Of a DNA stretch of 64,000 nucleotides, positions 1 to 64,000 are shown one piece after another (within the stretch, counting starts at the first letter, position 1; each line of letters begins with the position of its first letter). A program made the translations under genes and the position numbers. Origin of the DNA: Verrucomicrobiia bacterium (GTDB taxonomy: Bacteria > Verrucomicrobiota > Verrucomicrobiia > Palsa-1439). The notes below the pieces were generated by a model. That model was given only the letters and a program-made list of their open reading frames with translations. It was not told the DNA's origin and searched no databases. The stretch is from the NCBI GenBank assembly GCA_037441425.1, contig JBBISF010000001.1:69068-133067 (forward strand). The letters run 5' to 3'.

Positions 1-578
1 AATTCCTGCTGAATCCGAAAACCGGTTGGGTTGCCGGTTGGCGCAGCCGTGATGGGGAACTGCACGACTACGCGTTTACTTGGGTCAACGGCGTCACGGC
101 CGCCTTCGGCTTATTGGACCAGCCCGTGGCGCGCCGGGCACTGCACGGGCTTGAAAAGCTGCGGCGCACACAACGCGTGGACTCCGGCTTCAGCGGTGTG
201 CCGTTCAACCTCTGGCCCATTCGCCGCGACGATCATATGCTGCCCAAAACGTGGGGCGTATTCCCGACCACGCCCACATTTGAGTTCTACACGGACGGCG
301 CGATGGGCGCGATTTTCGCGATCTATTACCTGCGGGCGCTGGCGGATTGCGGGTTGCGGCAATCGGCGCGGAAGTTGGCCAACGAAATGGCGGCCGGCTA
401 CGAGGCCGGGTTCTGGACGGGCGGCACCGGCAGCGGCGTCGAATTCCGCTCTTGGGATGGTTTGTGTACCGGCTACGAAGGCACGTTCGTCGGGAACTTT
501 GCTCCGTTGTACGGCATCGCCATTGAACAAGGTCTGATCAAACCTCCCACCCCCGAATGGTGGCCGGCGGGTGGTTGA
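1..578 (+). CDS. C-terminal fragment of a putative glycoside-hydrolase-like protein; gene begins upstream of the window
   Basis: The frame beginning at nt 3 is open to the window edge and reads as a globular protein (FLLNPKTGWVAGW...TWVNGVTAAFGLL...SWDGLCTGYEGTFVGNFAPLYGIAIEQGL). The listed 114..578 ORF only uses an internal TTG. The alternative 31..537 frame is low-complexity. Confidence 0.4.
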   Translation, partial: FLLNPKTGWVAGWRSRDGELHDYAFTWVNGVTAAFGLLDQPVARRALHGLEKLRRTQRVDSGFSGVPFNLWPIRRDDHMLPKTWGVFPTTPTFEFYTDGAMGAIFAIYYLRALADCGLRQSARKLANEMAAGYEAGFWTGGTGSGVEFRSWDGLCTGYEGTFVGNFAPLYGIAIEQGLIKPPTPEWWPAGG

Positions 579-675
579 GGGCGGTCGCGCCTGTCATGAA
601 CGTCTGCCGCCATTCGTTCATCCGTTGTGCACGCACCACCGCAGGAGGGCACGATCTACCGGGGCCGCCCGATGA

Positions 676-2004
676 TCAATGCGGCAGGCCGAAGACGTAA
701 TAGACTAGGCACAGTAAACCCAGCACAACCGAGCCGCCGTTCAGTTCTTGCCCGCGGCCCGTGGCGATCTTCATCACCGGGTACAAGACCAGCCCGGCCG
801 TCAACCCGTTGCCGATGTTGAAGGTGAACACCATCATGACAATCGTCGCGAAGGCCGGCACGAGTTCGGTCAGATCGTCGAAATCAATCCCGCGCACCGA
901 GTTGATCATGAGCACGCCCACCGCGATCAGCGCCGGGCCGTAGGCGTATTTCAATTGCTGGAGCGGCGCGACCAACGGAATGAAAAACAGGGACACGGCA
1001 AACAACGCCGCCGTTGTCACCGCCGCCAAGCCGGTGCGCGCCCCTTCGCGGATGCCAGTCGCCGATTCGATGTAGGCGCCGCTGGTGGACGTGCCGAGCA
1101 CGCCGGCGACAACGCAACTGACGGCGTCCACCATCATGGGGCGTTCGATTTCCGGGAAGTTCCCTTTCTCATCCAACATCCCGCCCGCCGCGCCGACGCC
1201 AACCAGTGTGCCCAGCGTGTCGAGGAAACTCATCAGAAACAACGTCAGCAGCACCGGCAAAAAACTCAGTTGCAGCACGCCGCGAATATCGAGTTTCAGC
1301 GCGATCGGACTCAAGCTGTATTCACCGGTAAACGGCCAGGCCGCGATGCCGGCGGGCAACTGCGCCACGCCCAGAAACCATCCCAGCACGGCGGTGACGG
1401 CAATGCCAATGAGAATTGCACCGGGAATGCGCCGGTACATCAGCACGGCGATGAGCGCAAATCCCAGAATGGCCAACCAGACTTCCGTCTGGCGCAGATT
1501 GCCGATCACCACCGGTACGGCTGGCGAGGCTGATCGGGTGACGATGCCGGTTTCAAACAGTCCGATGAACGCCAGAAACAAACCGATCCCGGCAGCGAAA
1601 CTGTGTTTCAAGCTGACGGAGATGGAGTTGGCCAGCCAGGAACGAATCTTGAGGACAGTGATGACCAGAAACGCCACGCCGCTGATGAACACCGCACCGA
1701 TGGCTTGCGGCCAAGTGGCCGTGAATCCCATCGCCGCCAAACCAAACGCGATGAAGGCGTTCTCCCCCATGTAGGGCGCGACCGCGATGGGCCGGTTGGC
1801 ATACAAGCCCATCAGCAGCGAGCCGATGGCCGCCACCAGAATCGTCGCCACCGTGCTCGGACCGGCGGGAATGCCGATGGCCTTCAGGATCGCGGGGTTG
1901 ACCACGATGATGTAGGCCATCGTGATAAACGTCGTCACCCCACCCAGCACTTCGATGCGCACCGACGTGCCGCGTTCGCGCAAGCGGAAGAGACGCTCGA
2001 ACAT
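676..2004 (-). CDS. NCS2-family purine permease (AzgA/PbuG-like guanine/hypoxanthine permease)
   Basis: The N-terminus MFERLFRLRERGTSVRIEVLGGVTTFITMAYIIVVNP is the hallmark of AzgA/PbuG permeases. It is a 442-aa polytopic protein. Confidence 0.85.
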   Translation of the reverse strand: MFERLFRLRERGTSVRIEVLGGVTTFITMAYIIVVNPAILKAIGIPAGPSTVATILVAAIGSLLMGLYANRPIAVAPYMGENAFIAFGLAAMGFTATWPQAIGAVFISGVAFLVITVLKIRSWLANSISVSLKHSFAAGIGLFLAFIGLFETGIVTRSASPAVPVVIGNLRQTEVWLAILGFALIAVLMYRRIPGAILIGIAVTAVLGWFLGVAQLPAGIAAWPFTGEYSLSPIALKLDIRGVLQLSFLPVLLTLFLMSFLDTLGTLVGVGAAGGMLDEKGNFPEIERPMMVDAVSCVVAGVLGTSTSGAYIESATGIREGARTGLAAVTTAALFAVSLFFIPLVAPLQQLKYAYGPALIAVGVLMINSVRGIDFDDLTELVPAFATIVMMVFTFNIGNGLTAGLVLYPVMKIATGRGQELNGGSVVLGLLCLVYYVFGLPH

Positions 2005-2047
2005 AAATTGTACGCCCCTTCAGAGAAGCGGCCTACATGACCGGCCA

Positions 2048-2398
2048 CTACTCCCCGGCTTCGAACAACTCAAATTGATTGTTGTCCGGGTCCTTGACTG
2101 TGATCGTCCGTCCCACCGAATCCGTCACCACGGCGCCGACGAATTCCACGCCGCGCTGCTTGAGCGTGGTAATCGTTCCATCCAAATCCTCCACCGCAAG
2201 GCTGACGTACGGATTGCGCGCGCCGCCGTGCGGTTCGGCTTGTTGCAGACCCAGGTGAATTGCGCCGAGATCAATCTCCGCCCATTGCGCCGCGTCATCC
2301 CGGTAAGCGACTTTTAATCCCAGTGATTTCTCGTAGAACGCGCACGCCCGGTTCAAATCCGCCACTTTAAACACCACATTTTCAATTCCCGTAATCAT
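2048..2398 (-). CDS. VOC-family (glyoxalase/bleomycin-resistance fold) protein
   Basis: MITGIENVVFKVADLNRACAFYEKSLGL...VKDPDNNQFELFE is a typical single VOC domain. Start taken at the ATG at 2398; the upstream in-frame ATG at 2437 is also possible. Confidence 0.7.
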   Translation of the reverse strand: MITGIENVVFKVADLNRACAFYEKSLGLKVAYRDDAAQWAEIDLGAIHLGLQQAEPHGGARNPYVSLAVEDLDGTITTLKQRGVEFVGAVVTDSVGRTITVKDPDNNQFELFEAGE

Positions 2399-2460
2399 GA
2401 TGGCCTCATTACTAGGCCACCGGTCACGACGGGTCAAGCGCAGCTTTGCCGGAAGGAAGA

Positions 2461-2940
2461 TCAGGATTGGCCGGCCAGTGCGGGAGTGGGCGGCGCGAAG
2501 TAGAGGTTGAGGTGCTGAAGGAACGCTTGCGAATCGAGCGGCTTGGGCAGGAGTTCATCCACACCGTCGCGGAACTCGGGCGGCAAAAATTTAGGATCCA
2601 CACCGGTAATACCGATTACTTTGGCGGCCGGACTAAGTTGCCGGACAAACTGCAACGTCTCCGCGCCATCAAATTGTGGCATGTCGAAATCCAGCAGCAC
2701 CACTTTGACGTCTTCAGGCGCGTACCGGAGGACGTTCAGCCCTTTCGGGCCGCTGGAGGATTTCAAGACGTTGAACCCCGCCTCGCGGAGCAGCCCTACT
2801 GTAACGTCCAAGTAGCTCGCGTCATCATCAATGACCAGCACCGTGTGTCGCTGGCGCTCCTGCTCTTGTTCCGCTTCCGCGCGCTCCCTGGCAGAATTGT
2901 CATCAATGAATAATGCGCCCAAAGAAGCAAAGAGTCCCAT
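2461..2940 (-). CDS. stand-alone response-regulator receiver domain protein (CheY-like)
   Basis: VLVIDDD...VVLLDFDMPQFDG...KVIGITG has the acidic pocket and a conserved Asp in a receiver fold. There is no output domain. Confidence 0.7.
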   Translation of the reverse strand: MGLFASLGALFIDDNSARERAEAEQEQERQRHTVLVIDDDASYLDVTVGLLREAGFNVLKSSSGPKGLNVLRYAPEDVKVVLLDFDMPQFDGAETLQFVRQLSPAAKVIGITGVDPKFLPPEFRDGVDELLPKPLDSQAFLQHLNLYFAPPTPALAGQS

Positions 2941-3135
2941 ATGTCTGTCCCCTCATCAGTTAGCGGAACCACCCGGCCCGACGGTTTCCCACGTTCATCC
3001 GTGATAATTTGATAATTCCGGTGCGAACGTTTTTGGCCCACGCCGTGCAGCCGCCAAGTACGGGCAGGCACATCACGACACTCTTCTCGCATTTGTCTGT
3101 GGGTTGCGTTCTCACCACCACCTCTAAAAAGCCGA

Positions 3136-4503
3136 TTGCGTGCCAGCGACGGGCGCCTGCTCAATGGTGATCAGGCGGGACGCTGCCGGGGTATTCCGAA
3201 CCGGCTTGACGCCGGGAGGCTGATTGATAAACTTTATCAAAACTTCCATTTGAGCAAGATCGCCTCCATCTTGGTTGCCGGTTGTTGTCTATTGGGTGGC
3301 CCAGCTTGGGCCGCCGAGCCAACCGTCCTGGCGCATTACATGCCGTGGTTCAAGGCGGAGAAGCAACCGGATGGCACGATGGTTTGGGATCATTGGCAGT
3401 GGTACGGCAAGGGACCGAAACATGATCCCGACGACATCCTGCCGAACGGTCACCGCGACATCTGCTCGATCTACTATCCGCTCATCGGCCCGTACGACGG
3501 ACGCGATCCCGATGTGCTGGAGTACCACATGTTGACGGCCAAAGTGGCCGGGATTGACGGCTTCGTCGCCGATTGGTACGGGCCGCATAGTTTCGCCGAT
3601 CAAGTCTTTGGCGCGATGGTGGCGGCTGCCGAGCGCTGCCGGATGCGCCTCGCCATCTGTTTGGAGGAGAAATCATTCTTCCCGCCGTACAGCCAAGCCA
3701 AAACCCGCGCGGAAGCGATGGACGTGATGACGGCGCAGGTGGAATACGTCCTCGCGCGATACGCGCGATCGTCCGCGTACCTGCGGCGGAACGGATTGCC
3801 GGTTCTGTTTGTCTTTGCTGGTTGGGAACAAACCGGCCTCGGCCCGAACACATTTTCACCCGAGGAATTGACGGCGATCATGCGCCGATTCCAGGATCAC
3901 CGGTTCCTCTACGTGCGCGGCGGCGTGGATTTCCGGTACACCGACTCCGCGCGCGGCTGTTACCTCTGGAGCGCGGATGGCCGCCCGCGCGATCCGGCAT
4001 ACAAGGAGGCGTGCGCCGCGCGGAAGAGCGGGCAGATTAATTATTGGGTTGGCGGCGTGTGCCCGGGGTTCAACGATGCCGGGGTGTGGGGTTGGGGCAA
4101 CGGCCCGCGGATTACAGACCGGCGGGGCGACAAAGAATACCGGGAAAGCTGGCAGGACGTGTTGACGTACCGGCCGGACGCGGTGCAGATCATCACGTGG
4201 AACGATTTCGGTGAGGGGACGACGATTGAGCCGGCAGAACCGTATGGATTCGAGTTCGTCAATCTCACCGAACAGTTCGTGGCCCGTTTCACGGGTCGGC
4301 GGGCTTATCTCAAGGATAATCGCTGGCCTTACCGGATCTTCCAACTGCGGCGCAAGATCGAAACATTGCCGGAAGGGCCGGACCGCAAGGCGTGGACGCG
4401 GTCGGTGGATCGGTTTGTGGAGGCGTTGATTGGCGGACGGCGGTGGTTCATGGAACACAGGTTAATCAGCATGGAGCGTGCACTGGCAGGAGGCGGCAAA
4501 TGA
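3136..4503 (+). CDS. secreted TIM-barrel glycoside hydrolase, GH99/GH71-like (putative endo-alpha-mannosidase family)
   Basis: Signal peptide KIASILVAGCCLLGGPAWAA, then AHYMPWF...WDHWQWYG...YYPLIGPYDGRDPDVLEYHMLTAKVAGIDGFVADWYG. The true start may be the TTG at 3250, which gives a canonical signal peptide, rather than the ATG at 3136. Confidence 0.5.
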   Translation: MRASDGRLLNGDQAGRCRGIPNRLDAGRLIDKLYQNFHLSKIASILVAGCCLLGGPAWAAEPTVLAHYMPWFKAEKQPDGTMVWDHWQWYGKGPKHDPDDILPNGHRDICSIYYPLIGPYDGRDPDVLEYHMLTAKVAGIDGFVADWYGPHSFADQVFGAMVAAAERCRMRLAICLEEKSFFPPYSQAKTRAEAMDVMTAQVEYVLARYARSSAYLRRNGLPVLFVFAGWEQTGLGPNTFSPEELTAIMRRFQDHRFLYVRGGVDFRYTDSARGCYLWSADGRPRDPAYKEACAARKSGQINYWVGGVCPGFNDAGVWGWGNGPRITDRRGDKEYRESWQDVLTYRPDAVQIITWNDFGEGTTIEPAEPYGFEFVNLTEQFVARFTGRRAYLKDNRWPYRIFQLRRKIETLPEGPDRKAWTRSVDRFVEALIGGRRWFMEHRLISMERALAGGGK

Positions 4504-5402
4504 AGCGACAATTCGCGGCGTTCATCATGGGGATGGCGATGTGGAGCGTGACCGGGAAGGCGTCGGAGATCGAGTTGTTCCGCGCTTCGCAAGCCGGGGA
4601 GAAGGCCTGGGTGTGGGACACGGCGCAGGCCAAGCAAACCAACGGCAAACTGTTGGTCCGCCTGCATAACGCCGCGGGCGATTCCGGTAACGCGTTCATT
4701 GCGGATCGTTTCCCGTATTTTCCCAACGAGAAAATTGAGGTCACCGTCACCGAGGTGCCGCGGGGGAACTACACGTTGCAGGTGCTGGGCTTCCGCAAGG
4801 ATCACCCTGTGGCCACAGCCAATCTGATTGATGGTTCGGTTGCCACGGGTCGCCAGCAATTTGATCTCAAGGCCGCTGGGTTCGGCAAGGGCGTGGATCA
4901 GGTGATGTTCAAGGTGTGGGTGGGCGGGGCGAAAGCCGCGGCGGTGCTGCTGGATGATCTGGTCCTCACGTTGCCGCTGGATGGTTTTACGGCGGCGCTG
5001 GACGAATCGTTTCAAGACGCGGCGGCATGGGAGAACGAAAGTCTCGCCGTCAGCAATTCACCGGCCGGGCTGCTCTTCACGTTGAAACCCGGCACGAGCT
5101 ACGGCTCTGTCCGCGGCCTGAAGCGGCTCGCGCAGCAGCCGGGTTTGACGTTGTTATGGAACGTCGCCCGCGCGGATGCCGGTGACGCGTCGCTGCAAGT
5201 TGTGGCGTTCGATTCGGACGGCAAGTATCTGACGTCTCTGGATGTGGTGAAGAACGCGCAGGCCGGTTGGCACGCCGCGGCGCTGGATTCGTTGAGTTGG
5301 CCGGCGGGCACGACCAGTTTCGAAATCAAAATCTGGGTGGGCGGCGAACCTTCAGCGGTTGTACGTTTTGGACGACTACTGATTCTCCGGCCCGCGCCGT
5401 GA
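4500..5402 (+). CDS. secreted protein with two tandem beta-sandwich (CBM-like) repeats, translationally coupled to the upstream hydrolase
   Basis: ATG 4500 overlaps the hydrolase TGA (ATGA) and is preceded by AGGAGG at 4487-4492. It has a signal peptide, MKRQFAAFIMGMAMWSVTG. Internal repeats end in KVWVGGAKAAAVLLDDLVLT and KIWVGGEPSAVVRFGRLLIL. Confidence 0.6.
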   Translation: MKRQFAAFIMGMAMWSVTGKASEIELFRASQAGEKAWVWDTAQAKQTNGKLLVRLHNAAGDSGNAFIADRFPYFPNEKIEVTVTEVPRGNYTLQVLGFRKDHPVATANLIDGSVATGRQQFDLKAAGFGKGVDQVMFKVWVGGAKAAAVLLDDLVLTLPLDGFTAALDESFQDAAAWENESLAVSNSPAGLLFTLKPGTSYGSVRGLKRLAQQPGLTLLWNVARADAGDASLQVVAFDSDGKYLTSLDVVKNAQAGWHAAALDSLSWPAGTTSFEIKIWVGGEPSAVVRFGRLLILRPAP

Positions 5403-5417
5403 TCGGCGGGCGGATTA

Positions 5418-6113
5418 TCATTGGATGTACCAGTCGTTGTTGTTGAACACGTAGAACGCCCGCGCGACCGTCAGGTATTCGACGGACATATCCGCAAAGA
5501 GGTAGTTGCCGCCGTTCCCATTCTGGTGGATGAAGCCGGGAATGGTGTCGAGACTACAAAAGGAGAACTGGCCCACGTATCCCCGATTGGACGGCGCGTC
5601 GCCGGGCCTTTCAGCGATTAGGATCAGGCGGTTCTTCGCCGTGCCGACATCGTCCAATCGGTGGATCGGTGCCTTGCCGAAAGTTCCGAACGGCAAATCC
5701 GTCCACGTGTACGGCGCATAGGAAACTCCGCCGTTGGCGGCATAGGAGCGCGGCGACAGGGCTGAACCAGTGCGCGGCCATGGGTCACTGGGACACAGGA
5801 AAATGGCTTTCGAATTACTCAGATAGGGTAAGAGCTTGATATCCCATGTCACGCCACCGGGATCGTCGATGGGTGGGAGATAACCGTCGTAATCACTGGC
5901 GTAAAGATGCAGGGCTTGGCTGAGATTGCGGAGGTTGCTGACGCAGCGGGCCATGCGGCCTTTTTCCCGGGCATTAGAAAGGGCTGGTAGGAGCATTGCC
6001 GCCAGAAGAGCGATAATCGCGATGACGACCAGCAATTCCACAAGGGTAAAGGCTGCTTTTCGAGCCTTTTCTGGCCTTGACAACCCCAAGTCTCTCGTGT
6101 AGTAATTAGCCAT
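5418..6113 (-). CDS. prepilin-type N-terminal cleavage/methylation domain protein with DUF1559 (pseudopilin-like; PVC-lineage hallmark)
   Basis: [27 protein letters not shown] is a type IV pilin N-methylation motif, followed by a DUF1559-like body ([22 protein letters not shown]). Confidence 0.8.
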
Positions 6114-6217
6114 TGATTAACATTATCAATGTGGTAAGGTTCCATAGTTCGGGCAACATGTCAAACTCAAACGCAAAATCCCAGCCACAGACGGCGGGAG
6201 GAAGAAAGAGGGACAAT

Positions 6218-6835
6218 ATGAAAAACATAGCAGGAAAACTGGTGTTTTGTGCCATCGTTGGCTGCGGTTTACTGCTCGCCTGTACAGCGCGGGCGACAAT
6301 TATCTGGTCGGAGGACTTCTCGAATGTTAGCGACTGGACAGTCATCGCCGATCCGGGTGGTGGTTCGACCATCACGTCGGACGGTAATCTGGGGCTGCTT
6401 TATGTTAACGCGGCCAACAATCAGGCGGCGTTCGGTCCCCAAACGGGTGTCGCGCCGTTTGTCCCGTTTGATCCTAATTACAAGGCCAGTTACACCATGG
6501 GGTTCACAGTCGCCGCGATCACATACTCGACCAGTTACGATATTGCCTTGGACGAGTTTAACTCGGGCGGAAACTATATCGGAACAGTGTGGCAGGTTTT
6601 CCCGACGGCGAGCACCAGCACGTTTGTCGGCTCGACGAGCGTGTCACTCGGCGCGTTCACGTACACGGCCGGGACAACGTACCTGATGCCGAAGATCACG
6701 GTGCACACCGGCGACCCTGCCCAAACCGTCAGTTTCGACAACCTGCAATTCGATCTAGCCGTGCCGGAGCCTTCCGTGGTGGCGCTCTTGGCTGTTGGGT
6801 TGGGAATGGTATGGCAACGGCGCCGGCACCGGTAA
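6218..6835 (+). CDS. PEP-CTERM sorting-domain secreted protein
   Basis: GGAGG precedes the ATG at 6218. Signal peptide LVFCAIVGCGLLLACTARA. C-terminal VPEPSVVALLAVGLGMVWQRRRHR is PEP, a TM helix and a basic tail. Confidence 0.7.
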   Translation: MKNIAGKLVFCAIVGCGLLLACTARATIIWSEDFSNVSDWTVIADPGGGSTITSDGNLGLLYVNAANNQAAFGPQTGVAPFVPFDPNYKASYTMGFTVAAITYSTSYDIALDEFNSGGNYIGTVWQVFPTASTSTFVGSTSVSLGAFTYTAGTTYLMPKITVHTGDPAQTVSFDNLQFDLAVPEPSVVALLAVGLGMVWQRRRHR

Positions 6836-6882
6836 AACGATTGACGCGCGGGTGCCTGCGCGGCAAACTGTGGCCTCTCAGA

Positions 6883-8310
6883 ATGAGCGCGGCTCGCGCC
6901 AGCACGAGTTTCGTCGTCGCCACAATCTGTTTGGTGGTGCTGTGTGGTTGCAGCCCTACTCCCAGGGACCGGACTCCCGATGGACGCGTGATCGTTCACT
7001 ACTGGGAGAAGTGGACCGGGTTTGAAGGCGACGCGATGGATGCCGTCGTTGCGGATTTCAATGCGTCGCAACATCACATTCTCGTTCAAAAACTCACGGT
7101 CAGCCAGATTGATCACAAGCTGATCCTCGCCACTGCCGGTGGTGATCCGCCCGATGTTGCGGGTTTGTGGTCGCACACGGTACCGGATTTCGCCGAGAAG
7201 AACGCGCTGATGCCGCTGGACAAGTTCGCCGCGCAAGCCGGCATCAAATCCACGGACTACATCCCGGTCATCTGGCAACTCTGTTGCCATCGTGGGTTCC
7301 TGTGGGCGTTGCCGAGCACGCCGGCTTCGGTGGCGTTGCATTGGAACAAAAAACTTTTTCGTGAAGCGGGGCTTGATCCGAACCGGCCACCGCGCAGGCT
7401 CGACGAACTCGACGCCATGAGCGACCGGCTGACCATTGTCGAGATTCAACGCGGCGGAAAGACGGGGCGGGTCCGGTATACCGATCTGACTCCTGCCGAA
7501 CGGGAGGCCAAGAATTTCAGCCTCATACAGGTTGGCCATCTGCCGCAAGTGCCGGGGTGGTGGATGCAGATGTGGGGCTATTGGTTTGGCGGCTCATTGT
7601 GGGATGGCAACCGCAGGATCACCACGGCCAGCCCGGAAAACGTGGCGGCGTTCACGTGGGTGCAGCAGTACGCGCAGAAGCTCGGCGTGGACAACCTGCG
7701 CAGCTTCGGCGCGTCGTTTGGCAATTTCTCGTCGCCACAAAGTCCGTTCCTCGCCGGCAAGGTGGCGATGGTATTGCAGGGCGTGTGGATGTACAACTTC
7801 ATCAGCAAGTACGCGCCGCAATTGGAGTGGGGCGTGGCCCCGTTCCCGGCCAAGGACCCGCAACGGTTTCCGATGGTGACGATTGCTGAATGCGACGTGC
7901 TGGTGATACCCAAAGGCGCGCGGCATCCCCGGGAGGCGTTTGAGTTCGCGCGCTATGTGAATTTGCAAAAGCCGATGGAGAAACTGTGTCTGGGCCAGCG
8001 CAAGTTCAGTCCGTTACTCAAGGTCAGCCCGGAATTCATCGCACGGCATCCGAACCCTTACATCCAGACGTTCATCGAACTGGCCAAGAGTCCGCACGCT
8101 CGGTACGTGCCGCAGCTTTCGATCTGGCAGGAGTACCGGGACGAAATGCAGGTGGCGATGGATCGCATCCTGGCGTTGGAAGCGCCGCCGCAGGAAGCGC
8201 TCGACAACGTACAGCAGCGAGTGCAATGGCGGTTCAACCGGGTCCAGTGCCGGTGGGACGCCGTGCAGGACGAACGCCTCAAGGAATGGAACAACTATGA
8301 CGCGCGGTGA
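6883..8310 (+). CDS. ABC transporter substrate-binding lipoprotein (family-1, sugar)
   Basis: Lipobox LVVLCGCSP. SBP_bac_1-like length and composition. First gene of an SBP-permease-permease-GH130 set. Confidence 0.8.
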   Translation: MSAARASTSFVVATICLVVLCGCSPTPRDRTPDGRVIVHYWEKWTGFEGDAMDAVVADFNASQHHILVQKLTVSQIDHKLILATAGGDPPDVAGLWSHTVPDFAEKNALMPLDKFAAQAGIKSTDYIPVIWQLCCHRGFLWALPSTPASVALHWNKKLFREAGLDPNRPPRRLDELDAMSDRLTIVEIQRGGKTGRVRYTDLTPAEREAKNFSLIQVGHLPQVPGWWMQMWGYWFGGSLWDGNRRITTASPENVAAFTWVQQYAQKLGVDNLRSFGASFGNFSSPQSPFLAGKVAMVLQGVWMYNFISKYAPQLEWGVAPFPAKDPQRFPMVTIAECDVLVIPKGARHPREAFEFARYVNLQKPMEKLCLGQRKFSPLLKVSPEFIARHPNPYIQTFIELAKSPHARYVPQLSIWQEYRDEMQVAMDRILALEAPPQEALDNVQQRVQWRFNRVQCRWDAVQDERLKEWNNYDAR

Positions 8311-9181
8311 ACGCCGACAACTCTGGCTGGGGCTGGCCTTCATCAGCCCGTGGATCATCGGGTTTCTGGCGTTCACGCTCTACCCGGTGCTCGCGTCCAT
8401 CTACTATTCGTTTTGCGACTACGACGTGCTCTCCAAACCGGTCTGGGTCGGCACGCTCAATTTCCACGACATGTTGACGGACAGCGCGTTCTGGCAATCG
8501 CTTTGGAATACGCTGTATTACGCCGCGTTCTCCCTGCCGCTCGGGCTGGTGATTTCGTTGGTGGTGGCCGTGTTGCTGAACCAACCGGTCCGCGGCCGCG
8601 CGGCATTCCGCGCGATCTTTTTCCTGCCATCGCTGATCCCGATCGTGGCCGGCTCGATGATTTGGCTATGGATCTTGAACGGCAATTTCGGATTGTTGAA
8701 CCACGCGCTGGAGTTGATCGGCATCAAGGGCCCGCAGTGGCTGGCCGATGAGAAGTGGACGAAACCGTCATTGATCCTGATGTCGCTGTGGGGTTGCGGT
8801 AACACCATCGTCATTTACCTCGCCGCGTTGCAGGACGTGCCACGGTCGTTGTACGAGGCCGCGGAGATTGACGGCGCGACGGCGTGGGCGCGGCTCTGGC
8901 ACGTGACCGTCCCGATGATCTCGCCGGTCATCTACTTCAACCTCATCATGAGCATCATCGGTTCGCTGCAAGTGTTCGCCAATGCCTATATCATGCTCGG
9001 CGGCGGCGGGCCGAACCGCTCAGCGCTGTTCTACGCGGTGTACCTGTACCAAAACGCGTTTGAGTACCGGCAAATGGGTTACGCCTGCGCGATGGCGTGG
9101 GTGTTGTTCCTCATCATCCTGTTTCTGACGTGGGTCGCCACGCGCACCACGCGCAAACTCATCTTCTATGGAGGGGAATAA
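8297..9181 (+). CDS. sugar ABC transporter permease (MalF/UgpA-like)
   Basis: It has 6 TM helices and the EAA loop AAEIDGATAWARLWHVTVP. Confidence 0.85.
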   Translation: MTRGERRQLWLGLAFISPWIIGFLAFTLYPVLASIYYSFCDYDVLSKPVWVGTLNFHDMLTDSAFWQSLWNTLYYAAFSLPLGLVISLVVAVLLNQPVRGRAAFRAIFFLPSLIPIVAGSMIWLWILNGNFGLLNHALELIGIKGPQWLADEKWTKPSLILMSLWGCGNTIVIYLAALQDVPRSLYEAAEIDGATAWARLWHVTVPMISPVIYFNLIMSIIGSLQVFANAYIMLGGGGPNRSALFYAVYLYQNAFEYRQMGYACAMAWVLFLIILFLTWVATRTTRKLIFYGGE

Positions 9182-9184
9182 CGC

Positions 9185-10102
9185 ATGCGTGTCCTGTCCC
9201 GCATCCTGATCTACCTGCTGTTGCTGCTCGGTTCGGTCATGTTTCTCATCCCGCTGGTGTGGATGATTTCGACCGGTCTCAAACCGATCGAACAAACCAT
9301 GTCCATGCCGCCGACGTGGCTCCCTTACCGGTTGTACGTCAAAGCAGACGGCAAGTTGACCGAGATTCAGCAGGCCGACTTGGGCAAGTACCCGGCCAAC
9401 GAGATCGTGAAGAAATTCGCCCCGCGCTGGGGCAACTTCGCCGCGGCCATCCGCGCGATGAAGTTCTTCCCGCTCTACCTCAAGAACACGCTCGTGCTCT
9501 GCCTCCTCACGGTGATCGGCACGGTATTCTCCAGCGCGCTCGCGGCGTATGGTTTTGCGCGCATCGAATGGTTGGGCCGCAATAAGGTGTTTCTCGTGGC
9601 GCTGGCGACGATGATGGTGCCGTTCCCGGTGGTGATGGTGCCGTTGTACTGCATGTTCCGCGCGCTGGGCTGGATCGGTACACTCAAACCGTTGTGGGTC
9701 GGCTCGTTCTTTGCCGGGGCGTTCAACGTGTTCCTGCTCCGGCAATTCTTCATGTCGATTCCCAAAGACCTATCCGAAGCTGCCCGGATCGACGGCTGCA
9801 GCGAGTTTCGTATCTTCTGGCAGATCATCCTGCCGTTGTGCCGGCCCGCACTGATGGTCGTCGGCCTGTTCCAGTTCATGGCGACATGGAACGATTTTCT
9901 CGGCCCGCTGATTTACCTGACCGACCAGAAGGATTTCACGCTGGCGCTCGGCCTGCAGTTCTTCCAGAGCCAGCACGGCGGCACCGAGTGGCATTACCTG
10001 ATGGCCGCCAGCACGTTGGTCGCGTTGCCGATCATTGTCCTCTTCTTCTTCACGCAAAAAACATTCATCGAAGGCATTTCGATGACCGGTCTCAAGGGCT
10101 AA
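9185..10102 (+). CDS. sugar ABC transporter permease (MalG/UgpE-like)
   Basis: EAA loop EAARIDGCSEFRIFWQIILP. It starts 4 nt after the upstream permease. Confidence 0.85.
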   Translation: MRVLSRILIYLLLLLGSVMFLIPLVWMISTGLKPIEQTMSMPPTWLPYRLYVKADGKLTEIQQADLGKYPANEIVKKFAPRWGNFAAAIRAMKFFPLYLKNTLVLCLLTVIGTVFSSALAAYGFARIEWLGRNKVFLVALATMMVPFPVVMVPLYCMFRALGWIGTLKPLWVGSFFAGAFNVFLLRQFFMSIPKDLSEAARIDGCSEFRIFWQIILPLCRPALMVVGLFQFMATWNDFLGPLIYLTDQKDFTLALGLQFFQSQHGGTEWHYLMAASTLVALPIIVLFFFTQKTFIEGISMTGLKG

Positions 10103-10105
10103 CCA

Positions 10106-11173
10106 TTGAATACATTCAAACTGAAGCGTTACACGGACAACCCCATCATCAGTCCCACCGCAGATTCATCGTGGGAAAATATCTGCACCTGCAATCCCGG
10201 GGCGTGGTGGGACGGTCGCCAAGTCCACTTACTCTACCGGGGCGGCCCGGACACTGACCAACACCCCATCCATTTCGGTCTGGCCGAGAGTACCGATGGT
10301 TTCCACTTCGCGCGCGTCTCGGGCCGGCCCGTCTTCAGTCCCGCGCCCGGCAGTTGGGACGGTGGCTGCATTGAAGACCCGCGCATTGTCCGGTTTGGCG
10401 ACACCTACTTTGTCACCTACGCTGCGCGGATGTTTCCGCCGGCCGCCTACTGGCGCAAGAAATTCCCCCTGAACGCCTTCAATCCGCCGTTGCCCCCGGA
10501 AGCGCCATTGGCCGCCCGCAAAAACCTCACCCGCTCCGGCTTGGCGTTGACGAAAGATTTTCGCGCGTGGCACCGGCTCGGCCCGCTTACCGCCGCCGAT
10601 CTCGACGATCGCGACGTAATCGTCTTCCCCGAACAGGTCGCCGGCCAGTTCGTCCTGCTCCATCGCCCCGGCAGTTGGGTGGGCCCCACCTACGGATGCG
10701 AACGCCCGTCCATCTGGATGTCGTTCAGCGACGACCTGTTGTGTTGGCGGAACGAGCACTTGCTCGCCCAACCGGTTTTCGATTGGGAATGCCGGAAGAT
10801 CGGCGGCAGCACTCCGCCCATCAAGACCACCAAAGGTTGGCTAACCCTCTACCACGGCGTCGACGACCAAATGATCTACCGCGTCGGGGCCATGCTCCTC
10901 GATCTGAAGAATCCTCTGCAAATCCTTGGTCGCACCCCCCAACCAATTCTGGAACCGGTTGCCGAATATGAGCGGGCCGGCCTGGTCCCTAATGTGGTCT
11001 TCCCCTGCGGGAATGTCGTCATCAACGGCACACTGTTCGTGTACTACGGCGGTGCCGACAAGGTTTGCTGTGTCGCCACATGCCCGTTGATGGACCTGGT
11101 CGAATACACCCTCGACCACCCGCCATTGCACACCCAGAGTACCAGCGCGCGCGGTCTCGGCATAGGACATTAA
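10106..11173 (+). CDS. GH130-family glycoside hydrolase / beta-mannoside phosphorylase
   Basis: NPGAWWDGRQVHLLYRGG...GLAESTDGFHF...WDGGCIEDPRIVRFGDTYFVTYAA is the GH130 five-bladed propeller signature. Confidence 0.8.
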   Translation: MNTFKLKRYTDNPIISPTADSSWENICTCNPGAWWDGRQVHLLYRGGPDTDQHPIHFGLAESTDGFHFARVSGRPVFSPAPGSWDGGCIEDPRIVRFGDTYFVTYAARMFPPAAYWRKKFPLNAFNPPLPPEAPLAARKNLTRSGLALTKDFRAWHRLGPLTAADLDDRDVIVFPEQVAGQFVLLHRPGSWVGPTYGCERPSIWMSFSDDLLCWRNEHLLAQPVFDWECRKIGGSTPPIKTTKGWLTLYHGVDDQMIYRVGAMLLDLKNPLQILGRTPQPILEPVAEYERAGLVPNVVFPCGNVVINGTLFVYYGGADKVCCVATCPLMDLVEYTLDHPPLHTQSTSARGLGIGH

Positions 11174-11186
11174 ACCCCAGCCGCAC

Positions 11187-12266
11187 CTACCAGCGGGCGA
11201 TTTCCACGGCCAAGGCGAGGGCTTGTTCGTACACCACGTGCCGGGTGGGACAATCCAATTCCTGCGACAGCAGCGCGCCTTCGTCGTTCGGCCAGAGGGC
11301 GCGGCGCCGCGGGAGTTCGCACATCCGCGGCAGCCGCGCGACGGCGCTGGCGGTTTGCCGGCCGTGATCTTTGTGGACGACGAACTCTCCGGCAGCACTC
11401 TTGAGGGTGACGGCCATCAAGCCGACGTGGCGCGCTTCGGAATCGTGGCTGACGGTCAGGTGTAACCGGCGTTTCGCGACGGTTGGTGTCCAATCCAAGT
11501 GCGAAGCCAGCCAGCCGGCATATAACTCAGCGCGCAACCGGCCGCCCGGACCTTCACCGTGGATAATTTCCACGGATTCCAAGTGGGCGAGTTCGGTCCG
11601 GCATTCGGGGGTGTCGAACAGTTCCGCGGTCAAGCCGCGCCAGAACGCAAGGCGGGTCCAGCTCAAGTCGGCAAACCGGCAACGGCGATGCGCGGCAATT
11701 GTTTTCGCCAAGTCGGGCAGCGGAACCTCGTCCCAATACGAGGTATCGAAGATGAACCGGTCGGCCACAGCGAGAAGACGCCGGAAAAGGTCGGGACGTT
11801 TCAGGAAGTTGCCGCGCCACCAGAGCACGGTCGGCAAATCGGATTCGAGCAACGGCAGCACCGTCCCCGGCAGTTGGGCGACGCCGGGGCCGGCGGCGGC
11901 GATGGAGATTTGTTCGCAGCAGACTTGTTTGCGTTCGCCGCCGGCGAGGTGACAGTGCGCGGCGATGGACGCGCTGAGCGCGGCCTGTCGTTCCTCCGGG
12001 CGCGCGAGCAGGACGATGGCGCGACAAGGATGCCGGCTGGTGAGTGCGGCGATGATGTCCGCAGCGTGGTCGCGGGCGGTTTCGTCTTCGGCGTAGGCGA
12101 CGAGGTTGAAGAGGCTGGCGCGGGTGACGATGCCGGGTTCGTTCGCGGCGGCGATTTCCCAGAGGGCGGCAAGTTGGTGCTCAATCTCGACGACGTCCAC
12201 GGCGGTTTCGACACCGGCAGTGAAGGATTCGAGTCGCGGCGCGCCGGGCATTACGGTCGCCTCCAA
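11187..12266 (-). CDS. opcA: glucose-6-phosphate dehydrogenase assembly protein OpcA
   Basis: A 359-aa OpcA-like protein immediately downstream of zwf and overlapping it by 16 nt. Confidence 0.7.
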   Translation of the reverse strand: MEATVMPGAPRLESFTAGVETAVDVVEIEHQLAALWEIAAANEPGIVTRASLFNLVAYAEDETARDHAADIIAALTSRHPCRAIVLLARPEERQAALSASIAAHCHLAGGERKQVCCEQISIAAAGPGVAQLPGTVLPLLESDLPTVLWWRGNFLKRPDLFRRLLAVADRFIFDTSYWDEVPLPDLAKTIAAHRRCRFADLSWTRLAFWRGLTAELFDTPECRTELAHLESVEIIHGEGPGGRLRAELYAGWLASHLDWTPTVAKRRLHLTVSHDSEARHVGLMAVTLKSAAGEFVVHKDHGRQTASAVARLPRMCELPRRRALWPNDEGALLSQELDCPTRHVVYEQALALAVEIARW

Positions 12267-13780
12267 TGCCGGCCATCGCGTTCAATGAACGCGTCGGCTT
12301 GCGGCGGTCCCCACGTGCCGGCTTCGTAGGGGAACGGGGGCGGTGATTGTTGCCACCCGGTCAGCACGGGATCGAGAATCGTCCACGAGCGTTCAGTTTC
12401 GTCGCCCCGGATGAACAACGTGGAATCGCCGCTGATCGCGTCGTGGAGGAGACGTTCGTAAGCGTCGGGCGAACGCGCGCCGAAACTGCCGCCGTACCGG
12501 AAATCCATTTTGACGGGTTGGATGTTGAGCGTGGTGCCGGGGACTTTGGCGTTCACGCGGAACGAAATGCCTTCGTCGGGCTGGATGCGGATGACGAGGA
12601 CGTTGGTTTGGAGCGGCGCGGCGATGTCCGCCCCGAACAGGACGGCCGGCGGCGCTTTGAATTCGACGGCGATTTCGGCGGCGCGTTTGGGCAGGCGTTT
12701 GCCGTGGCGGAGGTAGAACGGCACGCCCGACCAGCGCCAGTTATCAATGTAGAGTTTGAGGGCGACGTAGGTTTCCGTTTGGGAATCGGGCGGCACGTCG
12801 GCTTCGTGATGGTAGCCGGGGACGGACTGGCCGGCGAGGGAGCCGGCGGCGTATTGGCCGCGCACGGTGAACTCGGCGACCCGTTCCGGCGGGATGGGCC
12901 GGACGGCGCGGAGGACTTTCACTTTTTCGTCGCGGATCACCTCGGCTTCGAGCGAGGTGGGCGCTTCCATGGCCATCAACGCCAGCAGTTGCATCATGTG
13001 ATTTTGAACCATGTCGCGCAGCGCACCGGCATGATCGTAGTACCCACCGCGGGCTTCCACGCCGAGGGTTTCGGCGACGGTGATCTGGACGTGGTTGACG
13101 TACTTCTGATTCCACAAGTGCTCGAAGATCTCGTTGGCAAACCGGAGAACCAAGATGTTTTGGACGGTTTCCTTGCCGAGGTAATGGTCAATGCGCAGGA
13201 CTTGGCATTCGTTGAAGACGCCGGTAATGATGCGGTTCAACTCCCGCGCGGTTTCCAGGCTTCGGCCAAACGGTTTTTCAACGATGATGCGCTGCCCCGG
13301 TGAAGTGACCAAGCGGGCGGCGCCGAGTTGCTGGACAATCTGTGCAAACTGCGTCGGCGGCGTCGCCATATAGAAGAGCCGGTGGCCGGCGGTGCCGCGT
13401 TCCCGGTCAACCTTCTCCAGCAGTTTTCCAAGAGCTGTGAAATCATTGGGGTTCGCGTAATCGCCTTGGTGATAGAAAATTCCTTGAGCCAAACCGTCCC
13501 AGACGGCCGGGTTGATCGGCAGGAAGCGGGCGTGTTGTTCAACATCCCGGCGCAGTTCGGCGCGAAAATCCTCATGGCTCTTGGGTCGCCGCGCAAAGCC
13601 GATGATGGCAAAACCGGCGGGCAACTGTCCTTCGTGAGCCAGGTTGTAGAGCGCCGGCAGAAGTTTGCGACCGGTTAGGTCGCCGGTCGCGCCGAAGATC
13701 ACGACCGCGCATGGTCCCGGACTGGGGCGGGAGACAATGCCGGCGCGCAACGGATTGGTTTTGGAATCGGTCGGCTCCAT
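12251..13780 (-). CDS. zwf: glucose-6-phosphate 1-dehydrogenase
   Basis: VIFGATGDLTGRKLLPALYNL is the NADP-binding motif and RIDHYLGKE the substrate motif. The alternative start at 13807 sits only 11 nt from the upstream terminator. Confidence 0.9.
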   Translation of the reverse strand: MEPTDSKTNPLRAGIVSRPSPGPCAVVIFGATGDLTGRKLLPALYNLAHEGQLPAGFAIIGFARRPKSHEDFRAELRRDVEQHARFLPINPAVWDGLAQGIFYHQGDYANPNDFTALGKLLEKVDRERGTAGHRLFYMATPPTQFAQIVQQLGAARLVTSPGQRIIVEKPFGRSLETARELNRIITGVFNECQVLRIDHYLGKETVQNILVLRFANEIFEHLWNQKYVNHVQITVAETLGVEARGGYYDHAGALRDMVQNHMMQLLALMAMEAPTSLEAEVIRDEKVKVLRAVRPIPPERVAEFTVRGQYAAGSLAGQSVPGYHHEADVPPDSQTETYVALKLYIDNWRWSGVPFYLRHGKRLPKRAAEIAVEFKAPPAVLFGADIAAPLQTNVLVIRIQPDEGISFRVNAKVPGTTLNIQPVKMDFRYGGSFGARSPDAYERLLHDAISGDSTLFIRGDETERSWTILDPVLTGWQQSPPPFPYEAGTWGPPQADAFIERDGRHWRRP

Positions 13781-13817
13781 GCCGGGCAACGCACGGCAAC
13801 GTAGCACAGCCGGTCGG

Positions 13818-13866
13818 GAAAGAAAAACGAAAAGGGGGAAAGAAGCGGCTGCGGCTTCTTTCCCCC
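13818..13866 (-). terminator. rho-independent terminator downstream of flp
   Basis: A perfect 13-bp stem GGGGGAAAGAAGC/GCTTCTTTCCCCC (13834-13846 and 13854-13866) with a 7-nt loop. On the minus strand it is followed by UUUUCGUUUUUCUUU. Confidence 0.7.
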
Positions 13867-13888
13867 TCTCGTTATCTGCGTCAGCAAA

Positions 13889-14062
13889 CTATTGCAGGTT
13901 CGTGTTGACGCTTTGGAGTTTGCTGTTGACGTTGGTGCCGATACCTTTCAGCACCAAAATCGCCACCACTGAGATCAAGGCGAGGATGAGTGCATACTCA
14001 ACCAAGCTCTGACCTGAGCGGCCGTTAAATTTCCGCATCACTTTGGCGAGCTTCTTCTTCAT
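13889..14062 (-). CDS. flp: Flp/Fap-family type IVb pilin
   Basis: MKKKLAKVMRKFNGRSGQSLVEYALILALISVVAILV contains the Flp G-x4-EY motif. A strong SD, GGGAGGTGA, lies 5 nt upstream of the ATG at 14062. The 14095 start in the ORF track is a TTG. Confidence 0.8.
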   Translation of the reverse strand: MKKKLAKVMRKFNGRSGQSLVEYALILALISVVAILVLKGIGTNVNSKLQSVNTNLQ

Positions 14063-14102
14063 GGAATCACCTCCCATCGAGTTTATTGGTTTCAACTGTC
14101 AC

Positions 14103-14131
14103 TGCTCTCCATCAACAGTTCCCGTGCCACG
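14103..14131 (-). promoter_or_regulatory. candidate sigma-54 (-24/-12) promoter upstream of flp
   Basis: The minus strand reads TGGCACG-GGAA-CTGTT about 60 nt upstream of the flp ATG. The -24 element is perfect, but the -12 is degenerate (GT instead of GC). Confidence 0.2.
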
Positions 14132-14285
14132 TTGGTTACGGAACAAGGTAATCGCTCTAGACCGCTGGAATTAAGCCAATTAGCGGATGTGCTGTCTGAA
14201 AAAGGCTTTTCTTTTTTCTACGAAAGTCGCTCGTTTCAACGAACATGTGAGCCAAAAAATGTTCAACAATTGGACACCGGCTGGC

Positions 14286-15830
14286 CTATCTGAGCAGTTC
14301 GTACAATCTGTTGCCCGATCCTTCCACCGGCCGCGTTATCAGAGGGGTGAAGTACCGGGCATAGATGTTCACGTCCATACCGGGCGGCACCACGAGCAAA
14401 ACCTGCCGATGATTCTCTGTGTCCAAACCGCTGACGAAACTCAAATGTTCGCCTTGCACGCACCACAAGGGTTTGCCGGGCGGGCTGGGGATGGTCGGGT
14501 CCGGTGCAAGTTGGTATTGCCGAAACTCGGGCAGGTGTAACTGAAAGATCCGCAACCCAAAACTGTAATGGGCGGCCAGCGCGTGACAGATCACCGTGTC
14601 CGCTGGCTGGTAACGTGAACGAATCGCGGTGACAACTTGCGCCACTTGCCGGTCATGTTGGCGAATCTCCCGCGCGGTGCGGCCATATCCGAGCAACACG
14701 TCATCCCACCGTTGGGGCCAAGCGAGGAACACGAAAATGTTGCCAGCCGCCACCAACCCCACCACCGTCAGGTAACACCAGTTCCGCCGCAACTGGGCCA
14801 CGACGGCCGCGCTCAATGACAACAAGGCCGGCAAGTAACCCAGCACATGTCCCGGCTGCGAAGTGAATTGAATCACGGTGCCGAATAGCACCATTGGCAC
14901 AATCCACAGCGCCAACACCCGGCCCGCCCGGCGATGGGCCGTATCCCACACCTGTTTTTGTTGAGGCGACATCCCCCACACCCGGTAAACCACCGCACCC
15001 ACCAGCGGGACGACGCCCAAGAGCAGGCCATTCCAACAAAAGGCGATGGACAGATAGCAGTTCGTGAACAGCGCCGGCCAACCACCGCCGGTCAACGTGC
15101 CGGAAGCGTTATTCTGGTTGTAGCGCCGGACGATGTCCCAATAAACACGCCAACCTTCGGATTGATGTAACATCGGGAAAAACCAGCTTGCCCCCAGACC
15201 GAGCGCCACCAGGATCGCCACCAGGAGTTTCAGCAGCCGCCGGGTCGAAAAATGCCAAAACACATACGCCAATAACGGCAACAGCACGGGCACGGTCTGT
15301 TGCCGGATACCGCCGACCACCGCAACGAGGACTCCCACGCCGACGGCGTCCCCCCAAGTCCCACCGCGTTGCAGCGCCCGCCAACACCACCAAACCGTCA
15401 GGCAAATCCCGCACGCGTCCACCACATACGTCAGTGCCACTTCGCTGTGAAACCAGAATTGCGGACTGGTCAGCGCGAAAAGCCCGGCGGCCAGACCCGC
15501 GCGCCGCCCGAACATTCCGCTCCCCAATCCATAGAGCACGACCGGCACGGCACTACCAAACAGGACATCCAGCCACACCAGACTTGCGTGCGGATCACCC
15601 ACCGCGAAATTCACCAATCGCCCCAGCATCACATACAGGAAGTAGCCGGGCGCGTGCGGCTGACTCAAGGCGACATTGTACGCCTGGATCGCCAACGCAA
15701 ACTGGGCGCCATCCCAGTGGTACGCGTACTGACTGCGGAACGGCACCCGCAGCGCGAAGGCGACCACCAGCAACAGCAACGTGATGCGCCCATCGGTTGT
15801 GGATCGTTTACCGGGCTTGGGGGATGTACA
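14286..15830 (-). CDS. polytopic membrane protein, GT-C-fold glycosyltransferase-like (ArnT/PMT-like)
   Basis: About 515 aa with more than 10 predicted TM helices. YHWDGAQFALAIQAY in the first extracytoplasmic loop carries an acidic residue. Start chosen at 15830, just after the upstream gene stop; 15890 is possible. Confidence 0.55.
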   Translation of the reverse strand, partial: CTSPKPGKRSTTDGRITLLLLVVAFALRVPFRSQYAYHWDGAQFALAIQAYNVALSQPHAPGYFLYVMLGRLVNFAVGDPHASLVWLDVLFGSAVPVVLYGLGSGMFGRRAGLAAGLFALTSPQFWFHSEVALTYVVDACGICLTVWWCWRALQRGGTWGDAVGVGVLVAVVGGIRQQTVPVLLPLLAYVFWHFSTRRLLKLLVAILVALGLGASWFFPMLHQSEGWRVYWDIVRRYNQNNASGTLTGGGWPALFTNCYLSIAFCWNGLLLGVVPLVGAVVYRVWGMSPQQKQVWDTAHRRAGRVLALWIVPMVLFGTVIQFTSQPGHVLGYLPALLSLSAAVVAQLRRNWCYLTVVGLVAAGNIFVFLAWPQRWDDVLLGYGRTAREIRQHDRQVAQVVTAIRSRYQPADTVICHALAAHYSFGLRIFQLHLPEFRQYQLAPDPTIPSPPGKPLWCVQGEHLSFVSGLDTENHRQVLLVVPPGMDVNIYARYFTPLITRPVEGSGNRLYELLR

Positions 15831-17310
15831 CATAATAAGTCCGGTCGCAATGCGCGAGCCGGTAAGTAGCAGCCAACCGGTAGCGCGCACGCATCAACGT
15901 CAACCAACGCTCGGGAAAAAATCGCCACCGATCAGATTGATCTAAGGGGCGCAACGCGACAATCGCTCCGAACGCGCCCGTCGTGATCTGCCGGCATACC
16001 GCCGCATCATCGAATCGGCCGTGTTCTTGCATGACCGCCAACGCGCTGGCATCAGTCAGATAAACCGGGCGGCCGCAACGCAATGTCAGATAGGGATCTT
16101 CGATCAGCAATGGATCGCTCCAAGCCCTCATGGCGGCCAGCAAGTGCTCCCACGCTTGGACTTGCGCCGCGCGCATCGCGCGGTGGTGGACGATTTCCCG
16201 TTCATAAATCGGCCAGCGCATCACGCGTTGCCCCAGCGTCAGCACGACCGCGCCACAGGTCAGCCCCAGCCAGGTGAACCGCAACCATTGACCGCCGCGC
16301 ACCACGGCCCAGCGGTCGAGCAACAAGGCCGCCAGGACGCAGCCCACCGCCGCCGGTTCCAAGTAATGACTGGGAGCCGTTCCCGGATTGGTTGTCCGCA
16401 CAAACGCGAATACCAAGGCGACTCCAAAATAGCGTTTCAGAAACGTCGTCGTCTTGTCCCCGGTCAGGCACGTCAGGCCCACAATCCCGCCCAACAGGCT
16501 GCCCGGATGCAACGCCAGCACCGCCAGCAACATCGTGACCGGCCACCGCCATTCGGTAAACAGACTGAGCCAACCGGTGACGTTGGGCAGGAACGCGCCA
16601 TGGCTCAGCCACTGCGTCAGCACCGTTGTGCCACCCACCACGGCGGCCCAGCCGGCGGCCAACGCGACCGCTTCGCCCCATCGCTTCTGCCGGCATTCCT
16701 CCCATAACACGACCAGCAACGCAGCCGTCGCAGTTTGTTTGCAAAGGAACGCCAGCACCAACAGACCCATCGCCCCGGCCCGCCCCCACCCACTGTCACA
16801 CCGGCAGTACAACCACACCCCACTCAGCGACAGGAACAACGCCGCCGCGTCCGGTCGGAAGGCAATCGCGTACTCGGGCGTCAGATTCCCGGCCAGCCAC
16901 AGCAGCATCCCGAACGCCGCCACCAACCGGCCCCCGCCCGCTTGACGAACGACCAGCCAGATCATGACTGCAATCCCGCCCCACGCCACCCACGTAAATA
17001 GCCGCCCGATCACCAACGTCCCGACTGGCCCGGTCTTGAGACCCCGCGCGCACCAGCCCGGCAGATAGTACATCAGCGGCGGATACGGACTAACCGCATA
17101 AGGTGGGACGGAGAAGTTCCCATACGGGCAACGCCCTTCCCGCACTTGCGTCAATCCATACAGGGTCACACCTTCCGACAGGGCGGTTTCTCCATCCAGG
17201 TCCAGAGAGGAGATCGAGCGCGCTTCCCAGAGCGCGGTCGACACGACCAGACAGACCACCAAACACCATGTCACTTTGCGTAGCTCCCCGGCTGGACGTT
17301 GGATATTCAC
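15808..17310 (-). CDS. polytopic membrane protein, GT-C-like glycosyltransferase candidate
   Basis: The GTG start at 17310 overlaps the upstream TGA (GTGA). The first 150 aa of the 652-aa ORF are low-complexity readthrough. The first loop has LDLDGETALSEG, and about 12 TM helices follow. Confidence 0.5.
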   Translation of the reverse strand: MNIQRPAGELRKVTWCLVVCLVVSTALWEARSISSLDLDGETALSEGVTLYGLTQVREGRCPYGNFSVPPYAVSPYPPLMYYLPGWCARGLKTGPVGTLVIGRLFTWVAWGGIAVMIWLVVRQAGGGRLVAAFGMLLWLAGNLTPEYAIAFRPDAAALFLSLSGVWLYCRCDSGWGRAGAMGLLVLAFLCKQTATAALLVVLWEECRQKRWGEAVALAAGWAAVVGGTTVLTQWLSHGAFLPNVTGWLSLFTEWRWPVTMLLAVLALHPGSLLGGIVGLTCLTGDKTTTFLKRYFGVALVFAFVRTTNPGTAPSHYLEPAAVGCVLAALLLDRWAVVRGGQWLRFTWLGLTCGAVVLTLGQRVMRWPIYEREIVHHRAMRAAQVQAWEHLLAAMRAWSDPLLIEDPYLTLRCGRPVYLTDASALAVMQEHGRFDDAAVCRQITTGAFGAIVALRPLDQSDRWRFFPERWLTLMRARYRLAATYRLAHCDRTYYVYIPQAR

Positions 17311-18557
17311 GCGCCTTGCCTCGACGGCTGTTTGGCGTTGATCATTTGACGGAGGAAGAACCGCGCGACCAATAGCATCCCGGCCAAGGGCAGCGAGTTT
17401 ACCAGGAGCTTCAGGTACAGATCGTGTTTGAGAAACGGGGTTTCCCAGCGATTGATGTTGTAGAGATTGTTCAGCAGGACAAACGCCAGTCCCATGATGA
17501 GCCACTCCCGGTAATCCGTCTTCCCGGCAAGCTGCGCGCACGCCACGGCCATCGGAAAAATCAGGAACACCAGATAATGGCCCCACGTCATCATGCCGCC
17601 CACCAACATCACGACGCTCAGCCAACAGAATTCCATTTCCAGGCTGCCGCCCCACCGGGCGCATGCGCCATATCCCGCCACCAACAACAACATGCCAACG
17701 CCGATTCCGCAAGTACTCCATAATTCCGCGACTGCATCCGTCGGGTGAAAATGGTCGGGCAAACATCCCAGCTTCATCATAAAGGACGGCAGACTGAAGT
17801 TATAAATGCTTTCGACCGCGTAACGTTGGAGGTACGGAACGGCATAGACTTCAAAGTCCCACCACCGGCCGGGACCTGTAGCCAACACGGTCAACGTGAT
17901 GAGTCCGGCTACCAGCATCAGGCGTTTGCCGCGGACGGCCCAAGAACCGTGGCTCCGCCATAAAAACCAGGGCAACAGTACGAATGGGTAAAGTTTGATC
18001 ACGCCGGCAATCGTCACCAAGATGCAGGCGACAGTGGATCGTCCCCGCTGCAGTTGTACGTAGCCGGCCAGCACCAGCGCCGCCAACAGAAGCTGGGTTT
18101 GCGCAAAACCAAAATGCCACAACAATACCGGGGACGTGAGTACGGCGCAGATGATCCAGTCGCGCCCGTGTGCGAGCCGGTCATCCAACAACCGCATGGT
18201 CAGCCAGAGAATCACCGCCAACGCGAGCGCTTGGACCAAGGTCCACGCCAGCATCGCCCCTCCCGGCGGCAACAGCGCAAACGGAACAAACAACCAGAGC
18301 AATCCCGGTGGGTTGGTCGCGTACGGAATGCGTGCGGACACCTCAAAGCCGTATTTGGCGTAATAAGTCGCGAGCGGCGTCGAATACACCGGCAAACCCT
18401 CCAGCAGCACCCGGCTGGAGACGTAGTAATGCGAAAAATCAATCGTGTGCACCCGCAGCGGCAACACCGCCACAATCCGCCACACGCACCAGCCGGCCAG
18501 CGCCACGGCCACGAGGCGAATCAAGCGTGAATGCAAAATGCACAGCAGGCGGTTCAT
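17307..18557 (-). CDS. DUF2029/GT87-like membrane glycosyltransferase (polyprenol-P-mannose mannosyltransferase-like)
   Basis: A 416-aa protein with about 11 TM helices. It resembles DUF2029/GT87, including KLYPFVLLPWFLW. Confidence 0.55.
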   Translation of the reverse strand: MNRLLCILHSRLIRLVAVALAGWCVWRIVAVLPLRVHTIDFSHYYVSSRVLLEGLPVYSTPLATYYAKYGFEVSARIPYATNPPGLLWLFVPFALLPPGGAMLAWTLVQALALAVILWLTMRLLDDRLAHGRDWIICAVLTSPVLLWHFGFAQTQLLLAALVLAGYVQLQRGRSTVACILVTIAGVIKLYPFVLLPWFLWRSHGSWAVRGKRLMLVAGLITLTVLATGPGRWWDFEVYAVPYLQRYAVESIYNFSLPSFMMKLGCLPDHFHPTDAVAELWSTCGIGVGMLLLVAGYGACARWGGSLEMEFCWLSVVMLVGGMMTWGHYLVFLIFPMAVACAQLAGKTDYREWLIMGLAFVLLNNLYNINRWETPFLKHDLYLKLLVNSLPLAGMLLVARFFLRQMINAKQPSRQGA

Positions 18558-18566
18558 GGGGTGGTT

Positions 18567-18582
18567 CTGATTTGGTAATCAG
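18567..18582. promoter_or_regulatory. inverted repeat CTGATT-N4-AATCAG in the 5' leader of the GT87-like gene
   Basis: CTGATTTGGTAATCAG lies 10 nt upstream of the minus-strand ATG at 18557, in the divergent intergenic region. Confidence 0.3.
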
Positions 18583-18635
18583 CCTAGCAAGTTTTCTTCC
18601 AGACCGCGAGCCGGCCGCACCGCGCGGCTTTGGAG

Positions 18636-18663
18636 TTGCGCCTGCGTTTCGGGCCGTTATACT
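18636..18663 (+). promoter_or_regulatory. candidate sigma-70-type promoter for the plus-strand triple-paralog operon
   Basis: TTGCGC, then a 16-nt spacer, then TATACT. AGGAGG follows at 18671-18676 and the GTG start at 18683. Confidence 0.3.
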
Positions 18664-18682
18664 GCGCGGCCAGGAGGATGGC

Positions 18683-20140
18683 GTGGCTGACGATCTGCCC
18701 CGGCAGGCTTGGCGCTGGTGGCTCCCATCAGTAAGTCAATGGTTGTGGCTGCTGCTCGTGTGGCTGCTGCTCACACCGGCATGGCGAACCGTCATGGTGT
18801 CGGCCGATGGCGATCCGTGCATGCATTGGGCGGTCGGCAAATGGATGCTGCAGCACCGGGAGATTATGCAGGCCGATGTCTTTTCCTACACCCGGTCCGG
18901 CGCGCCCATTATTTCCACGGAGTGGCTGGCGGAGGTGATCTTCGCCTTGGCCGGGCGGTGGGCGGGTTTGGATGGTCTCGCCATCGTGGCGGCGTTTGTG
19001 ATCGCGACGACGTTCGCGCTGTTGCACCGGCAGTTGGTCCGCGAGGGGGGCGACTTGTTGGTGGCCACCGCCGTCACGTTGCTGGCGGCATGGGCCGCCA
19101 CGAACCATTGGCTGGCACGCCCGCACGCGTTCAGCTTCCTGATGATTCTGCTGTGGCACGCTGCGTTGCGCGTGCACGAACGGGACGGCAACGCCCGACG
19201 GCTTGTCATGTGGTTGGCGGTTCTGGCAGTCTTGTGGGTGAATTTGCACGGCGCGTTTATCGCCGGTTTTTTCGTGCTGGGCGCGTATTGGCTCGGCGCG
19301 TTCGTGGAACGGGACCGTCGGAAACTCGGCCAGTTGACGCTCGCCGGTGTGGTTGCCGGCGCGGCCACGTTGCTCAACCCCAGCGGCTGGCGGCTGCACC
19401 TCCACAACCTCGAATTCCTCCAATCCAAGTTCTTCACGGGCTATCTCGCCGAATATCAGTCCACCAACTTTCAGGCAGCGAGTGGCGTGGGGTTTCTCAT
19501 TTGGTTGTCGCTGCTGTTTCTGGTGCTGGTGTTGAACCGGCCACGGTGGACGGCCGGCGAGATTTTCCTGTTGCTGTCGTGGGGGTACTTTGCGCTTTAC
19601 GCCGGCCGCAACATCGGGCTGCTCGCCATTCTCACCGCGCCGCTCGTGACGCAGTCCATCGCGCTAACCGGCGTGGGAGCGCGCCTGTCGGCCAGACTGC
19701 GGCGACTCAATGAAGCAACCGGCAGTTGGCTCCTGATGGTGGCGCTTGGCGTGGCCGCCGTGATTTTCCTGCCGCCGAGCGCCAAGATGCCGCCCAAGAC
19801 TTGGCCGGTCCCGGCCGTGGAATATATCCGCCACCACCCCGCCGAGTTTACCGGCAACATGCTTAATCAATACATGTGGGGCGGCTATCTGATGCTGTAT
19901 TTGCCGGAACATCGTGTGTTTGTGGATGGCCGGGCGGATTTCTACGGCGAAGCGTTGGTGAAGGATTTTCAACTCGTCACCTCCCTGCGACCCGGTTGGC
20001 AGACCCCGCTCGAAAAATATCATATCACCTGGACGTTGATGCCGACCGACCATCCGTTGAATCAAGCGCTGGCGCTGCTGCCGGGGTGGCGGCAAGTGTA
20101 CACCGATCCGGTCGCCACCATCTGGCGCAAGACCCCATGA
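18683..20140 (+). CDS. GT-C-like polytopic membrane protein, paralog A of a tandem triplet
   Basis: GTG start with a perfect AGGAGG 6 nt upstream. The upstream part of the 656-aa ORF is antisense overlap. Motifs VMVSADGDPCMHWAVGKWML, WVNLHGAFIAGFF and WGGYLMLYLPEHRVFVDGRADFYG. Confidence 0.6.
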   Translation: MADDLPRQAWRWWLPSVSQWLWLLLVWLLLTPAWRTVMVSADGDPCMHWAVGKWMLQHREIMQADVFSYTRSGAPIISTEWLAEVIFALAGRWAGLDGLAIVAAFVIATTFALLHRQLVREGGDLLVATAVTLLAAWAATNHWLARPHAFSFLMILLWHAALRVHERDGNARRLVMWLAVLAVLWVNLHGAFIAGFFVLGAYWLGAFVERDRRKLGQLTLAGVVAGAATLLNPSGWRLHLHNLEFLQSKFFTGYLAEYQSTNFQAASGVGFLIWLSLLFLVLVLNRPRWTAGEIFLLLSWGYFALYAGRNIGLLAILTAPLVTQSIALTGVGARLSARLRRLNEATGSWLLMVALGVAAVIFLPPSAKMPPKTWPVPAVEYIRHHPAEFTGNMLNQYMWGGYLMLYLPEHRVFVDGRADFYGEALVKDFQLVTSLRPGWQTPLEKYHITWTLMPTDHPLNQALALLPGWRQVYTDPVATIWRKTP

Positions 20141-21537
20141 ATCAGCGCCTGCCTGTCATCGTTTTCCTGGGGATGGTCGCCGTGCTGGCGACCCATTGCA
20201 TTTACGATCCGGATGTCTGGTACCATCTCGCTGTCGGCGATCACATTCTCACCACACACCAAGTTCAGCACACCAATCTGTTCTCCTTCACCTACCCCCA
20301 GCATCCATGGATTGACGTGTATTGGCTGTATGACTGTCTGCTGGCCGCGCTGTGGCGGCTGGGCGGGAGCTTGTTCGTAATTGCGCTGAAAGTCTTGTTG
20401 AATCTGGTGTTGGCGGCGCTCGTGGTGTTCGGCCTGCGAGACCGCCGTCAACAATTGACCGGTGGGGAAACCACGGTGCTCATGCTGGCGTGGTTGGTCA
20501 TGTTGCCCCGGCTGTCGGATCGTCCGGAGTTACTGAGCTATGTCCTGCTGGCCGCGGTCCTCGTCCTCATCCGGCAAGGCCGCCTGTGGTGGTGCATCCC
20601 GATTCAAATCGTCTGGGCCAACGTCCACAGTCTGTACTATCTGGGCCCGGTGCTCTTGTTACTATACGCCGTGGCCACGCGGCAGGCGCGGGTGTTACCG
20701 GTCGTGCTGGCTACCGGTCTAGCCTGTCTCGTTTCGCCGTACGGCTGGAACAACTTGCGGGTGGCCGGTGAACTCATGCACACCTTGCGCGTATTGGGCA
20801 ACCAAGTGCAGGAATTCCCCAGCCCGTTTCACCCGCGCGCCTGGGCCAGCGGCGCCAACTCGCTGCTGTTCCTGATATGGGTCGTCGGGGGCGGCCTCCT
20901 CCTGCTCCGGTCGTGGTCCCGACAAACGTTGTTTGATGGATTCATCATCCTGCTCAGCGTCGGACTGGCGATGCGCACCCAACGCGCCGTCCCGCTGGCG
21001 GTGCTCTGTTCCTTGCCGGCGGTCCTGTTGGCCGTCCGCCAGTTGCCGGCAACCAATGGCGTGTTGCGCTGGGTGGCGGTTGGGTTCATGGGGCTGATCG
21101 CCGGGGATTTTCTGGCCGGCACCCACTACCTGATCCGCTCGCCCCGAGGTGATCTCACGTTCGGGATCCGGGTGTATCCCCGGAATTTTCCGAACTCGGT
21201 CGTTGATCTCCTGACCGCGCTGCCGCCCTCGGCGCGGGTCGCCAACGTTCATTTTCATACCGGCGGATTTCTGATTTGTGCGTTTGCGGGCGCGCGACCG
21301 GTTTTCATTGATCCCCGCTTGGAGGCGTATCCCCGCGAGTTCATCGCCGCGTACGATGCCAGCCTTCAAAGCGCCCAACGTTTTTCACAGTTCACCGACC
21401 GCTTCCGGGTCACTCACGCACTGATCATCAAAGACAACGCGGAAGCTTGCCGGCTGGCCCGCTGGCTGGCGGGCGACAAGGGCTGGCGCCGCGTTTCCGG
21501 TAATGAGCAAGCCGAACTTTACGAACGCACCCCATGA
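20136..21537 (+). CDS. GT-C-like polytopic membrane protein, paralog B (more diverged)
   Basis: The ATG overlaps the upstream TGA (ACCCCATGAA). Motifs DPDVWYHLAVGDHIL, VWANVHSLYYLGP and C-terminal PVFIDPRLEAYPREF. Confidence 0.6.
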
Positions 21538-23030
21538 ACAATCGCTCGTCTTTTCCCCGCGTTCTCGTGCCCTCGGTTGGCGTCGGCCTCTGGGTGATTG
21601 TGTTTCTGATCCTGACCTTGTCGAATTGGCGCTTCGTGTTGGTCAGCGCCGATGGCGATCCGGCGCTGCACTGGCGTATGGGCGACTGGATGCTCACGCA
21701 TCACGCCATCCTGCACACCGATCAGTTCTCACACACCCAGCCGGATGCGCCGTTCATCACCAAGGAATGGCTGAGCGAGATTCTCTTTGCCGGGGCGGGC
21801 GACCGTCTGGGGTGGAACGGATTTGTGCTGGTGGCGGCCATCCTGATCGCGACCACGCTTTGGCTGTTGCACCGGCAACTGCTCACTGAAAACTGTGAGC
21901 CGTTGCTGGCCGCCGGGTTGGTGGTGCTGGCGACCTTTGCCATGTCGCAACACTGGCTGGCGCGCCCACATTTGTTCACGCATTTGCTCGCCTTGCTGTT
22001 TGCCCTCAAGCTGCGCGCGTTCGCCCGCAATCGACTGCCGGTTACCCGGTTGTTCGCGTGGCTGGTTCCGCTCATGGTGATGTGGGTGAATCTGCACGGC
22101 GCGTTTTTCATCGGGTTCGTGTTAATTGGCTGTTACTTGGTGGGGATGGTTTTGGATCGCGCGCAGTGGGCCCGGTCTAAAACATTCGCTTTCGTGTTGC
22201 TTGGTTGTTTGGTCGCTTCTTGGCTGAACCCGAACGGTTGGAATCTGCACGCCCATATCATCCGCTTCATCCACAGCCCGACATTGACGGGTTACACCAA
22301 CGAATTCCGCTCACCGGATTTCCATTCGCCGGCGATGCACGGGTTCCTGCTGCTGTTGCTGGTGGTCGCTGTCCTGTTGACCTGGATCCGGCCGCGGCTC
22401 GCCAAGGCCGACATTATCCTGCTGGCGGTGTGGGGTTATTTTGCGCTCCACTCGGTGCGCAACATCCCGATCTTCGCCATCGTGGCAGTGCCAATCTTGG
22501 GTGAATATCTCAGTCATTGGCTGCGGGAACGCTGGACCGGTGGACGATTGCCGGTCACGCAGCGCGTCGCCGAGCGCTTTCACCGGTGGCAACCGGGGCG
22601 CGCCGGGGCGGGCGTGATCGTTCTGACGGTTGGTCTCGTGGTGTACGTGATGCAAACCGGGCGGCTGCGCACCGATTTACTGCCGGATCGCTTTCCGGTG
22701 CAGGCGGTGGAATTTCTCCGGCAACACCCGGAGCAGATTCATGGCGAGATGTTCAACGCCTATGGCTGGGGGGGGTACTTAATGTTGGCGCTGCCGGAGC
22801 ACAAGGTTTTCGTGGACAGCCGCAATGATTTCTACGGTGCCCGGTTCATGAAGGCATTCGATCGGGCGGACAAAGTGCAGCCCGGCTGGGAAGAGGTCTT
22901 TCAGAAATACAACGTCGGCTGGACGTTGCTGCCGGTCGCGCATCCGTTAAACAGTCTGCTCGCCTTGCAGCCCAAGGTTTGGAAGGACATTTATCGCGAT
23001 CACGTCGCGGTGATTTACGCGCGCCGGTAG
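21534..23030 (+). CDS. GT-C-like polytopic membrane protein, paralog C
   Basis: The ATG overlaps the upstream TGA through the same ACCCCATGAA junction. Motifs VLVSADGDPALHWRMGDWML, WVNLHGAFFIGFV and WGGYLMLALPEHKVFVDSRNDFYG. Confidence 0.65.
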   Translation: MNNRSSFPRVLVPSVGVGLWVIVFLILTLSNWRFVLVSADGDPALHWRMGDWMLTHHAILHTDQFSHTQPDAPFITKEWLSEILFAGAGDRLGWNGFVLVAAILIATTLWLLHRQLLTENCEPLLAAGLVVLATFAMSQHWLARPHLFTHLLALLFALKLRAFARNRLPVTRLFAWLVPLMVMWVNLHGAFFIGFVLIGCYLVGMVLDRAQWARSKTFAFVLLGCLVASWLNPNGWNLHAHIIRFIHSPTLTGYTNEFRSPDFHSPAMHGFLLLLLVVAVLLTWIRPRLAKADIILLAVWGYFALHSVRNIPIFAIVAVPILGEYLSHWLRERWTGGRLPVTQRVAERFHRWQPGRAGAGVIVLTVGLVVYVMQTGRLRTDLLPDRFPVQAVEFLRQHPEQIHGEMFNAYGWGGYLMLALPEHKVFVDSRNDFYGARFMKAFDRADKVQPGWEEVFQKYNVGWTLLPVAHPLNSLLALQPKVWKDIYRDHVAVIYARR

Positions 23031-24416
23031 CTAGCGGATGGCGTCGGGATCAATACTGAACTTTTTGAGTTTGGCGTAGAGCGTCGTGCGGCTGATTTGC
23101 AGTTGTTCCGCCGTGCGTTTGATGTTGCCGGCGTGTTGCCGGAGGGTGCTGAGTAGGATTTGCTTCTCTGGTTCTTCGAGTTGATCCGCCAACCGGGGCG
23201 AAACCTGAGCGGAGGAGACTTGGGAGAGTCGCTTGGGTAAATCGGTTTGCTCCACCAGGGGCGATTTGGCGAGCACGACCGCCTGCAACACCACGTTTTC
23301 CAGCTCGCGGACGTTGCCCGGCCACCGATACGCGTTCATCAGCGCAATGGCCGGGTCGGTGAATCCGCGCACGTCTTTGTGGTGTTGCCGGCTGAACCGG
23401 CGGAGAAATTCCATCGCCAACAGAGGAATGTCTTCCACCCGTTCGCGCAGCGGCGGGACGCGGATTTCCACGACGTTCAGCCGGTGGAACAGGTCTTCCC
23501 GGAAACGTCCGTCCGCCACGCACTCTTCCAGTGCTTGGTTCGTTGCGGCGACAATCCGCACATCCACTGAAATTGGTTTCGCTCCTCCCACCCGCTCAAA
23601 GGTCCGGGTCTGCAAGACGCGCAGCAGTTTGGCCTGCACCCCCAGATCGATGTTGGAAACCTCGTCAAGGAACAGCGTGCCGCCGTTGGCCCGTTCGAAC
23701 CGGCCAATATGCCGGTCGGTCGCGCCGGTGAACGCGCCTTTTTCGTGGCCGAAGAGTTCGCTTTCCAACAATTCGCGCGCGAGCGCCGAGCAATCCATCG
23801 TCACCAGCGGTTTGCCATGCCGGGAACTGGCTTCGTGAATGGCCCGCGCCACCAACTCTTTGCCCGTGCCGGTTTCACCGAAGATCAACACGTTCGCGTA
23901 GCTATCGGCGATGGTCTGGATCAACTCGAAGATGTCCTGCATCTGCGCGTTGCGGCTGATGATGCCGTAGAATCCGGGGGCGGGTTCCGCCAGCAGACCC
24001 CGGTGTTGCGGATCGGCTAAATCCGCCCGCACGCTCCGTTGTCGTTGCTGAGCGGCTCGGATTACCGACTCGCGCACCGCCTCAATCGACGGCGCTTGTA
24101 GCCCGCGCTCTTGGTAATCAAAGACACCCAGTTTCGTAGCTTGCACGGCTTGAGTAACCGATGGTCTGGCCGTGCAGATGATGAACATCACATTGGGATG
24201 GATCTGCCGAACCTGTTCGAGGAACGCATCGCCGTTTGCACCGGGGAGGTTAATGTCGGCCACAAGAAGATCGATACCGCGTGCCTGCAACAACAACAGC
24301 GCATCATCAAACGTATGGGCCGAAAGCACTTCAAAGTTGTCTTTGATGAGCGCCTCAGACACACCCAACGTCCAAGACGCATCGGTGTCCAAGAGTAGCA
24401 CTTTGAACTTTGGCAT
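23031..24416 (-). CDS. sigma-54-dependent Fis-family response regulator (NtrC-like: REC + AAA+ + HTH)
   Basis: Receiver KVLLLDTD...LLVADINLPG. Walker A GETGTGKELVARAIH. GAFTGA motif HEKGAFTGA. C-terminal Fis HTH RTTLYAKLKKF. Start ATG at 24416 (MPKFKV). Confidence 0.85.
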   Translation of the reverse strand: MPKFKVLLLDTDASWTLGVSEALIKDNFEVLSAHTFDDALLLLQARGIDLLVADINLPGANGDAFLEQVRQIHPNVMFIICTARPSVTQAVQATKLGVFDYQERGLQAPSIEAVRESVIRAAQQRQRSVRADLADPQHRGLLAEPAPGFYGIISRNAQMQDIFELIQTIADSYANVLIFGETGTGKELVARAIHEASSRHGKPLVTMDCSALARELLESELFGHEKGAFTGATDRHIGRFERANGGTLFLDEVSNIDLGVQAKLLRVLQTRTFERVGGAKPISVDVRIVAATNQALEECVADGRFREDLFHRLNVVEIRVPPLRERVEDIPLLAMEFLRRFSRQHHKDVRGFTDPAIALMNAYRWPGNVRELENVVLQAVVLAKSPLVEQTDLPKRLSQVSSAQVSPRLADQLEEPEKQILLSTLRQHAGNIKRTAEQLQISRTTLYAKLKKFSIDPDAIR

Positions 24417-24482
24417 GTTCAGCCGTCGCTTATGAGTGTCAACCGTCGCCGGGAACTTTCTCGGACCGACTTGGCAGATTCT

Positions 24483-24497
24483 CTGGACAGTGTCCAG
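24483..24497. promoter_or_regulatory. perfect 7-1-7 palindrome CTGGACA-G-TGTCCAG upstream of the sigma-54 regulator gene
   Basis: It lies about 70-80 nt upstream of the minus-strand ATG at 24416. Confidence 0.35.
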
Positions 24498-24641
24498 CAA
24501 CCGATGAGCCAGACCCAGATGAACAGAGCCAATCCAGCCGCATGGCAGCGCATGTTCATAGCCATCCGAGCCTTGTTTGTCAAGGCTGCCGGAGCGGTTA
24601 AGACAGCTTACCGGGACTAGGATGACACAGCGGTGAACATG

Positions 24642-24923
24642 TCAAAAAAGAGAGAGCCGGTAATCTTCGATGACCAAATCGTGCGAGTGCTCGATGAAGT
24701 CAACAATTTTGGAGAGAATCTGGTTGGTAAACTGCCGGTCGTTGCCGACGGTTACCACAGCCAAGACGGCGGATTGCCACTGGTCGTTGTCTTCCACCTC
24801 GACAATGGAGATGTTAAAGCTGCGGCGCACCCGGTCTTTCAAGCTCCGCAGAACTATCCGTTTCGCCTCGAGCGAATCGGCTCCGGGAATTGAAATCTCA
24901 ACCGCTAACGCGCCAATGACCAT
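24642..24923 (-). CDS. DUF503-family small protein
   Basis: A 93-aa protein, MVIGALAVEISIPGADSLEAKRIVLRSLKDRVRRSFNISIVEVEDNDQWQ, typical of DUF503. Confidence 0.55.
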   Translation of the reverse strand: MVIGALAVEISIPGADSLEAKRIVLRSLKDRVRRSFNISIVEVEDNDQWQSAVLAVVTVGNDRQFTNQILSKIVDFIEHSHDLVIEDYRLSLF

Positions 24924-24929
24924 CCAGCA

Positions 24930-25712
24930 TCACATGCCCATCACTTCGTATCCGCAATCCACGTACAACACCTGGCCGGTTGTCGCGGTGGACATCTCGC
25001 TGGCGAGAAACAGACCGGCTTGACCCAGCTCGGACGGTTCGAGGTTCCGTTTCATCGGCGTGTGTTCTTCGTAGTGCTTCAGCATCTGTGTGAAACCGGA
25101 AATGCCGCGCGCCGCCAAGGTGTTGACCGGTCCCGCGCTGATGGCGTTGACCCGGATTTTCTGCGGGCCGAGGTCATACGCCAGATACCGGACACACGCT
25201 TCCAGCGACGCCTTCGCCACGCCCATCACGTTGTAATGCGGCACCACCTTTACCGCGCCATAATACGACATCGCAATGATCGAACCGCCGTTGGTCATCA
25301 AGGGGGCCGCCGCCCGCGACAGAGCCACCAGTGAATAGGCACTCACGTCTTGCGCGATGCGGAACGCTTCCCGGGAAGTGTTGATGAATTGCCCTTCCAG
25401 GGCATCTCGCGGCGCAAACGCCACGGAATGCAGCACCATGTCCAGCCGGCCACCGAAATCTTTGGCTACATTCTCAAAGACCCGCGTGATGTCTTCATCG
25501 CGCGTCACGTCACAGGGATACATGGGTGTGTCCGGCCCAAACGTGCCCACCAACTCCTCCACATTGTCCTTGAGCCGTTCTCCCTGGTAGGTGAACGCCA
25601 GCCGTGCTCCGGCTTCCGCCCACGCCTGCGCGATTGCCCACGCGATTGAGCGTTTGTTGGCCACGCCGAACACAATCCCGGTCTTGTCCGTCAGCATCGA
25701 ATTGGATTGCAT
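24930..25712 (-). CDS. fabI: enoyl-[acyl-carrier-protein] reductase (NADH), FabI
   Basis: GIVFGVANKRSIAWAIAQ, the Y-x6-K region (YNVMGVAKASLE), and FabI family length. Confidence 0.9.
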   Translation of the reverse strand: MQSNSMLTDKTGIVFGVANKRSIAWAIAQAWAEAGARLAFTYQGERLKDNVEELVGTFGPDTPMYPCDVTRDEDITRVFENVAKDFGGRLDMVLHSVAFAPRDALEGQFINTSREAFRIAQDVSAYSLVALSRAAAPLMTNGGSIIAMSYYGAVKVVPHYNVMGVAKASLEACVRYLAYDLGPQKIRVNAISAGPVNTLAARGISGFTQMLKHYEEHTPMKRNLEPSELGQAGLFLASEMSTATTGQVLYVDCGYEVMGM

Positions 25713-25754
25713 AGGGGGCGGATTGTCTGAGAAACCGCCGGCCCCGTCAAGCCG

Positions 25755-27692
25755 TCAGCGCAAATACGTATCCAATACCCGCAGCACTTCCGCCACGCTC
25801 CAGGCTTGGGCGAAACAACCCACCGGGTGGTGCGGTTCGTCGCCGTCGAAGATTTCGGAGATTGAACCCAAACCGGCCTCCTCCAGGTGCGCGAACAAAG
25901 GCTGCAACAACCGCGCCATTTCCTTCTTCTGCGGCTTACCCGGGCCGTGGACTCGGGCGTAAGCGTCACAGTACGGGCCGATCAACCACGACCACACCGT
26001 GCCTTGGTGATAGGCGCAATCGCGTTGCCAACGATTGCCGGCATAGCGGCCCACGTATTTCTCGTGCTGGGGCGACAAGCTGCGCAACCCGTACGGCGTG
26101 AGCAAATGTTGGGTGACCACTTCGAGCACGTGCTTTTGCTGCGTTTCATCCAGTGGCGAGTACGGCAGGCTCACCGCAAAAATCTGATTGGGACGCACGG
26201 ATGGGTCCCGGAAATCCTCGCGAACGACGTCGTAGAGATAGCCGCCCTCAGAGAACCAAAACGCTTTCAGGAAACTTGCCGCCACCCGGTCGGCTTCCTT
26301 GCGCAACGGCACGGCGGCATGAACGTCGGCGGCCACTTTTTCCTCCAACTCCGCCAGCATCAAAAGCGCATTCAACCACAGCGCATTGATCTCGACCGGC
26401 TTGCCGTGTCGCGGCGTGGGCACGTACCCGTCCACCTTCACATCCATCCAGGTAAGCTGCGTGCCCGCCTTGCCGGCCGTGATCAGACCGTCGGCGTCCG
26501 CATGAATGTCGTAGCGCGCGCCCGCCGCGTAACCCTTGATGATGTCACGACCGGCCGGCAAGAGGGCGCGGGTGCCGTCCTTGTCGCCGGTCGCCCGCCA
26601 GTATTTCCATACCGCCACCACGAACCACAATGCCGCATCCACGGTGTTGTACTCGGGGGTCTCGCCGGCATCGGGGAAGACGTTCGGCAACATCCCGCAG
26701 TCGCAGTACTTCGCATACGTCTGGAGAATCTGCCGGGCGACGTCGTAATGGCCAGTGGTCAACGTCAATCCCGGCAGAGCAATCATCGTGTCCCGACCCC
26801 AATCGGTAAACCACGGGTAACCGGCCAGCACGGTCAGATTGTCTTTCCCGCGCCGCGCAATGAACGAATCCGCGGCAATGATCAGTGCCCGCCGCACCGG
26901 GTCGGTTTCCCGGTCAAACTGGCTCCGCCGTTCGCGTTCCCGGGTCAACAACCCTTCCGCCTTGCCGTTCTTGCCCTCGGTGGAAACGACGAGATGGGCC
27001 GTTTGTCCAGCCGGCAGACGAAACGTCAGTTCAAAGGGCGTGAACAGGTCTTCCTCAAAATCCAATCCCCGTTCCTGTTCTATCGGGTAGATGAATCGCT
27101 GATACCAGTCCGGTTTCGTTTCAACCGCGTCGGGCCGGCAATGAAAATACAAACGCGGCAAGCCTGGGTACGGTTGAACGGATAGCCCGCGCTCGTTTCG
27201 CTCGACCGACAGATTGACGGTGTCGTTGCGCTCGGTGAGCGCGTTGTAATCCCGGCAGGCCAGCAACGGTCGTAACCGGAGTTCGATCGGGGCGCGCGAC
27301 CGGACATTCCGATAGCCAATGACGACCGTATTCTCGCCGTGAACCAGCGTGACCGTTTTCTCGATTTCGAAATCGCCGGTCACGTAGCGGAACAGCGGCC
27401 ACGGACGCAGTTGAAACTCGATTTGGATGTTGAACCCGTGGGGATACACCGTGCCGGGATAGAGATTGGTGGACAAATGCGCGTCGCCGACCTGTTCTTC
27501 GATTTTCGAGAGCAACACGTACCGCTCAACCGGCGGTTTGAGGGAGGCGACCAACAGACCGTGTTGCCGGCGGGTGTTGGCGCCGATGATGGTCGAACTG
27601 GCGAAGCCGCCGATGCCGTTGGTTTCCAGCCACTCCTTGGAGAGGGCCGTCTTAAGATCCTGACAATCTGTTTTGCCGAAGCTCGTCCGCAC
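25755..27692 (-). CDS. glycogen debranching enzyme (amylo-alpha-1,6-glucosidase family, GDE_N plus (alpha/alpha)6 barrel)
   Basis: N-terminal EWLETNGIGGFASSTIIGANTRRQHGLL and C-terminal GTVWSWLIGPYCDAYARVHG are typical of archaeal-type GDE. Confidence 0.8.
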   Translation of the reverse strand: MRTSFGKTDCQDLKTALSKEWLETNGIGGFASSTIIGANTRRQHGLLVASLKPPVERYVLLSKIEEQVGDAHLSTNLYPGTVYPHGFNIQIEFQLRPWPLFRYVTGDFEIEKTVTLVHGENTVVIGYRNVRSRAPIELRLRPLLACRDYNALTERNDTVNLSVERNERGLSVQPYPGLPRLYFHCRPDAVETKPDWYQRFIYPIEQERGLDFEEDLFTPFELTFRLPAGQTAHLVVSTEGKNGKAEGLLTRERERRSQFDRETDPVRRALIIAADSFIARRGKDNLTVLAGYPWFTDWGRDTMIALPGLTLTTGHYDVARQILQTYAKYCDCGMLPNVFPDAGETPEYNTVDAALWFVVAVWKYWRATGDKDGTRALLPAGRDIIKGYAAGARYDIHADADGLITAGKAGTQLTWMDVKVDGYVPTPRHGKPVEINALWLNALLMLAELEEKVAADVHAAVPLRKEADRVAASFLKAFWFSEGGYLYDVVREDFRDPSVRPNQIFAVSLPYSPLDETQQKHVLEVVTQHLLTPYGLRSLSPQHEKYVGRYAGNRWQRDCAYHQGTVWSWLIGPYCDAYARVHGPGKPQKKEMARLLQPLFAHLEEAGLGSISEIFDGDEPHHPVGCFAQAWSVAEVLRVLDTYLR

Positions 27693-27792
27693 CAGCGTGT
27701 GTTTCCGGCTGAATTGCCGGTGATGTTACACCCGCGCTGCCGTCACGGGAAGAAAATTGTGTTCTACCGCTGGACGCGAGCGCCCTGGACGG

Positions 27793-29859
27793 TCAGGGAG
27801 CTTGCGGGCTGTCGTTCCCGGTTGTGGATGGTTCGGCCTCGTCCAGGTTGTGATGGCCGACGACCATGCCGTCGTCCAGAGCGTTGCGTTTGACGGTCTT
27901 CAACGACCGGAACAGTTGGATCAAATCGCGAATCCCGCCCCACGTGAACCACACCGTGGTCACGACGCCGATGATGAAGGGCAGGAAGATCACGTAGATG
28001 TACCAGTAGTGGCCCCACGTGACCAGCGACCACGGCCGCCATAAATACCACGCGGTACCCACGAGAAACACGATAAACCAGAACATGCTCCAAATGAACA
28101 CACTGCTCGATAGAATCTTATCCCCCAAGGTGAATTCGTGATCGAAACCCAAGATGCCACCCCACGTGAACCGGCGTTGGGCGGTGGTGAGCGATTCACC
28201 GGGCTTGGTTTCGATGGCGTACTGGCCGCGGTGCAACATGCGGTCCATGTTGAAGTCCTCCTTGCAGGTCAGCAGGGAAATCACGATGTAGAGCGCAATG
28301 GCGACGACCATGGCGATGAACCACATCCATTGGCCGTTGATGGGAAACTTATCCGCGTGGCGCGCCAGATACTCGTGGACGGTGCCGGCCGGGAACAACG
28401 TCACCAGCTTCGGCTGGAGCTGGGTCCACATCTGTTCCAGGACGATGGCGCCGGTGGCCAGAACCGAGCCGGTCAACATGCTCACCCAAGCGGCAATATT
28501 GGTGCCTTTCTTCCAGTACAACCCGCCCAAGACCGCGCACCCGGAGCCGCCCAGGAAGATCGTGCCGGTAATGGCGAAGAACATCAGGATGTACTGGGTC
28601 TGGTTAAAGAACAGTCCAAAGAGAAACGCAAACAACCCCACGCCCGCAATTGACCAGCGGAGCAGCCGGATGTGTTGCTTGGGCAAAAGGGGTTTCTTCC
28701 AGAACGGCAGCAGCACGTCCTGCACAAAGATGCTGCCCCAGGAGTGCATGTAGGAGCCGTCACACGCGAGCATCGCGAAAAACATGATGCACGCGAACGA
28801 GCCCTTAACGCCAATGGGCAGGAGAAAGCTCAACGCCACCGGCACGCGCATCTGCTCCTGGATTTGTGCTTGGGGGATCGCCTTCAGTGCGTTGGTCACC
28901 TGCGCCGCCCCGCCGGCAAAGTCCGGGTTATTCAAATACGTGAACGCGCAAACTCCCAGCAACGAAATCATCACCGATCGCGAGACGCCGCGCCAACCAC
29001 CCAGAATATTGCCCATCTTGGCTTCATGCGGGCTGGCGGCACTGGCCCGAAAGGCGTGCCCCCCCTGCCACGACATATAGGAGTAAATGCCGCCGACAAT
29101 CCCGATCAAGACGTACCAGATGTTGAAGTCCTGCGCGCTGGCCGTGTCGAACGGATTGAGCATGGACTGGCCCTTCGGCGCGGCGGCCAAGGCCGTGTAA
29201 ATCTCCGACCACTTGAAGATGCACAACAAGGCCACCGCCACCACCAGATAAAGCACCCCGGACAGCAACCCTTCCAGACAATCGCTGATCATGATGGTCA
29301 ACTGCCCGCCGATCAGGGTCACCCCCAGCGCCGACGAAATGAAGATGGCCATCACCATGCCAAACGTCGGCACCGTGTGCCCCCAAACGGTGAGCGTCTG
29401 GGGCCAGCCGCAGTAGTTGACGAAGAACCGCGCGCCGACTGCCGGGAAGATGCCGAAGTTCAGAACACCCGAAATCCACGCCAGAATGCCGGTCAGAATC
29501 CGAAACCCTTTACTGTAACGAACCTCAAAGAGTTGGGACATCGTCAGCACCCGCGTTTCCCGGTAGCGGTAGATGACAAACCCGGTCAACGTGACGATCA
29601 ATCCGATGGGGATGCTCAACGATTGCCACCAGTTGATGGCGAACCCGGTTTTGTAAATGTACTCAAAAATCGCCACGGCGCTGACCGCGCCAAAACCAGC
29701 TTCCCCCGCGGCGTTGCAGACCAGATACCGGCCCGCGCACCGGCTGGCCGCCATGAAATCCGCCACGCTTCTCACGTAGCGCCGCGTCGCCCACGAGACG
29801 ATGACGATGACCACAATCGGCACGACCATGATGGCGTAATCAACCCAATGCATTCGCAT
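27793..29859 (-). CDS. sodium:solute symporter family (SSS) transporter
   Basis: A 688-aa protein with about 14 TM helices and an SSF-like N-terminus. Confidence 0.8.
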   Translation of the reverse strand: MRMHWVDYAIMVVPIVVIVIVSWATRRYVRSVADFMAASRCAGRYLVCNAAGEAGFGAVSAVAIFEYIYKTGFAINWWQSLSIPIGLIVTLTGFVIYRYRETRVLTMSQLFEVRYSKGFRILTGILAWISGVLNFGIFPAVGARFFVNYCGWPQTLTVWGHTVPTFGMVMAIFISSALGVTLIGGQLTIMISDCLEGLLSGVLYLVVAVALLCIFKWSEIYTALAAAPKGQSMLNPFDTASAQDFNIWYVLIGIVGGIYSYMSWQGGHAFRASAASPHEAKMGNILGGWRGVSRSVMISLLGVCAFTYLNNPDFAGGAAQVTNALKAIPQAQIQEQMRVPVALSFLLPIGVKGSFACIMFFAMLACDGSYMHSWGSIFVQDVLLPFWKKPLLPKQHIRLLRWSIAGVGLFAFLFGLFFNQTQYILMFFAITGTIFLGGSGCAVLGGLYWKKGTNIAAWVSMLTGSVLATGAIVLEQMWTQLQPKLVTLFPAGTVHEYLARHADKFPINGQWMWFIAMVVAIALYIVISLLTCKEDFNMDRMLHRGQYAIETKPGESLTTAQRRFTWGGILGFDHEFTLGDKILSSSVFIWSMFWFIVFLVGTAWYLWRPWSLVTWGHYWYIYVIFLPFIIGVVTTVWFTWGGIRDLIQLFRSLKTVKRNALDDGMVVGHHNLDEAEPSTTGNDSPQAP

Positions 29860-30039
29860 AGATCATCTCCATTCAAACGTTGAATACCGTTAGCACCCGT
29901 CTCGGGGCGAAACCCGTGGCCGATCCCAGTCTGCGGCTTTCCGATAATTGGGACTTCCTATACCGGCTTTCGGCGACGGCGGCAAACACAAAACGGACGA
30001 CGCTTTACACCCCGGCTAGTCGTGCTAGTGTGCTCGCCC

Positions 30040-31221
30040 ATGACCGCGCCCAAATTCCGGTTATCGCAGTACTTCATCCTCGAAGGGGTGAGCGCTGTCG
30101 CTGCGACGCTGTTTTTGTATTGCGCCTTCTTTTGGACGAAAGCGAAGTTCGGGTTCACTGATACGCAAAACCTGTTGCTGACGGCCACGCAAGGACTGGT
30201 GTACATCCTGATGACCCTCCGGGGCGGCAAACTCTCCGACCGCTGGGGATATGACCGGATGTTGTCGGTCTGTTTGCTGGGAACGGGCGTCGCGCTGGTC
30301 GTGGGCTGGCTACCGGGTTGGCGGGGGCTGCCTTTCATGCTCGTGGCGATTTACACGTTCTTCATCGCGCCCACCTGGCCGGCATTGGAGGCCGCGATCC
30401 TGCACTGTCCCGGCGAGACCACCATGCCCAACCGGCTGGGCCTCTACAACGTCATCTGGGCGCTGGGCGACGGCATTGGCTTTGCCGTCGCCGGAATTCT
30501 GTTCGCCTGGCGACCAGACTCCATCGTCTGGGTGGCCGGACTGCTGCATCTCTGTCTGTTCGTCTGGATGAAGTTCGCCCCGCGCAACCGCCACGATCCC
30601 GGACAATCCGCGATGCAACTTTCGCATCATGGCGACGCGGTGGCGCGACCGGTGAAACGTCGCTTTATGCACACCGCGTGGCTGGCCAATGGGTTGGGGT
30701 TCATGATGCTGGCCGGATTCAGCGCGTTGACGCCTTTCGTCGGTCAACGGCTCGGCTTGGCACCGCGCAACACGATCTGGCTGGCCAGCACGCTGTTGTT
30801 TGCGCGCACGGCCGCATTCGCGCTGTTCTGGAAATGGGAAGGCTGGCACTACAACCGGGGCTGGCTGCGGGCGGCGATGTGGCTGGGACCGGTCGCGCTT
30901 GCCGGGACGTTCTGGGCCAGGCAACCGGCCATCGTGTTCGCGGCGCTGGTTCTCCTCGGCATCGCCTTGGGGCTTTCGTATTCCGGCTCGCTGTACTACT
31001 CGCTGGACTACGGCGCGAACAAAGGCGAAGTGGGTGGCCAGCACGAAGCCATTCTGGGCTTGGGCATTCTCGTGGGTCCGTTGTTGGGGGCGCTCGTGTC
31101 CGGACTTGGCGGCGGCGCCGCGGGCGCGGAACTCACAATCGTACTCCTCGCGGTCGGCGCGACCGGAGTCGGGCGGCACTTCATTGACCGCGCGCTCACC
31201 ACCGAGGCGCGCCGCCCGTAG
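30040..31221 (+). CDS. MFS transporter
   Basis: 12-TM composition with an MFS loop motif (GGKLSDRWGYDRM). Confidence 0.7.
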   Translation: MTAPKFRLSQYFILEGVSAVAATLFLYCAFFWTKAKFGFTDTQNLLLTATQGLVYILMTLRGGKLSDRWGYDRMLSVCLLGTGVALVVGWLPGWRGLPFMLVAIYTFFIAPTWPALEAAILHCPGETTMPNRLGLYNVIWALGDGIGFAVAGILFAWRPDSIVWVAGLLHLCLFVWMKFAPRNRHDPGQSAMQLSHHGDAVARPVKRRFMHTAWLANGLGFMMLAGFSALTPFVGQRLGLAPRNTIWLASTLLFARTAAFALFWKWEGWHYNRGWLRAAMWLGPVALAGTFWARQPAIVFAALVLLGIALGLSYSGSLYYSLDYGANKGEVGGQHEAILGLGILVGPLLGALVSGLGGGAAGAELTIVLLAVGATGVGRHFIDRALTTEARRP

Positions 31222-31269
31222 TTTCGCCTTGCACTGCGGGTTCGATTCGCGGAACCTGCGGCTGGGTTT

Positions 31270-32253
31270 ATGCGCCGTATGCTGAAAGCCGCCGCCGACC
31301 AGACCATCCACCGCGTTGCGGATGAAGCGGGCGTGTCCATCGTCTCGGTTTCCCGGGTGTTCAACGATTACCCGCACGTCAGCACGGCGATGCGCCACCG
31401 CGTCCTGCAAGCCGCCCGCACGATTGGCTATCGCCCGCGGTTCGTGAGCAAGCCGAAATCAATCGCGGTGGTCATCGGGCACCTCGACATTCTGAGCGCC
31501 GGGGATTACAAGACCCGGCTGGTGCTGCACATCGTGCGGGTCGCCGCCCGGCACGGCTACCTGGTGGAGTTCATTCCCTACAACGCCATCGACCTCGCGA
31601 CCAAACGCCTTGTCAACGGCGTCATCGAAGTCGGCCTGACCCAGCGCGAGATCGTCCAACTCGAACACCTGCCGCCCGTGCCGGTGGTGCTGGTCAACCA
31701 ACAACCCCGGCGGACCGCCTGGAGTTCCGTGACGTCCGACCATTACGACGAAGGTCGCGCGGCCACCGCGCATCTCGCCCAAGCCGGCCACCGCCGGATC
31801 GCCTTGGTGCTGGATGAATTGGAGGGGTGGGGCGTCGAACAACGCGCCGCGGGCTACCGGGATGTTTTGGCGGCGCAAACGCCGAATGATTTTTCACCGC
31901 TGATTCTGCCCGCGGACACCCTGTCGCCGCTCGACATCGCCCGCGCGATCATCGCCCAGCAATGCACCGCCTGCGTCAATCTGACCGACAACCACGGGTT
32001 CGCCCTCCTCGACAGCCTGACGAACGGGCTCGGCCTGAAAATCCCGGCGGACATCTCTGTGGTATGCCTGGAGAACGAATCCGTGAGCCAGTTTCTCACT
32101 CCGCGCCTCACCACCATCGCCCAACCGTTGAGCGAGCTGGCCGAAATCGCCGTCCAATGCATTGTGCAGGGCGATCAGCTCGACAAACACAGCTTCCACC
32201 GTGTGCTCCGCTGCCAGTTGATCGCTCGCGACTCCGTGCGGTTGCTGCCGTAA
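31270..32253 (+). CDS. LacI-family transcriptional regulator
   Basis: HTH IHRVADEAGVSIVSVSRVFND, then a periplasmic-binding-fold sugar-sensor domain. Confidence 0.8.
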   Translation: MRRMLKAAADQTIHRVADEAGVSIVSVSRVFNDYPHVSTAMRHRVLQAARTIGYRPRFVSKPKSIAVVIGHLDILSAGDYKTRLVLHIVRVAARHGYLVEFIPYNAIDLATKRLVNGVIEVGLTQREIVQLEHLPPVPVVLVNQQPRRTAWSSVTSDHYDEGRAATAHLAQAGHRRIALVLDELEGWGVEQRAAGYRDVLAAQTPNDFSPLILPADTLSPLDIARAIIAQQCTACVNLTDNHGFALLDSLTNGLGLKIPADISVVCLENESVSQFLTPRLTTIAQPLSELAEIAVQCIVQGDQLDKHSFHRVLRCQLIARDSVRLLP

Positions 32254-32322
32254 GTCGGCTCCGCCGTGGATCATCGCAGACGCGGCAGTAACGCTTGATC
32301 GCGCGGCAACACCGCGTCCTTC

Positions 32323-34542
32323 TCACGCTGTATACGGCAGCGGGAATTGGGCGGTGAGGGCGCGTACTTTGCCGCGCACCTTGTCGGCAACGGCCAGGTT
32401 GCCGGGATTCTCCAGCGCTTCGGTCATCAACCCGGCAATCTGCTCCATCTCCGGCTCTTTCATGCCGCGGGTGGTGACGGCGGGCGTGCCGACACGGATG
32501 CCGGAGGCGACCATCGGTTTCTCGGGATCGAACGGAATCATATTCTTGTTCACCGTGATCCCGGCTTGGTCGAGCGCCTCCTGCGCAACCTTGCCGGTCA
32601 ATTTCTTCGGCCGCAGATCCACCAACATCAAATGATTGTCCGTGCCGCCACTGACGATCCGGAAACCGCGTTTGCTCAGGGCGGCCGCCAATACGGCGGC
32701 GTTCTTGACGATCTGGCGTTGGTAGTCCTTGAACTCCGGCCGCAACGCTTCCTGGAAACAAACGGCCTTGGCGGCAATGATGTGCATGAGCGGGCCGCCT
32801 TGGATGCCGGGGAAGATTTGGGAGTTCACCGCTTTCGCGTGCGCTTCCTTGCAGAGAATCAATCCCGCGCGCGGGCCGCGCAACGTCTTGTGCGTCGTGC
32901 TGGTCACGATGTCGGCGTGTGGAACCGGGTTCGCATGCACGCCGCCCGCGACCAGCCCGGCAATGTGCGCCATGTCCACCACCAACGCCGCGCCCACGGC
33001 CTTCGCGATGGCCGCAAATCCGGCAAAATCGAGCGTGCGCGGGTAGGCACTGGCTCCGACGACGATGATGCGCGGTTTCTCGGACTGAGCGAGCCGCGCC
33101 ACTTCGTCCATGTCGATGCGTTCCGTCTGCTGGCTCACGCCGTACGGCACGATCCGAAACAATCGGCCGGAGAAATTGACCGACGCGCCGTGCGTGAGGT
33201 GTCCGCCGAAGTTCAGGCTCATCGCCAAAATCGTGTCGCCCGGCTTGGCCAACGCGAAGTACGCGGCCATGTTGGCCTGGCTGCCGGAATGGGGCTGGAC
33301 GTTGGCATGTTCCGCGCCGAACAGTTGTTTGGCACGATCAATCGCCAATTGCTCCGCGACGTCCACAACCTCACAGCCACCGTAGTAGCGCTTACCGGGA
33401 TAACCTTCGGCGTATTTATTCGTAAGCACGCTGCCGGCCGCTTCGAGGACGGACGGGTTGACGAAATTCTCGCTGGCGATCAGCTCGATGTTTTCCTGTT
33501 GGCGTTGCTTCTCGCGTTGGACAACCGTGAAGATTTCCGGGTCGGTTTGCGCCAGCGCCGAACTCTTTTTCAGAGTCAGACCGGGTTTAAGCGGCGGCTG
33601 ATCCATCTTCTGCACCCGCCGCGCGTGCCGGCCGCCCGCAAACGGTGTCCTGAGCCAGACATCGAGAATGCGGACGGCCTGCTCGTTGTTCAGCTCGATG
33701 CCGGACAGGACAAGGACGTTGGCGTCGTTGTGTTCGCGACTGAGGCGCGCCCATTGCTCACTGCCGACCATCGCCGCGCGCACGCCGACGACACGGTTGG
33801 CGGCGATGCTCATGCCAATGCCACTCTTGCAGATCAATACGCCCCGCTCGGAATTGCCGGCGGCGACTTCCTCGGCAACCGCAAACGCGTAGTCCGGGTA
33901 ATCGCACGGCTCGGTCGAATTCGTGCCGAGATCGGTGAACTGATAACCTTGTTTGGTCAGCCACTCTTTCAACGCCGCCTTCATCTCCACGCCGCCGTGA
34001 TCGGCCCCCAACACGATGCGCGGCGTGACGGTCTGGGTTTCAGTGGTTTCGCTCAAGGTTTTCTTCATCACACGTTCCGTTTGATCAATGAACTCCAACA
34101 CCGAGGGCAAGGCGTCGCGGATTTGGTCGCGCGTTTGCCGGTACACTCCCACCGGCGAGCCGATCGGGTCGGCAATGTCCCGACTCTCGTCCGGCGGCAC
34201 TTCCTGAAACTCCCGCAGCACGAAAATCTTCTCCGCCGCCTCCGGGTACAACGCCTGCAGCAAATCCTGCTGCTGCCGCGTCATCGTGAACACGAAATCC
34301 GCCTGCTCGATCATCCCGGCCCGCAACGCCAAGCTGCGGTGATGCGTCAGATTACCGCCCAACTCCGCCATCACGTCCACGGCCAAATCGGTGGCCGGTT
34401 GCCCATCCACCGCGCCGATGCCGGCTGAGACGCACCGGACATCGCCGCGTTTCCGCGCGAGCTTGTCCATCAACGCTTCCGCCATTGGACTGCGACAGAC
34501 GTTGCCCGTGCACACAAACAAAATGGTTTTCACTTTTGCCAT
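32323..34542 (-). CDS. tri-domain fusion of low-molecular-weight phosphotyrosine/arginine phosphatase, ribose-5-phosphate isomerase B and serine hydroxymethyltransferase
   Basis: aa 1-157: [14 protein letters not shown] is the CX5R P-loop of LMW-PTP. aa about 175-305: [21 protein letters not shown]...[17 protein letters not shown] is RpiB/LacAB. aa about 313-739: ELIASENF...THKTLRGPR is SHMT with the PLP lysine. One uninterrupted 739-aa frame. In-frame Met codons at 34071 and 33606 mark the domain starts. Confidence 0.8.
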
Positions 34543-34554
34543 CGCGTCCGCCGC

Positions 34555-35673
34555 TTACTGCCAGGAGAGCAACACCCGGATGCCCTTCAAAACATCCACC
34601 GCCCGCTGCAACACCACGTCCCGCACGTTCTGGATTTCGCCTTTGTCATCCGCTTCCTTCTCACCCTTGTCCCCGGCCGGTTGCGACAAATCCAGCCCCA
34701 CCGACTCGCCGCGAAACGCCTTCAACAACTCCGCCTCCGACCGCACCTGCTTCGGCAACGTCGGCTGCAAACTCACCGTCAACGTCACGTTCGTCGCGGC
34801 GGACGACAACACCTCCCGCTCCACGCTCGGATCAATCGACACGAAAATATCCGGCGCGATCCCGTTCGGAAACACGTCCGTCACCGGCATGTTCTTCGGA
34901 TCGCCCGGCTCCAACACCACCTTCGCCGACGCCAACCGCAAAATCTGACCGTCCACCAACGGCACATCATCCCACGCCACTGCCGAGCCGGCCGTCAAAC
35001 TGCCGATCACGATCCCCCGGTCCTGCGCCCGCAACGCGCCGACCAACGCCTCCGCGCTCCCGGTCGTGTGCGCATTCACCAGCAACATCAACGGCGCTTC
35101 CGGCACCCGCACAAACGCGCCCGCCGCCGCCGTGCTCGCGTGGAACACCTCGTTACTCTGCCCAGCCCGCTTGATGACGAACAGCTCCTGCCCGTCCGCC
35201 AAGAACCGACTCGCGATCGCCGCCGCCGCCGCGTAATCGTCCCCACCCGCGTACCGCAAATCCAGCACGTACCCGGTCGCCTTGGCGTCCACGAACTTCT
35301 TCAACTCCACGTCCAACGGATTCACCGCCGCGCCCGTCACCGCCACCAAATGAATGTAACCAATGTCCGGCTGGATGATTTCCGCACGCGCCACCGGCGC
35401 CGTGCCGGCCGGCAACGCCGTGCTCGACTCGGTCAGCTCCATGCCGTTCGTGCCGTGCGCCGAGGGCGACAACAGCACCGCGCCCCGCCCGATGGAGCTC
35501 AGGATCCCGGCCACGCTCGCCGCCTGCAACGACTGATTGTCCACTTGATTGGCGTCCACGTAATGCGTCTTCAACGCCCGAATGACTTGCGTCACTTCAT
35601 CCGTGGCATTCGTCTCCGCCCCGACGCGACCGGCCACCACGACCGCCGCCAAAAACAAAATGAGTTTCTTCAT
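34555..35673 (-). CDS. S41-family peptidase (C-terminal processing protease-like), secreted
   Basis: Signal peptide MKKLILFLAAVVVAGRVGA. VLDLRYAGGDDYAAAAAIASRFL...NAHTTGSAEALVGAL resembles the S41 catalytic region. Confidence 0.65.
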   Translation of the reverse strand: MKKLILFLAAVVVAGRVGAETNATDEVTQVIRALKTHYVDANQVDNQSLQAASVAGILSSIGRGAVLLSPSAHGTNGMELTESSTALPAGTAPVARAEIIQPDIGYIHLVAVTGAAVNPLDVELKKFVDAKATGYVLDLRYAGGDDYAAAAAIASRFLADGQELFVIKRAGQSNEVFHASTAAAGAFVRVPEAPLMLLVNAHTTGSAEALVGALRAQDRGIVIGSLTAGSAVAWDDVPLVDGQILRLASAKVVLEPGDPKNMPVTDVFPNGIAPDIFVSIDPSVEREVLSSAATNVTLTVSLQPTLPKQVRSEAELLKAFRGESVGLDLSQPAGDKGEKEADDKGEIQNVRDVVLQRAVDVLKGIRVLLSWQ

Positions 35674-35685
35674 GTGCTTGCTGTT

Positions 35686-36963
35686 TTATTTCCGCCGCGC
35701 CAACGCGCGGGCCGCAATATCGCGCCGGTACTGCGCCCCGTCAAAATGAATCCGTTCCACCGCCTCATACACGCGCGTCACCGCCCCGGCAATGTCCGCC
35801 CCGAGCGCCGTCACGCCGAGCACCCGGCCGCCGTCCGTGACAATCGCGCCTTTGCCACCGCGCCGCGTCCCGGCATGGAACACCGACACGTTAGCCAACG
35901 CCTCCGCCTCCTTCAATCCGGTAATCGGCTTGCCCTTCTGATAACTGCCGGGATAACCGCCCGCGGCCAGCACCACGCACACTGCCGCGTCCTTCTTCCA
36001 CCGCAACTCCACCTCCGCCAACCGGCCCGCCGCCGTCGCTTCCAACGCGTCCAGCAAATCCGAATCCAACCGCGGCAACACTGCCTGCGTCTCCGGGTCG
36101 CCAAACCGCGCGTTAAATTCCAGTACCTTCGGCCCGTCCTGCGTCAACATCAGCCCCGCGTACATCACCCCGCGAAACTCAATCCCCTGCGCCCGCAACC
36201 CGGCCAGCGTCCGCTCAAAAACTTGGTCAATGACCGGCTGATGCTTCTTCAACACCGCCGGCGTGGGCGAATACGCGCCCATCCCCCCCGTGTTCGGCCC
36301 GGCATCATTGTCGTAAATCCGCTTATGATCCTGCGCCGACGCCAACACCCGGAACGTCTTCCCGTCCACCAACGCCATCACGGACGCCTCTGCGCCGGAC
36401 AAACATTCCTCCAACAAAATCCGCTTCCCGGCGTCGCCGAAAATCCGGCGCTCCAGCATGTCCCCAATTGCCTGCTCGGCTTCCGCGACGGACTCCGCGA
36501 CGATCACTCCCTTGCCGGCCGCCAATCCATCTGCCTTCACCACCACCGGCGCGCCCGTCTTCCGCAGATACGCCCGCGCCTTGCCGGCCTCCTCGAAAAT
36601 CTCCGCCCGGCCCGTCGGCACCCCGGCCTGCAACAATATCTGTTTGCAGAATACCTTACTCCCCTCCAACTGCGCCGCGCGCTTCGTCGGCCCGAACACC
36701 CGGAGCCCCTTGGCCTGCAGCGCATCCACAATCCCGGCGCACAACGGCGCTTCCGGTCCCACCACGGTGAAATCGATCTGCTCCTTCACCGCCAACGCGA
36801 CCAGTTGACCGATATCTGTGGCCGCGATCGGCACGCACTCTGCCTGTTGGGCGATGCCGGCATTACCGGGTGCGCAGTAGAGTTTGGTGACACGTTTGCT
36901 TTGGGCCAATTTCCAAACGAGCGCATGCTCCCGCCCGCCGCCGCCGATGATCAGGACTTTCAT
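35686..36963 (-). CDS. purD: phosphoribosylamine--glycine ligase
   Basis: MKVLIIGGGGREHALVWKLAQS...ATP-grasp core. 425 aa. Confidence 0.9.
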   Translation of the reverse strand: MKVLIIGGGGREHALVWKLAQSKRVTKLYCAPGNAGIAQQAECVPIAATDIGQLVALAVKEQIDFTVVGPEAPLCAGIVDALQAKGLRVFGPTKRAAQLEGSKVFCKQILLQAGVPTGRAEIFEEAGKARAYLRKTGAPVVVKADGLAAGKGVIVAESVAEAEQAIGDMLERRIFGDAGKRILLEECLSGAEASVMALVDGKTFRVLASAQDHKRIYDNDAGPNTGGMGAYSPTPAVLKKHQPVIDQVFERTLAGLRAQGIEFRGVMYAGLMLTQDGPKVLEFNARFGDPETQAVLPRLDSDLLDALEATAAGRLAEVELRWKKDAAVCVVLAAGGYPGSYQKGKPITGLKEAEALANVSVFHAGTRRGGKGAIVTDGGRVLGVTALGADIAGAVTRVYEAVERIHFDGAQYRRDIAARALARRK

Positions 36964-37073
36964 AACTCGCGTGTGGCGACTCTAGGGGAACCCGCGAACG
37001 AGAGCAATGTGGAAAAGCGTCCGGCAGGAATTGTCACGACCCTCACCGAGCGCTGTCCGCCCCCCCCGGGTCT

Positions 37074-37850
37074 TCAGCAGGCACCCGTTAGGCGGACGGG
37101 GTAAAGAGGCGACTTCGCAAACTTCACGACACCATCCTCGATCAAGGTCACCCACTTGTTGTTGAAATCGACACAGTAGTTGGTGCTGCGCGGCTTGATC
37201 TTGTTCGGCTTCCATTTCACCACGCCCTCGCTGTCCGGCGAGGCGTGCGGCGTGTGGCCGACAATTTGATTGAACCCGTCAATCGGTTCGAATTCCCGGT
37301 TGAAATCCAGCCACGTGATCCCGCCCGGCCGGCGGCCGTAACCGCCGCCGCGCGCCTGACCGGCCATGAAGATGGGGTCGGGATTGCCATTCAGGAGGTT
37401 GTGCCGGCCAATCTCACATACTCGTTTGATGTAATTGAGTTCCACGCCATGCACCGGATGACTGAACCAGCGTTGGTGAATGCCCGCATGACTGAATAAA
37501 ATCCCCTGCGAACAATGACACAGTCCCATCCGCTCCCAATCCCCGGCTGTCAGCACGGCGACAATCGCCTCCCTCTTCGCGTCCGTATTGTCGCTGCAGA
37601 ACGCGTACGGACAACCGTACCCGTACCAGACATCATGATTGCCCAGTAAATGGATGCGCTTGGGTTTGCCCAACGACTCCTTTAACCACCGCGCCGTTTC
37701 CCCCGCCTGTTCGGGCGTGTCACGAATCCCATCAAAGTAATCGCCGAGAAAGATCACCTCATCATACGTCTGCACCGCGAGGTAAGTTTCCACCCACTGA
37801 TACCGGTGATGCAAATCGGAGATGATAATCGAGCGCATGTGAAAGCCCAT
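37074..37850 (-). CDS. calcineurin-like metallophosphoesterase
   Basis: IISDLHH, FLGDYFDG and LLGNHD are metal-binding motifs. Start at MGFHMRS; the first 28 aa of the ORF are Cys-rich readthrough. Confidence 0.7.
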   Translation of the reverse strand: MGFHMRSIIISDLHHRYQWVETYLAVQTYDEVIFLGDYFDGIRDTPEQAGETARWLKESLGKPKRIHLLGNHDVWYGYGCPYAFCSDNTDAKREAIVAVLTAGDWERMGLCHCSQGILFSHAGIHQRWFSHPVHGVELNYIKRVCEIGRHNLLNGNPDPIFMAGQARGGGYGRRPGGITWLDFNREFEPIDGFNQIVGHTPHASPDSEGVVKWKPNKIKPRSTNYCVDFNNKWVTLIEDGVVKFAKSPLYPVRLTGAC

Positions 37851-37881
37851 CAGCCGCGTCCGGAAGCCCCCACCCTTGCGC

Positions 37882-38046
37882 TCATAATTCGGGCAACAAG
37901 TGGGTGCGCGTCGCGAGCATCCACACCACCCCAAAGATGATGCCGAAGATCCCCACCACCATCAGCGGCAGGCCGGCCCCCTCCGCTTCCTGTCTTCGTC
38001 CATAAACGAAAATCACGATGCTCACCAGCAGTGTGACGATGTCCAT
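37882..38046 (-). CDS. small two-TM membrane protein (hypothetical)
   Basis: MDIVTLLVSIVIFVYG...LPLMVVGIFGIIFGVVWMLA lies upstream of and co-oriented with the phosphoesterase. Confidence 0.3.
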   Translation of the reverse strand: MDIVTLLVSIVIFVYGRRQEAEGAGLPLMVVGIFGIIFGVVWMLATRTHLLPEL

Positions 38047-38099
38047 AAACCGCTTCCCCGCAGTTGTAGCAACCGCCGCCGCCCCCGGCAATCCTGTTA

Positions 38100-39611
38100 T
38101 TGCCGGTCCGTTTGGGCAAGTTCTGTCAACGGGTAACGTCGCTTGTCTCTCAACCGGACCGCGACTACACTGCCGGTGTGAGTCCGCTGGAGAAAATCAA
38201 CGATTGGCTGTGGGAATTGCCAGCGGGGTACAAGTCGGGAATGCGGGTGCCGGGGCGGATTTATGCCTCGGAGAAAATGCTGGAGCACATCGTCGGCGAT
38301 AACTGCCTGGAACAGGTGGCGAATGTCGCGTTCTTGCCGGGGATCCAGAAGTATTCGCTGGCGATGCCGGATATTCATTGGGGGTACGGGTTTCCCATCG
38401 GCGGGTGTTGCGCGACCGATCCCCGGCAAGGCGGCGTGATTTCTCCGGGCGGGGTCGGGTACGACATCAACTGCGGGGTCCGGTTGATGCGGACGAATTT
38501 GACGCAGGCGGAGGTCGCGCCGCGGATCAAGGAATTGGTGGCGCAGTTGTTCCGCGATATTCCGTGCGGGCTGGGGCGCGGGAGCGATCTGCAGTTGACG
38601 GTGGAGGACGAGCGGAAATGCGTGCAGCAGGGCGCGCATTGGGCGGTGGAACATGGGTTCGGCAGCGCCGATGATCTGGATTTCATCGAGGAACGAGGCC
38701 GGTTGGCGGAGGCGGAGCCGTCGAACATCACCACCCGGGCGTTGGAACGCGGGAAAGGTCAACTCGGTTCGCTCGGCAGCGGGAATCATTTTCTGGAAGT
38801 GCAGGTGGTGGACGAAGTGTTCCACGCGGACGCCGCGGAGGTGATGGGGTTGGCGCAGGGACAGGTGACGGTGATGATTCATTGCGGGTCGCGCGGGTTT
38901 GGGTATCAGGTGTGCGACGATTATCTGAAGGTGTTGCGGGATGCGCCGCGCAAGTATGGGATTCATCTGCCCGACCGGCAATTGGTGAGCGCACCGGTGC
39001 ACTCACCGGAAGGCGAGGAGTATCTCACTTCAATGCGGTGCGCGGCGAATTATGCGTTTGCCAACCGGCAGGTGTTGATGGCCAAGGCGGAGAAGGCGTT
39101 CCGGCACGCGCTGCGGATTTCGCCGAAGGAACTGGGGATGGAATTGGTGTACGACGTGCCGCATAACATCGCGAAGTTGGAGGAGCATGGCGGGCGGACG
39201 GTGTGCGTCCACCGGAAAGGCGCGACGCGGGCGTTTCCGCCGGGGCATCCGCTGATTCCGGTGCGGTACCGGAGCATCGGGCAACCAGTGTTGGTGCCGG
39301 GGGATATGGGCCGGTATTCGTTTGTGCTGGTGGGAACGCAAGGCGCGATGGAACAAACGTGGGGCACGGTATGCCACGGCGCGGGCCGGATGATGAGCCG
39401 GGCGCGGGCGAAGAAGGAACACAGTTTCCAAGACCTGCAACGGACGATGGATGAACGCGGGGTGGTGATGATGGCCCAAGGGCGAGGGACGGCGTTGGAG
39501 GAGGCGCCGTGGGCGTATAAAGACGTGGAAAACGTGGTGGATGTTTGTCATAATGCCGGGCTGGCGAGGAAAGTGGCCCGCTTGCGGCCTATCGGCGTGG
39601 TGAAAGGTTAA
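38100..39611 (+). CDS. rtcB: RNA-splicing ligase RtcB (3'-phosphate/5'-hydroxyl nucleic acid ligase)
   Basis: AMPDIHWGYGFPIGG, GVGYDINCGVRL, GSGNHFLEVQ and HNIAKLEEH are the RtcB metal and GTP site motifs. Confidence 0.85.
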   Translation: MPVRLGKFCQRVTSLVSQPDRDYTAGVSPLEKINDWLWELPAGYKSGMRVPGRIYASEKMLEHIVGDNCLEQVANVAFLPGIQKYSLAMPDIHWGYGFPIGGCCATDPRQGGVISPGGVGYDINCGVRLMRTNLTQAEVAPRIKELVAQLFRDIPCGLGRGSDLQLTVEDERKCVQQGAHWAVEHGFGSADDLDFIEERGRLAEAEPSNITTRALERGKGQLGSLGSGNHFLEVQVVDEVFHADAAEVMGLAQGQVTVMIHCGSRGFGYQVCDDYLKVLRDAPRKYGIHLPDRQLVSAPVHSPEGEEYLTSMRCAANYAFANRQVLMAKAEKAFRHALRISPKELGMELVYDVPHNIAKLEEHGGRTVCVHRKGATRAFPPGHPLIPVRYRSIGQPVLVPGDMGRYSFVLVGTQGAMEQTWGTVCHGAGRMMSRARAKKEHSFQDLQRTMDERGVVMMAQGRGTALEEAPWAYKDVENVVDVCHNAGLARKVARLRPIGVVKG

Positions 39612-40255
39612 TGGATAGCACCGAAAAAATCCCCCTGAATATCGCGGTGGATGCGGCGTCCAAATCTGGTGATGAACGCGCCCGAGTGGAACCGTCGGAC
39701 CGCGAAGTGGTGGAGCGTTGCCAGCGGGGCGAACTCCGCGCCTATGAGTTGCTGGTCAACCGTTACCGGCAACGGGTCTATGCGCTGGCGTATGGCATGT
39801 TGCGCAACGAACCGGATGCCACCGATGTCGCCCAAGAAGCCTTCGTGCGCGCCTGGCAGGGCATCCGCCGCTTCCGCAAGAACGCGTCGTTCTACACGTG
39901 GATTTACCGGATCACCACCAATCTCTGTATTGATTTTGTCCGGAAACGAGATCGTCAGCCGACGACGACGTTCGAGGAAGCGCTGGGTCCTGACACCGAC
40001 GCGGACGTGGCGGAGCCACCCTCGACCAATCCACTGCCCACGCAAGAGGTGGAGCGCAAGGAATTGCGGGAACAGATTGACGCCGCGCTGGCCGAGCTTT
40101 CACCCGAGCATCGCGCCGTTGTGCAACTCCGGGAGTTTGAGGGACTGGAGTATGCCGAGATCGCCAAGGTGGTCGGCTGCTCCATCGGCACGGTCATGTC
40201 GCGACTGCATTACGCGCGGAAACATTTACAGAAACTGTTGAAGGACGACTTATGA
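39611..40255 (+). CDS. ECF-family RNA polymerase sigma factor (sigma-E-like)
   Basis: Region 2 YRQRVYALAYGMLRNEPDATDVAQEAFVRAW and region 4 EFEGLEYAEIAKVVGCSIGTVMSRL. The ATG overlaps the rtcB TAA (TAATG). Confidence 0.85.
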   Translation: MDSTEKIPLNIAVDAASKSGDERARVEPSDREVVERCQRGELRAYELLVNRYRQRVYALAYGMLRNEPDATDVAQEAFVRAWQGIRRFRKNASFYTWIYRITTNLCIDFVRKRDRQPTTTFEEALGPDTDADVAEPPSTNPLPTQEVERKELREQIDAALAELSPEHRAVVQLREFEGLEYAEIAKVVGCSIGTVMSRLHYARKHLQKLLKDDL

Positions 40256-40815
40256 AGGTGCATCAATCCAAATACCTGAGCGCGTTGCTCGACGGCCAAC
40301 TCGGCGGCCTGCGGCGGTGGCGCGTGGTGCGGCACGTCCGCGTCTGCCCGACTTGCGCCGCGGAATATCGCAAGCAGCGGCACGTCCGCCGGCTGTTGCG
40401 GGCCAACCCGGCGCCGGCGACCATGGACGATGCGCCGGAGTTTTTCTGGTCGAAAGTCAAAGCGGAGATCGAACGGCGCGGTGATGAGGTCGTCGCCACG
40501 CCGTATCCCCGGCTGAGTTGGCGCGACCGGCTCTCCCAACATCAAGCCGCATGGGCGACGGTAACCGTGTTGCTGGTGGCGTTGCTGGCCGGGTTCTGGA
40601 CATGGCGGCCCCCCCGGCCAATTGCCGGCAAGGCGCCTGTCGCGGCGGCAAAACCGCTGGCCGTCGTGGAGCGCGTGACGACCTCGTTGCCCGACACTGT
40701 CGCGACCCCGATTCAGTCCAAGGAAGCCGGCATGACGGTGATCTGGGTTTCCGGCCTGCCGTGGACACCCAACATGACCGTCATGAAAACCCTCTACGCC
40801 AGCCTGGATTCCTGA
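40252..40815 (+). CDS. anti-sigma factor (zinc-finger ZAS-like, single TM)
   Basis: ATGA overlap with the sigma gene. Motif HVRVCPTCAAEYRKQRH. TM helix AAWATVTVLLVALLAGFWTW. Confidence 0.7.
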   Translation: MKVHQSKYLSALLDGQLGGLRRWRVVRHVRVCPTCAAEYRKQRHVRRLLRANPAPATMDDAPEFFWSKVKAEIERRGDEVVATPYPRLSWRDRLSQHQAAWATVTVLLVALLAGFWTWRPPRPIAGKAPVAAAKPLAVVERVTTSLPDTVATPIQSKEAGMTVIWVSGLPWTPNMTVMKTLYASLDS

Positions 40816-40818
40816 CCT

Positions 40819-41241
40819 ATGCGTTGGCCGATCCTGGCAATCTCGTTGCTGCTGCTGGCCGCCACCACCGAGGCCGCTTCCGTTCGCGTCCGCCTCATTC
40901 GCGCTTCCAATCAAGAGGCCGTTAGCGATCCCAGACTCGACGATATCGCCCCTAAACTGAAAGCTGTTTTTGGGTACACGCATTACGATCAACAGGGGAT
41001 TGCCCACGGCATTCTCCAACAAGGCAAACGCCTCAGGCTTTACCCGGGCGAAGGATTTACCCTGTTTGTGCGCCCCAAAAGCGCGGCCGGGAAAGTCCAC
41101 GAACTGGAAGTCGAGTTGTACTCCGGCAAGGTTTCCGTCACCAAAGCCACCGTCAAGATCGCCGAGAACAGTTCCATTCTCATCAATGGCCCAGAAGTCG
41201 GCGCAACGTTGATCATCATTTCCATGACCGTCTTGGAATGA
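40819..41241 (+). CDS. secreted hypothetical protein (third gene of the ECF operon)
   Basis: Signal peptide MRWPILAISLLLLAATTEAAS. It starts 4 nt after the anti-sigma gene stop. Confidence 0.5.
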   Translation: MRWPILAISLLLLAATTEAASVRVRLIRASNQEAVSDPRLDDIAPKLKAVFGYTHYDQQGIAHGILQQGKRLRLYPGEGFTLFVRPKSAAGKVHELEVELYSGKVSVTKATVKIAENSSILINGPEVGATLIIISMTVLE

Positions 41242-41290
41242 TCGTGGCCGGCATTGACAAGCCGCCCACCCCGCCCCTACTCTGCCCGGC

Positions 41291-41734
41291 ATGTTGAACG
41301 ACAAAATCGTCGCGGACCTGAAAGCCGCCATGCTCGCCAAAGACGCCCCGCGTCTGGCCACGTTGCGCCTGCTCAAATCGGCCATCGAATACTACAAGAT
41401 CGAAAAGAAACAGGAACAGCTCACCGACGCCGACGTGACCGCCGTCATCAAGAAACAGATCAAACAACGGCAGGATTCCATCGAAAGTTTCGAGAAGGGC
41501 GGGCGCGCCGATTTGGCCGACAAGGAGAAGGCCGAGTTGGCGATTCTCAAGTCGTACCTACCGGAAGAACTCGCGCCGGCCCAGATTGAAGAAATCATCG
41601 CTGCCACCATCACCGCGCTGGGCGCCACCACCAAGGCGGACATGGGCAAGGTGATGAACGCCGTCCAAACCAAGCTTGCCGGCCGTGCGGACAACCGACT
41701 CGTCAGCCAAATCGTCGCCGCCAAGCTCATCTAG
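41291..41734 (+). CDS. GatB/YqeY domain protein
   Basis: ADLKAAMLAKDAPRLATLRLLKSAIEYYKIEKK...LAILKSYLPEEL is a YqeY signature. Confidence 0.8.
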   Translation: MLNDKIVADLKAAMLAKDAPRLATLRLLKSAIEYYKIEKKQEQLTDADVTAVIKKQIKQRQDSIESFEKGGRADLADKEKAELAILKSYLPEELAPAQIEEIIAATITALGATTKADMGKVMNAVQTKLAGRADNRLVSQIVAAKLI

Positions 41735-41782
41735 ATCGTTGTGGTTCGGCGCGCTGTTGGTGCCCTGCTACACGGAATCACT

Positions 41783-41928
41783 GTCACACCGGCTGTCACA
41801 AACTTTAGTCGCAAACGGTCACAGTATGTCATCGCCTGTCACGGCAAGTGTCGGGGCAAAGGTCGTGGAAATGCCTGTGAACGTTGGTCAAGGTCACGGC
41901 TTGTCGCCGTGTGTCACGAATGGTGACA
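41783..41928. repeat. array of at least 6 [T/G]GTCAC[G/A] direct repeats ending in a TGTCAC-N5-GTGACA inverted repeat
   Basis: TGTCAC occurs at 41783, 41795, 41837 and 41913. GGTCAC occurs at 41817 and 41893. GTGACA occurs at 41923. The core matches the tRNA-Asp anticodon-arm sequence CTGTCACGG. Confidence 0.5.
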
Positions 41929-41938
41929 ATGGGGAAAT

Positions 41939-42016
41939 TGGCGGGAGTGACGGGGCTCGAACCCGCAACCTCTGCCGTGACAGGGCAGCGCTCTGAACCA
42001 GTTGAGCTACACCCCC
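41939..42016 (-). tRNA. tRNA-Asp (anticodon GTC), CCA encoded
   Basis: The reverse complement folds as a cloverleaf. Acceptor GGGGGTG/CACTCCC, D stem GCTC/GAGC, anticodon stem CTGCC/GGCAG, loop CTGTCAC, T loop TTCGAGC, then GCCA. Confidence 0.9.
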
Positions 42017-42108
42017 GACCGCCGAGGGCGGAAATGCGAATGTCAAAAACCGAAAGTCGAAACCAACTTGTTTCGAATTCCGAAATTCGGACTTCGTGCT
42101 TTCCTTCA

Positions 42109-42185
42109 TGGTGGGCGCTAAAGGACTCGAACCTTTGACCCCCTCGGTGTAAACGAGGTGCTCTGGCCAACTGAGCTAAGCGCCC
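42109..42185 (-). tRNA. tRNA-Val (anticodon TAC), CCA encoded
   Basis: Acceptor GGGCGCT/AGCGCCC, D stem GCTC/GAGC, anticodon stem CCTCG/CGAGG, loop TTTACAC, T loop TTCGAGT, then ACCA. Confidence 0.9.
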
Positions 42186-42293
42186 AACGCGCGGTATGGT
42201 TACAGGCATTCCCCCCGCTTGTCAACGCGTTGGTTGGGGTTGTCAGCGCGCCCGGTTCCCGTATATTACCTTGTTGCACGAGAGGAGGACGGC

Positions 42294-43139
42294 ATGTATC
42301 CCATAATCTTGCTCGGCACGGATGGATCAGCAACGGCCACGGCGGCCACGCAGTACGCCGTGACCTTGGCCCGCCAACTCCAAGCCCAGTTGCGGGCGCT
42401 TTACGTGACCGATATCCGGATTCTCGAAGGCCCGTTGCTGACCGGCATTTCCGGAGCCCTCGGCGCGCCACCCTATTCCGCCTTGTTGCCCAAGCTGCAA
42501 GAGATTCAACGCGCGAAGGCCGCCGCCATCTTGGGCGCCGTCGCCCAGCAGGCCCGGGCGGCCAGGGTCTCCTGCAAAACGGCCCATGAAACCGGCGGGC
42601 TGGTGAACGTGCTGCTCGATTACGAAAAGGAAGCCGATTTGGTCGTGCTCGGTCAACGCGGTGAGCACGCCCAATGGACCGGCAATATGCTCGGCTCCAG
42701 CGTCGAACGCCTGCTGCGCGCGTCGGTCAAACCCTGCCTCGTCACCCCGGCCCAGTTTCGTGAGTTGCACTCCTTGTTGCTCGCCTACGACGGCAGCGGT
42801 GAGTCGCGGAAAGCGCTCCAAACCGGGATCAATCTTGCCGACGCGCTCAAGGCGGAATTGACGATCCTGACTGTTTGCCAAGGCGAAACCGAGGACAACG
42901 CCTCCAGGTTTCTCAAAGAAGCGCTGGACCAAGCCCGGAGCCGCAGTCTTTCCGCCCACGCCCAACTCGCCCACGGCAACCCGGAAACCGAAATCCTCAC
43001 GTGGGCCGCCAAACTCGACGCCGACCTGATCGTCATGGGCGCCTACGGGCACACCCGCATCCGGGAATTCATTCTCGGTTCGGCCACCGCTCACGTTCTG
43101 CATAAAGCTCAAGTACCGGTATTGCTGGCGCGCGGATGA
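42294..43139 (+). CDS. tandem universal stress protein (two UspA domains)
   Basis: GAGGAGGA precedes the ATG at 42294. Two repeats of the ILLGTDGS...VVLG...GS Usp fold, each with the G-x2-G-x9-G(S/T) ATP motif. Confidence 0.8.
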   Translation: MYPIILLGTDGSATATAATQYAVTLARQLQAQLRALYVTDIRILEGPLLTGISGALGAPPYSALLPKLQEIQRAKAAAILGAVAQQARAARVSCKTAHETGGLVNVLLDYEKEADLVVLGQRGEHAQWTGNMLGSSVERLLRASVKPCLVTPAQFRELHSLLLAYDGSGESRKALQTGINLADALKAELTILTVCQGETEDNASRFLKEALDQARSRSLSAHAQLAHGNPETEILTWAAKLDADLIVMGAYGHTRIREFILGSATAHVLHKAQVPVLLARG

Positions 43140-43350
43140 AAGCAATGCTGCTCCCCCAACCGGCGGCGGTGGAAACCGCGCCGTTGCCAATCATTCCCGG
43201 ACATCAGATCGTGGGGGTGGACGAAAAGTCCGGGCAACGAGTTGGCGTTCCGTGACTGCATCGGACTTGTGGAAAATGTGATTTCTGTCGCCGCGCGCGG
43301 CGCGGCGGTGTTGTTGGTGTGATAACCGGGGTGTGCTACTATCCGCGCCC

Positions 43351-44487
43351 ATGCGAGTTGGGCGCATTCGGTTTGACCGCAACGAGCTAGCGGGCGCGTT
43401 TGGCGACATCGGGACGGACCTGCCGTTGCTGGTCGGCGTGATTTTGGCGGCGCGATTGGATTGCGCCAGCGCGCTCATTCTGTTTGGTTCGATGCAGATT
43501 CTCAGCGGGTTGGTGTACGGCCTGCCGATGCCGGTCCAGCCGCTCAAAGCGATGGCGGCCATCGTGATCGCGCAGAAGTTGAGCGGCAACGTTCTGTTCG
43601 GCGGCGGGCTGGCCATCGGCGTGATCATGTTCCTGCTGACGGTGACCGGGTTGATTGACTGGTTGGGGCGGGTGGTGCCGAAAACGGTCATTCGCGGCAT
43701 TCAATTTGGGCTGGGACTGCAACTGGCGATGTTGGCCGTGAAAGACTACGTGCGGGCGGATGGCGCGACTGGTTACGCATTAGCCGGGACCGGAGTGGTC
43801 ATCATTGTTCTGCTGTTGGGCAATCGCCGGTTTCCGGCCGCGTTGTTTGTGCTGGCGGTCGGCGCGGTGTACGCCGCCGTGTTCAAGTTGCATTTCGGCG
43901 CGGTGCGCGACGGGATTGGATTTCGGTTGCCGGAATTCCACGCGCCGACTTGGGACGCCATTCTGACTGGATTGGTCGTGCTGACAATTCCCCAGATTCC
44001 GTTGTCGCTCGGCAACTCGATTCTGGCCACCCGCCAGATTGCGGAGGACTACTTCCCGGACCAAAAACTGACGGTGCGCCGGATCGGTTTCACCTACTCG
44101 TTGATGAATCTGATCAACCCGTGGTTTGGCGGCATCCCGACCTGCCACGGTTCGGGCGGCATGGCGGGGCATTACACGTTCGGCGCGCGCACGGGCGGCT
44201 CAGTGGTCATCTACGGCAGTATGTACGTTCTACTCGGAGCGTTTTTCAGCGGCAGCTTCGGTTACTTGATTGACGTGTTTCCCAAACCGATTCTCGGCGT
44301 CATCCTCGCGTTTGAAGGACTCGCGTTGCTGCTGCTTGTGCGCGACATCGCCGGCTCGAAGCGCGATTTGTTGGTGGCGCTGCTGGTTGGATTGATGGCG
44401 GCCGGACTGCCGTACGGTTACGCGGTAGGGTTGCTTGCCGGCTGTGCCTTGGTGTATTTGTGGCGCGGCCGTGAAGAACTGAAATGA
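43351..44487 (+). CDS. MOT1-family (SulP-related) putative molybdate/sulfate transporter
   Basis: ELAGAFGDIGTDLPLLVGV resembles the MOT1 FGDLGT motif. About 10 TM helices. Confidence 0.6.
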   Translation: MRVGRIRFDRNELAGAFGDIGTDLPLLVGVILAARLDCASALILFGSMQILSGLVYGLPMPVQPLKAMAAIVIAQKLSGNVLFGGGLAIGVIMFLLTVTGLIDWLGRVVPKTVIRGIQFGLGLQLAMLAVKDYVRADGATGYALAGTGVVIIVLLLGNRRFPAALFVLAVGAVYAAVFKLHFGAVRDGIGFRLPEFHAPTWDAILTGLVVLTIPQIPLSLGNSILATRQIAEDYFPDQKLTVRRIGFTYSLMNLINPWFGGIPTCHGSGGMAGHYTFGARTGGSVVIYGSMYVLLGAFFSGSFGYLIDVFPKPILGVILAFEGLALLLLVRDIAGSKRDLLVALLVGLMAAGLPYGYAVGLLAGCALVYLWRGREELK

Positions 44488-45236
44488 AACCCATCATCGG
44501 TATTGTACCGGAGTCCATCACGCTGAAACACCGGTGGGATGGACACGGCTCATTTTGCGGTTCGTCGTACTCGCACGCGATCGAACTGGCTGGCGGCCGA
44601 CCGCTGGTGTTGCCGCTGACCTGCAACCATGACTTGCTGAATCAATTTCTGGATATGTGCGGCGGGCTGCTGTTGATCGGCGGCGGCGATGTCAATCCCG
44701 CCCGGTACGGCGCCCGGCTGTGCCCGGCGGAAAAGAACAAACTCTGGGGCGTGGATGATCAACGCGACGAGATGGAAATTTATCTTTGCCGGCGGGCGGT
44801 GGAGCGTGACTGGCCGGTACTGGGTGTTTGCCGGGGCATTCAACTCCTGAACGTCGCGTACGGCGGGACGCTTTTGCCGCACATCACCGGCCACAGCGTG
44901 CGGCAGACGGACGCACTGGCGCACCGGCTCGAGTGGGCGTCCCCGCAACAATTGCCGGTCTGCCGATGGGTCAACACCAGCCATCATCAAGCGGTGGATC
45001 GCGTGGCGCCGGGGTTCAACGTCGTCGCCCGCGCGCCGGATGGGATCATCGAAGCCATCGAGAAACCGGACGCGCGGTTCTGCTGCGCCGTGCAATTTCA
45101 CCCGGAGCGACTCTTGAAAAAATCGTCGGCCTGCCGGCAGTTGTTTATCGCGCTGGTCAAAGCCAGCGGGCGAGATTCTCGCGGTTCTTGGCGTACAAGT
45201 AGGCGAGCACTAGCAGGATCACGCCGAGCACGATGA
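44484..45236 (+). CDS. class I glutamine amidotransferase-like peptidase C26 (gamma-glutamyl-GABA hydrolase PuuD family)
   Basis: ATGA overlap with the transporter. Catalytic triad region GVCRGIQLLNVAYGG and SHHQAV. Confidence 0.8.
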   Translation: MKPIIGIVPESITLKHRWDGHGSFCGSSYSHAIELAGGRPLVLPLTCNHDLLNQFLDMCGGLLLIGGGDVNPARYGARLCPAEKNKLWGVDDQRDEMEIYLCRRAVERDWPVLGVCRGIQLLNVAYGGTLLPHITGHSVRQTDALAHRLEWASPQQLPVCRWVNTSHHQAVDRVAPGFNVVARAPDGIIEAIEKPDARFCCAVQFHPERLLKKSSACRQLFIALVKASGRDSRGSWRTSRRALAGSRRAR

Positions 45237-47526
45237 ACGATAGAATCCGGTGGGGCGTGCTCATCTGGCGCAGATCGTAAAAGAGCACCCGCAACAGCGC
45301 GCCGCCCAGCGCGACGAGTCCCCCGATCCGATACGGTCGCTCTTTGGTGGCGAAGCCGACGATCAGAAACGCAAACCCGCACACGGCCCAGCCCAGAGAC
45401 AAAGACGATGGGTCCACGAGATGGTAGGTGGCGAACACCGCTTCGGCGGTCATCAAACCGATCAGCCCGGCGCCCGTCCAACGCAAGGCCGTCTCGCTCA
45501 GACGCAACCGGTGACCGCGCCACTCGATCAGGTTCTCGACGCCGCCCAGAATCCATAAACTGCACGCCAGATTCACCCAGGCGTAATACCGGGAATCAAA
45601 CTCGCCCCGGTAATCGCCCAAGTATTTCAAAAGCCCCGCCACCCCGGCCGCCACGCCGAGCCAAAAAAACGTCCGCTCCCGCACGACAATCCCGGCCCCG
45701 GCCAGCAACGCAGTCTCCATCGCAAACGCCGTCAACCGCCAGTGAACGGGGCAGTACTCTACCGTTGTCATGACCGCGACGATCATCGCCGCAATCCCGT
45801 AAGGCAGCAGGATGCTCCGCTCACTCACCGGTCGGTCTTCGGTTTCTTGCGTACGTTCCCGGCCCCAAGCCACTAGCCCGAATCCCAGCAAGACGGCGAT
45901 CAGCCCGAGCGACGGGTCCAGCGGCCAGAATCGATCATCCGCCGCCGTACCCATGAATTTCAGAAACGCCCACGCCACCGGCAAGTGCGCCGCCCACACG
46001 ATCTCCCGGATGCGGAGCAAGCCGCCGAGGCCGGCAATCAGGATTGCCTCCGCCAACCAGACCCAGCGCAAGGCGGCAGGCGAGAATTGGTTGTTGGCAA
46101 CAAACATGGCGAGGATTGTGGCGAGAGCCGAGAAAAATTGTGCACTGACCGATCCGCAACCTTCCACGCGGGCGGCAATCAATCCGACTGCGCTGGCGAA
46201 CCATCCGGCCCAGATCATCCGGTTGTCTCCACCCGGCAATTTATCGAGGGTGACGAGGAAGGCGAAGAGATACGCCGCCCGCCCAACCCATGCCACGCCG
46301 CGTGACTGAACGGCGCGCGCCAGCCACAGCAACAACAAACTCTCCACCGCGAGCGCGGCGACGAGTTGGACGCCTTTGAAATAATCCATGACCCCCAACG
46401 TGACGATGATGATCCCCTGCAGAAAGAGTAGATCCATCGGGCCGCGGTCGGGCGCGAACCGTTGGTGCGCCACGGCCGCGGTGATGAGTAGGAGACTGCC
46501 GAAGCTAAACAGGAATACCCATTGCCGGCTGGAGTAAGCGTGTTGCATCAGCAGCGCAAACAGGATGAAGAAGAACGCGTTATTGAGCGTCAGCAGCCCC
46601 TTGCGTTCCGGCAACTCCAGCGCGTCGCGGCGCGCGAGCAACCCGCCGACCGCAAACACCACCCAGTACAACGCGAGGAACGCGGCCCGCAGCCGGAAAT
46701 CCCCGGCGCTGAGATAGTCCCGGTCGAACAACAGCCGGCCCAGATCCATATGGCGATTCAGTTGCCAGACCCACAGCATGTAGGCCAGATACGTGGCCAG
46801 CACCGCGAGATAGGAGATGTGAACCCACCGGTTGCGCCACAGAAAGAACATCGCCGCCAGCGCCAGCACCGCGTTGGCCGCCAGCGTGAATGGGGCGACA
46901 TCGCTGATGATCGTCGTGTAGTAGCCGAAAAACAGTGCCATCCCGGCCAGCAGCGCGGATTGCCGGGCTTGGGCAATCACGATGATCACGCACACGACCA
47001 CCGACAGCAGGGCGATGGCGAGCGGCGGACTTTGAATCACGCGCAGCGCCGGCACGTGATGCGCGGCGTACGTCACGAAGTACGCCAGCGCCAGCCCGCC
47101 GGCGAACAACACGCGCGCCAGATACGTCATCCGCTTCTCCAACCACCGGCCCAGCACGCACAAGACCCCGCAGCAAGCGTAGCTCAGCGCGACCTTTTGC
47201 GACGCGGTCAGGCGGGGAAAATAGTACGCTGCAAAAAACGCCATCCCGGTCAGCAACAGCGCCATTCCGATCCGTGGCAGCCACACCGTGCCCAACCGGA
47301 CTTCGAAGGATTCCTGGGGAGGAATGGACAAAGGCGGCGGGGCGGCGATGAGCGGCGGGGTTTCTGGAGGGCGCGGCGCCTGCCGCGCCACCGGCGAGAC
47401 CGGCAAGGGCGGCGGCTGAGGCGCGGGTGTTGCGACTTGCTCCAATCGCCGGCTGACATCCTCCAGCTTCTCGTGGAGCTGGCGAATCTCTTCGCGCAAC
47501 TGCTGGATTTCGTGCTGGTCGCTCAT
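45157..47526 (-). CDS. DUF2339-like large polytopic membrane protein with N-terminal coiled coil and Pro-rich linker
   Basis: MSDQHEIQQLREEIRQLHEKLEDVSRRLEQV, then PAPQPPPLPVSP, then about 20 TM helices. Its 3' end overlaps the convergent C26 gene by about 80 nt. Confidence 0.55.
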   Translation of the reverse strand: MSDQHEIQQLREEIRQLHEKLEDVSRRLEQVATPAPQPPPLPVSPVARQAPRPPETPPLIAAPPPLSIPPQESFEVRLGTVWLPRIGMALLLTGMAFFAAYYFPRLTASQKVALSYACCGVLCVLGRWLEKRMTYLARVLFAGGLALAYFVTYAAHHVPALRVIQSPPLAIALLSVVVCVIIVIAQARQSALLAGMALFFGYYTTIISDVAPFTLAANAVLALAAMFFLWRNRWVHISYLAVLATYLAYMLWVWQLNRHMDLGRLLFDRDYLSAGDFRLRAAFLALYWVVFAVGGLLARRDALELPERKGLLTLNNAFFFILFALLMQHAYSSRQWVFLFSFGSLLLITAAVAHQRFAPDRGPMDLLFLQGIIIVTLGVMDYFKGVQLVAALAVESLLLLWLARAVQSRGVAWVGRAAYLFAFLVTLDKLPGGDNRMIWAGWFASAVGLIAARVEGCGSVSAQFFSALATILAMFVANNQFSPAALRWVWLAEAILIAGLGGLLRIREIVWAAHLPVAWAFLKFMGTAADDRFWPLDPSLGLIAVLLGFGLVAWGRERTQETEDRPVSERSILLPYGIAAMIVAVMTTVEYCPVHWRLTAFAMETALLAGAGIVVRERTFFWLGVAAGVAGLLKYLGDYRGEFDSRYYAWVNLACSLWILGGVENLIEWRGHRLRLSETALRWTGAGLIGLMTAEAVFATYHLVDPSSLSLGWAVCGFAFLIVGFATKERPYRIGGLVALGGALLRVLFYDLRQMSTPHRILSFIVLGVILLVLAYLYAKNRENLARWL

Positions 47527-47661
47527 ACCGGTCATCCCGACAGACGCGTCCGGACTTCTGCTTGATCCGCGCGTCAGCCTATCAGGGTTTCCCCCGGCTG
47601 CCAAGCATCGAGGCAACGCAGGTCCCCGCCGGTTCCACGAAGGCGCGAATCGTCAGCTTGG

Positions 47662-48915
47662 CTAGGTCACCAGCGCCAGCCAGACGAGCAATCCCGCCAG
47701 CGCGACCAGGGTCACCGGCACGCCCAGCCGGGCGAAATCACGAAACCGGATGGTGATCCCCAGTTCGCGGGCCTGTTGCACGACGATGATGTTGGAGACG
47801 CTGCCCAGAATAATGAGGCTGCCGCCAAAACTGTTGGCCAGCGCCAGCACGTAGGCTGTCGGCGGCTGCGTGACGTTGGTCAGTTTGATCAACAACATCA
47901 CCGCCGCGGAGTTGTTGATCAAATTGGAGAGCGCGGCTGTCACCACGGCGAGGACGGGCAGCGCGTGGAGGTTCAAGCCGATTTGCGCCAGCCACGGCAC
48001 CGCGCGCGCGCCGCAGCCGGTGGCTTGAAACGCGCCCGTGACCACAAACAAACCCATGAACAGCACCAGAATCGGCCAATCCACCAATCCCAGCAAATCC
48101 TCCGTCCGGAATTTCGGACTGGCCAGATGAATGCCCGCCGCCGTCAGCGCGATGATTTCCTTGGGCACGTTCGTGAAGAAAAACGCGATGACCAGCGCTA
48201 GAATGACCAAGCCCTTGAGCGTGTGCGGCCGGTTGAACGGTTGGGGAGCGAATTTCGCCGCGGTGGGCGGCGGCCCGGTCCAGACGAGGCGGCGCCGCGA
48301 CATCACCCAGATGATCACATACGCGCTGCCGAGGGCAAAGAGCACCGGCACCAGGCACCACCACACGTAGTGTCCAAAACTTAGCCGGGCGATCTGGGCG
48401 ATCAGCATATCCTGCGGATTGCCGACCAGTGTGGCGGCCGCACCGATGTTGCTGGCGAGCGCGAGCGCGATCAGGAACGGCACCGGATTGAGTTGCCGGC
48501 GGAGCAGCGCGGTCGCCACCACCGGCGCGAAAACAAAACAGACGATGTCGTGGTTCAAAAACGACGACAACCCGGCGGTCACCAGCATCAGCTGGCCCAG
48601 GAACCGCGCGGGATTCTCCAGCCGGCGCGCCAGCCCGGCCGCGATCCTGTCGAAGAATCCGGAAAGCCGCAACTGCGCTGACAAGACAAAGAACCCGAAT
48701 AACAGCAGGATCGTCGGCCAGTTGATGAATTCCACCACGTCCCCCGTCGGCAGGCCCGAGAAAATCATCATCGCGATGGCCCCCAGCAGGACAATGCCCG
48801 TGCGATCCAGCTTCAGGCCCGGCACGCGGCCGACGGCGATCCCGAGGTAGGTGAGCGCGAAAATCAACAACACGGCGACTGGGGCGGGGGGCGGAGTGAT
48901 GGGGGCCGCGTTCAT
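47662..48915 (-). CDS. ArsB/NhaD-superfamily anion permease
   Basis: A 417-aa protein with about 12 TM helices and the two-repeat architecture typical of ArsB/NhaD/CitMHS-like transporters. Confidence 0.65.
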   Translation of the reverse strand: MNAAPITPPPAPVAVLLIFALTYLGIAVGRVPGLKLDRTGIVLLGAIAMMIFSGLPTGDVVEFINWPTILLLFGFFVLSAQLRLSGFFDRIAAGLARRLENPARFLGQLMLVTAGLSSFLNHDIVCFVFAPVVATALLRRQLNPVPFLIALALASNIGAAATLVGNPQDMLIAQIARLSFGHYVWWCLVPVLFALGSAYVIIWVMSRRRLVWTGPPPTAAKFAPQPFNRPHTLKGLVILALVIAFFFTNVPKEIIALTAAGIHLASPKFRTEDLLGLVDWPILVLFMGLFVVTGAFQATGCGARAVPWLAQIGLNLHALPVLAVVTAALSNLINNSAAVMLLIKLTNVTQPPTAYVLALANSFGGSLIILGSVSNIIVVQQARELGITIRFRDFARLGVPVTLVALAGLLVWLALVT

Positions 48916-48934
48916 GCCGGATCTGGGGCGCCGG

Positions 48935-49804
48935 TCAGGAGGCGAGCCGCTGGCGAATGGCCCGCAGTTCCTGACGGTGGCGCGGGTTGGGTTTGGGGTA
49001 ACGCATCTGCAAGCCGGCCAATGTGTCGAGGATCACCTGGGAGATGATGAGCCGGGCGTTCTCCTTGTCGTCGGCGGGCACGACGTACCACGGGGCGTCC
49101 GGGGTGCTCGTCGCGGTCAGGCAGTCCGCATATGCCCGCTGGTATTCCTTCCACAACCGGCGCTCCGCCAGGTCGGCCTGGCTGAATTTCCAGTTCTTCT
49201 GCGGATCGTCAATCCGCGCCAGCAAACGCCGCCGCTGTTCGTCCTTGGAAAGGTGCAGGAAGAACTTGATGATCCGCGTGCCGTTGGCGTGGAGATGTTT
49301 TTCCAGATCCACGATTGAGCGGTAGCGGTGCTCCCAAAGTTTGTGATCGTTCAGGGTGTCGTCCGGCAGGTTCTGCGCGCGCAGAATTTCCGGGTGCACC
49401 CGCACAATCAACACCTCTTCGTAATACGACCGGTTAAAAATGCCGATGCGCCCGCGTTCCGGCAGGCAGCGGGTCGTGCGCCAGAGGAAATCGTGCTCCA
49501 ACTCCTGCGTGCTGGGATGTTTGAAACTGAATACCTGGCAGCCCTGCGGATTGACGCCGGACATGACGTGTTTGATCGCGCCATCCTTGCCGGCGGCGTC
49601 CATGGCCTGAAAAAGCAGCAACACCGCATACCGGTTGTGCGCGTACAACAAGCTCTGCCGATCGCTCAATTGCGCCACGTGCTCCGCCAATAATTTCGTG
49701 TAGTGCTTCTTGGATTTGTAGAATGGCGGTACCCGCGTGGGCCATTGGCCCAGCCGCACCGTCCCCCCGGCGCGCACCCGGAATTGCTTGATCTGAATTT
49801 TCAT
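48935..49804 (-). CDS. ppk2: polyphosphate kinase 2 (single-domain PPK2)
   Basis: Walker A GKDG ([15 protein letters not shown]), then [14 protein letters not shown], the PPK2 lid and Walker B region. Confidence 0.85.
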
Positions 49805-49864
49805 GACCTGCCTCCCGCGTTCCTTTCTTCATCCGCCGGCGCGGTAATCCACCCCCATCATGTG

Positions 49865-50743
49865 CTACCGCACACCGGAAATGTCAACCGGATGTTTGGA
49901 CTCCCCGCCCGCCAGAGCGTGTCGCGCCCCGGCCAAGCGATATGCGCGGGGGCTTCGGGCGGTGAGCTTGCGGAAGACGCGGCTGAAGTAGAGCGGATCG
50001 TCGTAGCCGACTTGCCGCGCGATGTCGGCAACCAGCAAGGCGGTGTGCTCCAACAGATGTGCCGCGTGCTGGACACGCAACTGGGTGAGGTACTGCATGG
50101 GGGTCCGGGCGGTTTGACGCTTGAACGTCCGGAGCAGGTGGCCTTCGCTACATCCGCATAAACGAGTCAGATCGGGAAGGCAAATCGTCTCCGTGAAGTG
50201 ATCGTGCAAATAACGAATGACCCGGTTGGCCACGCTGTCTTCGCCCGGCTCTTTGCCCGCCGACGCCAGCCGCAGAAACCAGCCGACCGCCATCGCCGTC
50301 ATCCCGTCGAGTTCGTGTCCCACCCCGCCGCCGTGTTGCCGCGCGAAAATCCAGCACTGCTCCATAAATTTCGTCAGGGCTTGGCTTTGGACGGTGATCG
50401 GTTTCGGTAGGGTCCGGTGATTGAGCCGCGTCGTCCGAAATCCCAACCAGATCGTATCCAACACGCCCCCGCTGTCTTCCCGGTGCGACACATTGCGCGG
50501 GATCAGACAGACGGAGTTGACGGTCAGGGACAGACGTTCTTTCCACACGAGCGCGCCGTTGCCTTCCAAGACGCTAAACAATTCCCAGTAGTCGTGGGCA
50601 TATAAATGGGGGTTTTCCCGGGGGGCGCGCAGGCGGTCGAGGTACAACGGCGTGAACTCCGTTGACCGTCCCCGCAAGTGTTTGTCCTCCCAAAGATGTT
50701 CGCCGAACAGGTGCACGCACGGATTATTAAGCGGTTCGCGCAT
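49865..50743 (-). CDS. AraC-family transcriptional regulator (cupin sensor + HTH)
   Basis: C-terminal dual HTH ...IRYLHDHFTETICLPDLTRLCGCSEGHLLRTFKRQTARTPMQYLTQLRVQHAAHLL. Confidence 0.8.
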   Translation of the reverse strand: MREPLNNPCVHLFGEHLWEDKHLRGRSTEFTPLYLDRLRAPRENPHLYAHDYWELFSVLEGNGALVWKERLSLTVNSVCLIPRNVSHREDSGGVLDTIWLGFRTTRLNHRTLPKPITVQSQALTKFMEQCWIFARQHGGGVGHELDGMTAMAVGWFLRLASAGKEPGEDSVANRVIRYLHDHFTETICLPDLTRLCGCSEGHLLRTFKRQTARTPMQYLTQLRVQHAAHLLEHTALLVADIARQVGYDDPLYFSRVFRKLTARSPRAYRLAGARHALAGGESKHPVDISGVR

Positions 50744-50848
50744 GTCGGACAGCCTAGTGTGATCGGTTTGGATTGTCCATCTGTTAAAGCAGTCGGGTGC
50801 ATGGACGACAGGGGGTAGTTGCGCTAGCCTGACCGACGAGGTGGCGCC

Positions 50849-51574
50849 ATGAATCGAACAACCGAAATCGAGTTGTACAACCGGGATGGCTTCTTGATCG
50901 TGCGCGGCGCGGCCAAGGACGAACCACTAAAACGTCCGCAAAACGAGCTTGATCGGCTGCGGACTGACGTGGAAAACGGCACGTTGCGGGGCAATCATCT
51001 CATGGAAAATGATCGCCAGGCGCGCGTGGTGTTTGATCCTTACGATCACTCACCAACGTTGCGTGAGCTGGTAAACCGACCGGAGATGCTGGAGCGGGCC
51101 AAGGCCATCGTGGGCGGGAAAATCCATCTCCATCACACCAAATTGATGTGTAAGCCGGCATTGGAAGGCACGGCGCAACCGTGGCATCAGGACCATTATT
51201 ACTGGCCCGGCAAGAAACCCAATCAAATGGCGGTGTTCGTCTGCATTGATCCCAGCACCGAGGCCAACGGTTGCCTACGCTGCATTCCCGGCACCCACAC
51301 GAACGGCTTGCGCGAACATCATCAGGAATTTCACGAGAAAACAGGCGAGCGTCACTGGGTCTGCAACGTGTCGAAAGAAGAACTCGACCGGCAGGTGTTG
51401 TTCCTCGGCGAGCCGGGCGACCTGATTTTTTTCGGTTCGCTTACGATCCACGGTTCGGAGGGCAACCAGTCACCAATGCCACGCCGCGCAGTCATCTTCG
51501 AGTACGACGAACTGGGCAATCTACAACCCGGCATCGGCTGGGGCGCGCCGTTGCCCAAGGTGGAATGGACGTGA
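50849..51574 (+). CDS. phytanoyl-CoA dioxygenase-family Fe(II)/2-oxoglutarate oxygenase
   Basis: HQDHYYWP...CIDPSTEANGCLRCIPGTH is the HxD...H facial triad of the PhyH family. Confidence 0.8.
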   Translation: MNRTTEIELYNRDGFLIVRGAAKDEPLKRPQNELDRLRTDVENGTLRGNHLMENDRQARVVFDPYDHSPTLRELVNRPEMLERAKAIVGGKIHLHHTKLMCKPALEGTAQPWHQDHYYWPGKKPNQMAVFVCIDPSTEANGCLRCIPGTHTNGLREHHQEFHEKTGERHWVCNVSKEELDRQVLFLGEPGDLIFFGSLTIHGSEGNQSPMPRRAVIFEYDELGNLQPGIGWGAPLPKVEWT

Positions 51575-51581
51575 TGATTCC

Positions 51582-52610
51582 GTGAACCACCGGCTGGGTT
51601 GTTGGAGTTTAATGAGTATGCTTACTGTCACCACGTCGGCTGTCGGACGGGAGATTCCGCCGAACGATCCGGCGTTGCGCTATACCGGTTGCGTACGAGT
51701 GGATGCCAACGCCGAACACGCGCGGTTTGACCGGTGCGTGCCGGCGGATGGCGGCTTCCAGTATGATGCGCCCGGCACGCACGTCAGTCTGCGGACGGAT
51801 GCCCTGTCTATTGTGGCCCGGTTTCGGGGCAACGGCTTGCAGACGCGCCGGGATGCGGTCAATGGCGTTGGTGTGGTCATGGTGGACGGTCAACGAAGTG
51901 GAACTTACCGAGTGGACGGGACAGCCATCAACTCAGTGACGGTGTTGAACGTCACCAATGCGGTTATGCGTGACGTGGAAATCTGGTTGCCTTACGCCGA
52001 GTCCGTGGATTTTCTTGGATTGACCGTCAACGATACCGCGCGCTTGCAGCCCGTTCCCAAACGGGCGCGACCCCGGTATGTGGCATACGGCGATTCGATC
52101 ACCCAGGGGTTTTGGGCGACGGACGTGACGTTCACCTATCCGGTATTGGTGGCGATGCGCAACGGTTGGGAGTTGGTCAACCTCGGTTGTGGTGGGCGAC
52201 AAGCAACGGCGACCGATGGCCAGGTAATCGGTTCGGTGCCGGCGGATGTGATTACGATTCTGATCGGGTTCAACGATCATTACGGGAACAAACCGCTGGA
52301 TCGTTACCGGGCGGACGTGCGCGGGATGCTTCAACGCATCCGGGCTGCGCAACCGCAGACGCCCATTTACCTCATTACCCCGCCGTGGTCCACGGAGCCG
52401 TTTCCGACCAAATTGGGACTGCATTTGGAAGATTATCGGCGCGTGCTGCGCGCGATTGCAGCCGAAGCGCACGATGCGCATCTCCATATTGTCGAAGGAC
52501 CGGACCTGATACCAGCGGACGCGGGATTCTTCGCCGACGGCATCCATCCGAACGACCGTGGCTTTCGCAGTCTCGCGGATAAACTGGCCCCTCAATTAAA
52601 AACACCATGA
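51582..52610 (+). CDS. SGNH/GDSL hydrolase with N-terminal beta-sandwich domain (carbohydrate esterase-like)
   Basis: YVAYGDSITQG is block I with the catalytic Ser. DGIHPND is block V with Asp and His. Confidence 0.75.
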   Translation: MNHRLGCWSLMSMLTVTTSAVGREIPPNDPALRYTGCVRVDANAEHARFDRCVPADGGFQYDAPGTHVSLRTDALSIVARFRGNGLQTRRDAVNGVGVVMVDGQRSGTYRVDGTAINSVTVLNVTNAVMRDVEIWLPYAESVDFLGLTVNDTARLQPVPKRARPRYVAYGDSITQGFWATDVTFTYPVLVAMRNGWELVNLGCGGRQATATDGQVIGSVPADVITILIGFNDHYGNKPLDRYRADVRGMLQRIRAAQPQTPIYLITPPWSTEPFPTKLGLHLEDYRRVLRAIAAEAHDAHLHIVEGPDLIPADAGFFADGIHPNDRGFRSLADKLAPQLKTP

Positions 52611-53542
52611 CCGGCAAACAACGTTTCCTGAAAACACTGCGGTTCGAGCAACCGGACCGGCCGCCGCATTTTGAGACCATGTTTGAACTGGAGCACGACG
52701 CGTTCGGGCTGCAGTTCCCGGATCGCAACTCCTGGGATTGTTCCGGCGCGGCACGGGAGAAACAGATCGCCACGTGCATGACCGTGTACGAGCGGATCGT
52801 GGAGCATTATCAATGGGACGCCCTCTGCGTGTATTGGCCGTGGGGCGACCCGGCGGGGGTGCGGGCGGCGAAGAAAACATTTAGCGAACAAATCGCCATC
52901 GGCGGCATGGTCGGCGGGGGACTGTGGTGCATCGACCAGATCACGGATTGGGAACAGTTCGCCGGCGATATGGCGGAGTACCGTGATCGAATCCATGCCG
53001 AAGCCGAACACCGTTGCCGAGATGCATGCGAACGGATTGATCGTCTGACCGATGCCGGCGCGGATTTTGTTTATCTACCGCATGATGTGGCGTTTAACGG
53101 GGGAACATTCTGTTCACCAAAAGATTTCGCAGAGATTGTCACGCCGTATCTGGCGCGGTTGGTGGCCCGGGTGAAACAGCACGGCGCGATCGCCTTCTTC
53201 CACAGTGACGGCAACCTGATGGGCGTGCTCGACCAGATATTGGCCTGTGAACCGCATGCGTTGCAATCCATTGACCCGATGGCCGGCATGGACATCGCCG
53301 TGGTCAAGCAACGCACGGTCGGCAAGCTGGCCCTGATGGGCAACGTGCAATGTAATTTAATGCAGGACGGTCCGAAGGAAGCGATTCGGCAATCAGCGTT
53401 GTATTGCCTCCGCCACGGCAGCCCGGGCGGCGGCTACATCTTCTCCACCTCCAACACGATTTTCCCCGGCCTGCCGCTGGAGCATTACGAATACATGCTG
53501 GATGTCTTCCGAGAATTCTGCCAAGAATCCGCGCACGTGTGA
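52607..53542 (+). CDS. uroporphyrinogen-decarboxylase (URO-D)-like family protein
   Basis: URO-D/MtaA-like TIM barrel (LKTLRFEQPDRPPHFE...). ATGA overlap with the SGNH gene. Confidence 0.65.
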   Translation: MTGKQRFLKTLRFEQPDRPPHFETMFELEHDAFGLQFPDRNSWDCSGAAREKQIATCMTVYERIVEHYQWDALCVYWPWGDPAGVRAAKKTFSEQIAIGGMVGGGLWCIDQITDWEQFAGDMAEYRDRIHAEAEHRCRDACERIDRLTDAGADFVYLPHDVAFNGGTFCSPKDFAEIVTPYLARLVARVKQHGAIAFFHSDGNLMGVLDQILACEPHALQSIDPMAGMDIAVVKQRTVGKLALMGNVQCNLMQDGPKEAIRQSALYCLRHGSPGGGYIFSTSNTIFPGLPLEHYEYMLDVFREFCQESAHV

Positions 53543-55887
53543 AAACCATTCATCTGATTCCAAATGCCCATCTCGACCCCGTCTGGCTCTGGGACTGGCG
53601 CGAAGGCTTGAACGAAGGTCTCATCACCTGCCGCACCATTCTTGACTTGATGGACGAGTTTCCCGAACTCACATTCGTCCGCGGCGAAGCGGCCATTTAC
53701 CGGCACATCCAACGTCACGATCCGCCAACGTTCCGCCGCATCCTGCGGCAGGTGGAAGCGGGCCGGTGGGACATCGTCGGTGGCACGGTCGTTCAACCGG
53801 ACACGAACCTGCCGGCAACGGAGACGTTTCTGCGCCACTTCGAGCACGGGTTGGGCTATTTCCAGAAAACGTTTCACCGCCGGCCCGCCGTGGCGTGGGC
53901 AGCGGATTCATTTGGCCACAGCGCTGGCTGGCCGGACATCTACGCCGCCGCCGGCATGACCGGGGTCGCCTTCTCCCGGCCAGCTCCCGCGCAACAACCG
54001 GTATCCCGGCCGGCCTTTTGGTGGGAAGGCGCCAGCGGGGCGCGGATTCTGGCCTACCGGATTCCACTGGGCTGGTACGGCACGGAACGCGACGAAATCC
54101 CGCGCCGGCTCGACGCCTGCCTTCACGCCGCGCCCGATTGGGGATTGGACAACATCCCCATCTTCTGCGGACTCGGCAACCACGGTGGCGGGCCGACCCG
54201 CCGGCAGATGCAAGACATTCGTGCGTGGGCGGTGCGGCATCCCGAAGTGCGTGTCGTGTATTCGGGGTTGCACCGGTTGTTCGCCGCCTTGCGCCACGAG
54301 AAAAACCTGCCCACCCACCGGGGGGAGCTGAATTTCTGTCTGCGCGGCTGCTACGCCTCGGTGGCGAAACTCAAGTTCGCCTACCGGAAGACGGAAGCCG
54401 GTTTGCTCCGCGCCGAACGCAGCGACGCCGTCATCAGCGCGGCGACCGGCAAGCCGCCGGCAGATTTGCGCGAAGCTTGGGAATCGGTGCTCTTCAACAC
54501 GTTCCACGACATTCTGCCCGGCTCCAGCATCGAGCGGGCGTATGACGATCAACTCGCCTGGCTTGGCGGCGCGTACCACGCCAGCCAGCGCGCCGAATTG
54601 GATGCGTTGAACGCGTTGGCCGCTCGAATTGACACCACCGTAAAAATACCGGCGGGCGACAGGCCGAGCGGGGTGCCGCTGCTGGTGTGGAATCCGCATC
54701 CGTTTCCCTACCGGGGCCACGTCGAACTCGAAGCCTCGCTGGATTACCGGCCCATCTGGAAATACCAAAATCACCCCGCCGACCTGCCCGTGCGTGTCCT
54801 TGGTCCGAACCGCCAGCCGGTGCCATTCCAACTCATCGCCACCGAGCACGACTCGCTGCGGGATTTGGCGTGGCGCAAACGCGTTGTCGTCCCGGTCGCC
54901 ATTCCGGCGCTGGGGTGGAACATATTGGAAATGGGCTACGTCGAAGGCCTCCAACCGGCCGGCCGACAGTTCGCGAGCCCCTTCACCGTTCGGGCCGGGC
55001 GCGATATCCGGATTTACCGGAACGGCAAACCGTTCGTGACGCTGTCCGCCATCACCGTTGAGGACCCGTGGGGTTCGTGGGGCGGCATGAACGAAGAACC
55101 GGCCTCGATTGATTTGTCCACTGTCCGGCATCGTTGGCGCGTCGCCCGCGTGGAACCGCTGGAGCGCGGCCCGGAACGCACGGCGCTCTGGGTGCAACTG
55201 GTCGGCGGGCGCTCCCGGCTGGAACTCACTTTTTATCTCACCCGCGACCGCGATGCGGTGGACGTGGCAGCGCGGGTATTCTGGAACGAACGCTCCGCCC
55301 GCTTGAAGCTCGTGATGAGCGGCGGCGACCATGCGGAATTTGAAGTGCCGGGTGGCACCGTCAAGCGTGGGCCGTGCGGCGAAGTCCCGGGCGGCCGCTG
55401 GGTGCGCGTGCCCGGTAAGTTCGGTTTCGCCAGCGACGCGCTGTATGCGTTCGACTGCAAGAATGGCGCGTTGCGCGCGACGATTTGCCGCGCCAGCCGG
55501 TATGCCAGCGACGTGAAAATGGCGGCCCGCGCCGAGCCGTGGCAGCCGGCGGTGGATACCGGCGAGTTGCGTTTCCGGTTCCTGCTGGCGCCGGCCAACG
55601 CCGCGTTGCCGCAATTGGCGGCGCAGTTGGAGCAGCCACCGGTGGTGGTACACGCCGTGCCCAGCCCCGGCAAGTGGCCCCGGGCTGGTTCACTGGCGCG
55701 CATTGCGCCGGATTCGCTGACGGTGCTCGCCATCAAAGACGGCATTCTGCGGGTGCAGGAAACCGCCGGCCGCGCGACCACGCCGCGCGTCACGTGGCTC
55801 GGTAAGAAACTCAAGTTAACCCGCGTTGCGCCCTACCAAATCGAGACGTGGCGCATCGCCAAAACAGGAAAGAGGAAGCTGATATGA
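53539..55887 (+). CDS. GH38-family alpha-mannosidase
   Basis: The GTG start overlaps the upstream TGA (GTGA). HLIPNAHLDPVWLWDW...FVRGEAAIY...WDIVGGTVVQPDTNLP is the GH38 N-terminal catalytic-domain signature. The first about 45 aa of the listed ORF are readthrough. Confidence 0.8.
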   Translation: MKTIHLIPNAHLDPVWLWDWREGLNEGLITCRTILDLMDEFPELTFVRGEAAIYRHIQRHDPPTFRRILRQVEAGRWDIVGGTVVQPDTNLPATETFLRHFEHGLGYFQKTFHRRPAVAWAADSFGHSAGWPDIYAAAGMTGVAFSRPAPAQQPVSRPAFWWEGASGARILAYRIPLGWYGTERDEIPRRLDACLHAAPDWGLDNIPIFCGLGNHGGGPTRRQMQDIRAWAVRHPEVRVVYSGLHRLFAALRHEKNLPTHRGELNFCLRGCYASVAKLKFAYRKTEAGLLRAERSDAVISAATGKPPADLREAWESVLFNTFHDILPGSSIERAYDDQLAWLGGAYHASQRAELDALNALAARIDTTVKIPAGDRPSGVPLLVWNPHPFPYRGHVELEASLDYRPIWKYQNHPADLPVRVLGPNRQPVPFQLIATEHDSLRDLAWRKRVVVPVAIPALGWNILEMGYVEGLQPAGRQFASPFTVRAGRDIRIYRNGKPFVTLSAITVEDPWGSWGGMNEEPASIDLSTVRHRWRVARVEPLERGPERTALWVQLVGGRSRLELTFYLTRDRDAVDVAARVFWNERSARLKLVMSGGDHAEFEVPGGTVKRGPCGEVPGGRWVRVPGKFGFASDALYAFDCKNGALRATICRASRYASDVKMAARAEPWQPAVDTGELRFRFLLAPANAALPQLAAQLEQPPVVVHAVPSPGKWPRAGSLARIAPDSLTVLAIKDGILRVQETAGRATTPRVTWLGKKLKLTRVAPYQIETWRIAKTGKRKLI

Positions 55888-56621
55888 ATAAGAAAGTGGC
55901 CCTCATTACCGGTGCCGCGCGCGGCATCGGCTTCGGAATCGCCGCCTGCCTCGCGCGGGATGGCTTTCAAATCGCCATTGCCGATATGGATGGCGCGGCC
56001 GCCCAGAAGGCGGCGGACAAGTTTGGCGGGCTAGGCGTCGCCTGCGACATCACGCAGCGCCCCCAGGTCGTGCATCTCATCCAGAAGACGCTGGAGCGTT
56101 TCGGCCAGATTGACGTGCTCGTCAACAATGCCGGCATCTGTCCGTTCGTGGACGTGATGGAGATGAGTGAGGAGATGTTCAAGAAGACCATTGATGTGAA
56201 TCTGACCGGCGCGTTTCACTGCACCCAACTGGTCGCCAAGGAAATGATCAAGCGCGGGCAAGGCGGACGTATCGTGTTCATCACGTCGTTGGCGGTGAAT
56301 GTGACCGGCGCGGCGCAAGGCGACTACGCGGCATCCAAGGCGGGTCTGCACATGTTGATGAAGAGTTTCTCGATTGCGCTCGGCCCGCACGGCATCACCT
56401 GCAACGCCGTGGCGCCCGGGATGATTCTGACCGACATGACCCGGCATTACTGGGAACAACCCGGCCCCGCCGAGATGATCAAGAAACGGGTGCCGGTTGG
56501 CCGCATCGGGACGCCCGAAGACATCGGCAACGCCGTGGCGCTGTTGGTTTCCGACAAGGCCAACTACATCAATGGCGTCGGCCTCATTGTGGACGGCGGT
56601 CATCAAGCGGTGTGTGCATGA
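55884..56621 (+). CDS. SDR-family oxidoreductase
   Basis: TGAARGIGFGIA, NNAG and YAASKAG (Y-x3-K). ATGA overlap with the GH38 gene. Confidence 0.85.
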   Translation: MNKKVALITGAARGIGFGIAACLARDGFQIAIADMDGAAAQKAADKFGGLGVACDITQRPQVVHLIQKTLERFGQIDVLVNNAGICPFVDVMEMSEEMFKKTIDVNLTGAFHCTQLVAKEMIKRGQGGRIVFITSLAVNVTGAAQGDYAASKAGLHMLMKSFSIALGPHGITCNAVAPGMILTDMTRHYWEQPGPAEMIKKRVPVGRIGTPEDIGNAVALLVSDKANYINGVGLIVDGGHQAVCA

Positions 56622-58654
56622 GATGCACCACCGGCAAGTGGCACGGCGACCAGTACTACTTTGGGCTGCATTACGATCTGCACGCAAACAAGGGTGATGC
56701 CGAACTTGGCACCCGCTGCGGCGAGAAGGAACTCGTGCCGATGTTGCGGCGTATGGCGCCGGATTGGGTCCAGACCGACTGCAAAGGGCACGCCGGTTAC
56801 TTAAGCTGGTTTGCCAAAACGCCCGGCTCGGCGATCCCGCCCAAACTGAAGAAGGATGCGCTCCAGCAGTGGCGCGACGCGACGCGCAAGCTCGGCCTCC
56901 CGCTGCACTGCCATTACTCGGGTATTTGGGACCAGGCTGCGGGTGCGAAACATCGCGACTGGTGTGTGGTCGGTCCCACGGGCAAGGCGGTGGGCGCGCC
57001 GTTCGGCGGCAATGCGAACAAACCGACCTTCGAGAAGATGTGCCCCCGCTCGCCGTACCTCGATAAGTTGATGATCCCCCAGTTGCTGGAGTTGATCGAC
57101 CGCTACGACGTGGATGGTTTCTGGATCGACGGCGATCTGTGGGCCGCCGAGCCGTGCTACTGCCAACGCTGCCGCAAGGCATTTACGGCAAAGACTGGAC
57201 TGAAGTCGCCGCCAACTAACGAGAAGGATGCGCATTGGCCGCGCTGGTGGACGTTCACGCTGGAGAGCTTCGAGGAATACGTGACGCGTTACTGCGACGC
57301 CGTGCATCGCCACAAACCGGGCGTGCTGGTCTGCTCGAACTGGCTGCAGACGTTCACGAACCCCGGCGCGCCTAAAGTACCGACCGATTGGATCAGCGGC
57401 GACAACACCTATGTGTACGGTCTGGACGGCAGCCGTTGCGAAGCCCGGTTTCTGTCCACGCGCGGCAAACACTGGGACATCATGCTCTGGAACTTCTATT
57501 GCTCGCACGGGATGGGGCAGGCGGCTTCCCCGTGGACCGCCAAGCCCGCCCAGATGTTGATGCAAGAGGCGGCCGTACTACTGGCGTTCGGTGGGTCGGT
57601 GCAGATTTACGAAAACGGCGGTGGTGTGCGCGACGGCCGCTTGATTCCGTGGCGGCAAAACCGGTTGGGTACGGTCAGCCGGTTCGTCAAACAGCGCCGC
57701 GCTCTCTGCCAAAATACTGAAACGCTTCCGCAAATCGCCGTCCTGCACTCCGAACATCACATCCGCGCCACCACCCGCGGCAAAAACCTGATGTGGAACG
57801 TGGACACCACACCCGTCAGAGGCGCTGTATTTGCGTTACTCGAAAACCACTTCGGTGTGGACATCCTCGACGAATGGGCATTGCTCCCACGATTGGCCGA
57901 GTTTCCGGTGGTGGTCGCACCCGAGCGCGACGCCATGTCGGCGCCGATGGTGGCCGCCTTGCGAGAATATGTGCGGAATGGTGGCCATCTGATCGTGTCG
58001 GGTGCGGAGTCGTTCGACCGATTCAGCGGTGCGTTCCTCGGCGTGACGGCCGGCAAGATCGAGAAGAAGGCAACGTATCATATTCCCGCCACGGACGGTT
58101 CGGTGCCGTTATACAGCGAAGCTTGGCGGCTGGTGAAGCCGACGACGGCCAAGTCTCTTGGGCGGCTCGGTCGCCAGCCTTTTCGAGATAGTGAGTTGAC
58201 GCTGCATCCGGCAGCCACACTCAACCGGGTGGGCCGAGGTGCCGTCGCGTACATCCCGGCGGCCGTGTTCCGCGACTTTGGTCATAACCGCTACCCGCTC
58301 ACCCGCGCCTTTGTCGGCGAAGTCGTGCTCCAGCTCGCCGGCCGGTTCGAGATTGAAGTGACCGCGCCGGTTTGCGTGGACGTGGCGTTGCGGCGCAAGG
58401 GTGACAAATCCATCGTGCACCTCATCAACCGCTCTAGTGGCATCCCCAACCAACCGAATAACGGCGCTGTTGACGAGATTCCGCGTGTCGGCCCCATCAC
58501 CATGACGCTGCGCAGCCCCCGACGACCCGCAGCCGTTACCGTGGCGCTGGAGAAATGCGGCTGCGTCTGGAAATATGCCGCCGGCAAACTCACCGTCACG
58601 CTTGATCAGTTTGCCATTCACGCCGCCGTGGTCATCAGAAAGGCAAAGCCATGA
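56618..58654 (+). CDS. putative glycoside hydrolase (TIM-barrel GHL-type N-domain plus beta-galactosidase-trimerisation-like GATase1 domain)
   Basis: YYFGLHYDLH...DGFWIDGDLW in the N-domain. PVVVAPERDAMSAPMVAALREYVRNGGHLIVSG matches a GH42M-like domain. ATGA overlap with the upstream SDR. Confidence 0.45.
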   Translation: MRCTTGKWHGDQYYFGLHYDLHANKGDAELGTRCGEKELVPMLRRMAPDWVQTDCKGHAGYLSWFAKTPGSAIPPKLKKDALQQWRDATRKLGLPLHCHYSGIWDQAAGAKHRDWCVVGPTGKAVGAPFGGNANKPTFEKMCPRSPYLDKLMIPQLLELIDRYDVDGFWIDGDLWAAEPCYCQRCRKAFTAKTGLKSPPTNEKDAHWPRWWTFTLESFEEYVTRYCDAVHRHKPGVLVCSNWLQTFTNPGAPKVPTDWISGDNTYVYGLDGSRCEARFLSTRGKHWDIMLWNFYCSHGMGQAASPWTAKPAQMLMQEAAVLLAFGGSVQIYENGGGVRDGRLIPWRQNRLGTVSRFVKQRRALCQNTETLPQIAVLHSEHHIRATTRGKNLMWNVDTTPVRGAVFALLENHFGVDILDEWALLPRLAEFPVVVAPERDAMSAPMVAALREYVRNGGHLIVSGAESFDRFSGAFLGVTAGKIEKKATYHIPATDGSVPLYSEAWRLVKPTTAKSLGRLGRQPFRDSELTLHPAATLNRVGRGAVAYIPAAVFRDFGHNRYPLTRAFVGEVVLQLAGRFEIEVTAPVCVDVALRRKGDKSIVHLINRSSGIPNQPNNGAVDEIPRVGPITMTLRSPRRPAAVTVALEKCGCVWKYAAGKLTVTLDQFAIHAAVVIRKAKP

Positions 58655-59394
58655 AAATTGATCTCACCAACAAAATTGCCGTGGTCACCGGCGCGACCGG
58701 TGAATTGGGCCGGGTGATGGCGAGGAAGTTAGCGGCGTGCGGCGCACGCGTGGCCATCCATTATCACAAGGCTGCCGACAAAGCGGCGGCGCTGCAAAAG
58801 GAACTGCCGGGTTCCTGTGTCGTGCAGGCGGATGTGACCAAGCCCGCCGACATCCGCCGGATGCGCGATGAGATTCACCGGCAACTCGGTGCGCCGGACA
58901 TCATCGTGAACAACGCCGTCATCCAGTACCAATGGACGCAGGTGCTGCAACAATCAGTGGACGATTACCGGTCGCAGTTCGAGAGCTGCGTGTTGCACAA
59001 CGTGCTCATGGCGCAAACGTTCGTGCCGGCCATGATTGAGAAAAAGTGGGGGCGCGTCATCGCGATCAATACCGAGTGCGCCATGCAGAACTGGCCGAGT
59101 CAATCCGCTTACGTCTCCGGCAAGCGGGGCATGGACGGCGTGTTGCGGGTGCTCGCCAAAGAAGTTGGCGAACACGGCATCACCGTCAATCAAGTCGCCC
59201 CCGGCTGGACGGTCAGCGAAACCCGCCCAGCCGCCGGACGTCCCGACTGGTATCTCAACGGTGTCCCGCTGAAACGCTGGGGCGAGGATCGGGACATTGC
59301 CAACGCCGTCGCTTTCCTCGCGTCAGATTTGGCCCGGTTTATCACAGGTGTTTATCTTCCCGTCTGCGGCGGCAACGTGATGCCGGCCATTTAG
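58651..59394 (+). CDS. SDR-family oxidoreductase (FabG-like)
   Basis: VTGATGELGRVMA, NNAV and YVSGKRG. ATGA overlap with the upstream gene. Confidence 0.8.
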   Translation: MKIDLTNKIAVVTGATGELGRVMARKLAACGARVAIHYHKAADKAAALQKELPGSCVVQADVTKPADIRRMRDEIHRQLGAPDIIVNNAVIQYQWTQVLQQSVDDYRSQFESCVLHNVLMAQTFVPAMIEKKWGRVIAINTECAMQNWPSQSAYVSGKRGMDGVLRVLAKEVGEHGITVNQVAPGWTVSETRPAAGRPDWYLNGVPLKRWGEDRDIANAVAFLASDLARFITGVYLPVCGGNVMPAI

Positions 59395-59398
59395 TCTG

Positions 59399-60529
59399 AT
59401 GAAGATCGTTGTCGCGCTCGATAAGTTCAGGGGCAGTCTCACGGCGACGGAGGGGTGTGAAATTGTCCGGCAGGCGCTGCTGAAAATGCAGCCGGATTGG
59501 GAAATTGTGGTGAAACCGATGGCCGATGGCGGGGAGGGAACTGCTTCGGCATTGCAAACATCGCTCGGCGGCGCGTGGATCACGGCACCGGTGACCGGGC
59601 CATTGCCGGGAATGTCGGTGGACGCGCGTTATCTGTGGGTGGCAGAACCGCAATTAGCAGTCGTGGAGATGGCGAATGCAAGCGGGTTGGTGTTGCTGCC
59701 GCCGGAACGGCGTGACCCGCTCAAAACCACAACGTTCGGCACGGGCGAGTTGATTCGTCACGCGATGGAACGCGGAGCACGACGCATTCTGCTCGGCGTG
59801 GGCGGCAGCGCGACGGTGGACGGCGGGGTGGGGGCGGCGATGGCGTTGGGCGGGAAATTTCTGGATGAGAGTGGACGACCCGTTGGTCTGGGTGGTGGCG
59901 AGTTGGAGAAGATCGCCCAGATCGGACGGCCCGGCGGTCTGTCACTGCCGGTGATCGAAGTGCTCTGCGATGTGGATAATCCGCTGTGCGGTGAGCACGG
60001 CGCGGCGCGGGTGTTCGGTCCACAGAAGGGCGCGACGCCGGAGGGGGTGGCGCGTCTGGATGCCGGGCTGGCGCATTTGGCCCGGTTGGTTTGGGAACAA
60101 TTCGGGAAGAAAATCGCGGCGGTGCCGGGTGCGGGCGCAGCGGGTGGATTGGCGGCGGGCGCAGGGGCGTTCCTGGATGCGCGGTTGATGCCGGGCGCAG
60201 AAACGATCATGGCCTTAACAGAAATGGAAATCAGCTTGCGCAATGCTGATTGGGTGATTACCGGGGAGGGCCGATTCGATGCACAGTCGTTGCGCGGGAA
60301 GGTGGTCTCGGCTGTTACCAAATTGGCCAGGCAACATGGCGCACGAGTGGCTGTTTTGGCAGGGGCGGTGACGGTGGCGGAATCAGCGTATCGCGCGGCG
60401 GGCGTGGAGGTTGCGATTTCGTCGCAGCCCCCGGGAATGGCGCTGGAGCAGGCGTTGACGCGGGCCCCGGAATTATTGGCTGCCGGGGTTCAACGATTGG
60501 CGGCAAATTGTTTGGCGTCGGGGCGTTAG
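59399..60529 (+). CDS. glycerate kinase (GlxK/GarK family)
   Basis: MKIVVALDKFRGSLTA...PMADGGEGT...LLGVGGSATVDGGVGAA...VITGEGRFDAQSLRGKV is the glycerate kinase I family signature. Confidence 0.85.
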   Translation: MKIVVALDKFRGSLTATEGCEIVRQALLKMQPDWEIVVKPMADGGEGTASALQTSLGGAWITAPVTGPLPGMSVDARYLWVAEPQLAVVEMANASGLVLLPPERRDPLKTTTFGTGELIRHAMERGARRILLGVGGSATVDGGVGAAMALGGKFLDESGRPVGLGGGELEKIAQIGRPGGLSLPVIEVLCDVDNPLCGEHGAARVFGPQKGATPEGVARLDAGLAHLARLVWEQFGKKIAAVPGAGAAGGLAAGAGAFLDARLMPGAETIMALTEMEISLRNADWVITGEGRFDAQSLRGKVVSAVTKLARQHGARVAVLAGAVTVAESAYRAAGVEVAISSQPPGMALEQALTRAPELLAAGVQRLAANCLASGR

Positions 60530-60574
60530 CCGTCCGCGGCCCGGTCTGGTTATTGCTTTTTGAGGGGCCAAGCC

Positions 60575-61273
60575 ATGAGCGAAACCCTCACCGTTCTGCC
60601 GGCTCCGGCCCCGGAGACCAAAAAAGAGGTCATCCGGTTGGGTGATCTGTTTTCCGTGGCGGACCAGATTCAGGCGCTTTGTCTGGCGCAGAAGACAGCG
60701 GAGATCCGGCTGGTCAACGTGGCGCCCTCCGGCTGCCTCAACATCGTGGAAGGTGAGGTGGTGCACGCGCAGTTTGGCAATCGCACAGGATTGGAGGCGG
60801 CCATCGCGCTGATCAACTTGCGCGACCCGGCTTCCGAGATTCATACCGGCACCCTGCCCAAACAACGGACAATCCATCTGGGATTCGTCCACATCCTGCT
60901 GGAGGCGGCCGGGCGCAAAGACGAAACGCTGGCCGGTGAATACCCGTCGGTGGAGGCGAAGCTTGCGCCGGTGCCGGCCACGTTACAGGTGATTTTACCG
61001 GATCGCACCATCCATCATCTGCTGGAGCCGGGGCTGACATTGATCGGGCGTTCGCCCTTCAACGACATCGTCGTCCCGGACGAGACCATCTCCAAGCGGC
61101 ACGCGAGCATTGCGGTTTCCAGCGGCGGCGTGTTGCTGCGGGATTTGGATTCCACAAACGGCACGTTCGTCGAGGGGCAGCACGTCACGGATTGGCACTT
61201 AATCGGCCTGACGCACCTGAAGTTCGGCAACATCGACGCCTACTTCACGCCGCCACCCGAGCCGGAAAAATAA
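60575..61273 (+). CDS. DUF4388 (PATAN-like) plus FHA domain protein
   Basis: N-terminal GDLFSVADQIQALCLAQKTAEIRL...IVEGEVVHAQFGNRTGLEA. C-terminal FHA LIGRSPFNDIVVPDETISKRHASI...DLDSTNGTFVEGQ. Confidence 0.7.
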   Translation: MSETLTVLPAPAPETKKEVIRLGDLFSVADQIQALCLAQKTAEIRLVNVAPSGCLNIVEGEVVHAQFGNRTGLEAAIALINLRDPASEIHTGTLPKQRTIHLGFVHILLEAAGRKDETLAGEYPSVEAKLAPVPATLQVILPDRTIHHLLEPGLTLIGRSPFNDIVVPDETISKRHASIAVSSGGVLLRDLDSTNGTFVEGQHVTDWHLIGLTHLKFGNIDAYFTPPPEPEK

Positions 61274-61279
61274 AACCGG

Positions 61280-62182
61280 CTACGCCACTTCCTGCGCGAC
61301 CCAGTGCTCCTGGCTGACTTCGCGCCATTCGGTTTTCACATCCTGAATGCGCCGCCGGGCCTCTTCGGGGGAAAGGTCGTCGAGCACGAGGCGCTGCCGA
61401 CGGCGCGCGGGGTCCACGTCCGGCACCGCGGAGAGCAACGCCTGCGTGTACCGATGCTGTGGATTCCGGTAAATCTCCGCCGCTGACGCTTGCTCGACGA
61501 TTCTGCCGAAGTACATCACCAATACCCGGTCGCTGATGTGCTCGACCACCGCGAGGTCGTGCGCGATGAATAGGTAGGTGAGTTTTAGTTTCTCCTGCAA
61601 CTCCTGGAGTAGATTGATGATTTGCGCTTGCACGCTCACGTCCAACGCGCTCACCGGCTCGTCGCACACGATGAACTTCGGTTGCACGGCCAGCGCGCGG
61701 GCGATGCCGATGCGCTGGCGTTGGCCGCCGCTGAATTCGTGCGGATACCGGCGCGCGTGATCGGGTGAAAGCCCCACCGCGTTGAGCAACTCCGCCACCC
61801 GGTGGCGTTCCGCCTGCCGGTTGGCGCAGAGTTTGTGGATGCGCAGGGCTTCGCCAATGATGTTGCCGACGGTCATCCGCGGATTCAACGAGCCGTACGG
61901 ATCCTGAAAAATCATCTGGGCGTGCCGGCGAGAAGCGCGCCGATTGGTAATCGGCTGACCGGCAAAAAGGACTTCGCCCGCCGTCGGTTCAATCAACTGC
62001 AAAATCGTGCGTCCCAGCGTCGTCTTCCCACAGCCGGATTCACCGACCAGACCGACGGTTTCGCCTTCGTTGATGGCGAACGAGACGCCATCCACCGCCC
62101 GCACCCACGCGACCGGCCGCTGTAACACCCCGGCGCGCACCGGGAAATGGGTCTTGAGGTTTTTAATTTCGACAAGGCTCAT
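61280..62182 (-). CDS. oligopeptide/dipeptide ABC transporter ATP-binding protein (OppF/DppF-like)
   Basis: Walker [10 protein letters not shown], signature FSGGQRQR, Walker [13 protein letters not shown]. Confidence 0.9.
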
Positions 62183-63132
62183 GATTCAGCCAACGGGCAG
62201 CGCACCCGGCCCTTCAGCAACGCCGGTTCAGGATCAACCCGGCACTCCGGGCGCGCGATCTCGCAGCGTGGATGAAACTTGCAGCCGGCCGGCAAACGAG
62301 CGGCGTTGGGCACACTTCCGGGAATGGAGTGAAGCCGTTCGCCCGCTGCGCCCAATCGAGGGATCGAACGCATGAGGGCGATTGTATAGGGATGCAACGG
62401 CTTGGCCAGCAGCGCGGCCGCCGGCGCGTATTCCACAATCCGTCCGGCATACATCACCGCGACGTTGTCCGCAATGTCGCCGACGATACCGAGGTTGTGC
62501 GTGATGAGCAGGATGCTCATCTGTAACTGTTGTTTCAGTTCCTTGAGCAGGTCGAGAATCTGCGCTTGGATCGTGACGTCGAGTGCCGTGGTTGGCTCAT
62601 CGGCCACCAAGAGAGCTGGCTGACACGCCAGCGCCATCGCGATCATCACTCGTTGCTGCATTCCACCACTGAATTGGTGTGGGTAATCCCGCATCCGTCG
62701 TTCCGGCTCCGGAATGTGAACCAACTTTAACAATCGCACCACTTCGGCGTCGGTCGCCACGTCCGGCCGGTGAAGCTGGAGCATTTCTTTGATCTGGTAA
62801 CCGACACGAAATACCGGATTCAGTGAGGTGGCCGGTTCCTGAAAGATGTAGGAAATTTTTGCGCCACGGATTGCCCGCAGCCGCTCTTTGTCCATCTTCA
62901 GCACATCTTCGCCATCCAGCCGAATCTCGCCCCCTTTGTACTTGCCGGGCGGCGTGGCCACGAGTTTGGCCAGCGATAAGGCCGTCACGCTCTTGCCGCA
63001 CCCGGACTCGCCGACCAACGCCAGCGTCTCGCCACGTTCGATGGTAAACGACACTCCATCCACCGCCCGGACTTCTCCTTCGTCCGTGAGGAAACTTATC
63101 CGTAGTTCGCGGATGTCGAGGAGCGCGCTCAT
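62179..63132 (-). CDS. oligopeptide/dipeptide ABC transporter ATP-binding protein (OppD/DppD-like)
   Basis: [35 protein letters not shown] overlap with the downstream ATPase gene. Confidence 0.9.
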
Positions 63133-64000
63133 GCGGTCTTAGCTTCAGCGGTTCGGAGTTTGGGGTCAAGCGCGTCGCGCAGGGCGTCGCCAAACAGGTT
63201 GAGGGCGAGGACGAGGAAGAACATCGCCGCCGTCGCGCCGCCGAGTTCCCACCAGTTTCCGAGCCAGAGGCGTTGTTTGGCGTCGTTGATGATCGCGCCC
63301 CAGCTGGGTTCGTTGGCGATGCCGATGCCGAGATAGGTCAGGACGACTTCGGCCAGAATCAGGTTCGGAAAGCTCAGGGAAAAATTGATGATGATCAGGT
63401 GGAGCACGTTGGGCATGATGTGGCGGAATATAATCGAGGTATGACTGGCGCCGAGCGCCCGGGCGGCCAACACGTACTGCCGTTCGCGGTGCTTGAGGTA
63501 TTCGCCGCGGATGATCCGGCAGAGACCGACCCAGCCGGTAAAGCCCATGCCGGTGCAGATGGCCAGCAGACCGGGATCAATGTAACGCGTCACGGATTGC
63601 ATCGCCGGGCTGCGTTCGACGGCGGAACGCGAGACGTAGGCGATAGACATGATGAGGAGAATTCCCGGTACTGACGCCACGACCGAGTACAGATAAACGA
63701 CCACGCTGTCCAGTTTGCCGCCGAAGTAACCGGCCAGCGCGCCCAGTGTGAATCCGAGCGGGATAACGATGATGGACGTCAGTAACCCAATCTCAAACGC
63801 AATGCGCGTCCCTTGGATGAGTTGGTTGAGGTTATCACGCCCGGCAAAGTTGGTGCCCAACACATGCTTGAGGGTGGGCGCTTCGTTGCGAATTTCGTAG
63901 TGCGAGATTTTGTATTCGGGGACGATGCCACGCACCTTGGCGCTCCAGTAAACGCCTTCCGCGTACAGCCAGGTTGCCGCGTACACGCAAAGGATCGCCA
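63129..64000 (-). CDS. oligopeptide/dipeptide ABC transporter permease (OppC/DppC-like), 5' end beyond the window
   Basis: [19 protein letters not shown] is the OppC/DppC periplasmic-loop motif, here only about 40 aa from the window edge. The EAA region is [19 protein letters not shown]. The frame stays open to nt 64000. Confidence 0.8.

Follow-up and report, generated by a model that had tools for sequence, protein, structure and literature searches.

What is the substrate of six consecutive polytopic membrane proteins whose genes lie between an Flp pilin gene and a sigma-54 response regulator gene in a Verrucomicrobiia bacterium? The original prediction had read these genes as an extracytoplasmic glycosylation system, acting either on pilin or surface proteins or in the assembly of a mannose-containing lipoglycan. 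In order to address this question, we analyzed the surrounding 64,000-nucleotide stretch of DNA (referred to as the window, to which all coordinates apply) and re-located and translated each of the six open reading frames. These agreed with the predicted positions, three-plus-three divergent arrangement, 125-bp spacer and GTGA overlap, except that gene A, which ends at 14286 as predicted, begins at 15833 and not at 15830.

14286–15833, minus strand: gene A, 515 aa, a PMT_2/TMEM260-like GT-C glycosyltransferase
15808–17310, minus strand: gene B, 500 aa, a divergent ArnT/PMT_2-like GT-C of a rare family
17307–18557, minus strand: gene C, 416 aa, a GT87-family GT-C (PimE-like)
18558–18682, no strand: the 125-bp intergenic spacer from which the C-B-A and D-E-F operons diverge
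18683–20140, plus strand: gene D, 485 aa, of an unannotated Tad-linked GT-C family
20137–21537, plus strand: gene E, 466 aa, a divergent paralog of D and F
21534–23030, plus strand: gene F, 498 aa, of the same unannotated Tad-linked family as D, its C-terminal domain periplasmic

Transcription of the translationally coupled C-B-A and D-E-F genes diverges from the 125-bp spacer. Gene A, which starts with ATG, overlaps the end of gene B by 26 nt, and the GTG start codon of gene B and the stop codon of gene C overlap as GTGA. Gene D also starts with GTG, with AGGAGG 6 nt upstream, and the D/E and E/F junctions are both ATGA overlaps. No sigma-70-like site was found in the spacer. A single weak match to the sigma-54 pattern GGC-N7-TTGC is present at 18626–18639; because the window contains 30 copies of this pattern where 22 would be expected, a frequency not above chance, the match is not evidence of a sigma-54 promoter and we rejected it.

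Each of the six proteins has a short basic N-terminus, a first transmembrane helix (TM1) and then a first loop of 50–70 residues that carries an acidic motif. Based on the positive-inside rule and the fold, this loop is predicted to be periplasmic in all six. The expectation of ten or more transmembrane helices per protein was borne out for B and F, whose AlphaFold models each have approximately 13 helices of membrane length and, after these, a C-terminal alpha/beta domain. A crude hydropathy scan detected only 6–9 strongly hydrophobic segments in each of the six, for all of which the higher number is plausible. As predicted, the acidic residue of the first loop is conserved in homologs of every protein (D41 in A, E46 in B, and D40 in C and in D/E/F).

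All six proteins are of the GT-C type, with A and C identified by Pfam, B and F by predicted structure and fold search, and D and E by paralogy to F. Gene A matches PMT_2 (PF13231) at 39.1 bits, above the cutoff of 26.1, while its 20.9-bit match to the TMEM260-like model falls below that model's cutoff. Its first loop contains the motif YHWD, in which D41 is kept in 15 of 15 informative homologs. Gene C matches GT87 (PF09594) at 87.6 bits (cutoff 25, E=1.5e-24), and all 14 homologs retain D40 of its DFxHxY motif. Gene B has no Pfam match, including none to PMT_2, and only 17 relatives were found, of which just the distant ones carry PF13231. Its AlphaFold model (pLDDT 89.4, pTM 0.90) was compared with the PDB using Foldseek, and the best 40 matches were all GT-C, led by ArnT (5ezm, E=2e-6, TM 0.58). 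Since the predicted fold is closest to ArnT, gene B is ArnT-like in modeled structure and not a PMT_2 member by sequence. Among its relatives E46 is invariant, and it has an FRPD motif (R152/D154). Sequence searches of the PDB with A, B, C and F yielded nothing relevant; the ClpP matches of gene B (E ~0.1–0.9) were rejected as chance. An NCBIfam scan of all six proteins gave nothing meaningful, and no match to a transporter, Wzy or WaaL was obtained for any of them.

A single, very large family includes the products of genes D, E and F. D and F are 42% identical (E=1e-120), and D has all of the family-invariant residues. E is 26% identical to F over its full length (E=2e-19), contains the motif DPDVWYH and retains D40, H46, R144, N186, H188, E257 and R309 (F numbering). 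At E≤1e-30 the family comprises 7,808 clusters at 50% identity; neither Pfam nor NCBIfam has a model for it, and its members are called only "hypothetical protein" wherever a source name is given. The AlphaFold model of F is of high confidence, and its best structural matches are all GT-C, with AglB, STT3 and DPY19 ahead of the lipid-modifying GT-Cs. A profile search of PDB sequences with the D/F family yielded only matches of approximately 100 residues of the C-terminal domain to AKT kinase (E ~1e-3), which we dismissed as chance because two structural searches placed the whole protein in GT-C. Comparison of the D/F and B families by profile was not significant (probability 1.6%). The alignment itself is collinear and pairs ARPH with FRPD.

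Are these proteins enzymes that act on the neighboring pilin? The genes and elements that flank the cluster, a pilin and a sigma-54 regulator as predicted, are the following.

13830–13870, minus strand: intrinsic terminator, 17-bp stem and T-run, 19 nt past the flp stop codon
13889–14062, minus strand: flp, Flp/Fap prepilin of 57 aa, Pfam PF04964 (Flp_Fap), with the G/XXXXEY motif
14115–14129, minus strand: sigma-54-type -24/-12 element TGGCACGGGAACTGT, 67 nt upstream of the flp ATG
14165–14275, no strand: AT-rich spacer, between the gene A stop codon and the flp promoter
23031–24500, minus strand: sigma-54 enhancer-binding response regulator with Response_reg (REC), Sigma54_activat (AAA+) and HTH_8 domains by Pfam, start codon uncertain

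The flp product matches Flp_Fap at 35.3 bits (cutoff 32.2, E=1e-8). The mature pilin is predicted to have 40 residues, QSLVEYALILAL...GTNVNSKLQSVNTNLQ, with four Ser/Thr among the final 18. It contains no N-x-S/T sequon, a motif present in only 25 of 73 linked Flps. In the window, flp lies behind gene A, does not adjoin D/E/F and has its own promoter. The pattern TGGCAY-N5-YTGY has a single match in the window, the flp promoter, where 1.45 are expected by chance. This match counts as evidence only because the same position is kept in three other loci: TGGCAC/T-N5-CTGC lies 89–98 nt upstream of flp in the related loci L002, L004 and L005, so that a sigma-54-type motif precedes flp in all four loci examined. 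The conserved promoter sequence would match the presence of the flanking sigma-54 activator, whose gene is convergent with gene F. The AT-rich spacer, in which no sigma-70-like promoter was found, could hold activator or IHF binding sites.

To place D/E/F in a wider context, we surveyed the neighborhoods of 79 loci carrying the family in GTDB species-representative genomes. In this phylogenetically skewed sample, with many Bryobacterales, 56 of the 79 loci carried flp, or two or more Tad components, no further than 10 kb from the family gene. An flp gene lies immediately downstream on the same strand at 26 loci and divergently upstream at three (29 adjacent in total), while the flanks of 22 loci contain no Tad gene. 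Neighbors include Secretin, RcpC, TadZ-like, TadE and TadG genes. At one locus (L026) the order is tadG, an F-like gene, three flp genes, rcpC, secretin, tadZ, tadA, tadB and tadC; at another (L062) the F-like gene is followed by tadV and rcpC; and in Geomobilimonas luticola (L031) the order is tadC, DUF192, an A-like PMT_2 gene, PTPS_related, the F-like gene, a methyltransferase, an unknown gene and GT2. Tad linkage, in varied gene orders, is found in Acidobacteriota, Gemmatimonadota, Chloroflexota, Desulfobacterota, Planctomycetota and Verrucomicrobiota. Thus, the D/E/F family is a recurrent accessory gene of Tad loci across unrelated lineages, usually placed just ahead of flp. Cultured carriers are G. 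luticola JCM 17780 and Geobacter sp. AOG1.

Because six or more phyla carry the family within Tad operons, the pilin glycosylation role raised in the original prediction gains strong comparative support. We therefore favor the reading that the six genes and flp form a module for periplasmic glycosylation of the Flp (Tad) pilin, at a probability of roughly 0.55. Enzymes encoded elsewhere would make and flip sugars linked to polyprenyl phosphate or polyprenyl diphosphate. One or more of D/E/F would then add the first sugar or glycan to Flp before it leaves its anchorage in the inner membrane, on the short C-terminal segment exposed to the periplasm. A and B (ArnT/PMT_2-like) and C (GT87) may extend or branch this glycan from polyprenyl-phosphate sugars, after which Tad machinery encoded outside the window would assemble the decorated pilin. 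Acidobacterial Flps beside F-like genes have Ser/Thr/Ala-rich C-terminal tails, a feature of their sequences that hints at the acceptor; the Verrucomicrobial Flp is minimal, at 40 mature residues, and has no Ser/Thr-rich tail.

Placement within tad operons is also typical of structural components. D/E/F could thus be a non-catalytic part for Tad assembly or anchoring built on a GT-C scaffold, leaving only A, B and C as true glycosyltransferases with an unrelated envelope role. Against this stands the conservation of the residues expected in a GT-C active site (D-x-D after TM1, R-P, N-x-H, a loop Glu and an Arg). Across 90 family proteins from at least six phyla, D40, H46, R144, P145, W184, N186 and R309 (F numbering) are conserved in 100%, and D42, H188, E257 and D428 in 94–99%. 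Additionally, the family co-occurs with other GT-Cs and GT2 genes and, to our knowledge, is absent from canonical, well-studied tad loci. Denise et al. 2019, who treat the natural history of Tad within the type IV filament superfamily, mention no glycosyltransferase (PMC6668835). We consider a purely structural role quite unlikely.

Within related Verrucomicrobia the cluster is kept, as the original prediction required, in L002–L005, L007 and L009, and in L005 C...A, flp, rcpC, secretin and tadZ are contiguous on one strand. An ortholog of the regulator flanks the cluster in L001–L005, L007, L008 and L009, with the L006 copy further off. The number of D/F paralogs ranges from 2 to 4 among these relatives, which suggests that the glycan has diversified. 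We also observed that fabI is syntenic beside the regulator in the relatives, so part of the conserved order is plain ancestry. Could the positions of flp and the regulator likewise be inherited gene order with no functional meaning? The fabI synteny would fit, as would the finding that the window has no Tad machinery beyond flp, the remainder being elsewhere in the genome. Yet flp/tad linkage recurs in the six phyla named above with different gene orders, and sigma-54 activators are also found near F-like genes in two Pyrinomonadaceae loci. We regard mere inheritance as very unlikely.

A weightier alternative is general envelope glycosylation, in which the enzymes modify a broad set of periplasmic or surface proteins, a lipoglycan, LPS or an adhesive polysaccharide deployed with Tad pili, and Flp is a co-regulated neighbor and not the acceptor. 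PMT_2/ArnT-like and GT87 enzymes use lipids and lipoglycans as acceptors in addition to proteins, and ArnT and PimE are among the structural matches. The 22 loci with no nearby Tad gene, the GT2, PMT_2 and GT87 genes often present at loci lacking an adjacent flp, and the separate promoter and terminator of flp in the window are all consistent with such a role. However, the family sits inside tad operons of many phyla, in the tadG-flp interval or directly before tadV; F folds closest to the protein-modifying GT-Cs AglB, STT3 and DPY19; and by Pfam the six-gene cluster contains no polysaccharide export or polymerase genes. Taken together, we judge a general envelope role possible but doubtful. 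The mannose-handling genes cited in the original prediction (GH130, GH99-like and GH38) are indeed present elsewhere in the window, but we rejected them as functional context, since zwf/opcA and unrelated genes lie between the cluster and these catabolic loci.

Few bacterial adhesion organelles are as widespread as Tad/Flp pili, and we know of no dedicated pilin-modifying glycosyltransferase in the textbook tad locus; our literature search likewise found none described. Pilin glycosylation by this module, if correct, would assign a role to a family of thousands of proteins for which neither Pfam nor NCBIfam offers a model. The enzymes with an AglB/STT3/DPY19-like fold would also gain a bacterial branch, with bearing on the evolution of protein-directed GT-Cs and on glyco-engineering. 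A bolder and unlikely extension is that D/E/F branched off in bacteria from the AglB/STT3 lineage and either accompanied the Tad pilus or were recruited to it as a sequon-independent pilin oligosaccharyltransferase, making Flp glycosylation ancestral and widespread. Denise et al. reportedly derive Tad from archaeal pili. Flp glycosylation would then have been overlooked in the Tad pili of soil and sediment phyla.

How does the cluster compare with known systems? Structurally, F is most similar to STT3/AglB/PglB (GT66), sharing a membrane core and a C-terminal globular domain, and its D-x-D after TM1, N-x-H, loop Glu and Arg would occupy positions reminiscent of the metal and pyrophosphate sites of oligosaccharyltransferases (OSTs). 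AglB glycosylates archaeal type IV pilins. In contrast, D/E/F show no sequence-level similarity to GT66, with no Pfam or NCBIfam match and no PDB sequence match to any OST. YGWGGY is found in the place equivalent to OST WWDYG, and F is ~200–350 residues shorter than the matched OST chains. The lack of a sequon in the window Flp and most linked Flps, a difference that matters only if Flp is the acceptor, makes canonical-sequon N-glycosylation unlikely. DPY19, also a top match of F, resembles PMT and TMEM260 (GT39-like) in that these GT-Cs attach one mannose to proteins, using a polyprenyl-type phosphate donor; A is a PMT_2 protein and weakly TMEM260-like. Those enzymes are eukaryotic with other acceptor motifs, and A has no MIR domains in the Pfam scan. 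C-mannosylation of a conserved Flp Trp was considered and rejected, as this Trp is confined to Acidobacterial Flps and not kept in the Verrucomicrobial Flp.

Similar to PimE, C is a GT87 protein with a first-loop Asp, and as with mycobacterial Mpt, Emb and Aft there are several GT-Cs that may act serially. However, those enzymes build phosphatidylinositol-anchored lipoglycans and arabinogalactan, while here there is no sign of a lipid anchor and the partner is a pilin; the predicted analogy with Actinobacterial lipoglycan assembly thus does not extend beyond the shared fold. Three-component extracytoplasmic glycosylation relies on a GT2 synthase, a small flippase and a GT-C, with a periplasmic GT-C step (PMC11127046). 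In Geomobilimonas the F-like and A-like genes have a GT2 gene alongside, and GT2 is also present at some other loci. Unlike that system, neither the window nor the L002–L005 clusters contain a GT2 (polyprenyl-phosphate-sugar synthase) or flippase gene, and the small or unassigned ORFs of the related clusters have no Pfam match to either. The cryo-EM structure of the Caulobacter Tad pilus has no glycan density (PMC10710030), indicating that Tad pilins are not generally glycosylated.

Periplasmic pilin glycosylation itself has precedents. PilO/TfpO, PglL and related O-oligosaccharyltransferases often modify C-terminal or low-complexity Ser, with genes sometimes beside pilA (PMC9829042); they belong to the Wzy_C/O-antigen-ligase superfamily and not to GT-C, and none of the six proteins gave such a match. 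A further parallel is TfpW of Pseudomonas aeruginosa group IV, a periplasmic transferase of D-arabinofuranose from a polyprenyl-phosphate-linked donor to pilin (bioRxiv 10.1101/2020.04.19.049825). It too is a polytopic protein whose loop 1 and large C-terminal domain are periplasmic, and its gene lies beside that of the pilin; the resemblance is functional and positional only. TfpW differs in serving type IVa and not Flp/Tad pilins, in being one enzyme and not six, and in having known donor-synthesis genes. Pilin glycosylation in Pseudomonas blocks pilus-specific phages (bioRxiv 10.1101/150227), and the variable number of D/F paralogs would fit a similar arms race. If Flp is indeed the acceptor, glycosylation by GT-Cs encoded next to the pilin, as described for TfpW and type IVa pili, would extend to the Tad class.

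The six GT-C-type glycosyltransferase genes of the window form two divergent trios, C-B-A and D-E-F, separated by a 125 bp spacer. Both the ORF map and the translations indicated that each trio is translationally coupled. This agrees with the original prediction apart from the start of gene A, which lies at 15833 rather than 15830 (3 nt off). Domain searches bore out that an Flp pilin gene and a sigma-54 activator gene flank the cluster:

13889-14062, downstream of A: flp, the Flp (Tad) prepilin gene (57 aa; Pfam Flp_Fap, 35.3 bits, cutoff 32.2)
14286-15833, minus strand: A, ATG at 15833, overlapping the 3' end of B by 26 nt
15808-17310, minus strand: B, GTG start overlapping the TGA stop of C as GTGA
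17307-18557, minus strand: C, from the ORF map and translation
18683-20140, plus strand: D, AGGAGG 6 nt before the GTG start
20137-21537, plus strand: E, joined to D by an ATGA overlap
21534-23030, plus strand: F, joined to E by an ATGA overlap
Convergent with F: sigma-54 activator gene (REC, sigma-54 AAA+ and HTH_8 domains)

Pfam profiles identify A as a PMT_2 member (39.1 bits, plus a sub-threshold TMEM260-like match) and C as a true member of GT87 (87.6 bits). For B, D, E and F, neither Pfam nor NCBIfam gave a match, and PDB sequence searches with B and F returned nothing relevant. D is 42% identical to F (E=1e-120); E is also paralogous to F but more diverged (26% identity, E=2e-19). The B family is rare, with 9 relatives, or 17 by profile search, the most distant of which bear PF13231. 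AlphaFold2 models of B and F were built from homolog alignments (B, pLDDT 89.4 and pTM 0.90; F, pLDDT 91.4 and pTM 0.91) and compared with the PDB using Foldseek. For B, all 40 of the 40 best matches were GT-C proteins, led by ArnT (E=2e-6, TM 0.58) and followed by ALG9, STT3, AglB, Pmt4, AftA, PimE, PglB and Emb; the modelled B protein is thus ArnT-like by fold alone. For F, the 21 matches at E<=1e-3 were likewise all GT-C, the best being STT3, DPY19, AglB and PglB, with E-values down to 4.9e-8 and TM scores up to 0.66. No credible transporter, Wzy or WaaL match was found for these proteins, which speaks against their belonging to non-glycosyltransferase families.

In all six proteins, TM1 comes after a short basic N-terminus and leads into a loop of 50-70 residues with an acidic motif at its start. 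As had been anticipated, homologs retain the acidic first-loop residues: A D41 is kept in 15/15, C D40 in 14/14, and B E46 is invariant. In the unannotated family to which D, E and F belong (90 proteins, at least 6 phyla; F numbering), D40, H46, R144, P145, W184, N186 and R309 are 100% conserved, and D42, H188, E257 and D428 are 94-99% conserved. Judging from fold class and sequence order, D40/D42, N186/H188, E257 and R309 may correspond to OST catalytic residues. Because Pfam (A and C), fold matches (B and F), paralogy to F (D and E) and the conserved loop-1 acidic residues agree, all six are almost certainly GT-C-type enzymes, as first proposed. Separately, the C-terminal domain of the D/E/F profile (347-445) resembled the AKT kinase N-lobe at E ~1e-3. 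This match was driven by the motif Y-x-x-GG-L...F-x-x-R-x-x-FYG, and we rejected it as spurious, since structural searches gave no kinase similarity.

The cluster is conserved in related genomes. Six Verrucomicrobial loci (L002-L005, L007 and L009) share a common plan: a sigma-54 activator and fabI at one side, then 2-4 tandem D/F paralogs and, transcribed divergently from these, 1-3 GT87 genes, B-like genes and 1-3 PMT_2 genes. On contigs that extend that far, flp lies at the opposite end. These genomes are not close relatives, as B orthologs are just 38-40% identical. In L005, the minus-strand array runs from C to A and continues into flp, rcpC, the secretin gene and tadZ, so that the GT-C/flp module physically belongs to a tad locus. 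A strong terminator and then zwf/opcA come after flp in the window, so the Tad machinery must be encoded in another part of the genome. Two of the relatives also carry a conserved 103-aa ORF between the PMT_2-like and B-like genes (L003 9681-9992 and L004 6346-6657) that has no window counterpart; it gave no Pfam match, and nothing favours it as a small-flippase candidate.

An exhaustive profile search placed 7,808 50%-identity cluster representatives in the D/E/F family at E<=1e-30, rising to 22,927 at E<=1e-10 and 32,701 at E<=1e-3. Wherever a source name was given, it was 'hypothetical protein'. At least 578 relatives were confirmed among GTDB species representatives, and hosts include Verrucomicrobiota, Acidobacteriota, Gemmatimonadota, Chloroflexota, Desulfobacterota/Geobacterales, Planctomycetota (an anammox MAG) and Melainabacteria.

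To survey gene neighbourhoods, we took the best 79 of the at least 578 loci with 10-kb flanks, a sample that over-represents Bryobacterales, and located flp with an iterated Flp HMM and Tad components with Tad-protein queries. In 26/79 loci the family gene was followed directly by flp in the same orientation, with a gap of 0-205 bp; flp was divergently upstream in 3/79 and within 3 kb in a further 4/79. The flanks searched contained flp, two or more Tad components, or both in 56/79 loci, and no Tad genes in 22/79. Neighbours at flp-adjacent loci were led by Tad-related families (Secretin 15, RcpC 12, TadZ-like AAA_31 11, TadE 9, PilZ 9, TadG-like 8), together with LuxR-type response regulators. 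Loci lacking an adjacent flp had Tad-type neighbours (T2SSF 7, Secretin 3, RcpC 3, Peptidase_A24 3) and glycosylation neighbours (GT2 6, PMT_2 5, GT87 4). Three loci illustrate these arrangements:

L026, Bryobacterales chromosome, one strand: tadG, F-like, three flp, rcpC, secretin, tadZ, tadA, tadB, tadC
L062: F-like, tadV, rcpC
L031, Geomobilimonas luticola JCM 17780, 6690-15136, plus strand: tadC, DUF192, A-like PMT_2/TMEM260, PTPS_related membrane protein, F-like, SAM methyltransferase, 673-aa protein with no Pfam match, GT2

We take PTPS_related to be a member of Pfam's GT-C clan. The pairing of A-like and F-like genes in L031 recurs in Geobacter sp. AOG1 (L075), and both organisms are cultured carriers usable for experiments. 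Overall, we judge it probable (roughly 70%) that the GT-C module has a functional link to Flp/Tad pili.

Upstream of flp, we found a candidate sigma-54 promoter. The window carries TGGCACGGGAACTGT 67 nt before the flp ATG, and L002, L004 and L005 carry TGGCAC/T-N5-CTGC 89-98 nt upstream of flp, while the sequence around it is otherwise not shared by the window, L005 and the L002/L004 pair. The window match alone is at chance level (1 found versus 1.45 expected); the motif counts as evidence because it is conserved at the same position upstream of flp, not as a single match. It fits a putative sigma-54-dependent expression of flp, driven by presumed binding of the flanking activator. No convincing promoter was found in the 125 bp divergent spacer. 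Sigma-54 activator-like genes also precede F-like by ~1-2 kb in L043 (7327-8466) and L057 (7434-9128), both Pyrinomonadaceae (Acidobacteriota), a placement that echoes the Verrucomicrobial arrangement.

We propose that lipid-linked sugars would be made by enzymes encoded elsewhere; no donor-synthesis or flippase genes are present in the 64-kb window. D, E and F share their fold class with GT-Cs that modify proteins, and their target would be the C-terminal part of Flp that is exposed to the periplasm while the pilin is anchored in the membrane. A, B and C may extend or branch the glycan, after which the Tad machine would polymerise the modified pilin. That Flp itself is the acceptor is slightly favoured. 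The mature window Flp (40 aa) has four Ser/Thr in its last 18 residues and no N-x-S/T sequon, and a sequon is present in just 25 of the 73 linked Flps, a pattern that speaks against classical N-glycosylation. Acidobacterial Flps directly downstream of F-like (L018-L082; e.g. L039 10011-10205 and L082 11668-11880) carry a C-terminal tail of 7-12 residues rich in Ala/Ser/Thr/Asn/Gly, in many cases with Ser as the last residue, and contain a conserved Trp; Verrucomicrobial Flps have neither this tail nor the Trp. Such tails resemble the O-glycosylation sites of other pilins but are also found in non-glycosylated pilins, and are thus a mere hint of O-glycosylation. A Gemmatimonadales tad locus (L035 8685-9161, minus strand) encodes an Flp-like pilin with a long Gly/Asn-rich C-terminal extension (mature ~114 aa). 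Glycan density is absent from the Caulobacter Tad pilus (PMC10710030).

The mannose-handling genes, originally offered as context for the cluster, are catabolic; zwf/opcA and unrelated genes intervene, and we found no connection:

3136-4503: GH99/GH71-like
6589-11173: ABC sugar transporter with GH130
53404-55887: GH38

Elsewhere in the window, a single 739-aa ORF (32323-34542, minus strand; one frame, no internal stops) looks like a tri-domain fusion, with predicted LMWPc phosphatase (7-146), RpiB (176-313) and serine hydroxymethyltransferase (330-705) domains. Three long ORFs had no Pfam match: 27793-29859 (minus, 688 aa), 34681-37104 (plus, 807 aa) and 40210-41385 (minus, 391 aa).

Within the literature accessible without subscription, we found no published description of a glycosyltransferase, GT-C or glycosylation enzyme in Flp/tad loci, and a broad survey of type IV filaments mentions no glycosyltransferase (PMC6668835). 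The closest functional analogue is TfpW, a polytopic glycosyltransferase encoded beside the pilin gene of type IVa pili. By modelled fold, the D/E/F family appears nearest to AglB, STT3, PglB and DPY19; it falls outside GT66 on sequence, on the WWDYG motif and, if Flp is the acceptor, on the sequon. D, E and F represent a new GT-C family within a multi-enzyme cluster, for a class of pilus that has no described dedicated glycosylation system.

Follow-up and report, generated by a model that had tools for sequence, protein, structure and literature searches.

What three consecutive membrane-protein genes with overlapping stop and start codons do in a Verrucomicrobiia genome, and on which substrate they act, is the question raised by this locus, which we examined within a window of 64,000 nucleotides (the whole stretch of DNA analyzed; Table 1). 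An earlier note on this DNA had outlined the three genes, here called A, B, and C. Its limits for A and C were correct, and all peptide motifs it quoted from the three proteins were found in the translations, while B starts at 20137 rather than 20136. Gene A begins with a GTG codon at 18683, with an AGGAGG sequence (18673–18678) five bases 5′ of it, and its 485-aa product is identical to a protein in the NCBI record; exact database matches likewise exist for the products of B (466 aa) and C (498 aa). The candidate promoter upstream of A includes a TTATACT box that is found at the same spacing to the start codon in two related loci, L087 and L082.

Table 1 Features of the A-B-C array and its flanks, in window coordinates.
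Feature	Position	Strand	Description
Gene A	18683..20140	+	485 aa; opens the array; membrane protein of GT-C fold; 42% identity to C
Gene B	20137..21537	+	466 aa; divergent paralog
Gene C	21534..23030	+	498 aa; closes the array
-10-like box TATACT, upstream of A	18658..18663	+	Candidate sigma70-type promoter, putatively of an A-B-C operon
A/B junction ACCCCATGAA	20131..20140	+	A stop overlaps B start; read directly from the sequence
B/C junction ACCCCATGAA	21528..21537	+	B stop overlaps C start; read directly from the sequence
GT87 (PF09594) GT-C glycosyltransferase	17307..18557	-	Pfam E 1.5e-24; first gene of the divergent arm
Divergent PMT_2/ArnT-like GT-C protein	15808..17310	-	500 aa; exact NCBI protein
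PMT_2 (PF13231) GT-C glycosyltransferase	14286..15833	-	Pfam E 1.2e-9
flp, Flp/Fap prepilin	13889..14062	-	57 aa; Pfam Flp_Fap E 7.8e-9, 35.6 bits, over the cut-off
Sigma54-type -24/-12 element TGGCACGGGAACTGT	14115..14129	-	67 nt 5′ of the flp ATG
Intrinsic terminator	13830..13870	-	Right after flp; 17-bp stem with 8 G-C pairs, then a T run
NtrC-type sigma54 activator	23031..24500	-	Pfam receiver, Sigma54_activat, and HTH_8; convergent, abuts the C stop

Similarity among the three proteins was full-length and collinear for every pair in BLASTP (A–C: 42% identity, E 1e-120; A–B: 24%, E 2e-15; B–C: 26%, E 2e-19). This bears out the proposal of three collinear paralogs with B as the diverged copy, and disposes of the alternative that had been set against homology, namely that the resemblance is purely compositional and reflects transmembrane hydrophobicity: these E-values are composition-adjusted and span the full length, and the proteins share invariant polar residues and identical predicted folds. 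A single triplication, on the other hand, is not supported as proposed. In a neighbor-joining tree of the family, drawn without support values, A and C group as sister paralogs that separated before several Verrucomicrobial genomes diverged from one another, orthologs cluster by array position, and B falls outside the A+C clade. B is ~23% identical to A and C and equally ~23% identical to homologs from other phyla, to which A and C show ~31% identity. Judging from these sequence comparisons, the copies are anciently diverged and not the product of a recent triplication. Protein identities between the window and L082 (67% for A, 62% for B, and 53% for C) show that all three are under constraint; at this range of 53–67%, synonymous sites are saturated.

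Gene conversion, another point raised for checking, left no tract in the window: in blastn, A and C matched at 65% identity over 332 nt. When B was evaluated as a possible chimera (a C head with an A tail, from unequal crossing-over), the outgroup profile scored highest (119 bits), and the HMM scores of A and C were little apart for both the first quarter (26.5 vs 21.9) and the last quarter (27.9 vs 25.6). Counting synapomorphies yielded too few informative columns. The A-B-C order with 4-nt overlaps recurs in L082 and also in L006, where A is split, and L010 carries A followed by B. Copy number ranges from 2 to 5 in related Verrucomicrobia, pseudogenized copies occur (A in L006, the split middle gene in L086), and most phyla have a single copy. 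The tandem array is a case of ordinary birth and death within a gene family.

Both internal junctions have the conserved ATGA overlap already recognized in the earlier note, with ATG at 20137–20139 and TGA at 20138–20140 between A and B, and ATG at 21534–21536 and TGA at 21535–21537 between B and C. The 10-mer common to the two junctions exceeds chance only partly, because ATGAA follows from the overlap together with the conserved Met-Asn start; the remaining five bases have a chance probability of ~1e-3, and the flanks beyond the 10-mer are unlike, with 71 of 181 ungapped positions matching. Inclusion of the junction in the duplicated unit is plausible but unproven. It is favored by the two-gene array of L003, whose junction AAGACACCATGAAC is near-identical to that of B/C, by L005 and L007, in which GACCCCATGAAC precedes C as the same junction as in the window, and by L004, with a tract across two junctions matching at 150 of 181 positions; L082, the nearest A-B-C relative, speaks against it, as its two junctions share ATGAA only. 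Overall, the three collinear homologs lie on one strand with overlapping stop and start codons and no internal terminator (terminator-like sites within the array were not in excess), and neither B nor C is preceded by a Shine-Dalgarno sequence. These features fit the translational coupling originally suggested: A-B-C would be transcribed as one operon and, since B and C lack ribosome-binding sites of their own, these two genes would be translated by termination-reinitiation at the ATGA overlaps, making the array a translationally coupled one.

The three proteins belong to a large family (31,052 clusters at 50% identity) for which no sequence-level link to characterized GT-C families was found by Pfam, NCBIfam, PDB profile, or hhalign comparison. 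Specifically, Pfam and NCBIfam models matched neither A, B, and C nor ten distant homologs, the Pfam scan of A, B, and C (including STT3, PF02516) returned nothing at E ≤ 0.1, and hhalign detected no relation between the family profile and the two PMT_2-like neighboring genes (probability 0.2 for the PMT_2 neighbor). When PDB sequences were searched by profile at E ≤ 10, no oligosaccharyltransferase (OST) matched; weak matches to AKT kinase (E ~1e-3, 21 bits, profile positions 346–445) were judged spurious. The AlphaFold models of C (pLDDT 92) and B (pLDDT 85) displayed a GT-C fold nearest to STT3/AglB/PglB, DPY19, and ArnT. The top 20 Foldseek matches were to STT3, AglB, PglB, and DPY19, with TM-scores of 0.47–0.64, other strong structural matches included ArnT, AftA, ALG12, and PimE, and the model of B gave the same picture. 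A, B, and C are thus polytopic membrane proteins whose fold superposes on solved GT-C enzymes and which carry conserved acidic residues in the first periplasmic loop, right after TM1, and we regard their identity as GT-C paralogs as nearly certain. Each is predicted to span the membrane with ~13 helices, starting from an inside N-terminus, and to have a catalytic-type DxD right after helix 1 and a small AglB-like periplasmic C-terminal domain. Some family members (P0209, P0272) carry C-terminal TPR repeats, and bacteria in culture that have the family include Geomobilimonas luticola JCM 17780 and Geobacter sp. AOG1.

Twenty-seven columns are invariant across A, B, C, and 56 homologs. Among 140 diverse representatives, the conserved positions are D40 (96%), D42 (89%), H46, R144-P145, W184/N186/H188, E257, R309, and D428; all are retained in A, B, and C, and A has every signature residue of the family. 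The DxD motif (DGD in A and C, DPD in B) lies between model helices 15–38 and 42–56, and D40 and D42 may be catalytic, with the invariant R144, R309, H188, and N186 as candidate phosphate ligands for a putative polyprenyl-phosphate-linked donor. E257 sits in a low-confidence loop, comparable to the flexible EL5 loop of OSTs. B is altered at 7 of 26 family-conserved positions while under constraint. Unlike GT66 enzymes (STT3/AglB/PglB), which the family does not match by Pfam STT3 or by solved-OST sequences, A, B, and C have a far smaller C-terminal domain, and the family has G-W-G-G-Y where OSTs carry WWDYG, the position being judged by chain order. This (Y)GWGGY motif includes G413 in 91% and Y415 in 92% of representatives, and no Asp.

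The A-B-C operon is one arm of a conserved Verrucomicrobial locus, whose other arm comprises genes for a GT87 and two PMT_2-like GT-C enzymes and ends in flp. In the window, the middle gene of that arm has a GTG start overlapping the GT87 stop (GTGA) and remote matches to PF13231 proteins; the start of the following PMT_2 gene was set at the ATG at 15833, its reading frame being open to 15890. The mature part of Flp is QSLVEYALILALISVVAILVLKGIGTNVNSKLQSVNTNLQ, with 81% identity to the Flp of L082. The same sigma54-type element is found 64–96 nt upstream of flp in L082, L003, L086, and L087, and is a perfect TGGCAC-N5-TTGC in L087. Its weight comes from this cross-genome conservation only, since a consensus scan of the whole window gave 90 matches vs 93 expected, not above chance; between the divergent A and GT87 genes, sigma54-type sites lack such conservation. 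The flp promoter would probably be controlled by the NtrC-type activator abutting C, whose true start is probably near 24419. This activator occupies the same position in the related loci reaching that far (L002, L003, L005, L006, L082, L085–L087), and lies several kb further downstream in L004 and L007. Genes for Tad assembly are absent from the window, and none for a polyprenyl-phosphate sugar synthase adjoins the cluster.

Evidence for a pilus association comes from relatives and from other phyla. In L087, A-C lie opposite PMT_2-flp-rcpC-secretin-tadZ-tadA-tadB, the GT-C arm ends in flp in L082 and L086, and flp is inside the cluster in the window, L003, L082, L086, and L087. Beyond Verrucomicrobia, 50 of 71 loci have a homolog of TadA, TadZ, secretin, or RcpC no more than 10 kb away (TadA in 40), the 50 coming from Acidobacteriota, Chloroflexota, Gemmatimonadota, Desulfobacterota, and Planctomycetota; 21 of the 71 had no Tad gene within this distance. 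In 25 of 48 Acidobacteriota loci, flp follows the family gene on the same strand after a gap of 56–183 bp, and reversed sequences used as a control gave 0 hits. This direct adjacency is concentrated in one phylum, so that part of the count reflects shared ancestry. Among the Pfam families of directly adjacent genes, RcpC, PilZ, and Peptidase_A24 are the most frequent. With family genes adjoining or sitting within pilin or pilus clusters, a functional link between the A/B/C family and the Tad/Flp pilus is likely.

Because the family belongs to Tad/Flp loci, sugar transfer to the Flp pilin would be its most likely function. We cautiously favor the view that A, B, and C are translationally coupled periplasmic glycosyltransferases moving sugars from polyprenyl-phosphate donors to Flp; that the pilin itself is the acceptor is a plausible suggestion, which we make more tentatively. 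Transfer may occur in the periplasm onto the Ser/Thr-rich Flp tail or onto a glycan growing there, and the paralogs may form different linkages, modify different sites, or act as a joint complex. Five orthologous Flp tails lack an N-X-S/T sequon, which is relevant only if Flp is the acceptor; given these tails and a family without WWDYG, the mechanism would not be exactly that of OSTs. Two further observations weigh against this view: the missing Tad assembly genes and adjoining sugar synthase in the window, and the Caulobacter Tad pilus, the only Tad structure checked, in which there is no glycan density (PMC10710030).

Alternatively, the six GT-C enzymes could serve another envelope glycoconjugate and be simply co-regulated with the pilus, Flp not being the acceptor; options include ArnT-type lipid A/LPS modification, an adhesive exopolysaccharide, another Tad component, or many periplasmic proteins. 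GT87 and PMT_2 families modify lipoglycans besides proteins, and strong structural matches extend to ArnT and to arabinosyl- and mannosyltransferases (AftA, ALG12, and PimE). The window flp moreover has its own promoter and terminator, so that co-transcription with the enzymes is not required, and the 21 loci without a nearby Tad gene point the same way. However, a family gene followed by flp on the same strand across a short gap, in 25 loci, is what would be expected of a pilin modifier, the nearest structural neighbors (OST, DPY19) use peptides, the C-terminal domain is similar to the part of AglB that binds the acceptor, and P0209 and P0272 have TPR repeats at the C-terminus. We consider this alternative unlikely. 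Far less probable still is that the proteins are non-catalytic GT-C-like scaffolds binding lipid or pilin in Tad assembly, comparable to PIG-U/GAB1 in the GPI transamidase.

In very many bacteria, Tad/Flp pili drive adhesion and the formation of biofilms, and we found no dedicated Flp-modifying enzyme in the literature searched. An unannotated GT-C family that lies within Tad loci in six or more phyla, including Verrucomicrobiota, is a candidate for such an enzyme. If Flp glycosylation holds, it would provide a function for a large set of membrane proteins now called “hypothetical” in phyla of soil bacteria (Acidobacteriota, Verrucomicrobiota, Chloroflexota, Gemmatimonadota), and a simple system, with one enzyme and one small pilin, in which to study the choice of peptide acceptors by GT-C enzymes. 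More speculatively, and in our view improbably, the family could be a bacterial, Tad-dedicated, AglB-like branch of the oligosaccharyltransferase lineage that glycosylates the tiny Flp independently of sequons, perhaps acquired with the archaeal Epd-type pilus ancestral to Tad. In Verrucomicrobia it would then have expanded with PMT_2 and GT87 into a periplasmic assembly line of six to eight enzymes, building an oligosaccharide on a 40-residue pilin under sigma54 control.

Pilin glycosylation systems offer partial parallels. PilO/TfpO and PglL resemble the present genes in their pilin-adjacent position and belong to the Wzy_C/O-antigen-ligase family, not the GT-C fold. Their genes adjoin pilin genes, and the enzymes glycosylate pilin Ser, including a C-terminal Ser (PMC13234629). 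A precedent for our reading is TfpW of Pseudomonas aeruginosa group IV strains, a GT-C arabinosyltransferase that is encoded next to pilA, glycosylates the type IV pilin, uses a polyprenyl-phosphate sugar donor, and self-associates (bioRxiv 10.1101/2020.04.19.049825). By arrangement and description, it is like A, B, and C a polytopic GT-C protein with a periplasmic loop 1, a periplasmic C-terminal domain, and a pilin-adjacent gene. PMT (GT39) and actinobacterial GT87 systems, represented in the same locus by the PMT_2 and GT87 genes, are periplasmic, depend on polyprenyl-phosphate-mannose, add sugars stepwise to Ser/Thr, and include the Pmt1-Pmt2 paralog pair. They differ in that neither PF13231 nor PF09594, both matched by neighboring genes, has a hit in A, B, or C, and in that the acceptor here would be a pilin.

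Finally, the earlier note had read the coupling as stoichiometric co-production, for instance of hetero-oligomer subunits or of enzymes acting in sequence, and A, B, and C might form an obligate hetero-oligomer, as in Pmt1-Pmt2 and EmbA-EmbB, in which B would have a specialized or regulatory role and the ATGA overlaps would set stoichiometry. In Mycobacterium tuberculosis, embC-embA-embB are three tandem GT-C paralogs in one operon with diverged acceptor specificity, two of which heterodimerize, and the heterodimer (PDB 7bvf) is among our structural matches. The likeness lies in this operon layout; the embCAB proteins differ in being GT53 enzymes of ~1,100 aa, acting on arabinogalactan and lipoarabinomannan and without a pilus link. 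The overlaps without Shine-Dalgarno sequences, which tie translation of B and C to the gene upstream, the order kept in L082 and L006, the altered yet constrained B, and the self-association of TfpW also argue for a complex. This arrangement, which is compatible with Flp glycosylation, nevertheless seems rather unlikely to us: a fixed complex fits poorly with the variable copy number of close relatives and the broken genes of L006 and L086, and one copy suffices in most phyla.

Three same-strand ORFs, A, B and C, occupy the region, and the 485-aa product of A exactly matches a protein in the source contig's NCBI record. Composition-adjusted BLASTP aligned the three over their full length and collinearly, at 42% identity for A and C (E 1e-120), 24% for A and B (E 2e-15) and 26% for B and C (E 2e-19), so that similarity from composition alone is excluded. 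The collinear homology claimed in the earlier note is thus borne out, and all peptides it quoted were found in the translations; its gene limits hold for A and C, while B starts at 20137 rather than 20136.

Main features of the GT-C cluster and of two further ORFs in the window
Feature	Position	Strand	Remarks
flp, 57-aa Flp pilin	14062 to 13889	-	Pfam Flp_Fap, E 7.8e-9; end of divergent arm
PMT_2	about 15833 to 14286	-	divergent arm, after 500-aa protein
500-aa protein	17310 to 15808	-	GTG overlaps GT87 stop; remote homologs PMT_2/ArnT-like
GT87	18557 to 17307	-	first gene of divergent arm
GG-N10-GC site TGGAAGAAAACTTGC	18587-18601	-	A/GT87 intergenic region
GG-N10-GC site TGGAGTTGCGCCTGC	18631-18645	+	A/GT87 intergenic region
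TATACT box	18658-18663		A/GT87 intergenic region
A	18683-20140	+	GTG start; AGGAGG 18673-18678 before start; 485 aa
B	20137-21537	+	exact database protein
C	21534-23030	+	exact database protein
739-aa ORF	32323-34542	-	three domains in series
807-aa ORF	34681-37104	+	GC3 0.65; no Pfam match

A, B and C belong to a very large unnamed family: neither they nor ten distant homologs had a Pfam or NCBIfam match, and among clusters formed at 50% identity, a profile built from the three retrieved 31,052 at E ≤ 1e-3, of which 6,408 reach E ≤ 1e-30. AlphaFold models C (pLDDT 92.2, pTM 0.91) with ~13 transmembrane helices plus an alpha/beta domain at the C-terminus, and the top 20 Foldseek matches of this model were STT3, AglB, PglB and DPY19 chains (TM-scores 0.47–0.64); the model of B (pLDDT 85.1) returned the same list. 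By predicted fold, the three proteins appear OST- and DPY19-like; three features defining GT66 are absent, namely an STT3 model match, the WWDYG motif and a sequon in Flp. The signature residues, derived from 140 diverse representatives and given in C numbering, are D40, D42, H46, G50, D63, S66, E78-W79 and R144-P145-H146, then W184-x-N186-x-H188, P233, G235, E257, R309 and P388, and finally G413-x-Y415, D428, D432, Y434, W483 and D489. The DxD position lies immediately past the first transmembrane helix, and E257 sits in a low-confidence loop of the model that resembles, by position only, the mobile EL5 loop of OSTs. Every signature residue is retained in A and C; B keeps the core, with the changes D63N, E78Y, H146E, D432E, G435P, W452F and D489N. 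A non-catalytic role for the three proteins is very improbable. Some family members, such as P0209 (917 aa) and P0272 (641 aa), carry C-terminal TPR repeats, as do TMTC-type enzymes and other GT-C enzymes that act on proteins. Weak matches between positions 346–445 of the family profile and AKT1/AKT2 kinase domains among PDB sequences (E ~1e-3, 21 bits) were judged spurious because this region is a membrane-to-periplasm linker.

Outside the Verrucomicrobia, the commonest Pfam domains in immediate neighbors of the family gene were RcpC (10), PilZ (7) and prepilin peptidase A24 (6). Of 48 Acidobacteriota loci, 25 have an flp gene 56–183 bp downstream of the family gene and in the same orientation, whereas a reversed-sequence control returned 0 matches. 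A TadA, TadZ, secretin or RcpC homolog occurs within 10 kb in 50 of 71 loci (TadA in 40), these 50 coming from Acidobacteriota, Chloroflexota, Gemmatimonadota, Desulfobacterota/Geobacter and one anammox planctomycete; in the Geobacter and anammox loci, PMT_2-like genes also accompany the family gene. Cultured carriers of the family include Geomobilimonas luticola JCM 17780 and Geobacter sp. AOG1. The window itself contains flp, followed directly 3' by a strong terminator, with no Tad assembly gene and no polyprenyl-phosphate sugar synthase, and in the related locus L087 the arm runs on as flp-rcpC-secretin-tadZ-tadA-tadB. On the interpretation with the best support, A, B and C would act on Flp pilin as glycosyltransferases of the periplasmic face. 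They would use polyprenyl-phosphate-linked sugars as donors at that face, and would modify the Ser/Thr-rich tail of Flp or a glycan growing on it, alongside the PMT_2 and GT87 enzymes. The paralogy, the fold, the conserved residues, the order of the genes and the association with Tad/Flp are shown, and the activity, its donor and acceptor, the coupling and the regulation are inferred. A different envelope acceptor for these enzymes is considered unlikely. No glycan density was reported in the Caulobacter Tad pilus structure (PMC10710030). Three tandem GT-C paralogs in a single operon have an analog in embCAB, and the nearest analog by gene arrangement is TfpW, a GT-C pilin arabinosyltransferase encoded beside pilA (bioRxiv 10.1101/2020.04.19.049825). 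A tandem array is in itself ordinary; what is noteworthy is that a large unnamed OST-like GT-C family is embedded in Tad/Flp pilus loci and has expanded in this Verrucomicrobial lineage to a multi-enzyme cluster around flp. No paper linking a GT-C family to Flp/Tad loci was found in the literature searched, whose coverage excluded most subscription journals.

Several elements suggest candidate regulation of the cluster. A sigma54-type element, TGGCACGGGAACTGT, lies 67 nt upstream of the flp ATG, and an element of this type is likewise placed in L082 (the closest A-B-C relative), L003, L086 and L087. An NtrC-type sigma54 activator adjoins the end of C in the window and in those related loci whose sequence extends far enough (L002, L003, L005, L006, L082 and L085–L087), and lies several kb further downstream in L004 and L007. 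In the divergent A/GT87 intergenic region, the TATACT box is conserved, unlike the two GG-N10-GC sites, for which no conservation was seen in orthologous regions. Membrane proteins of 711–740 aa with a spermine/spermidine-synthase-like domain (PF01564; L082 4136-8490, minus strand; L002 1662-3800, plus strand) occupy, in some relatives, the array-adjacent slot held by GT87 in the window. In L085, three tandem GT87 paralogs (1238-5232, minus strand) face the four-copy array, indicating tandem expansion in the locus's other GT-C families as well, and a GtrA-like gene lies ~5 kb downstream.

Homologs of C number in the hundreds; the closest, apart from C itself, are unnamed proteins at 55–59% identity, and those with organism names come from Verrucomicrobiota metagenome-assembled genomes. 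A scan of species-representative genomes yielded 79 loci, in which family copies were counted by tblastn: a single copy was present in 66 of 81 loci, and tandem arrays were confined to Verrucomicrobial ones. Array order ranges from A-C (L003) and A then B (L010) through A-B-C (L082, with 4-nt overlaps; L006, with A split) and A-C'-C''-C (L004, L005 and L007) to four copies in L085 and five in L002, and the middle gene of the L086 array is split; an obligate A-B-C complex is a possible but doubtful arrangement. In a neighbor-joining tree, A genes and C genes each cluster by array position, extra middle copies fall within the C clade, and a long branch outside A+C unites the B genes of the window, L006 and L010. 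B is ~23% identical both to Verrucomicrobial A/C and to representatives from other phyla, to which A and C are ~31% identical, and its profile scores rank the outgroup (119 bits) above C (74) and A (68). Identity between the window and L082 is 67% for A, 62% for B and 53% for C, and B is thus conserved despite its divergence. The array is therefore old and dynamic, a product of gene birth and death; the tandem triplication proposed in the earlier note involves true paralogs but not a single event. Split or frameshifted members (A at L006 7301-8655; the L086 middle gene as 212 + 308 aa at 6918-8448; and A of L002, 3801-5375, called as 311 aa with its N-terminal part readable upstream) suggest ongoing pseudogenization or assembly errors.

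Both internal junctions do show the stop/start overlap described in the earlier note, reading ACCCCATGAA with TGA overlapped by ATG; ATGAA recurs in both because of this overlap and the Met-Asn start kept among B and C orthologs. The junction before C is ACACCATGAAC in L003 and ACCCCATGAAC in L005 and L007, the same or nearly the same as in the window. In L004, two array junction regions (8300-8450 and 9860-10010) agree at 150 of 181 positions, although the genes flanking them are only 65–71% identical, which looks like junction-spanning gene conversion, unequal crossover or recent duplication between neighboring paralogs. By contrast, the window's two junction regions have nothing beyond the 10-mer in common (71 matches in 181 positions), and the junctions of L082 nothing beyond ATGAA. 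Duplication units that include the junction, as had been suggested, are therefore real in the family, and for the window's A/B junction such a unit is plausible. Unlike several relatives, in which the final codons of the preceding gene contain GGAGG, B and C have no preceding Shine-Dalgarno sequence, and their ATGA overlaps would fit coupled expression of A, B and C, with B and C translated by termination-reinitiation.

The remaining genes of the window are devoted to housekeeping and glycan utilization. The region around the cluster serves mannoside use, as shown by GH99/GH71-like, GH130 (mannoside phosphorylase) and GH38 (alpha-mannosidase) genes (3136-4503, 10106-11173 and 53404-55887) and by a sugar ABC transporter. 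The 739-aa ORF joins three usually separate domains, a low-molecular-weight phosphotyrosine phosphatase (residues 7–146), RpiB (176–313) and serine hydroxymethyltransferase (330–705). Either the three are truly fused, or the ORF has been called too long and runs across neighboring genes. At 34001-38000 the GC skew is strongly negative (-0.25 and -0.20), and it switches to +0.19 at 38–40 kb; given the lower GC3 of the 807-aa ORF and its lack of a Pfam match, the true gene there may lie on the opposite strand.

Follow-up and report, generated by a model that had tools for sequence, protein, structure and literature searches.

Domain content of the locus

The window, by which we mean the whole 64,000-nucleotide stretch of DNA that was analysed, contains on its minus strand a single open reading frame of 739 aa that begins with an ATG and continues without an in-frame stop through three enzyme modules: a low-molecular-weight protein phosphatase (LMW-PTP), a ribose-5-phosphate isomerase B (RpiB) and a serine hydroxymethyltransferase (SHMT). 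The features of the locus are as follows.

32323..34542, minus strand: complete fusion gene, LMW-PTP, linker, RpiB, linker, SHMT; 739 codons and a stop (open reading frame list, Pfam, NCBIfam, homologs)
34078..34530, minus strand: LMW-PTP module, residues ~5-155; PF01451 at 99.9 bits, YwlE matches in the PDB, AF2 pLDDT 81-93
34489..34512, minus strand: P-loop C11-T-G-N-V15-C-R17-S18; Val15 at the position of YwlE Thr11 in a gapless alignment to YwlE CTGNTCRS
34165..34170, minus strand: Asp125-Pro126 of the general-acid loop (DIADPIG); invariant in 120/120 homologs, aligned to YwlE DVLDPFG
34021..34077, minus strand: linker 1, residues 156-174; includes the non-conserved Met159, AF2 pLDDT <50 at residues 160-171
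33598..34020, minus strand: RpiB module, residues 175-315; TIGR01120, invariant residues, PDB 3he8 and 3ph3 at E ~2e-40
33556..33597, minus strand: linker 2, residues ~316-329; Pro-rich, AF2 pLDDT <50 at residues 318-331
32326..33555, minus strand: SHMT (GlyA) module, residues 330-739; PF00464, NF000586, PLP-binding Lys552 at 32887-32889
34555..35673, minus strand: S41-family peptidase gene; PF03572, 12 nt upstream of the fusion start
35686..36963, minus strand: purD (phosphoribosylamine-glycine ligase); GARS_N, GARS_A and GARS_C, 12 nt upstream of the S41 gene

All three modules match at full profile length in the Pfam and NCBIfam scans, with domain extents of residues 7-146 (LMW-PTP), 175-315 (RpiB) and 330-735 (SHMT), and with E-values this low the reading frame cannot plausibly be due to chance. 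The central observation of an earlier note on this DNA, that one frame carries the three modules with no stop between them, is therefore borne out by both the open reading frame list and the full-length domains. A 693-aa open reading frame on the plus strand (32347..34428) was rejected as an antisense shadow of the GC-rich fusion gene.

The RpiB module aligns to Pfam LacAB_rpiB over residues 176-313 (E = 1.2e-51, profile 1-138/138) and scores above the cutoffs of the NCBIfam rpiB equivalog TIGR01120 (147.4, cutoff 138.65) and of PRK05571 (169, cutoff 135); LacA, LacB and DerI were rejected as identities, since their models score far under their cutoffs. The catalytic Asp-His, Cys-x-Ser/Thr, His-Asn and C-terminal Arg residues are all present, in roles that we take to be those of established RpiB structures: Asp181, His182, Cys238 (33829-33831), His271, Asn272, His306 and Arg309 are invariant in 120 homologs, Arg305 is kept in 119/120, and position 240 holds either Ser (114 homologs) or Thr (6 homologs). 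For the SHMT module, PF00464 covers residues 330-705 (E = 4.1e-164; 546 bits, cutoff 27; profile 1-398/399), NCBIfam NF000586 reaches 650 (cutoff 335), PDB matches to SHMT reach E ~1e-169, and the PLP-lysine motif T549-T550-H551-K552-T-L-R-G-P-R558 is invariant in 120/120 homologs. By score and motif, the module is assigned to GlyA. The fusion is also kept in one divergent lineage whose SHMT domain is apparently dead.

Identity across homologs is 56% in the phosphatase module, 70% in RpiB and 77% in SHMT, and only 14% in linker 1 (6-26 aa, Ala/Pro/Thr-rich) and 30% in linker 2 (3-18 aa). On the evidence of this alignment, the catalytic residues of each module are kept under purifying selection and the linkers are free to evolve. 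AF2 models the phosphatase and RpiB modules confidently and gives the linkers pLDDT values below 50; both linkers are predicted to be disordered, and together with the pTM of 0.51 these values imply no fixed packing between the modules. Confidence also drops within the SHMT module, at residues 354-392 and 666-679, which is probably due to modelling as a monomer with 51 sequences only. Among the PDB sequence matches we found no chain that combines any two of the modules.

Conservation and translation of the fused frame

The best 120 homolog clusters listed share 65-77% identity with the window protein over 97-100% coverage, are 666-758 aa long, all contain PF01451, PF02502 and PF00464, and are named Verrucomicrobia or Verrucomicrobiae. 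Every one is fused in frame over both junctions, so that the further fused homologs which the earlier note thought worth looking for do exist. At the genome level, at least seven species (L001-L007) carry the triple fusion in one frame, and among the matches listed triple fusions come from Akkermansia muciniphila, Chthoniobacterales, Pedosphaera and Verrucomicrobiales genomes. The earlier note had also allowed for lost stop codons or an assembly error; in such a pseudo-fusion, three separate genes would have lost their stops to a recent mutation or to a mistake in sequencing or assembly. Separate genes are indeed found in related phyla (L014, L023, L048, L057), a fact that gives an artefact no positive support; the recurrence of one frame in all of the clusters and genomes just described, with linkers of varied length, refutes it, an identical protein, encoded on a 173.5-kb contig, is also deposited at NCBI, and the architecture has been published twice (PMC2474590, PMC13608581). 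We regard the probability of an artefact as negligible. Judged from these genomes, the fusion is a genuine single gene conserved across Verrucomicrobia, and rpiB and glyA now typically take this form in Verrucomicrobiota.

A genuine gene could still yield several proteins, through internal initiation at Met codons or proteolysis of the linkers, in which case the fusion would be transcriptional only. In-frame ATGs do occur at 34068 and 33606, the linkers, being disordered in the AF2 model, would be open to proteases, and a Met is present in 20/120 linker-1 and 31/120 linker-2 sequences. The earlier note read the two Met codons as old gene boundaries, with the second as the SHMT start. Its position for the second, Met313 at 33606, is correct, but 34071 is the preceding GTG (Val158), and Met159 of MKKTLSE is the ATG at 34068-34066. 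Neither codon holds up as a boundary. The Met159 column varies among homologs (A47/R19/T15 and others), while Met313 lies inside the RpiB domain, at a hydrophobic M/I/L position of the conserved C-terminal helix GGRHxRRVxKM; PDB RpiB chains align through residue 315, past Met313, SHMT begins only at ~328-330, and a start at Met313 would truncate nothing useful. No Shine-Dalgarno-like sequence was found upstream of either Met, and the frame is unbroken over variable linkers in all homologs examined, which argues that the covalent link matters. We consider separate products very unlikely; translation as one chain of ~80 kDa from Met1, within a purD-S41-fusion operon, would be the expected outcome.

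The N-terminus itself is easily misannotated. An apparent absence of the P-loop in 24/120 homologs was rejected as a missed GTG start, the P-loop being encoded in the L081 DNA; homologs that seem to start at Met20 likewise reflect missed GTG starts, with the P-loop encoded upstream. A true lack of the P-loop in the 50%-identity representatives P0121, P0124 and P0253 was also rejected, and P0271 is the longer form of P0253. In L081 the GTG start of the fusion overlaps the stop codon of the S41 gene (GTGA), and this overlap suggests translational coupling.

Specificity of the phosphatase module

The phosphatase module matches Pfam LMWPc over residues 7-146 (E = 1.9e-28, profile 1-141/144) and has both hallmarks of the LMW-PTP superfamily, a C-X5-R-(S/T) P-loop and a general-acid Asp in a D-P loop. 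The P-loop residues C, G, N, C, R and S do not vary among the 96 homologs whose N-terminus is included, and the module is probably catalytically competent. Its nearest PDB structures are the YwlE arginine phosphatases 4pic, 4kk3 and 1zgg (E ~1e-24), with MptpA (E 1e-13) and Wzb (E 1e-11) more distant. Wzb/Etp and thioredoxin-type ArsC were rejected as identities on their NCBIfam scores (PRK11391 58.8, cutoff 247; Wzb 56.6, cutoff 243; ArsC 46.2, cutoff 215).

The label given earlier to this module, a YwlE-type arginine phosphatase, stands in so far as characterised arginine phosphatases are its closest solved relatives, but not as regards specificity. A Thr at P-loop position 5 determines phosphoarginine specificity, by a Thr-versus-Ile rule, and Thr-to-Ile mutants of YwlE, PtpB and DARP lose their phosphoarginine preference and gain activity on phosphotyrosine or pNPP (PMC7772506, PMC8001253). 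The window protein has Val15 at this position, and the homologs that include the N-terminus have Val (84/96) or Ile (12/96) and never Thr (0/96). We stress that this count comes from the independent set of 120 homologs, since our scan of genome contigs, a sample and not a census, searched with a P-loop pattern specific for V/I, which favours P-loops with Val/Ile. With Val in place of Thr, the phosphoarginine preference has probably been lost, by analogy with the Thr-to-Ile mutants, and the substrates would more likely be phosphotyrosine or aryl-phosphate-like compounds.

Although the relationship to YwlE would fit a true protein arginine phosphatase opposing an McsB-like kinase, as would the diagnostic Thr or Ser carried by the unfused rpiB-adjacent phosphatases of Planctomycetota, Pontiella and Omnitrophota, the Val/Ile of all 96 close homologs and the behaviour of the mutants make this assignment unlikely. 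The Val at position 5 amounts to a prediction that the phosphoarginine preference is gone.

Origin, genomic context and known counterparts

The fusion is best explained by the joining of consecutive genes in an ancient and widely conserved string, tsaC-ptp-rpiB-glyA-upp. Among unfused rpiB loci with sufficient downstream sequence, glyA lies directly downstream of rpiB in 34/61, in many phyla; the order of the three modules mirrors this widespread unfused string, as the earlier note had proposed from Bacillus subtilis. Other joints of the string have also been fused: RpiB-SHMT in Pontiella, Kiritimatiellae, Victivallales, some Verrucomicrobiales and one Eisenbacteria MAG; PTP-SHMT, without RpiB, in some Chthoniobacterales (L067, L072); TsaC-PTP in Planctomycetota and Omnitrophota; and RpiB-Upp in one Bacillota MAG. 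In a neighbour-joining tree, which is approximate, distance-based and carries no support values, L067 and L072 group next to a triple fusion, and the tree is consistent with secondary loss of RpiB there and with an independent fusion in Eisenbacteria.

The genes upstream suggest a metabolic setting. The S41 peptidase gene is probably in the same operon as the fusion, and the S41-fusion order recurs in L081 and in Akkermansia L002; between 32000 and 38300, promoter and terminator matches were no more numerous than expected by chance. A same-strand purD sits upstream, adjoining ptp/rpiB/glyA genes, in L081, L002, L005, L014 and L023, and a partial purD lies ~3.4 kb upstream in L052, so that purD linkage holds in the window and in 6/13 of the Verrucomicrobiota-type and Omnitrophota loci examined. 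No further copy of rpiA, rpiB or glyA was found within the 64-kb window. Because purD is upstream in several lineages, a role in purine-precursor supply fits, on the basis of pathway knowledge and this adjacency. RpiB and SHMT, assembled via their normal dimer interfaces and working as independent active sites, would together supply ribose-5-phosphate (leading to PRPP and phosphoribosylamine), glycine and one-carbon units, products that would feed nucleotide synthesis and especially that of purines. The fusion would then secure 1:1 co-expression, not substrate channelling.

A closer functional coupling can be imagined, in which the phosphatase acts in cis on either of the attached enzymes, or has a phospho-metabolite of their pathway as its substrate, to make a regulated purine-precursor unit. 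The physical tie of ptp to the gene string across phyla, the purD linkage, the Chthoniobacterales phosphatases that are still fused to SHMT after the loss of RpiB (L067, L072) and the change of the P-loop Thr to Val/Ile in the fused clade, a hint of a substrate shift, all speak for it. The variety of joints (TsaC-PTP, RpiB-SHMT without PTP, RpiB-Upp), however, better fits opportunistic fusion of neighbours, ptp is separate in L078 and Pontiella, AF2 predicts no interface between modules (pTM 0.51), and our literature search found no report linking SHMT to YwlE-type dephosphorylation, nor one naming SHMT as a target of YwlE or of arginine phosphorylation. Coupling of this kind is distinctly unlikely. 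We give equally little credence to a phosphatase repurposed by the Thr to Val/Ile change after fusion and acting in cis on SHMT/RpiB or on a sugar phosphate or PRPP-related compound. If true, the protein would be a self-regulating unit that tunes the supply of ribose-5-phosphate, glycine and one-carbon units to purine synthesis, with purD co-transcribed, and the repurposing would explain why PTP-SHMT persists where RpiB has been deleted and why a fusion is kept with an apparently dead SHMT domain.

Taking all of this together, the explanation that we hold to be very probable is that of a single-gene, three-module enzyme with two short flexible linkers, a fused housekeeping string. The fusion is genuine, ordinary in origin and already known, and is not a new kind of system. 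A whole phylum has RpiB and SHMT in this form as standard, its members including Akkermansia muciniphila from the gut and the methanotrophic Methylacidiphilum, and the finding of the fusion in organisms that are not methylotrophs, Akkermansia among them, suggests a general housekeeping function. Databases label it as RpiB only or SHMT only, and metabolic reconstructions can therefore overlook one of the activities. As a Rosetta-stone case the fusion is clean, tying a YwlE-like phosphatase to nucleotide-precursor metabolism.

Comparison with characterised proteins and gene strings places the window protein as follows. Stand-alone RpiB (PDB 3he8, 1o1x, 1nn4) and stand-alone bacterial SHMT (PDB 4n0w, 1kkj, 1dfo) give full-length, high-scoring matches with all catalytic residues kept, but the solved proteins are single-domain chains, whereas here each is one module of three. 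The two-domain RpiB-SHMT proteins have the same RpiB-to-SHMT junction, with a short Pro-rich linker and the catalytic motifs kept, and differ from the window protein in having no phosphatase at the N-terminus; Pontiella encodes ptp in an open reading frame of its own, which ends 4 nt upstream of RpiB-SHMT and has Thr in its P-loop, and in L078 a separate ptp lies 1.2 kb upstream. The B. subtilis string, which we take to be ywlC(tsaC)-ywlD-ywlE-ywlF(rpiB)-ywlG-glyA-upp, has ptp, rpiB and glyA in the order of the fusion, YwlE being the phosphatase most like that of the window, and in Staphylococcus aureus (NWMN_2020-ptpB-glyA) ptpB adjoins glyA. These Firmicutes genes are separate, in contrast to the covalently fused modules of the window, and YwlE and PtpB are phosphoarginine phosphatases with Thr, not Val, at P-loop position 5.

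Closest of all are proteins of the same phylum. The earlier note overestimated the novelty of the architecture: Minf_1669 of Methylacidiphilum infernorum V4 was described in 2008 as having the same three domains in one protein (Hou et al. 2008, PMC2474590), and a paper of 2026 (PMC13608581) noted RpiB-SHMT proteins as "unusual enzymes" in Limisphaera and further verrucomicrobia. Our literature search found no description of the fusion in Akkermansia and no further papers on it. By the published domain description the window protein is of the Minf_1669 type, both papers naming the domains and not their order; with the Minf_1669 and Limisphaera proteins it shares the same three homologous domains, and we see no architectural difference between them.

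The three-domain protein and its homologs

The ORF list and Pfam confirmed the 739-aa, three-domain ORF described in the earlier note, whose domains do not overlap and are practically full length.

32323..34542, minus strand: fusion ORF of low-molecular-weight phosphatase (PTP), RpiB and SHMT, 739 aa, ATG start
Residues 7-146: LMWPc domain (profile 1-141/144, Pfam E 1.9e-28)
Residues 176-313: LacAB_rpiB domain (profile 1-138/138, Pfam E 1.2e-51)
Residues 330-705: SHMT domain (profile 1-398/399, Pfam E 4.1e-164)

By NCBIfam, the C-terminal module exceeds the SHMT cutoff (NF000586, 650 vs 335) and the middle module the RpiB equivalog cutoff (TIGR01120, 147.4 vs 138.65); the phosphatase module reached no specific subfamily cutoff, with Wzb, Etp and ArsC far under theirs. 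We do not count the antisense 693-aa ORF (32347..34428, plus strand) as a gene; shadow ORFs of this kind are typical of high-GC coding sequence. A further copy of PTP, RpiB or SHMT was not found within the 64-kb window.

The earlier note had left a choice between a genuine polypeptide and lost stop codons or misassembly, and had proposed a search for other fused homologs. Searching 5.8 billion proteins, we found an identical NCBI entry. Each of the best-scoring 120 clusters listed, at 65-77% identity, 97-100% coverage and lengths of 666-758 aa, has all three Pfam domains in frame; where a source is named, it is a Verrucomicrobia or Verrucomicrobiae MAG, and the annotation reads only 'RpiB' or only 'SHMT'. 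In the alignment of these 120 homologs, invariant residues comprise P-loop C11, G13, N14, C16, R17 and S18 and D125-P126 of the phosphatase; D181, H182, C238, H271, N272, H306 and R309 of RpiB (R305 occurs in 119, and position 240 holds either Ser or Thr throughout); and the SHMT motif T549-T-H-K552-T-L-R-G-P-R. Compared with the query, the homologs average 56% identity in PTP, 70% in RpiB and 77% in SHMT, and only 14% and 30% in the first and second linkers, which are Ala/Pro/Thr-rich and vary from 6 to 26 and from 3 to 18 residues, respectively. Because the frame is unbroken across these variable linkers in every homolog examined, assembly error and recent stop loss are excluded, and a genuine polypeptide is strongly supported. 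In an AlphaFold2 model (51-sequence alignment), the PTP and RpiB modules are confident (pLDDT about 80-93), and pLDDT drops below 50 precisely at both linkers (residues 160-171 and 318-331); the pTM of 0.51 points to modules arranged like beads on a string, with no fixed packing predicted.

Two internal methionines had been proposed as old gene boundaries. The codon assigned to 34071 ('MKKTLSE') is a GTG (Val158), the ATG of Met159 lying at 34068; Met313 was correctly placed at 33606, but falls within RpiB rather than at an SHMT boundary. In the 120 homologs the Met159 column is unconserved (Ala 47, Arg 19, Thr 15, others), and the Met313 column (M/I/L, 106/9/5) is a hydrophobic site in the C-terminal helix of RpiB, which has the conserved sequence G-G-R-H-x-R-R-V-x-K-M; PDB RpiB chains align to the query through residue 315. 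No SD-like sequence was found upstream of either codon. Together these results do not support the two codons as old gene starts.

Gene calls for 24 of the 120 homologs start at Met20, seemingly without the P-loop. We rejected truncated phosphatases as the explanation, since the DNA of one homolog (P0036, locus L081) shows a missed GTG start, from which the sequence encodes the P-loop ([19 protein letters not shown]). By analogy, the P-loops of the 24 calls, and of the homologs P0121, P0124 and P0253, would have been cut off by gene callers. This GTG overlaps the stop codon of the upstream S41-family peptidase gene (GTGA, L081:2953-2956), which suggests that the fusion is translationally coupled to it.

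The phosphatase module

The closest solved relatives of the phosphatase are the YwlE arginine phosphatases (4pic, 4kk3, 1zgg; E about 1e-24), with weaker PDB matches to MptpA (about 1e-13) and Wzb (about 1e-11). Phosphoarginine preference is set by Thr at P-loop position 5, where canonical LMW-PTPs have Ile, and in YwlE, S. aureus PtpB and Drosophila DARP a Thr-to-Ile mutation costs the enzyme its activity on phosphoarginine and confers activity on phosphotyrosine or pNPP (PMC7772506, PMC8001253). In the window protein this position is Val15; among the 96 homologs whose sequence covers the N-terminus it is Val in 84, Ile in 12 and Thr in none. In our genome sample, biased by one scan pattern that demanded Val or Ile, most unfused phosphatases encoded beside rpiB in Planctomycetota, Pontiella, Omnitrophota and Bacillota have Thr or Ser, and one verrucomicrobial triple fusion (L006) still has Thr. 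The earlier label of arginine phosphatase thus holds for the nearest relatives but not for the defining residue, and is not supported; we class the module as an LMW-PTP of YwlE ancestry that lacks the residue defining phosphoarginine preference, and by analogy with the mutants we predict a shift toward phosphotyrosine-like substrates. PDB entry 4egs is an LMW-PTP structure that matches query residues 6-150, in the phosphatase module, yet its molecule name is 'Ribose 5-phosphate isomerase RpiB', a name probably carried over from the annotation of adjacent or fused genes.

Gene fusions and gene order in other genomes

Among 1.84 billion 50%-identity representatives, triple-fusion clusters are few (P0121, P0124, P0253 and the fragment P0258); several two-domain RpiB-SHMT clusters have 555-577 aa, two of them named Victivallales and Kiritimatiellae.

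Architectures in the genome sample (one genome per species, among matches listed; classified by domain HMMs from the family alignment)
PTP-RpiB-SHMT: L001-L007; Akkermansia muciniphila, Chthoniobacterales, Pedosphaera, Verrucomicrobiales
RpiB-SHMT: L008, Pontiella (separate ptp ORF ends 4 nt upstream); L052 and L078, Verrucomicrobiales; L011, Eisenbacteria
PTP-SHMT without RpiB: L067 (2774-5806) and L072 (3968-5806); Chthoniobacterales / 'Spartobacteria'
Unfused ptp-rpiB-glyA: Omnitrophota, Planctomycetia, one Actinomycetota MAG

When SHMT modules were compared in a rough NJ tree, the verrucomicrobial fusions formed one group. The PTP-SHMT proteins stand beside a Chthoniobacterales triple fusion, consistent with secondary deletion of RpiB, and this nesting suggests a precise loss of the middle domain; the Eisenbacteria RpiB-SHMT lies apart, consistent with an independent event. 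In both PTP-SHMT proteins about 40 aa of low-complexity, Ser/Gly-rich spacer sequence stand in place of RpiB. The triple fusion of L001 (CAZCZP010000001.1) comes from a MAG labelled 'uncultured Bifidobacteriaceae', and in the tree its SHMT module falls very close to the A. muciniphila one; the contig is probably misbinned. The metagenomic proteins P0271 and P0253 (702 and 683 aa; P0271 is the longer form) represent one divergent triple fusion with 35% identity to the query, in which the P-loop (CTGNSCRS) and the catalytic motifs of RpiB are retained; its SHMT-like module has lost the IELIASENF motif and, through replacement of [10 protein letters not shown] by GTGATMRGPG, the PLP lysine, and looks like a dead domain retained within the fusion.

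Where enough downstream sequence was available, glyA directly follows rpiB in 34 of 61 unfused rpiB loci, including Gemmatimonadota, Desulfobacterota, Cloacimonadota, Acidobacteriota, Bacteroidota, Patescibacteria, Nitrospirota, Bdellovibrionota, Alphaproteobacteria and Negativicutes. In B. subtilis the string reads ywlC(tsaC)-ywlD-ywlE-ywlF(rpiB)-ywlG-glyA-upp; in S. aureus, ptpB adjoins glyA. The rpiB-adjacent PTP of Planctomycetota and Omnitrophota carries a fused N-terminal Sua5/YciO/YrdC (TsaC) domain in 6/6 ORFs tested (L048:3356-4444, L077:3161-4435, L009:3269-4456, L014:3326-4417, L079:3254-4471, L023:3386-4456), the fused counterpart of ywlC and ywlE, between which ywlD lies in B. subtilis; TsaC acts in t6A synthesis. 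An RpiB-uracil phosphoribosyltransferase (Upp) fusion in one Bacillota MAG (L029:4362-5582), a short way downstream of an unfused LMW-PTP gene, is another joint of this string. One gene string has therefore been joined at different points in different lineages, the expected outcome of opportunistic fusion among long-standing neighbours.

Upstream of the fusion in the window come the S41-family peptidase gene and then purD, with 12-nt gaps, an order repeated in L081 and Akkermansia. Pedosphaera (L005) and two Omnitrophota loci also have purD a short way upstream and in the same orientation, and L052 has a partial purD about 3.4 kb upstream; upp is the other recurrent neighbour of the string. 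PurD uses glycine, an SHMT product, and phosphoribosylamine, for which ribose-5-phosphate is the source by way of PRPP; SHMT-derived one-carbon units enter later purine steps, and Upp uses PRPP. From pathway logic we infer that the module would serve to supply nucleotide precursors. The downstream LacI-type regulator and MFS transporter genes, on the opposite strand, appear unrelated. Elsewhere in the window, a 688-aa ORF (27793-29859, minus strand) without a Pfam match even at E 0.01 adjoins a glycogen-debranching enzyme gene (25755-27692), and the stop codon of an RtcB RNA ligase gene (38100-39611, plus strand) overlaps by 1 nt the start of the ECF sigma-factor gene that follows directly (39611-40255, plus strand).

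Relation to described fusions

No PDB chain holds more than one of the three modules, and we found no biochemical characterisation of the fusion in the literature. Its origin is explained by the joining of neighbouring housekeeping genes; the remaining interest lies in a biochemically uncharacterised phosphatase with a P-loop switch, in PTP-SHMT proteins persisting without RpiB, and in one divergent lineage whose SHMT module is apparently dead. A 2026 Limisphaera paper (PMC13608581) mentions RpiB carrying an additional SHMT domain 'in different verrucomicrobia', and Hou et al. 2008 (PMC2474590) called Minf_1669 of Methylacidiphilum infernorum unusual, a protein with domains of SHMT, low-molecular-weight phosphatase and RpiB. 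The window protein joins the same three domains as Minf_1669 and is a further member of this already described, phylum-typical fusion.

Follow-up and report, generated by a model that had tools for sequence, protein, structure and literature searches.

Why does a gene for an RNA ligase directly precede, and overlap, the genes of an ECF sigma factor and its anti-sigma factor? In the 64,000-nt stretch of DNA analyzed here (the window), rtcB, an ECF sigma gene, a gene for a zinc-finger membrane anti-sigma factor, and a gene for a 140-aa exported protein (sec140) form four head-to-tail ORFs on the (+) strand; the last three are referred to below as the triad, or cassette. An earlier note on this DNA had proposed that RNA repair is wired here to an extracytoplasmic or redox stress signal. 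Our analysis did not support this proposal: rtcB is preceded by a promoter motif of the housekeeping type, and rtcB and the triad have been lost independently. The explanation that we favor, and consider probable though by no means certain, is that rtcB and the triad are two separable modules with housekeeping-type promoters, held side by side by entangled expression signals. The features of the locus are as follows:

38143–38171, (+) strand: putative promoter P1; −35 TTGTCT (38143–38148), 17-nt spacer, −10 TACACT (38166–38171)
38178–39611, (+) strand: rtcB, GTG start; 477 aa, predicted long archaeal/eukaryal-type 3′-phosphate/5′-OH RNA ligase
39526–39554, (+) strand: putative promoter P2, within rtcB codons 450–459; −35 TGGAAA (39526–39531), 17-nt spacer, extended −10 TGT CATAAT (39546–39554)
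39611–40255, (+) strand: ECF (group 4) sigma gene; 214 aa, RpoE/AlgU-like, ATG overlapping the rtcB stop codon
40252–40815, (+) strand: class I anti-sigma gene; 187 aa, ATGA overlap with the sigma gene
40819–41241, (+) strand: sec140, the third triad gene; 140 aa, exported, all-beta, with no Pfam family
41254–41283, (+) strand: putative yqeY promoter; TTGACA (41254–41259), 18-nt spacer, TACTCT (41278–41283), 7 nt before the ATG
41291–41734, (+) strand: yqeY, encoding a GatB/YqeY-domain protein (PF09424, E = 1.6e-49)

The gene boundaries largely agree with those described earlier. The rtcB stop and sigma start codons overlap as TAATG at 39609–39613, and the sigma and anti-sigma genes overlap as ATGA at 40252–40255; the secreted 140-aa ORF does follow the anti-sigma gene, but 3 nt rather than 4 nt separate the anti-sigma stop codon from its ATG. 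The rtcB start had been placed at TTG 38100 and is corrected here to GTG 38178, which is fixed by an in-frame stop codon 9 nt 5′ of the aligned start in relatives and by the alignment with Pyrococcus horikoshii RtcB, which starts at residue 3. A terminator between rtcB and the sigma gene had been named as a finding that would argue against a shared transcript; we found none on the (+) strand anywhere between rtcB and yqeY, and the 33–51-nt rtcB-sigma spacers of a sister sub-clade showed no RNA structure above that of shuffled sequences (z of 0.2 to −1.8). Rfam and tRNA scans returned only tRNA-Asp and tRNA-Val, both downstream on the (−) strand. Since rtcB and the sigma gene are contiguous, overlapping, and free of an intervening terminator, the cassette is likely co-transcribed with rtcB by read-through from P1. 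Synteny shows that yqeY is the conserved downstream neighbor whether the cassette is present or absent.

The window RtcB matched PF01139 over the entire profile (positions 1–426 of 426; E = 9e-172, 572.5 bits) and P. horikoshii RtcB over residues 3–477 (E = 4e-165). All six of the residues D95, C98, H203, H234, H329, and H404 (P. horikoshii numbering), which we take to be the metal-binding and guanylylation residues of RtcB, are identical in the alignment, and the aligned motifs are GYDINCG, GSGNHFLEV, MIHCGSRG, DVPHNI, and CHGAGR. As judged from its sequence, the gene thus encodes a long archaeal-type RtcB with predicted GTP-dependent 3′-P/5′-OH ligation activity. The observation that neither rtcA nor rtcR is nearby held across the whole 64-kb window: a tblastn search with E. 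coli RtcA gave no match better than E = 3.3, and the only sigma-54 activator gene in the window (23031–24500, (−) strand, 14 kb away) encodes Response_reg, Sigma54_activat, and HTH_8 domains, i.e., a receiver domain and not the RtcR N-terminus. Likewise, the −24/−12 promoter pattern (TGGCAC-N5-TTGC, up to two mismatches) had no (+) strand match from 36843 to 38539, and its count across the window equaled that expected by chance. However, the contrast with the canonical rtcA/RtcR arrangement is not telling, because a long archaeal-type RtcB usually partners with archease. Like the product of rtcB in the E. coli/Salmonella rtcBA-RtcR system, the window RtcB is an RtcB-family ligase with a complete catalytic set, but its identity to E. 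coli RtcB is just 29% and it belongs to the long (477 aa) archaeal type, while its gene lacks rtcA, RtcR, and the −24/−12 promoter and has instead a housekeeping-type promoter and a predicted leaderless mRNA. A second system for comparison is the archease-RtcB “tRNA splicing” operon, known from archaea and from many bacteria (Desai et al. 2014, PMC3973293). Its RtcB is of the same subtype as that of the window. Of 48 RtcB loci of other phyla, 35 have archease immediately 5′ of rtcB, whereas the window and its subgroup lack archease (throughout the 64 kb, in the case of the window) and carry the ECF triad 3′ of rtcB. In a sister sub-clade, the gene order is rlmN-archease-rtcB-sigma-anti-sigma-sec140-yqeY.

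The sigma factor has regions 2 and 4 only (Sigma70_r2, Sigma70_r4_2, and Sigma70_ECF matches) and scored 128.1 bits against TIGR02937 (cutoff 42.9). It fell below every NCBIfam equivalog cutoff, those of RpoE, SigW, and SigE included; the best equivalog was TIGR02939 (RpoE; 146.1 bits, cutoff 236), and the closest solved relatives are AlgU, RpoE, SigE, and SigW. The anti-sigma factor consists of an N-terminal zinc-finger domain with predicted zinc binding (H4, H28-x3-C32-x2-C35; zf-HC2, 26.6 bits, cutoff 22.2), one hydrophobic segment at about residues 99–118, and a C-terminal part of ~65 aa; its weak best NCBIfam matches include RsrA. All anti-sigma orthologues share HxxxCxxC and, in the C-terminal part, VIWVxGxP, with H28-x3-C32-x2-C35 found in 25 of the 25 orthologues listed, each of which also has an N-terminal His or Cys. 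The third protein, sec140, was modeled by AF2 with a pLDDT of 90.3, the AXA-type signal peptide being the sole low-confidence stretch; it showed no PDB sequence match and no sequence relation to RseB/MucB, and together with 43 homologues it had no Pfam or NCBIfam match. In every context examined, sec140 adjoins the sigma and anti-sigma genes.

This organization resembles RpoE-RseA-RseB and AlgU-MucA-MucB in its order of sigma factor, single-pass anti-sigma factor, and exported third protein, and, by analogy, sec140 could modulate the outer domain of the anti-sigma factor. Unlike RseA and MucA, which are not known to have a zinc-finger HxxxCxxC domain, the window anti-sigma factor carries one, and an autoregulatory promoter of the sigma-E type is hypothetical for the triad. 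The zf-HC2 domain and conserved HxxxCxxC are shared with the ZAS pairs (RsrA-SigR, ChrR-SigE, RsiW-SigW, and RslA-SigL), from which the window protein differs by its membrane anchor, conserved extracytoplasmic tail, and dedicated exported partner. The motif HxxxCxxC alone is insufficient to infer redox sensing.

Next, we compared the locus across about 60 related genomes, in which the related sequences are all MAGs or metagenome contigs. The earlier note would have counted a linkage confined to this genome against its model, but the link between rtcB and the cassette is widespread across one clade of Verrucomicrobia from soil and freshwater; 24 species-level genomes and no fewer than 25 metagenome contigs carry it. 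Specifically, the order rtcB-sigma-anti-sigma-sec140 is present in the window and in 23 of 27 clade genomes, and rtcB lies directly upstream of 21 metagenomic sigma orthologues. In comparison, none of 53 RtcB loci from other phyla has an ECF triad 3′ of rtcB. We found no paper linking RtcB to ECF sigma factors, and the text of the ECF reclassification paper makes no mention of RtcB, ligase, tRNA, YqeY, or Verrucomicrobia.

An ECF-type promoter (AAC...CGT) had been expected upstream of rtcB; what the comparison revealed there is P1, a motif of the housekeeping type (TTGnnn-17-TAnnnT). Its register is identical in all 26 loci of the clade, with TTG at −35 to −33, TA at −12 and −11, and T at −7 conserved, while the surrounding DNA is unalignable: in these loci the flank from −145 to −46 is at random identity (25.6%), and 12 different contexts occur upstream of P1 among 21 loci. 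Matches to GGAAC/TGAAC-N15–19-CGT/GTC between −1500 of rtcB and the end of yqeY in the 26 loci occupied no conserved position and were scattered, mostly within coding sequence conserved at the protein level; this search used a generic ECF consensus, which may not be the specificity of this sigma factor. P1 ends 6 nt before GTG 38178, and the predicted rtcB mRNA would therefore be leaderless. A strict leaderless-promoter pattern occurs four times in the window at a 5–8-nt offset, compared with zero to two times at control offsets, which is only suggestive.

The earlier note had also held that an independent promoter between rtcB and the sigma gene would speak against its operon, and for the window's subgroup the comparative evidence points to such a promoter, P2. 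This element (TGGAAA-17-TGTCATAAT in the subgroup) was found by consensus scan, and transcription is predicted to start near 39561, leaving a leader of ~50 nt to the sigma ATG. The window-wide promoter scan was not enriched over shuffled sequences (3 found, 1.5 expected, SD 1.2), and synonymous entropy in 20-codon windows across the whole clade showed no dip at the rtcB 3′ end. The windowed entropy thus spoke against an internal promoter, but a per-column test within the subgroup reversed this. Among 75 Y-ending and 50 R-ending conserved two-fold columns (mean T/A, 0.36 and 0.43, respectively), only four synonymous sites in rtcB are 100% A/T-fixed (H458, N459, E451, and K448), the sample being 18 cassette-bearing genomes that are related, so that a fixed site does not represent 18 independent events. 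Three of these sites (H458, N459, and E451) fall in the P2 hexamers, and the fourth, K448, is found 3 nt 5′ of the −35 hexamer. At the P2 sites, the cassette-less sisters carry AAC (3/3) and GAG (2/3); cassette-bearing L120 has CATAAC at the −10. P2 is absent from subgroups A2 and B (CATCAA, CACCAA, and GACAGT).

Clean deletions separate the two modules in both directions: there was one loss of the cassette, and there were four or more losses of rtcB. The cassette-less lineages (L003, L005, L007, and L008, as judged at the rtcB-yqeY locus) are monophyletic and nested among cassette-bearing ones; they retain a scar in which TGATGGA, from the start of the sigma gene, and GAATGA, from the end of sec140, are joined to the yqeY promoter, which is conserved and forms the right-hand edge of the deletion. 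P1 is kept in three of them (L003, L007, and L008). Conversely, L091, L107, and L122 have lost rtcB and retain the P2 element ([−35]-N17-CAYAAT) before the sigma gene; L122 has no P1 at all, and its −35 has been rebuilt as TTGAAC directly after a PhoU-like gene. In L113, from a subgroup without P2, what is left of the deleted rtcB is its promoter P1, the GTG, and 34 codons in frame, together with the TGATG overlap; since promoter, start, frame, and overlap outlived rtcB, read-through seems obligatory in that subgroup. Stand-alone sigma/anti-sigma/sec140 triads also occur in unrelated contexts without rtcB (L094 and L095/L096), that of L094 being preceded by TTGAAT-N18-TCTAAT with a G before the −10.

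Taken together, these comparisons indicate a lineage-specific, promoter-entangled adjacency. In the mechanism that we propose, rtcB would form one module, expressed as a leaderless mRNA from housekeeping-type P1, and the triad would form a self-contained ECF module in which the membrane-anchored anti-sigma factor holds the sigma factor; sec140 probably acts with the short outer domain of the anti-sigma factor to form the sensing end. The triad of the window's subgroup would be driven by its own P2, within the last 30 codons of rtcB, and would also receive P1 read-through transcripts because no terminator separates rtcB from the sigma gene. In subgroups without P2, its expression would need P1 together with stop-start translational coupling. 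The two modules would have stayed adjacent because the expression signals of the triad are entangled with rtcB and not because RtcB belongs to an ECF regulon.

That P1 and P2 fire, and which sigma factor reads them, we infer from sequence conservation; the ECF sigma factor could in principle read both, as several −35 hexamers, including some of P1, are TTGAAT or TTGAAC. The alternative that P2 is the autoregulatory promoter of the ECF sigma factor, creating a self-amplifying unit that starts in rtcB and leaves rtcB outside the regulon, is unlikely in our judgment but deserves attention. A position directly upstream of the sigma gene is usual for such promoters, the −35 GGAAAA(C), and TTGAAC in L122, loosely resemble the RpoE-type GGAAC, the sigma factor itself being RpoE/AlgU-like, and the TCTAAT of L094 resembles the −10 of E. 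coli sigma-E (TCTAA); decay upon cassette loss is predicted equally. However, P2 conserves the positions typical of a −10 for the primary sigma factor (CATAAT, with A at 2 and T at 3 and 6). There is no conserved GTC motif, the base before the hexamer being C or T, nor is there a CGT-type −10, and no shared ECF motif was found elsewhere in the loci. It is rather improbable that P2 is non-functional and that all four genes form a single operon from P1 only, with the triad expressed by read-through and translational coupling. The stop/start overlaps, the survival of P1, frame, and overlap in L113, the windowed synonymous variability, and the subgroups without P2 fit such an operon, but the site-specific codon test favors P2, and L107 and L122 keep the P2 element alone before the sigma gene.

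The model of the earlier note, in which rtcB heads an ECF-dependent, autoregulated operon with a ZAS-like anti-sigma factor that senses an extracytoplasmic or redox signal, appears highly improbable. Its structural part stands, i.e., contiguity, overlap, and a zf-HC2 domain with HxxxCxxC, but ECF control of rtcB is not supported. In its favor are the tight conserved linkage, the complete HxxxCxxC with an N-terminal His or Cys, the TTGAAT or TTGAAC hexamers of some P1 copies, and the oxidation sensitivity of the RtcB active-site cysteine, as described in one report (PMC12263435). Against it, P1 conserves TTG and TA...T rather than AAC and CGT and survives in the lineage that deleted the sigma gene, no GGAAC-N15–19-CGT/GTC lies at a conserved place, rtcB and the triad were lost independently, and the triad is found elsewhere without rtcB. 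Very unlikely, too, in our view is a functional entanglement. In this reading, with the triad promoter lying in rtcB codons and translation of the sigma gene restarting where rtcB stops on a leaderless mRNA, the supply of sigma factor relative to anti-sigma factor would track rtcB transcription and translation. An envelope-sensing ECF switch would then be gated by the condition of the RNA and translation machinery, or else a single stress pathway would include both RtcB and the ECF regulon.

Such functional entanglement, if true, would connect RNA repair with ECF signaling in a way that has no precedent, and the model of the earlier note would imply the first RNA-repair enzyme under an envelope/redox-stress sigma factor. 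What the evidence favors instead is an ordinary ECF module physically entangled with a housekeeping RNA-ligase gene. P2 would then be a clear case from nature of a promoter lying within coding sequence, one that constrains codons and decays once the downstream genes are lost. Entanglement of this kind can hold genes in a constant order although they share no function, whether or not stop-start coupling on a leaderless mRNA contributes; this is a caution for guilt-by-association annotation. A further outcome is a widespread uncharacterized ECF triad, numbering about 900 clusters at 50% identity, in which a small exported beta-protein is the third component. A word-indexed search gave 5 matches with sec140 alone and, with an alignment, 44 that were all close; the wide family surfaced only in an exhaustive profile search, which yielded 910 cluster representatives at E ≤ 1e-3, nearly all of them 135–200 aa in length.

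On the (+) strand, positions 38100-41241 of the window hold four contiguous ORFs, encoding RtcB and a cassette or triad of an ECF sigma factor, an anti-sigma factor and a 140-aa exported protein (sec140). The stop-start overlaps described in the earlier note, TAATG at 39609-39613 (rtcB/sigma) and ATGA at 40252-40255 (sigma/anti-sigma), were confirmed, and the 140-aa ORF directly follows the anti-sigma gene as claimed, but its ATG lies 3 nt, not 4 nt, from the anti-sigma stop. Searches of Pfam and NCBIfam bore out the proposed identities of RtcB (PF01139, E = 9e-172), the ECF sigma factor (regions 2 and 4; TIGR02937 above cutoff) and the zinc-type anti-sigma factor (zf-HC2 match), while sec140 matched no family in either database. 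The rtcB start, formerly placed at 38100, had to be moved to the GTG at 38178 (477 aa); in relatives, the aligned start has an in-frame stop codon 9 nt ahead of it. This RtcB aligns with P. horikoshii RtcB from residue 3 at the N-terminus, with six of six catalytic residues conserved, and is a full family member of the archease-associated long type that lies outside any rtcBA/RtcR system. Indeed, as the first reading had it, no rtcA or rtcR is nearby: RtcA is not encoded in the whole 64 kb, and the single sigma-54 activator (23031-24500) is an NtrC-type response regulator. Neither an archease gene in the 64-kb window nor a -24/-12 promoter upstream of rtcB was found. Two ORFs are divergent from rtcB, and neither adjoins rtcB in any related locus examined:

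Within 37074-38091, (−) strand: possible membrane protein, 54-69 aa, with weak DUF3188-like matches
Within 37074-38091, (−) strand: calcineurin-like metallophosphoesterase

An RtcB scan of species-representative genomes yielded 80 loci. Downstream of rtcB, 23 verrucomicrobial MAGs whose RtcB is 74-88% identical carry orthologues of sigma (50-75% identity), anti-sigma (27-54%) and sec140 (24-49%), usually with yqeY next, and a metagenome scan with sigma added 21 further contigs with rtcB directly upstream; all relatives compared are MAGs or metagenome contigs. Genomes of this group come from peat, bog and groundwater samples, and SRR11582168 contains the sequence of the window itself. The linkage is thus not unique to this genome, a possibility that the earlier note had entertained. 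By comparison, none of 53 RtcB loci of other phyla has cassette genes within 6 kb, profile searches included. Because 23 MAGs and 21 contigs share the linkage and 0 of 53 loci from other phyla do, the comparison indicates that it is real and old and confined to one clade. At the rtcB-sigma junction, the window's subgroup has a 1-nt overlap, versus a 7- to 51-nt gap elsewhere. Archease directly precedes rtcB in 35 of 48 testable loci from other phyla, and the order in a sister sub-clade is gyrA-rlmN-archease-rtcB-sigma-anti-sigma-sec140-yqeY. The rlmN-archease-rtcB-[triad]-yqeY string in three loci of this sub-clade (L084, L086 and L088) groups several RNA-related genes; at the distant locus L095 the triad is again 3′ of rlmN, with a 212-aa hypothetical protein replacing archease and rtcB. 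One locus, L015 (DYDC01000166.1), is labelled Methylacidiphilum sp., and its RtcB and cassette cluster within the clade of uncultured peat and groundwater Verrucomicrobiia; the taxonomic label of this bin may be wrong.

Each module also occurs in the absence of the other. In four loci (L003, L005, L007 and L008) that group together as a single clade amid cassette-bearing lineages, yqeY is directly 3′ of rtcB and the cassette is gone; the cassette-less MAGs are PLTX01, CAWJFL01, CAVQMY01 and JBKQMH01. The 53-nt rtcB-yqeY spacer is a scar comprising the sigma start (TGATGGA), the last sec140 codons (GAATGA) and the yqeY promoter, and this composition argues that the triad was excised whole, as a unit, with the putative rtcB promoter (P1) left in place. 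The converse, loss of rtcB with the triad kept, was found in four contigs and apparently arose independently in each. In L091 (3600-3765), P1 is fused to the last ~45 rtcB codons, now frameshifted, while just a short element is left ahead of sigma in L107 (1-212) and L122 (2330-2594), in the latter directly 3′ of a PhoU-like gene. In L113 (1500-1665), P1, the GTG start and the TGATG overlap survive, along with 20 codons from the rtcB N-terminus and 12 from its C-terminus, still in frame; what is left is a 34-codon mini-ORF that has a predicted leaderless start and overlaps sigma.

An exhaustive sec140 profile search drew 910 cluster representatives under a threshold of E ≤ 1e-3, of which 175 also passed E ≤ 1e-10, and almost all measured 135-200 aa. 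In every readable context sec140 lies 3′ of an ECF sigma gene and a presumed anti-sigma gene. The latter encodes zf-HC2 in most cases, while its product in L088/L089 and L095 matches no Pfam family; HxxxCxxC, a single hydrophobic segment and a C-terminal VIWVxGxP are kept in all anti-sigma orthologues. The C-terminal domain of the window's anti-sigma factor spans residues 120-187 or so. Triads occur with rtcB (L084, L086, L088, L093) and without it (L091, L094, L095/L096), being flanked in L094 by response regulators on one side and a lipid A acyltransferase on the other and located in L095/L096 3′ of rlmN and a hypothetical gene. Stand-alone triads have promoter-like sites of their own.

Two candidate promoters emerged from sequence comparison:

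38143-38171, (+) strand: P1, at the head of rtcB, from the locus alignment; TTGTCT (38143-38148), 17 nt, TACACT (38166-38171), 6 nt, GTG; predicted transcript 5′ end at 38178
39526-39554, (+) strand: P2, embedded in the rtcB 3′ end and also flagged by a consensus scan; TGGAAA (39526-39531), 17 nt, TGT CATAAT (39546-39554); predicted transcript 5′ end near 39561

Alignment of 26 loci on the start codon revealed a common TTG at -35 to -33 and TA...T at -12, -11 and -7, with random identity (25.6%) at -145 to -46. The A and T positions invariant in P1 coincide with those that primary sigma factors recognise, and leaderless genes are typified by a -10 hexamer that stops 6-8 nt short of the start codon. 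The same architecture precedes yqeY (TTGACA-18-TACTCT, 7 nt, ATG). On the (+) strand, TTGnnn-16..18-TAnnnT ending 5-8 nt before a start was seen at rtcB, yqeY (41254-41291), a MOT1-type transporter (43351) and an ORF at 10430; these four matches at the 5- to 8-nt offset compare with 0-2 at control offsets, and this lineage may make frequent use of leaderless mRNAs. The 3-kb flank upstream of rtcB shows 12 unrelated contexts in the 21 loci compared. Across L002-L029, the DNA just 5′ of the rtcB promoter is a rearrangement breakpoint; on the other side, beyond yqeY, the downstream flank sorts into just three groups.

As for an independent promoter between rtcB and the sigma gene, which the earlier note had considered, comparative evidence points to one, P2, in the window's subgroup. 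What L091, L107 and L122 retain reads [TGGCCA / TGGAAA / TTGAAC]-N17-CA(C/T)AAT, with TG in front. In the window this element is P2, and it falls in rtcB codons E451 and C457-H458-N459. Among 18 cassette-bearing genomes of the subgroup, related to one another, 75 conserved Y-ending two-fold columns had a mean T fraction of 0.36, with 100% T at H458 and N459 only, and 50 R-ending columns had a mean A fraction of 0.43, with 100% A at E451 and K448 only, the latter 3 nt upstream of the -35 hexamer. In cassette-less sisters, N459 is AAC in 3/3 and E451 is GAG in 2/3. The -10 variants among 25 listed cassette-bearing subgroup sequences were CATAAT (20), CATCAT (3), CACAAT (1) and CATAAC (1). A windowed entropy test along rtcB missed this 6-nt signal. 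P2 is absent from other subgroups, which fits L113, a member of one, having had to keep P1 and coupling.

Taken together, these comparisons indicate two separable modules, rtcB and the ECF triad. The expression signals of the triad would be entangled with rtcB, in the window's subgroup because P2 lies inside the 3′ end of rtcB and in other subgroups through dependence on P1 and stop-start coupling, and such entanglement would let the junction survive amid reshuffled flanks with no shared function needed. Read-through co-transcription of the triad from P1 is likely, since no terminator or structured spacer separates the genes. Nothing indicates that the ECF sigma factor drives rtcB or that RNA repair is wired to stress, as first proposed: the promoters look housekeeping-like, P1 outlives the cassette, and a search for the ECF-type promoter suggested for rtcB and sigma showed no conserved ECF-type or sigma-54 motif among the loci searched. 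The main alternative is that P2 would be a classical ECF autoregulatory promoter, in which case rtcB would still stay outside the regulon.

The triad layout resembles RpoE-RseA-RseB and AlgU-MucA-MucB. Unlike in those systems, the sigma factor scores below every equivalog cutoff and the anti-sigma factor is of the ZAS type, and sec140 is unrelated to RseB. A literature search found no paper linking RtcB to an ECF sigma factor; the comparison thus yields a lineage-specific rtcB-triad arrangement and an uncharacterised ECF triad.

RtcB proteins universally end in ...VKG, and the codons used for it, GTG AAA GGT, contain a Shine-Dalgarno-like AAAGG (window 39603-39607) that lies 4-8 nt ahead of whichever start codon comes after the rtcB stop. 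Any gene placed downstream would thereby have a ready-made ribosome-binding site. In the sister sub-clade (L018, L019, L022 and L024), a palindrome, GCCACGTGGC, recurs in the 33- to 43-nt rtcB-sigma spacer, with a T-run after it, right next to the sigma ATG; the region folds no better than shuffles, and the palindrome could be a protein-binding site. Elsewhere in the window, a single 739-aa ORF (32323-34542, (−) strand) is an unusual triple fusion of a low-molecular-weight phosphotyrosine phosphatase, an RpiB/LacAB ribose-5-phosphate isomerase and a full serine hydroxymethyltransferase.
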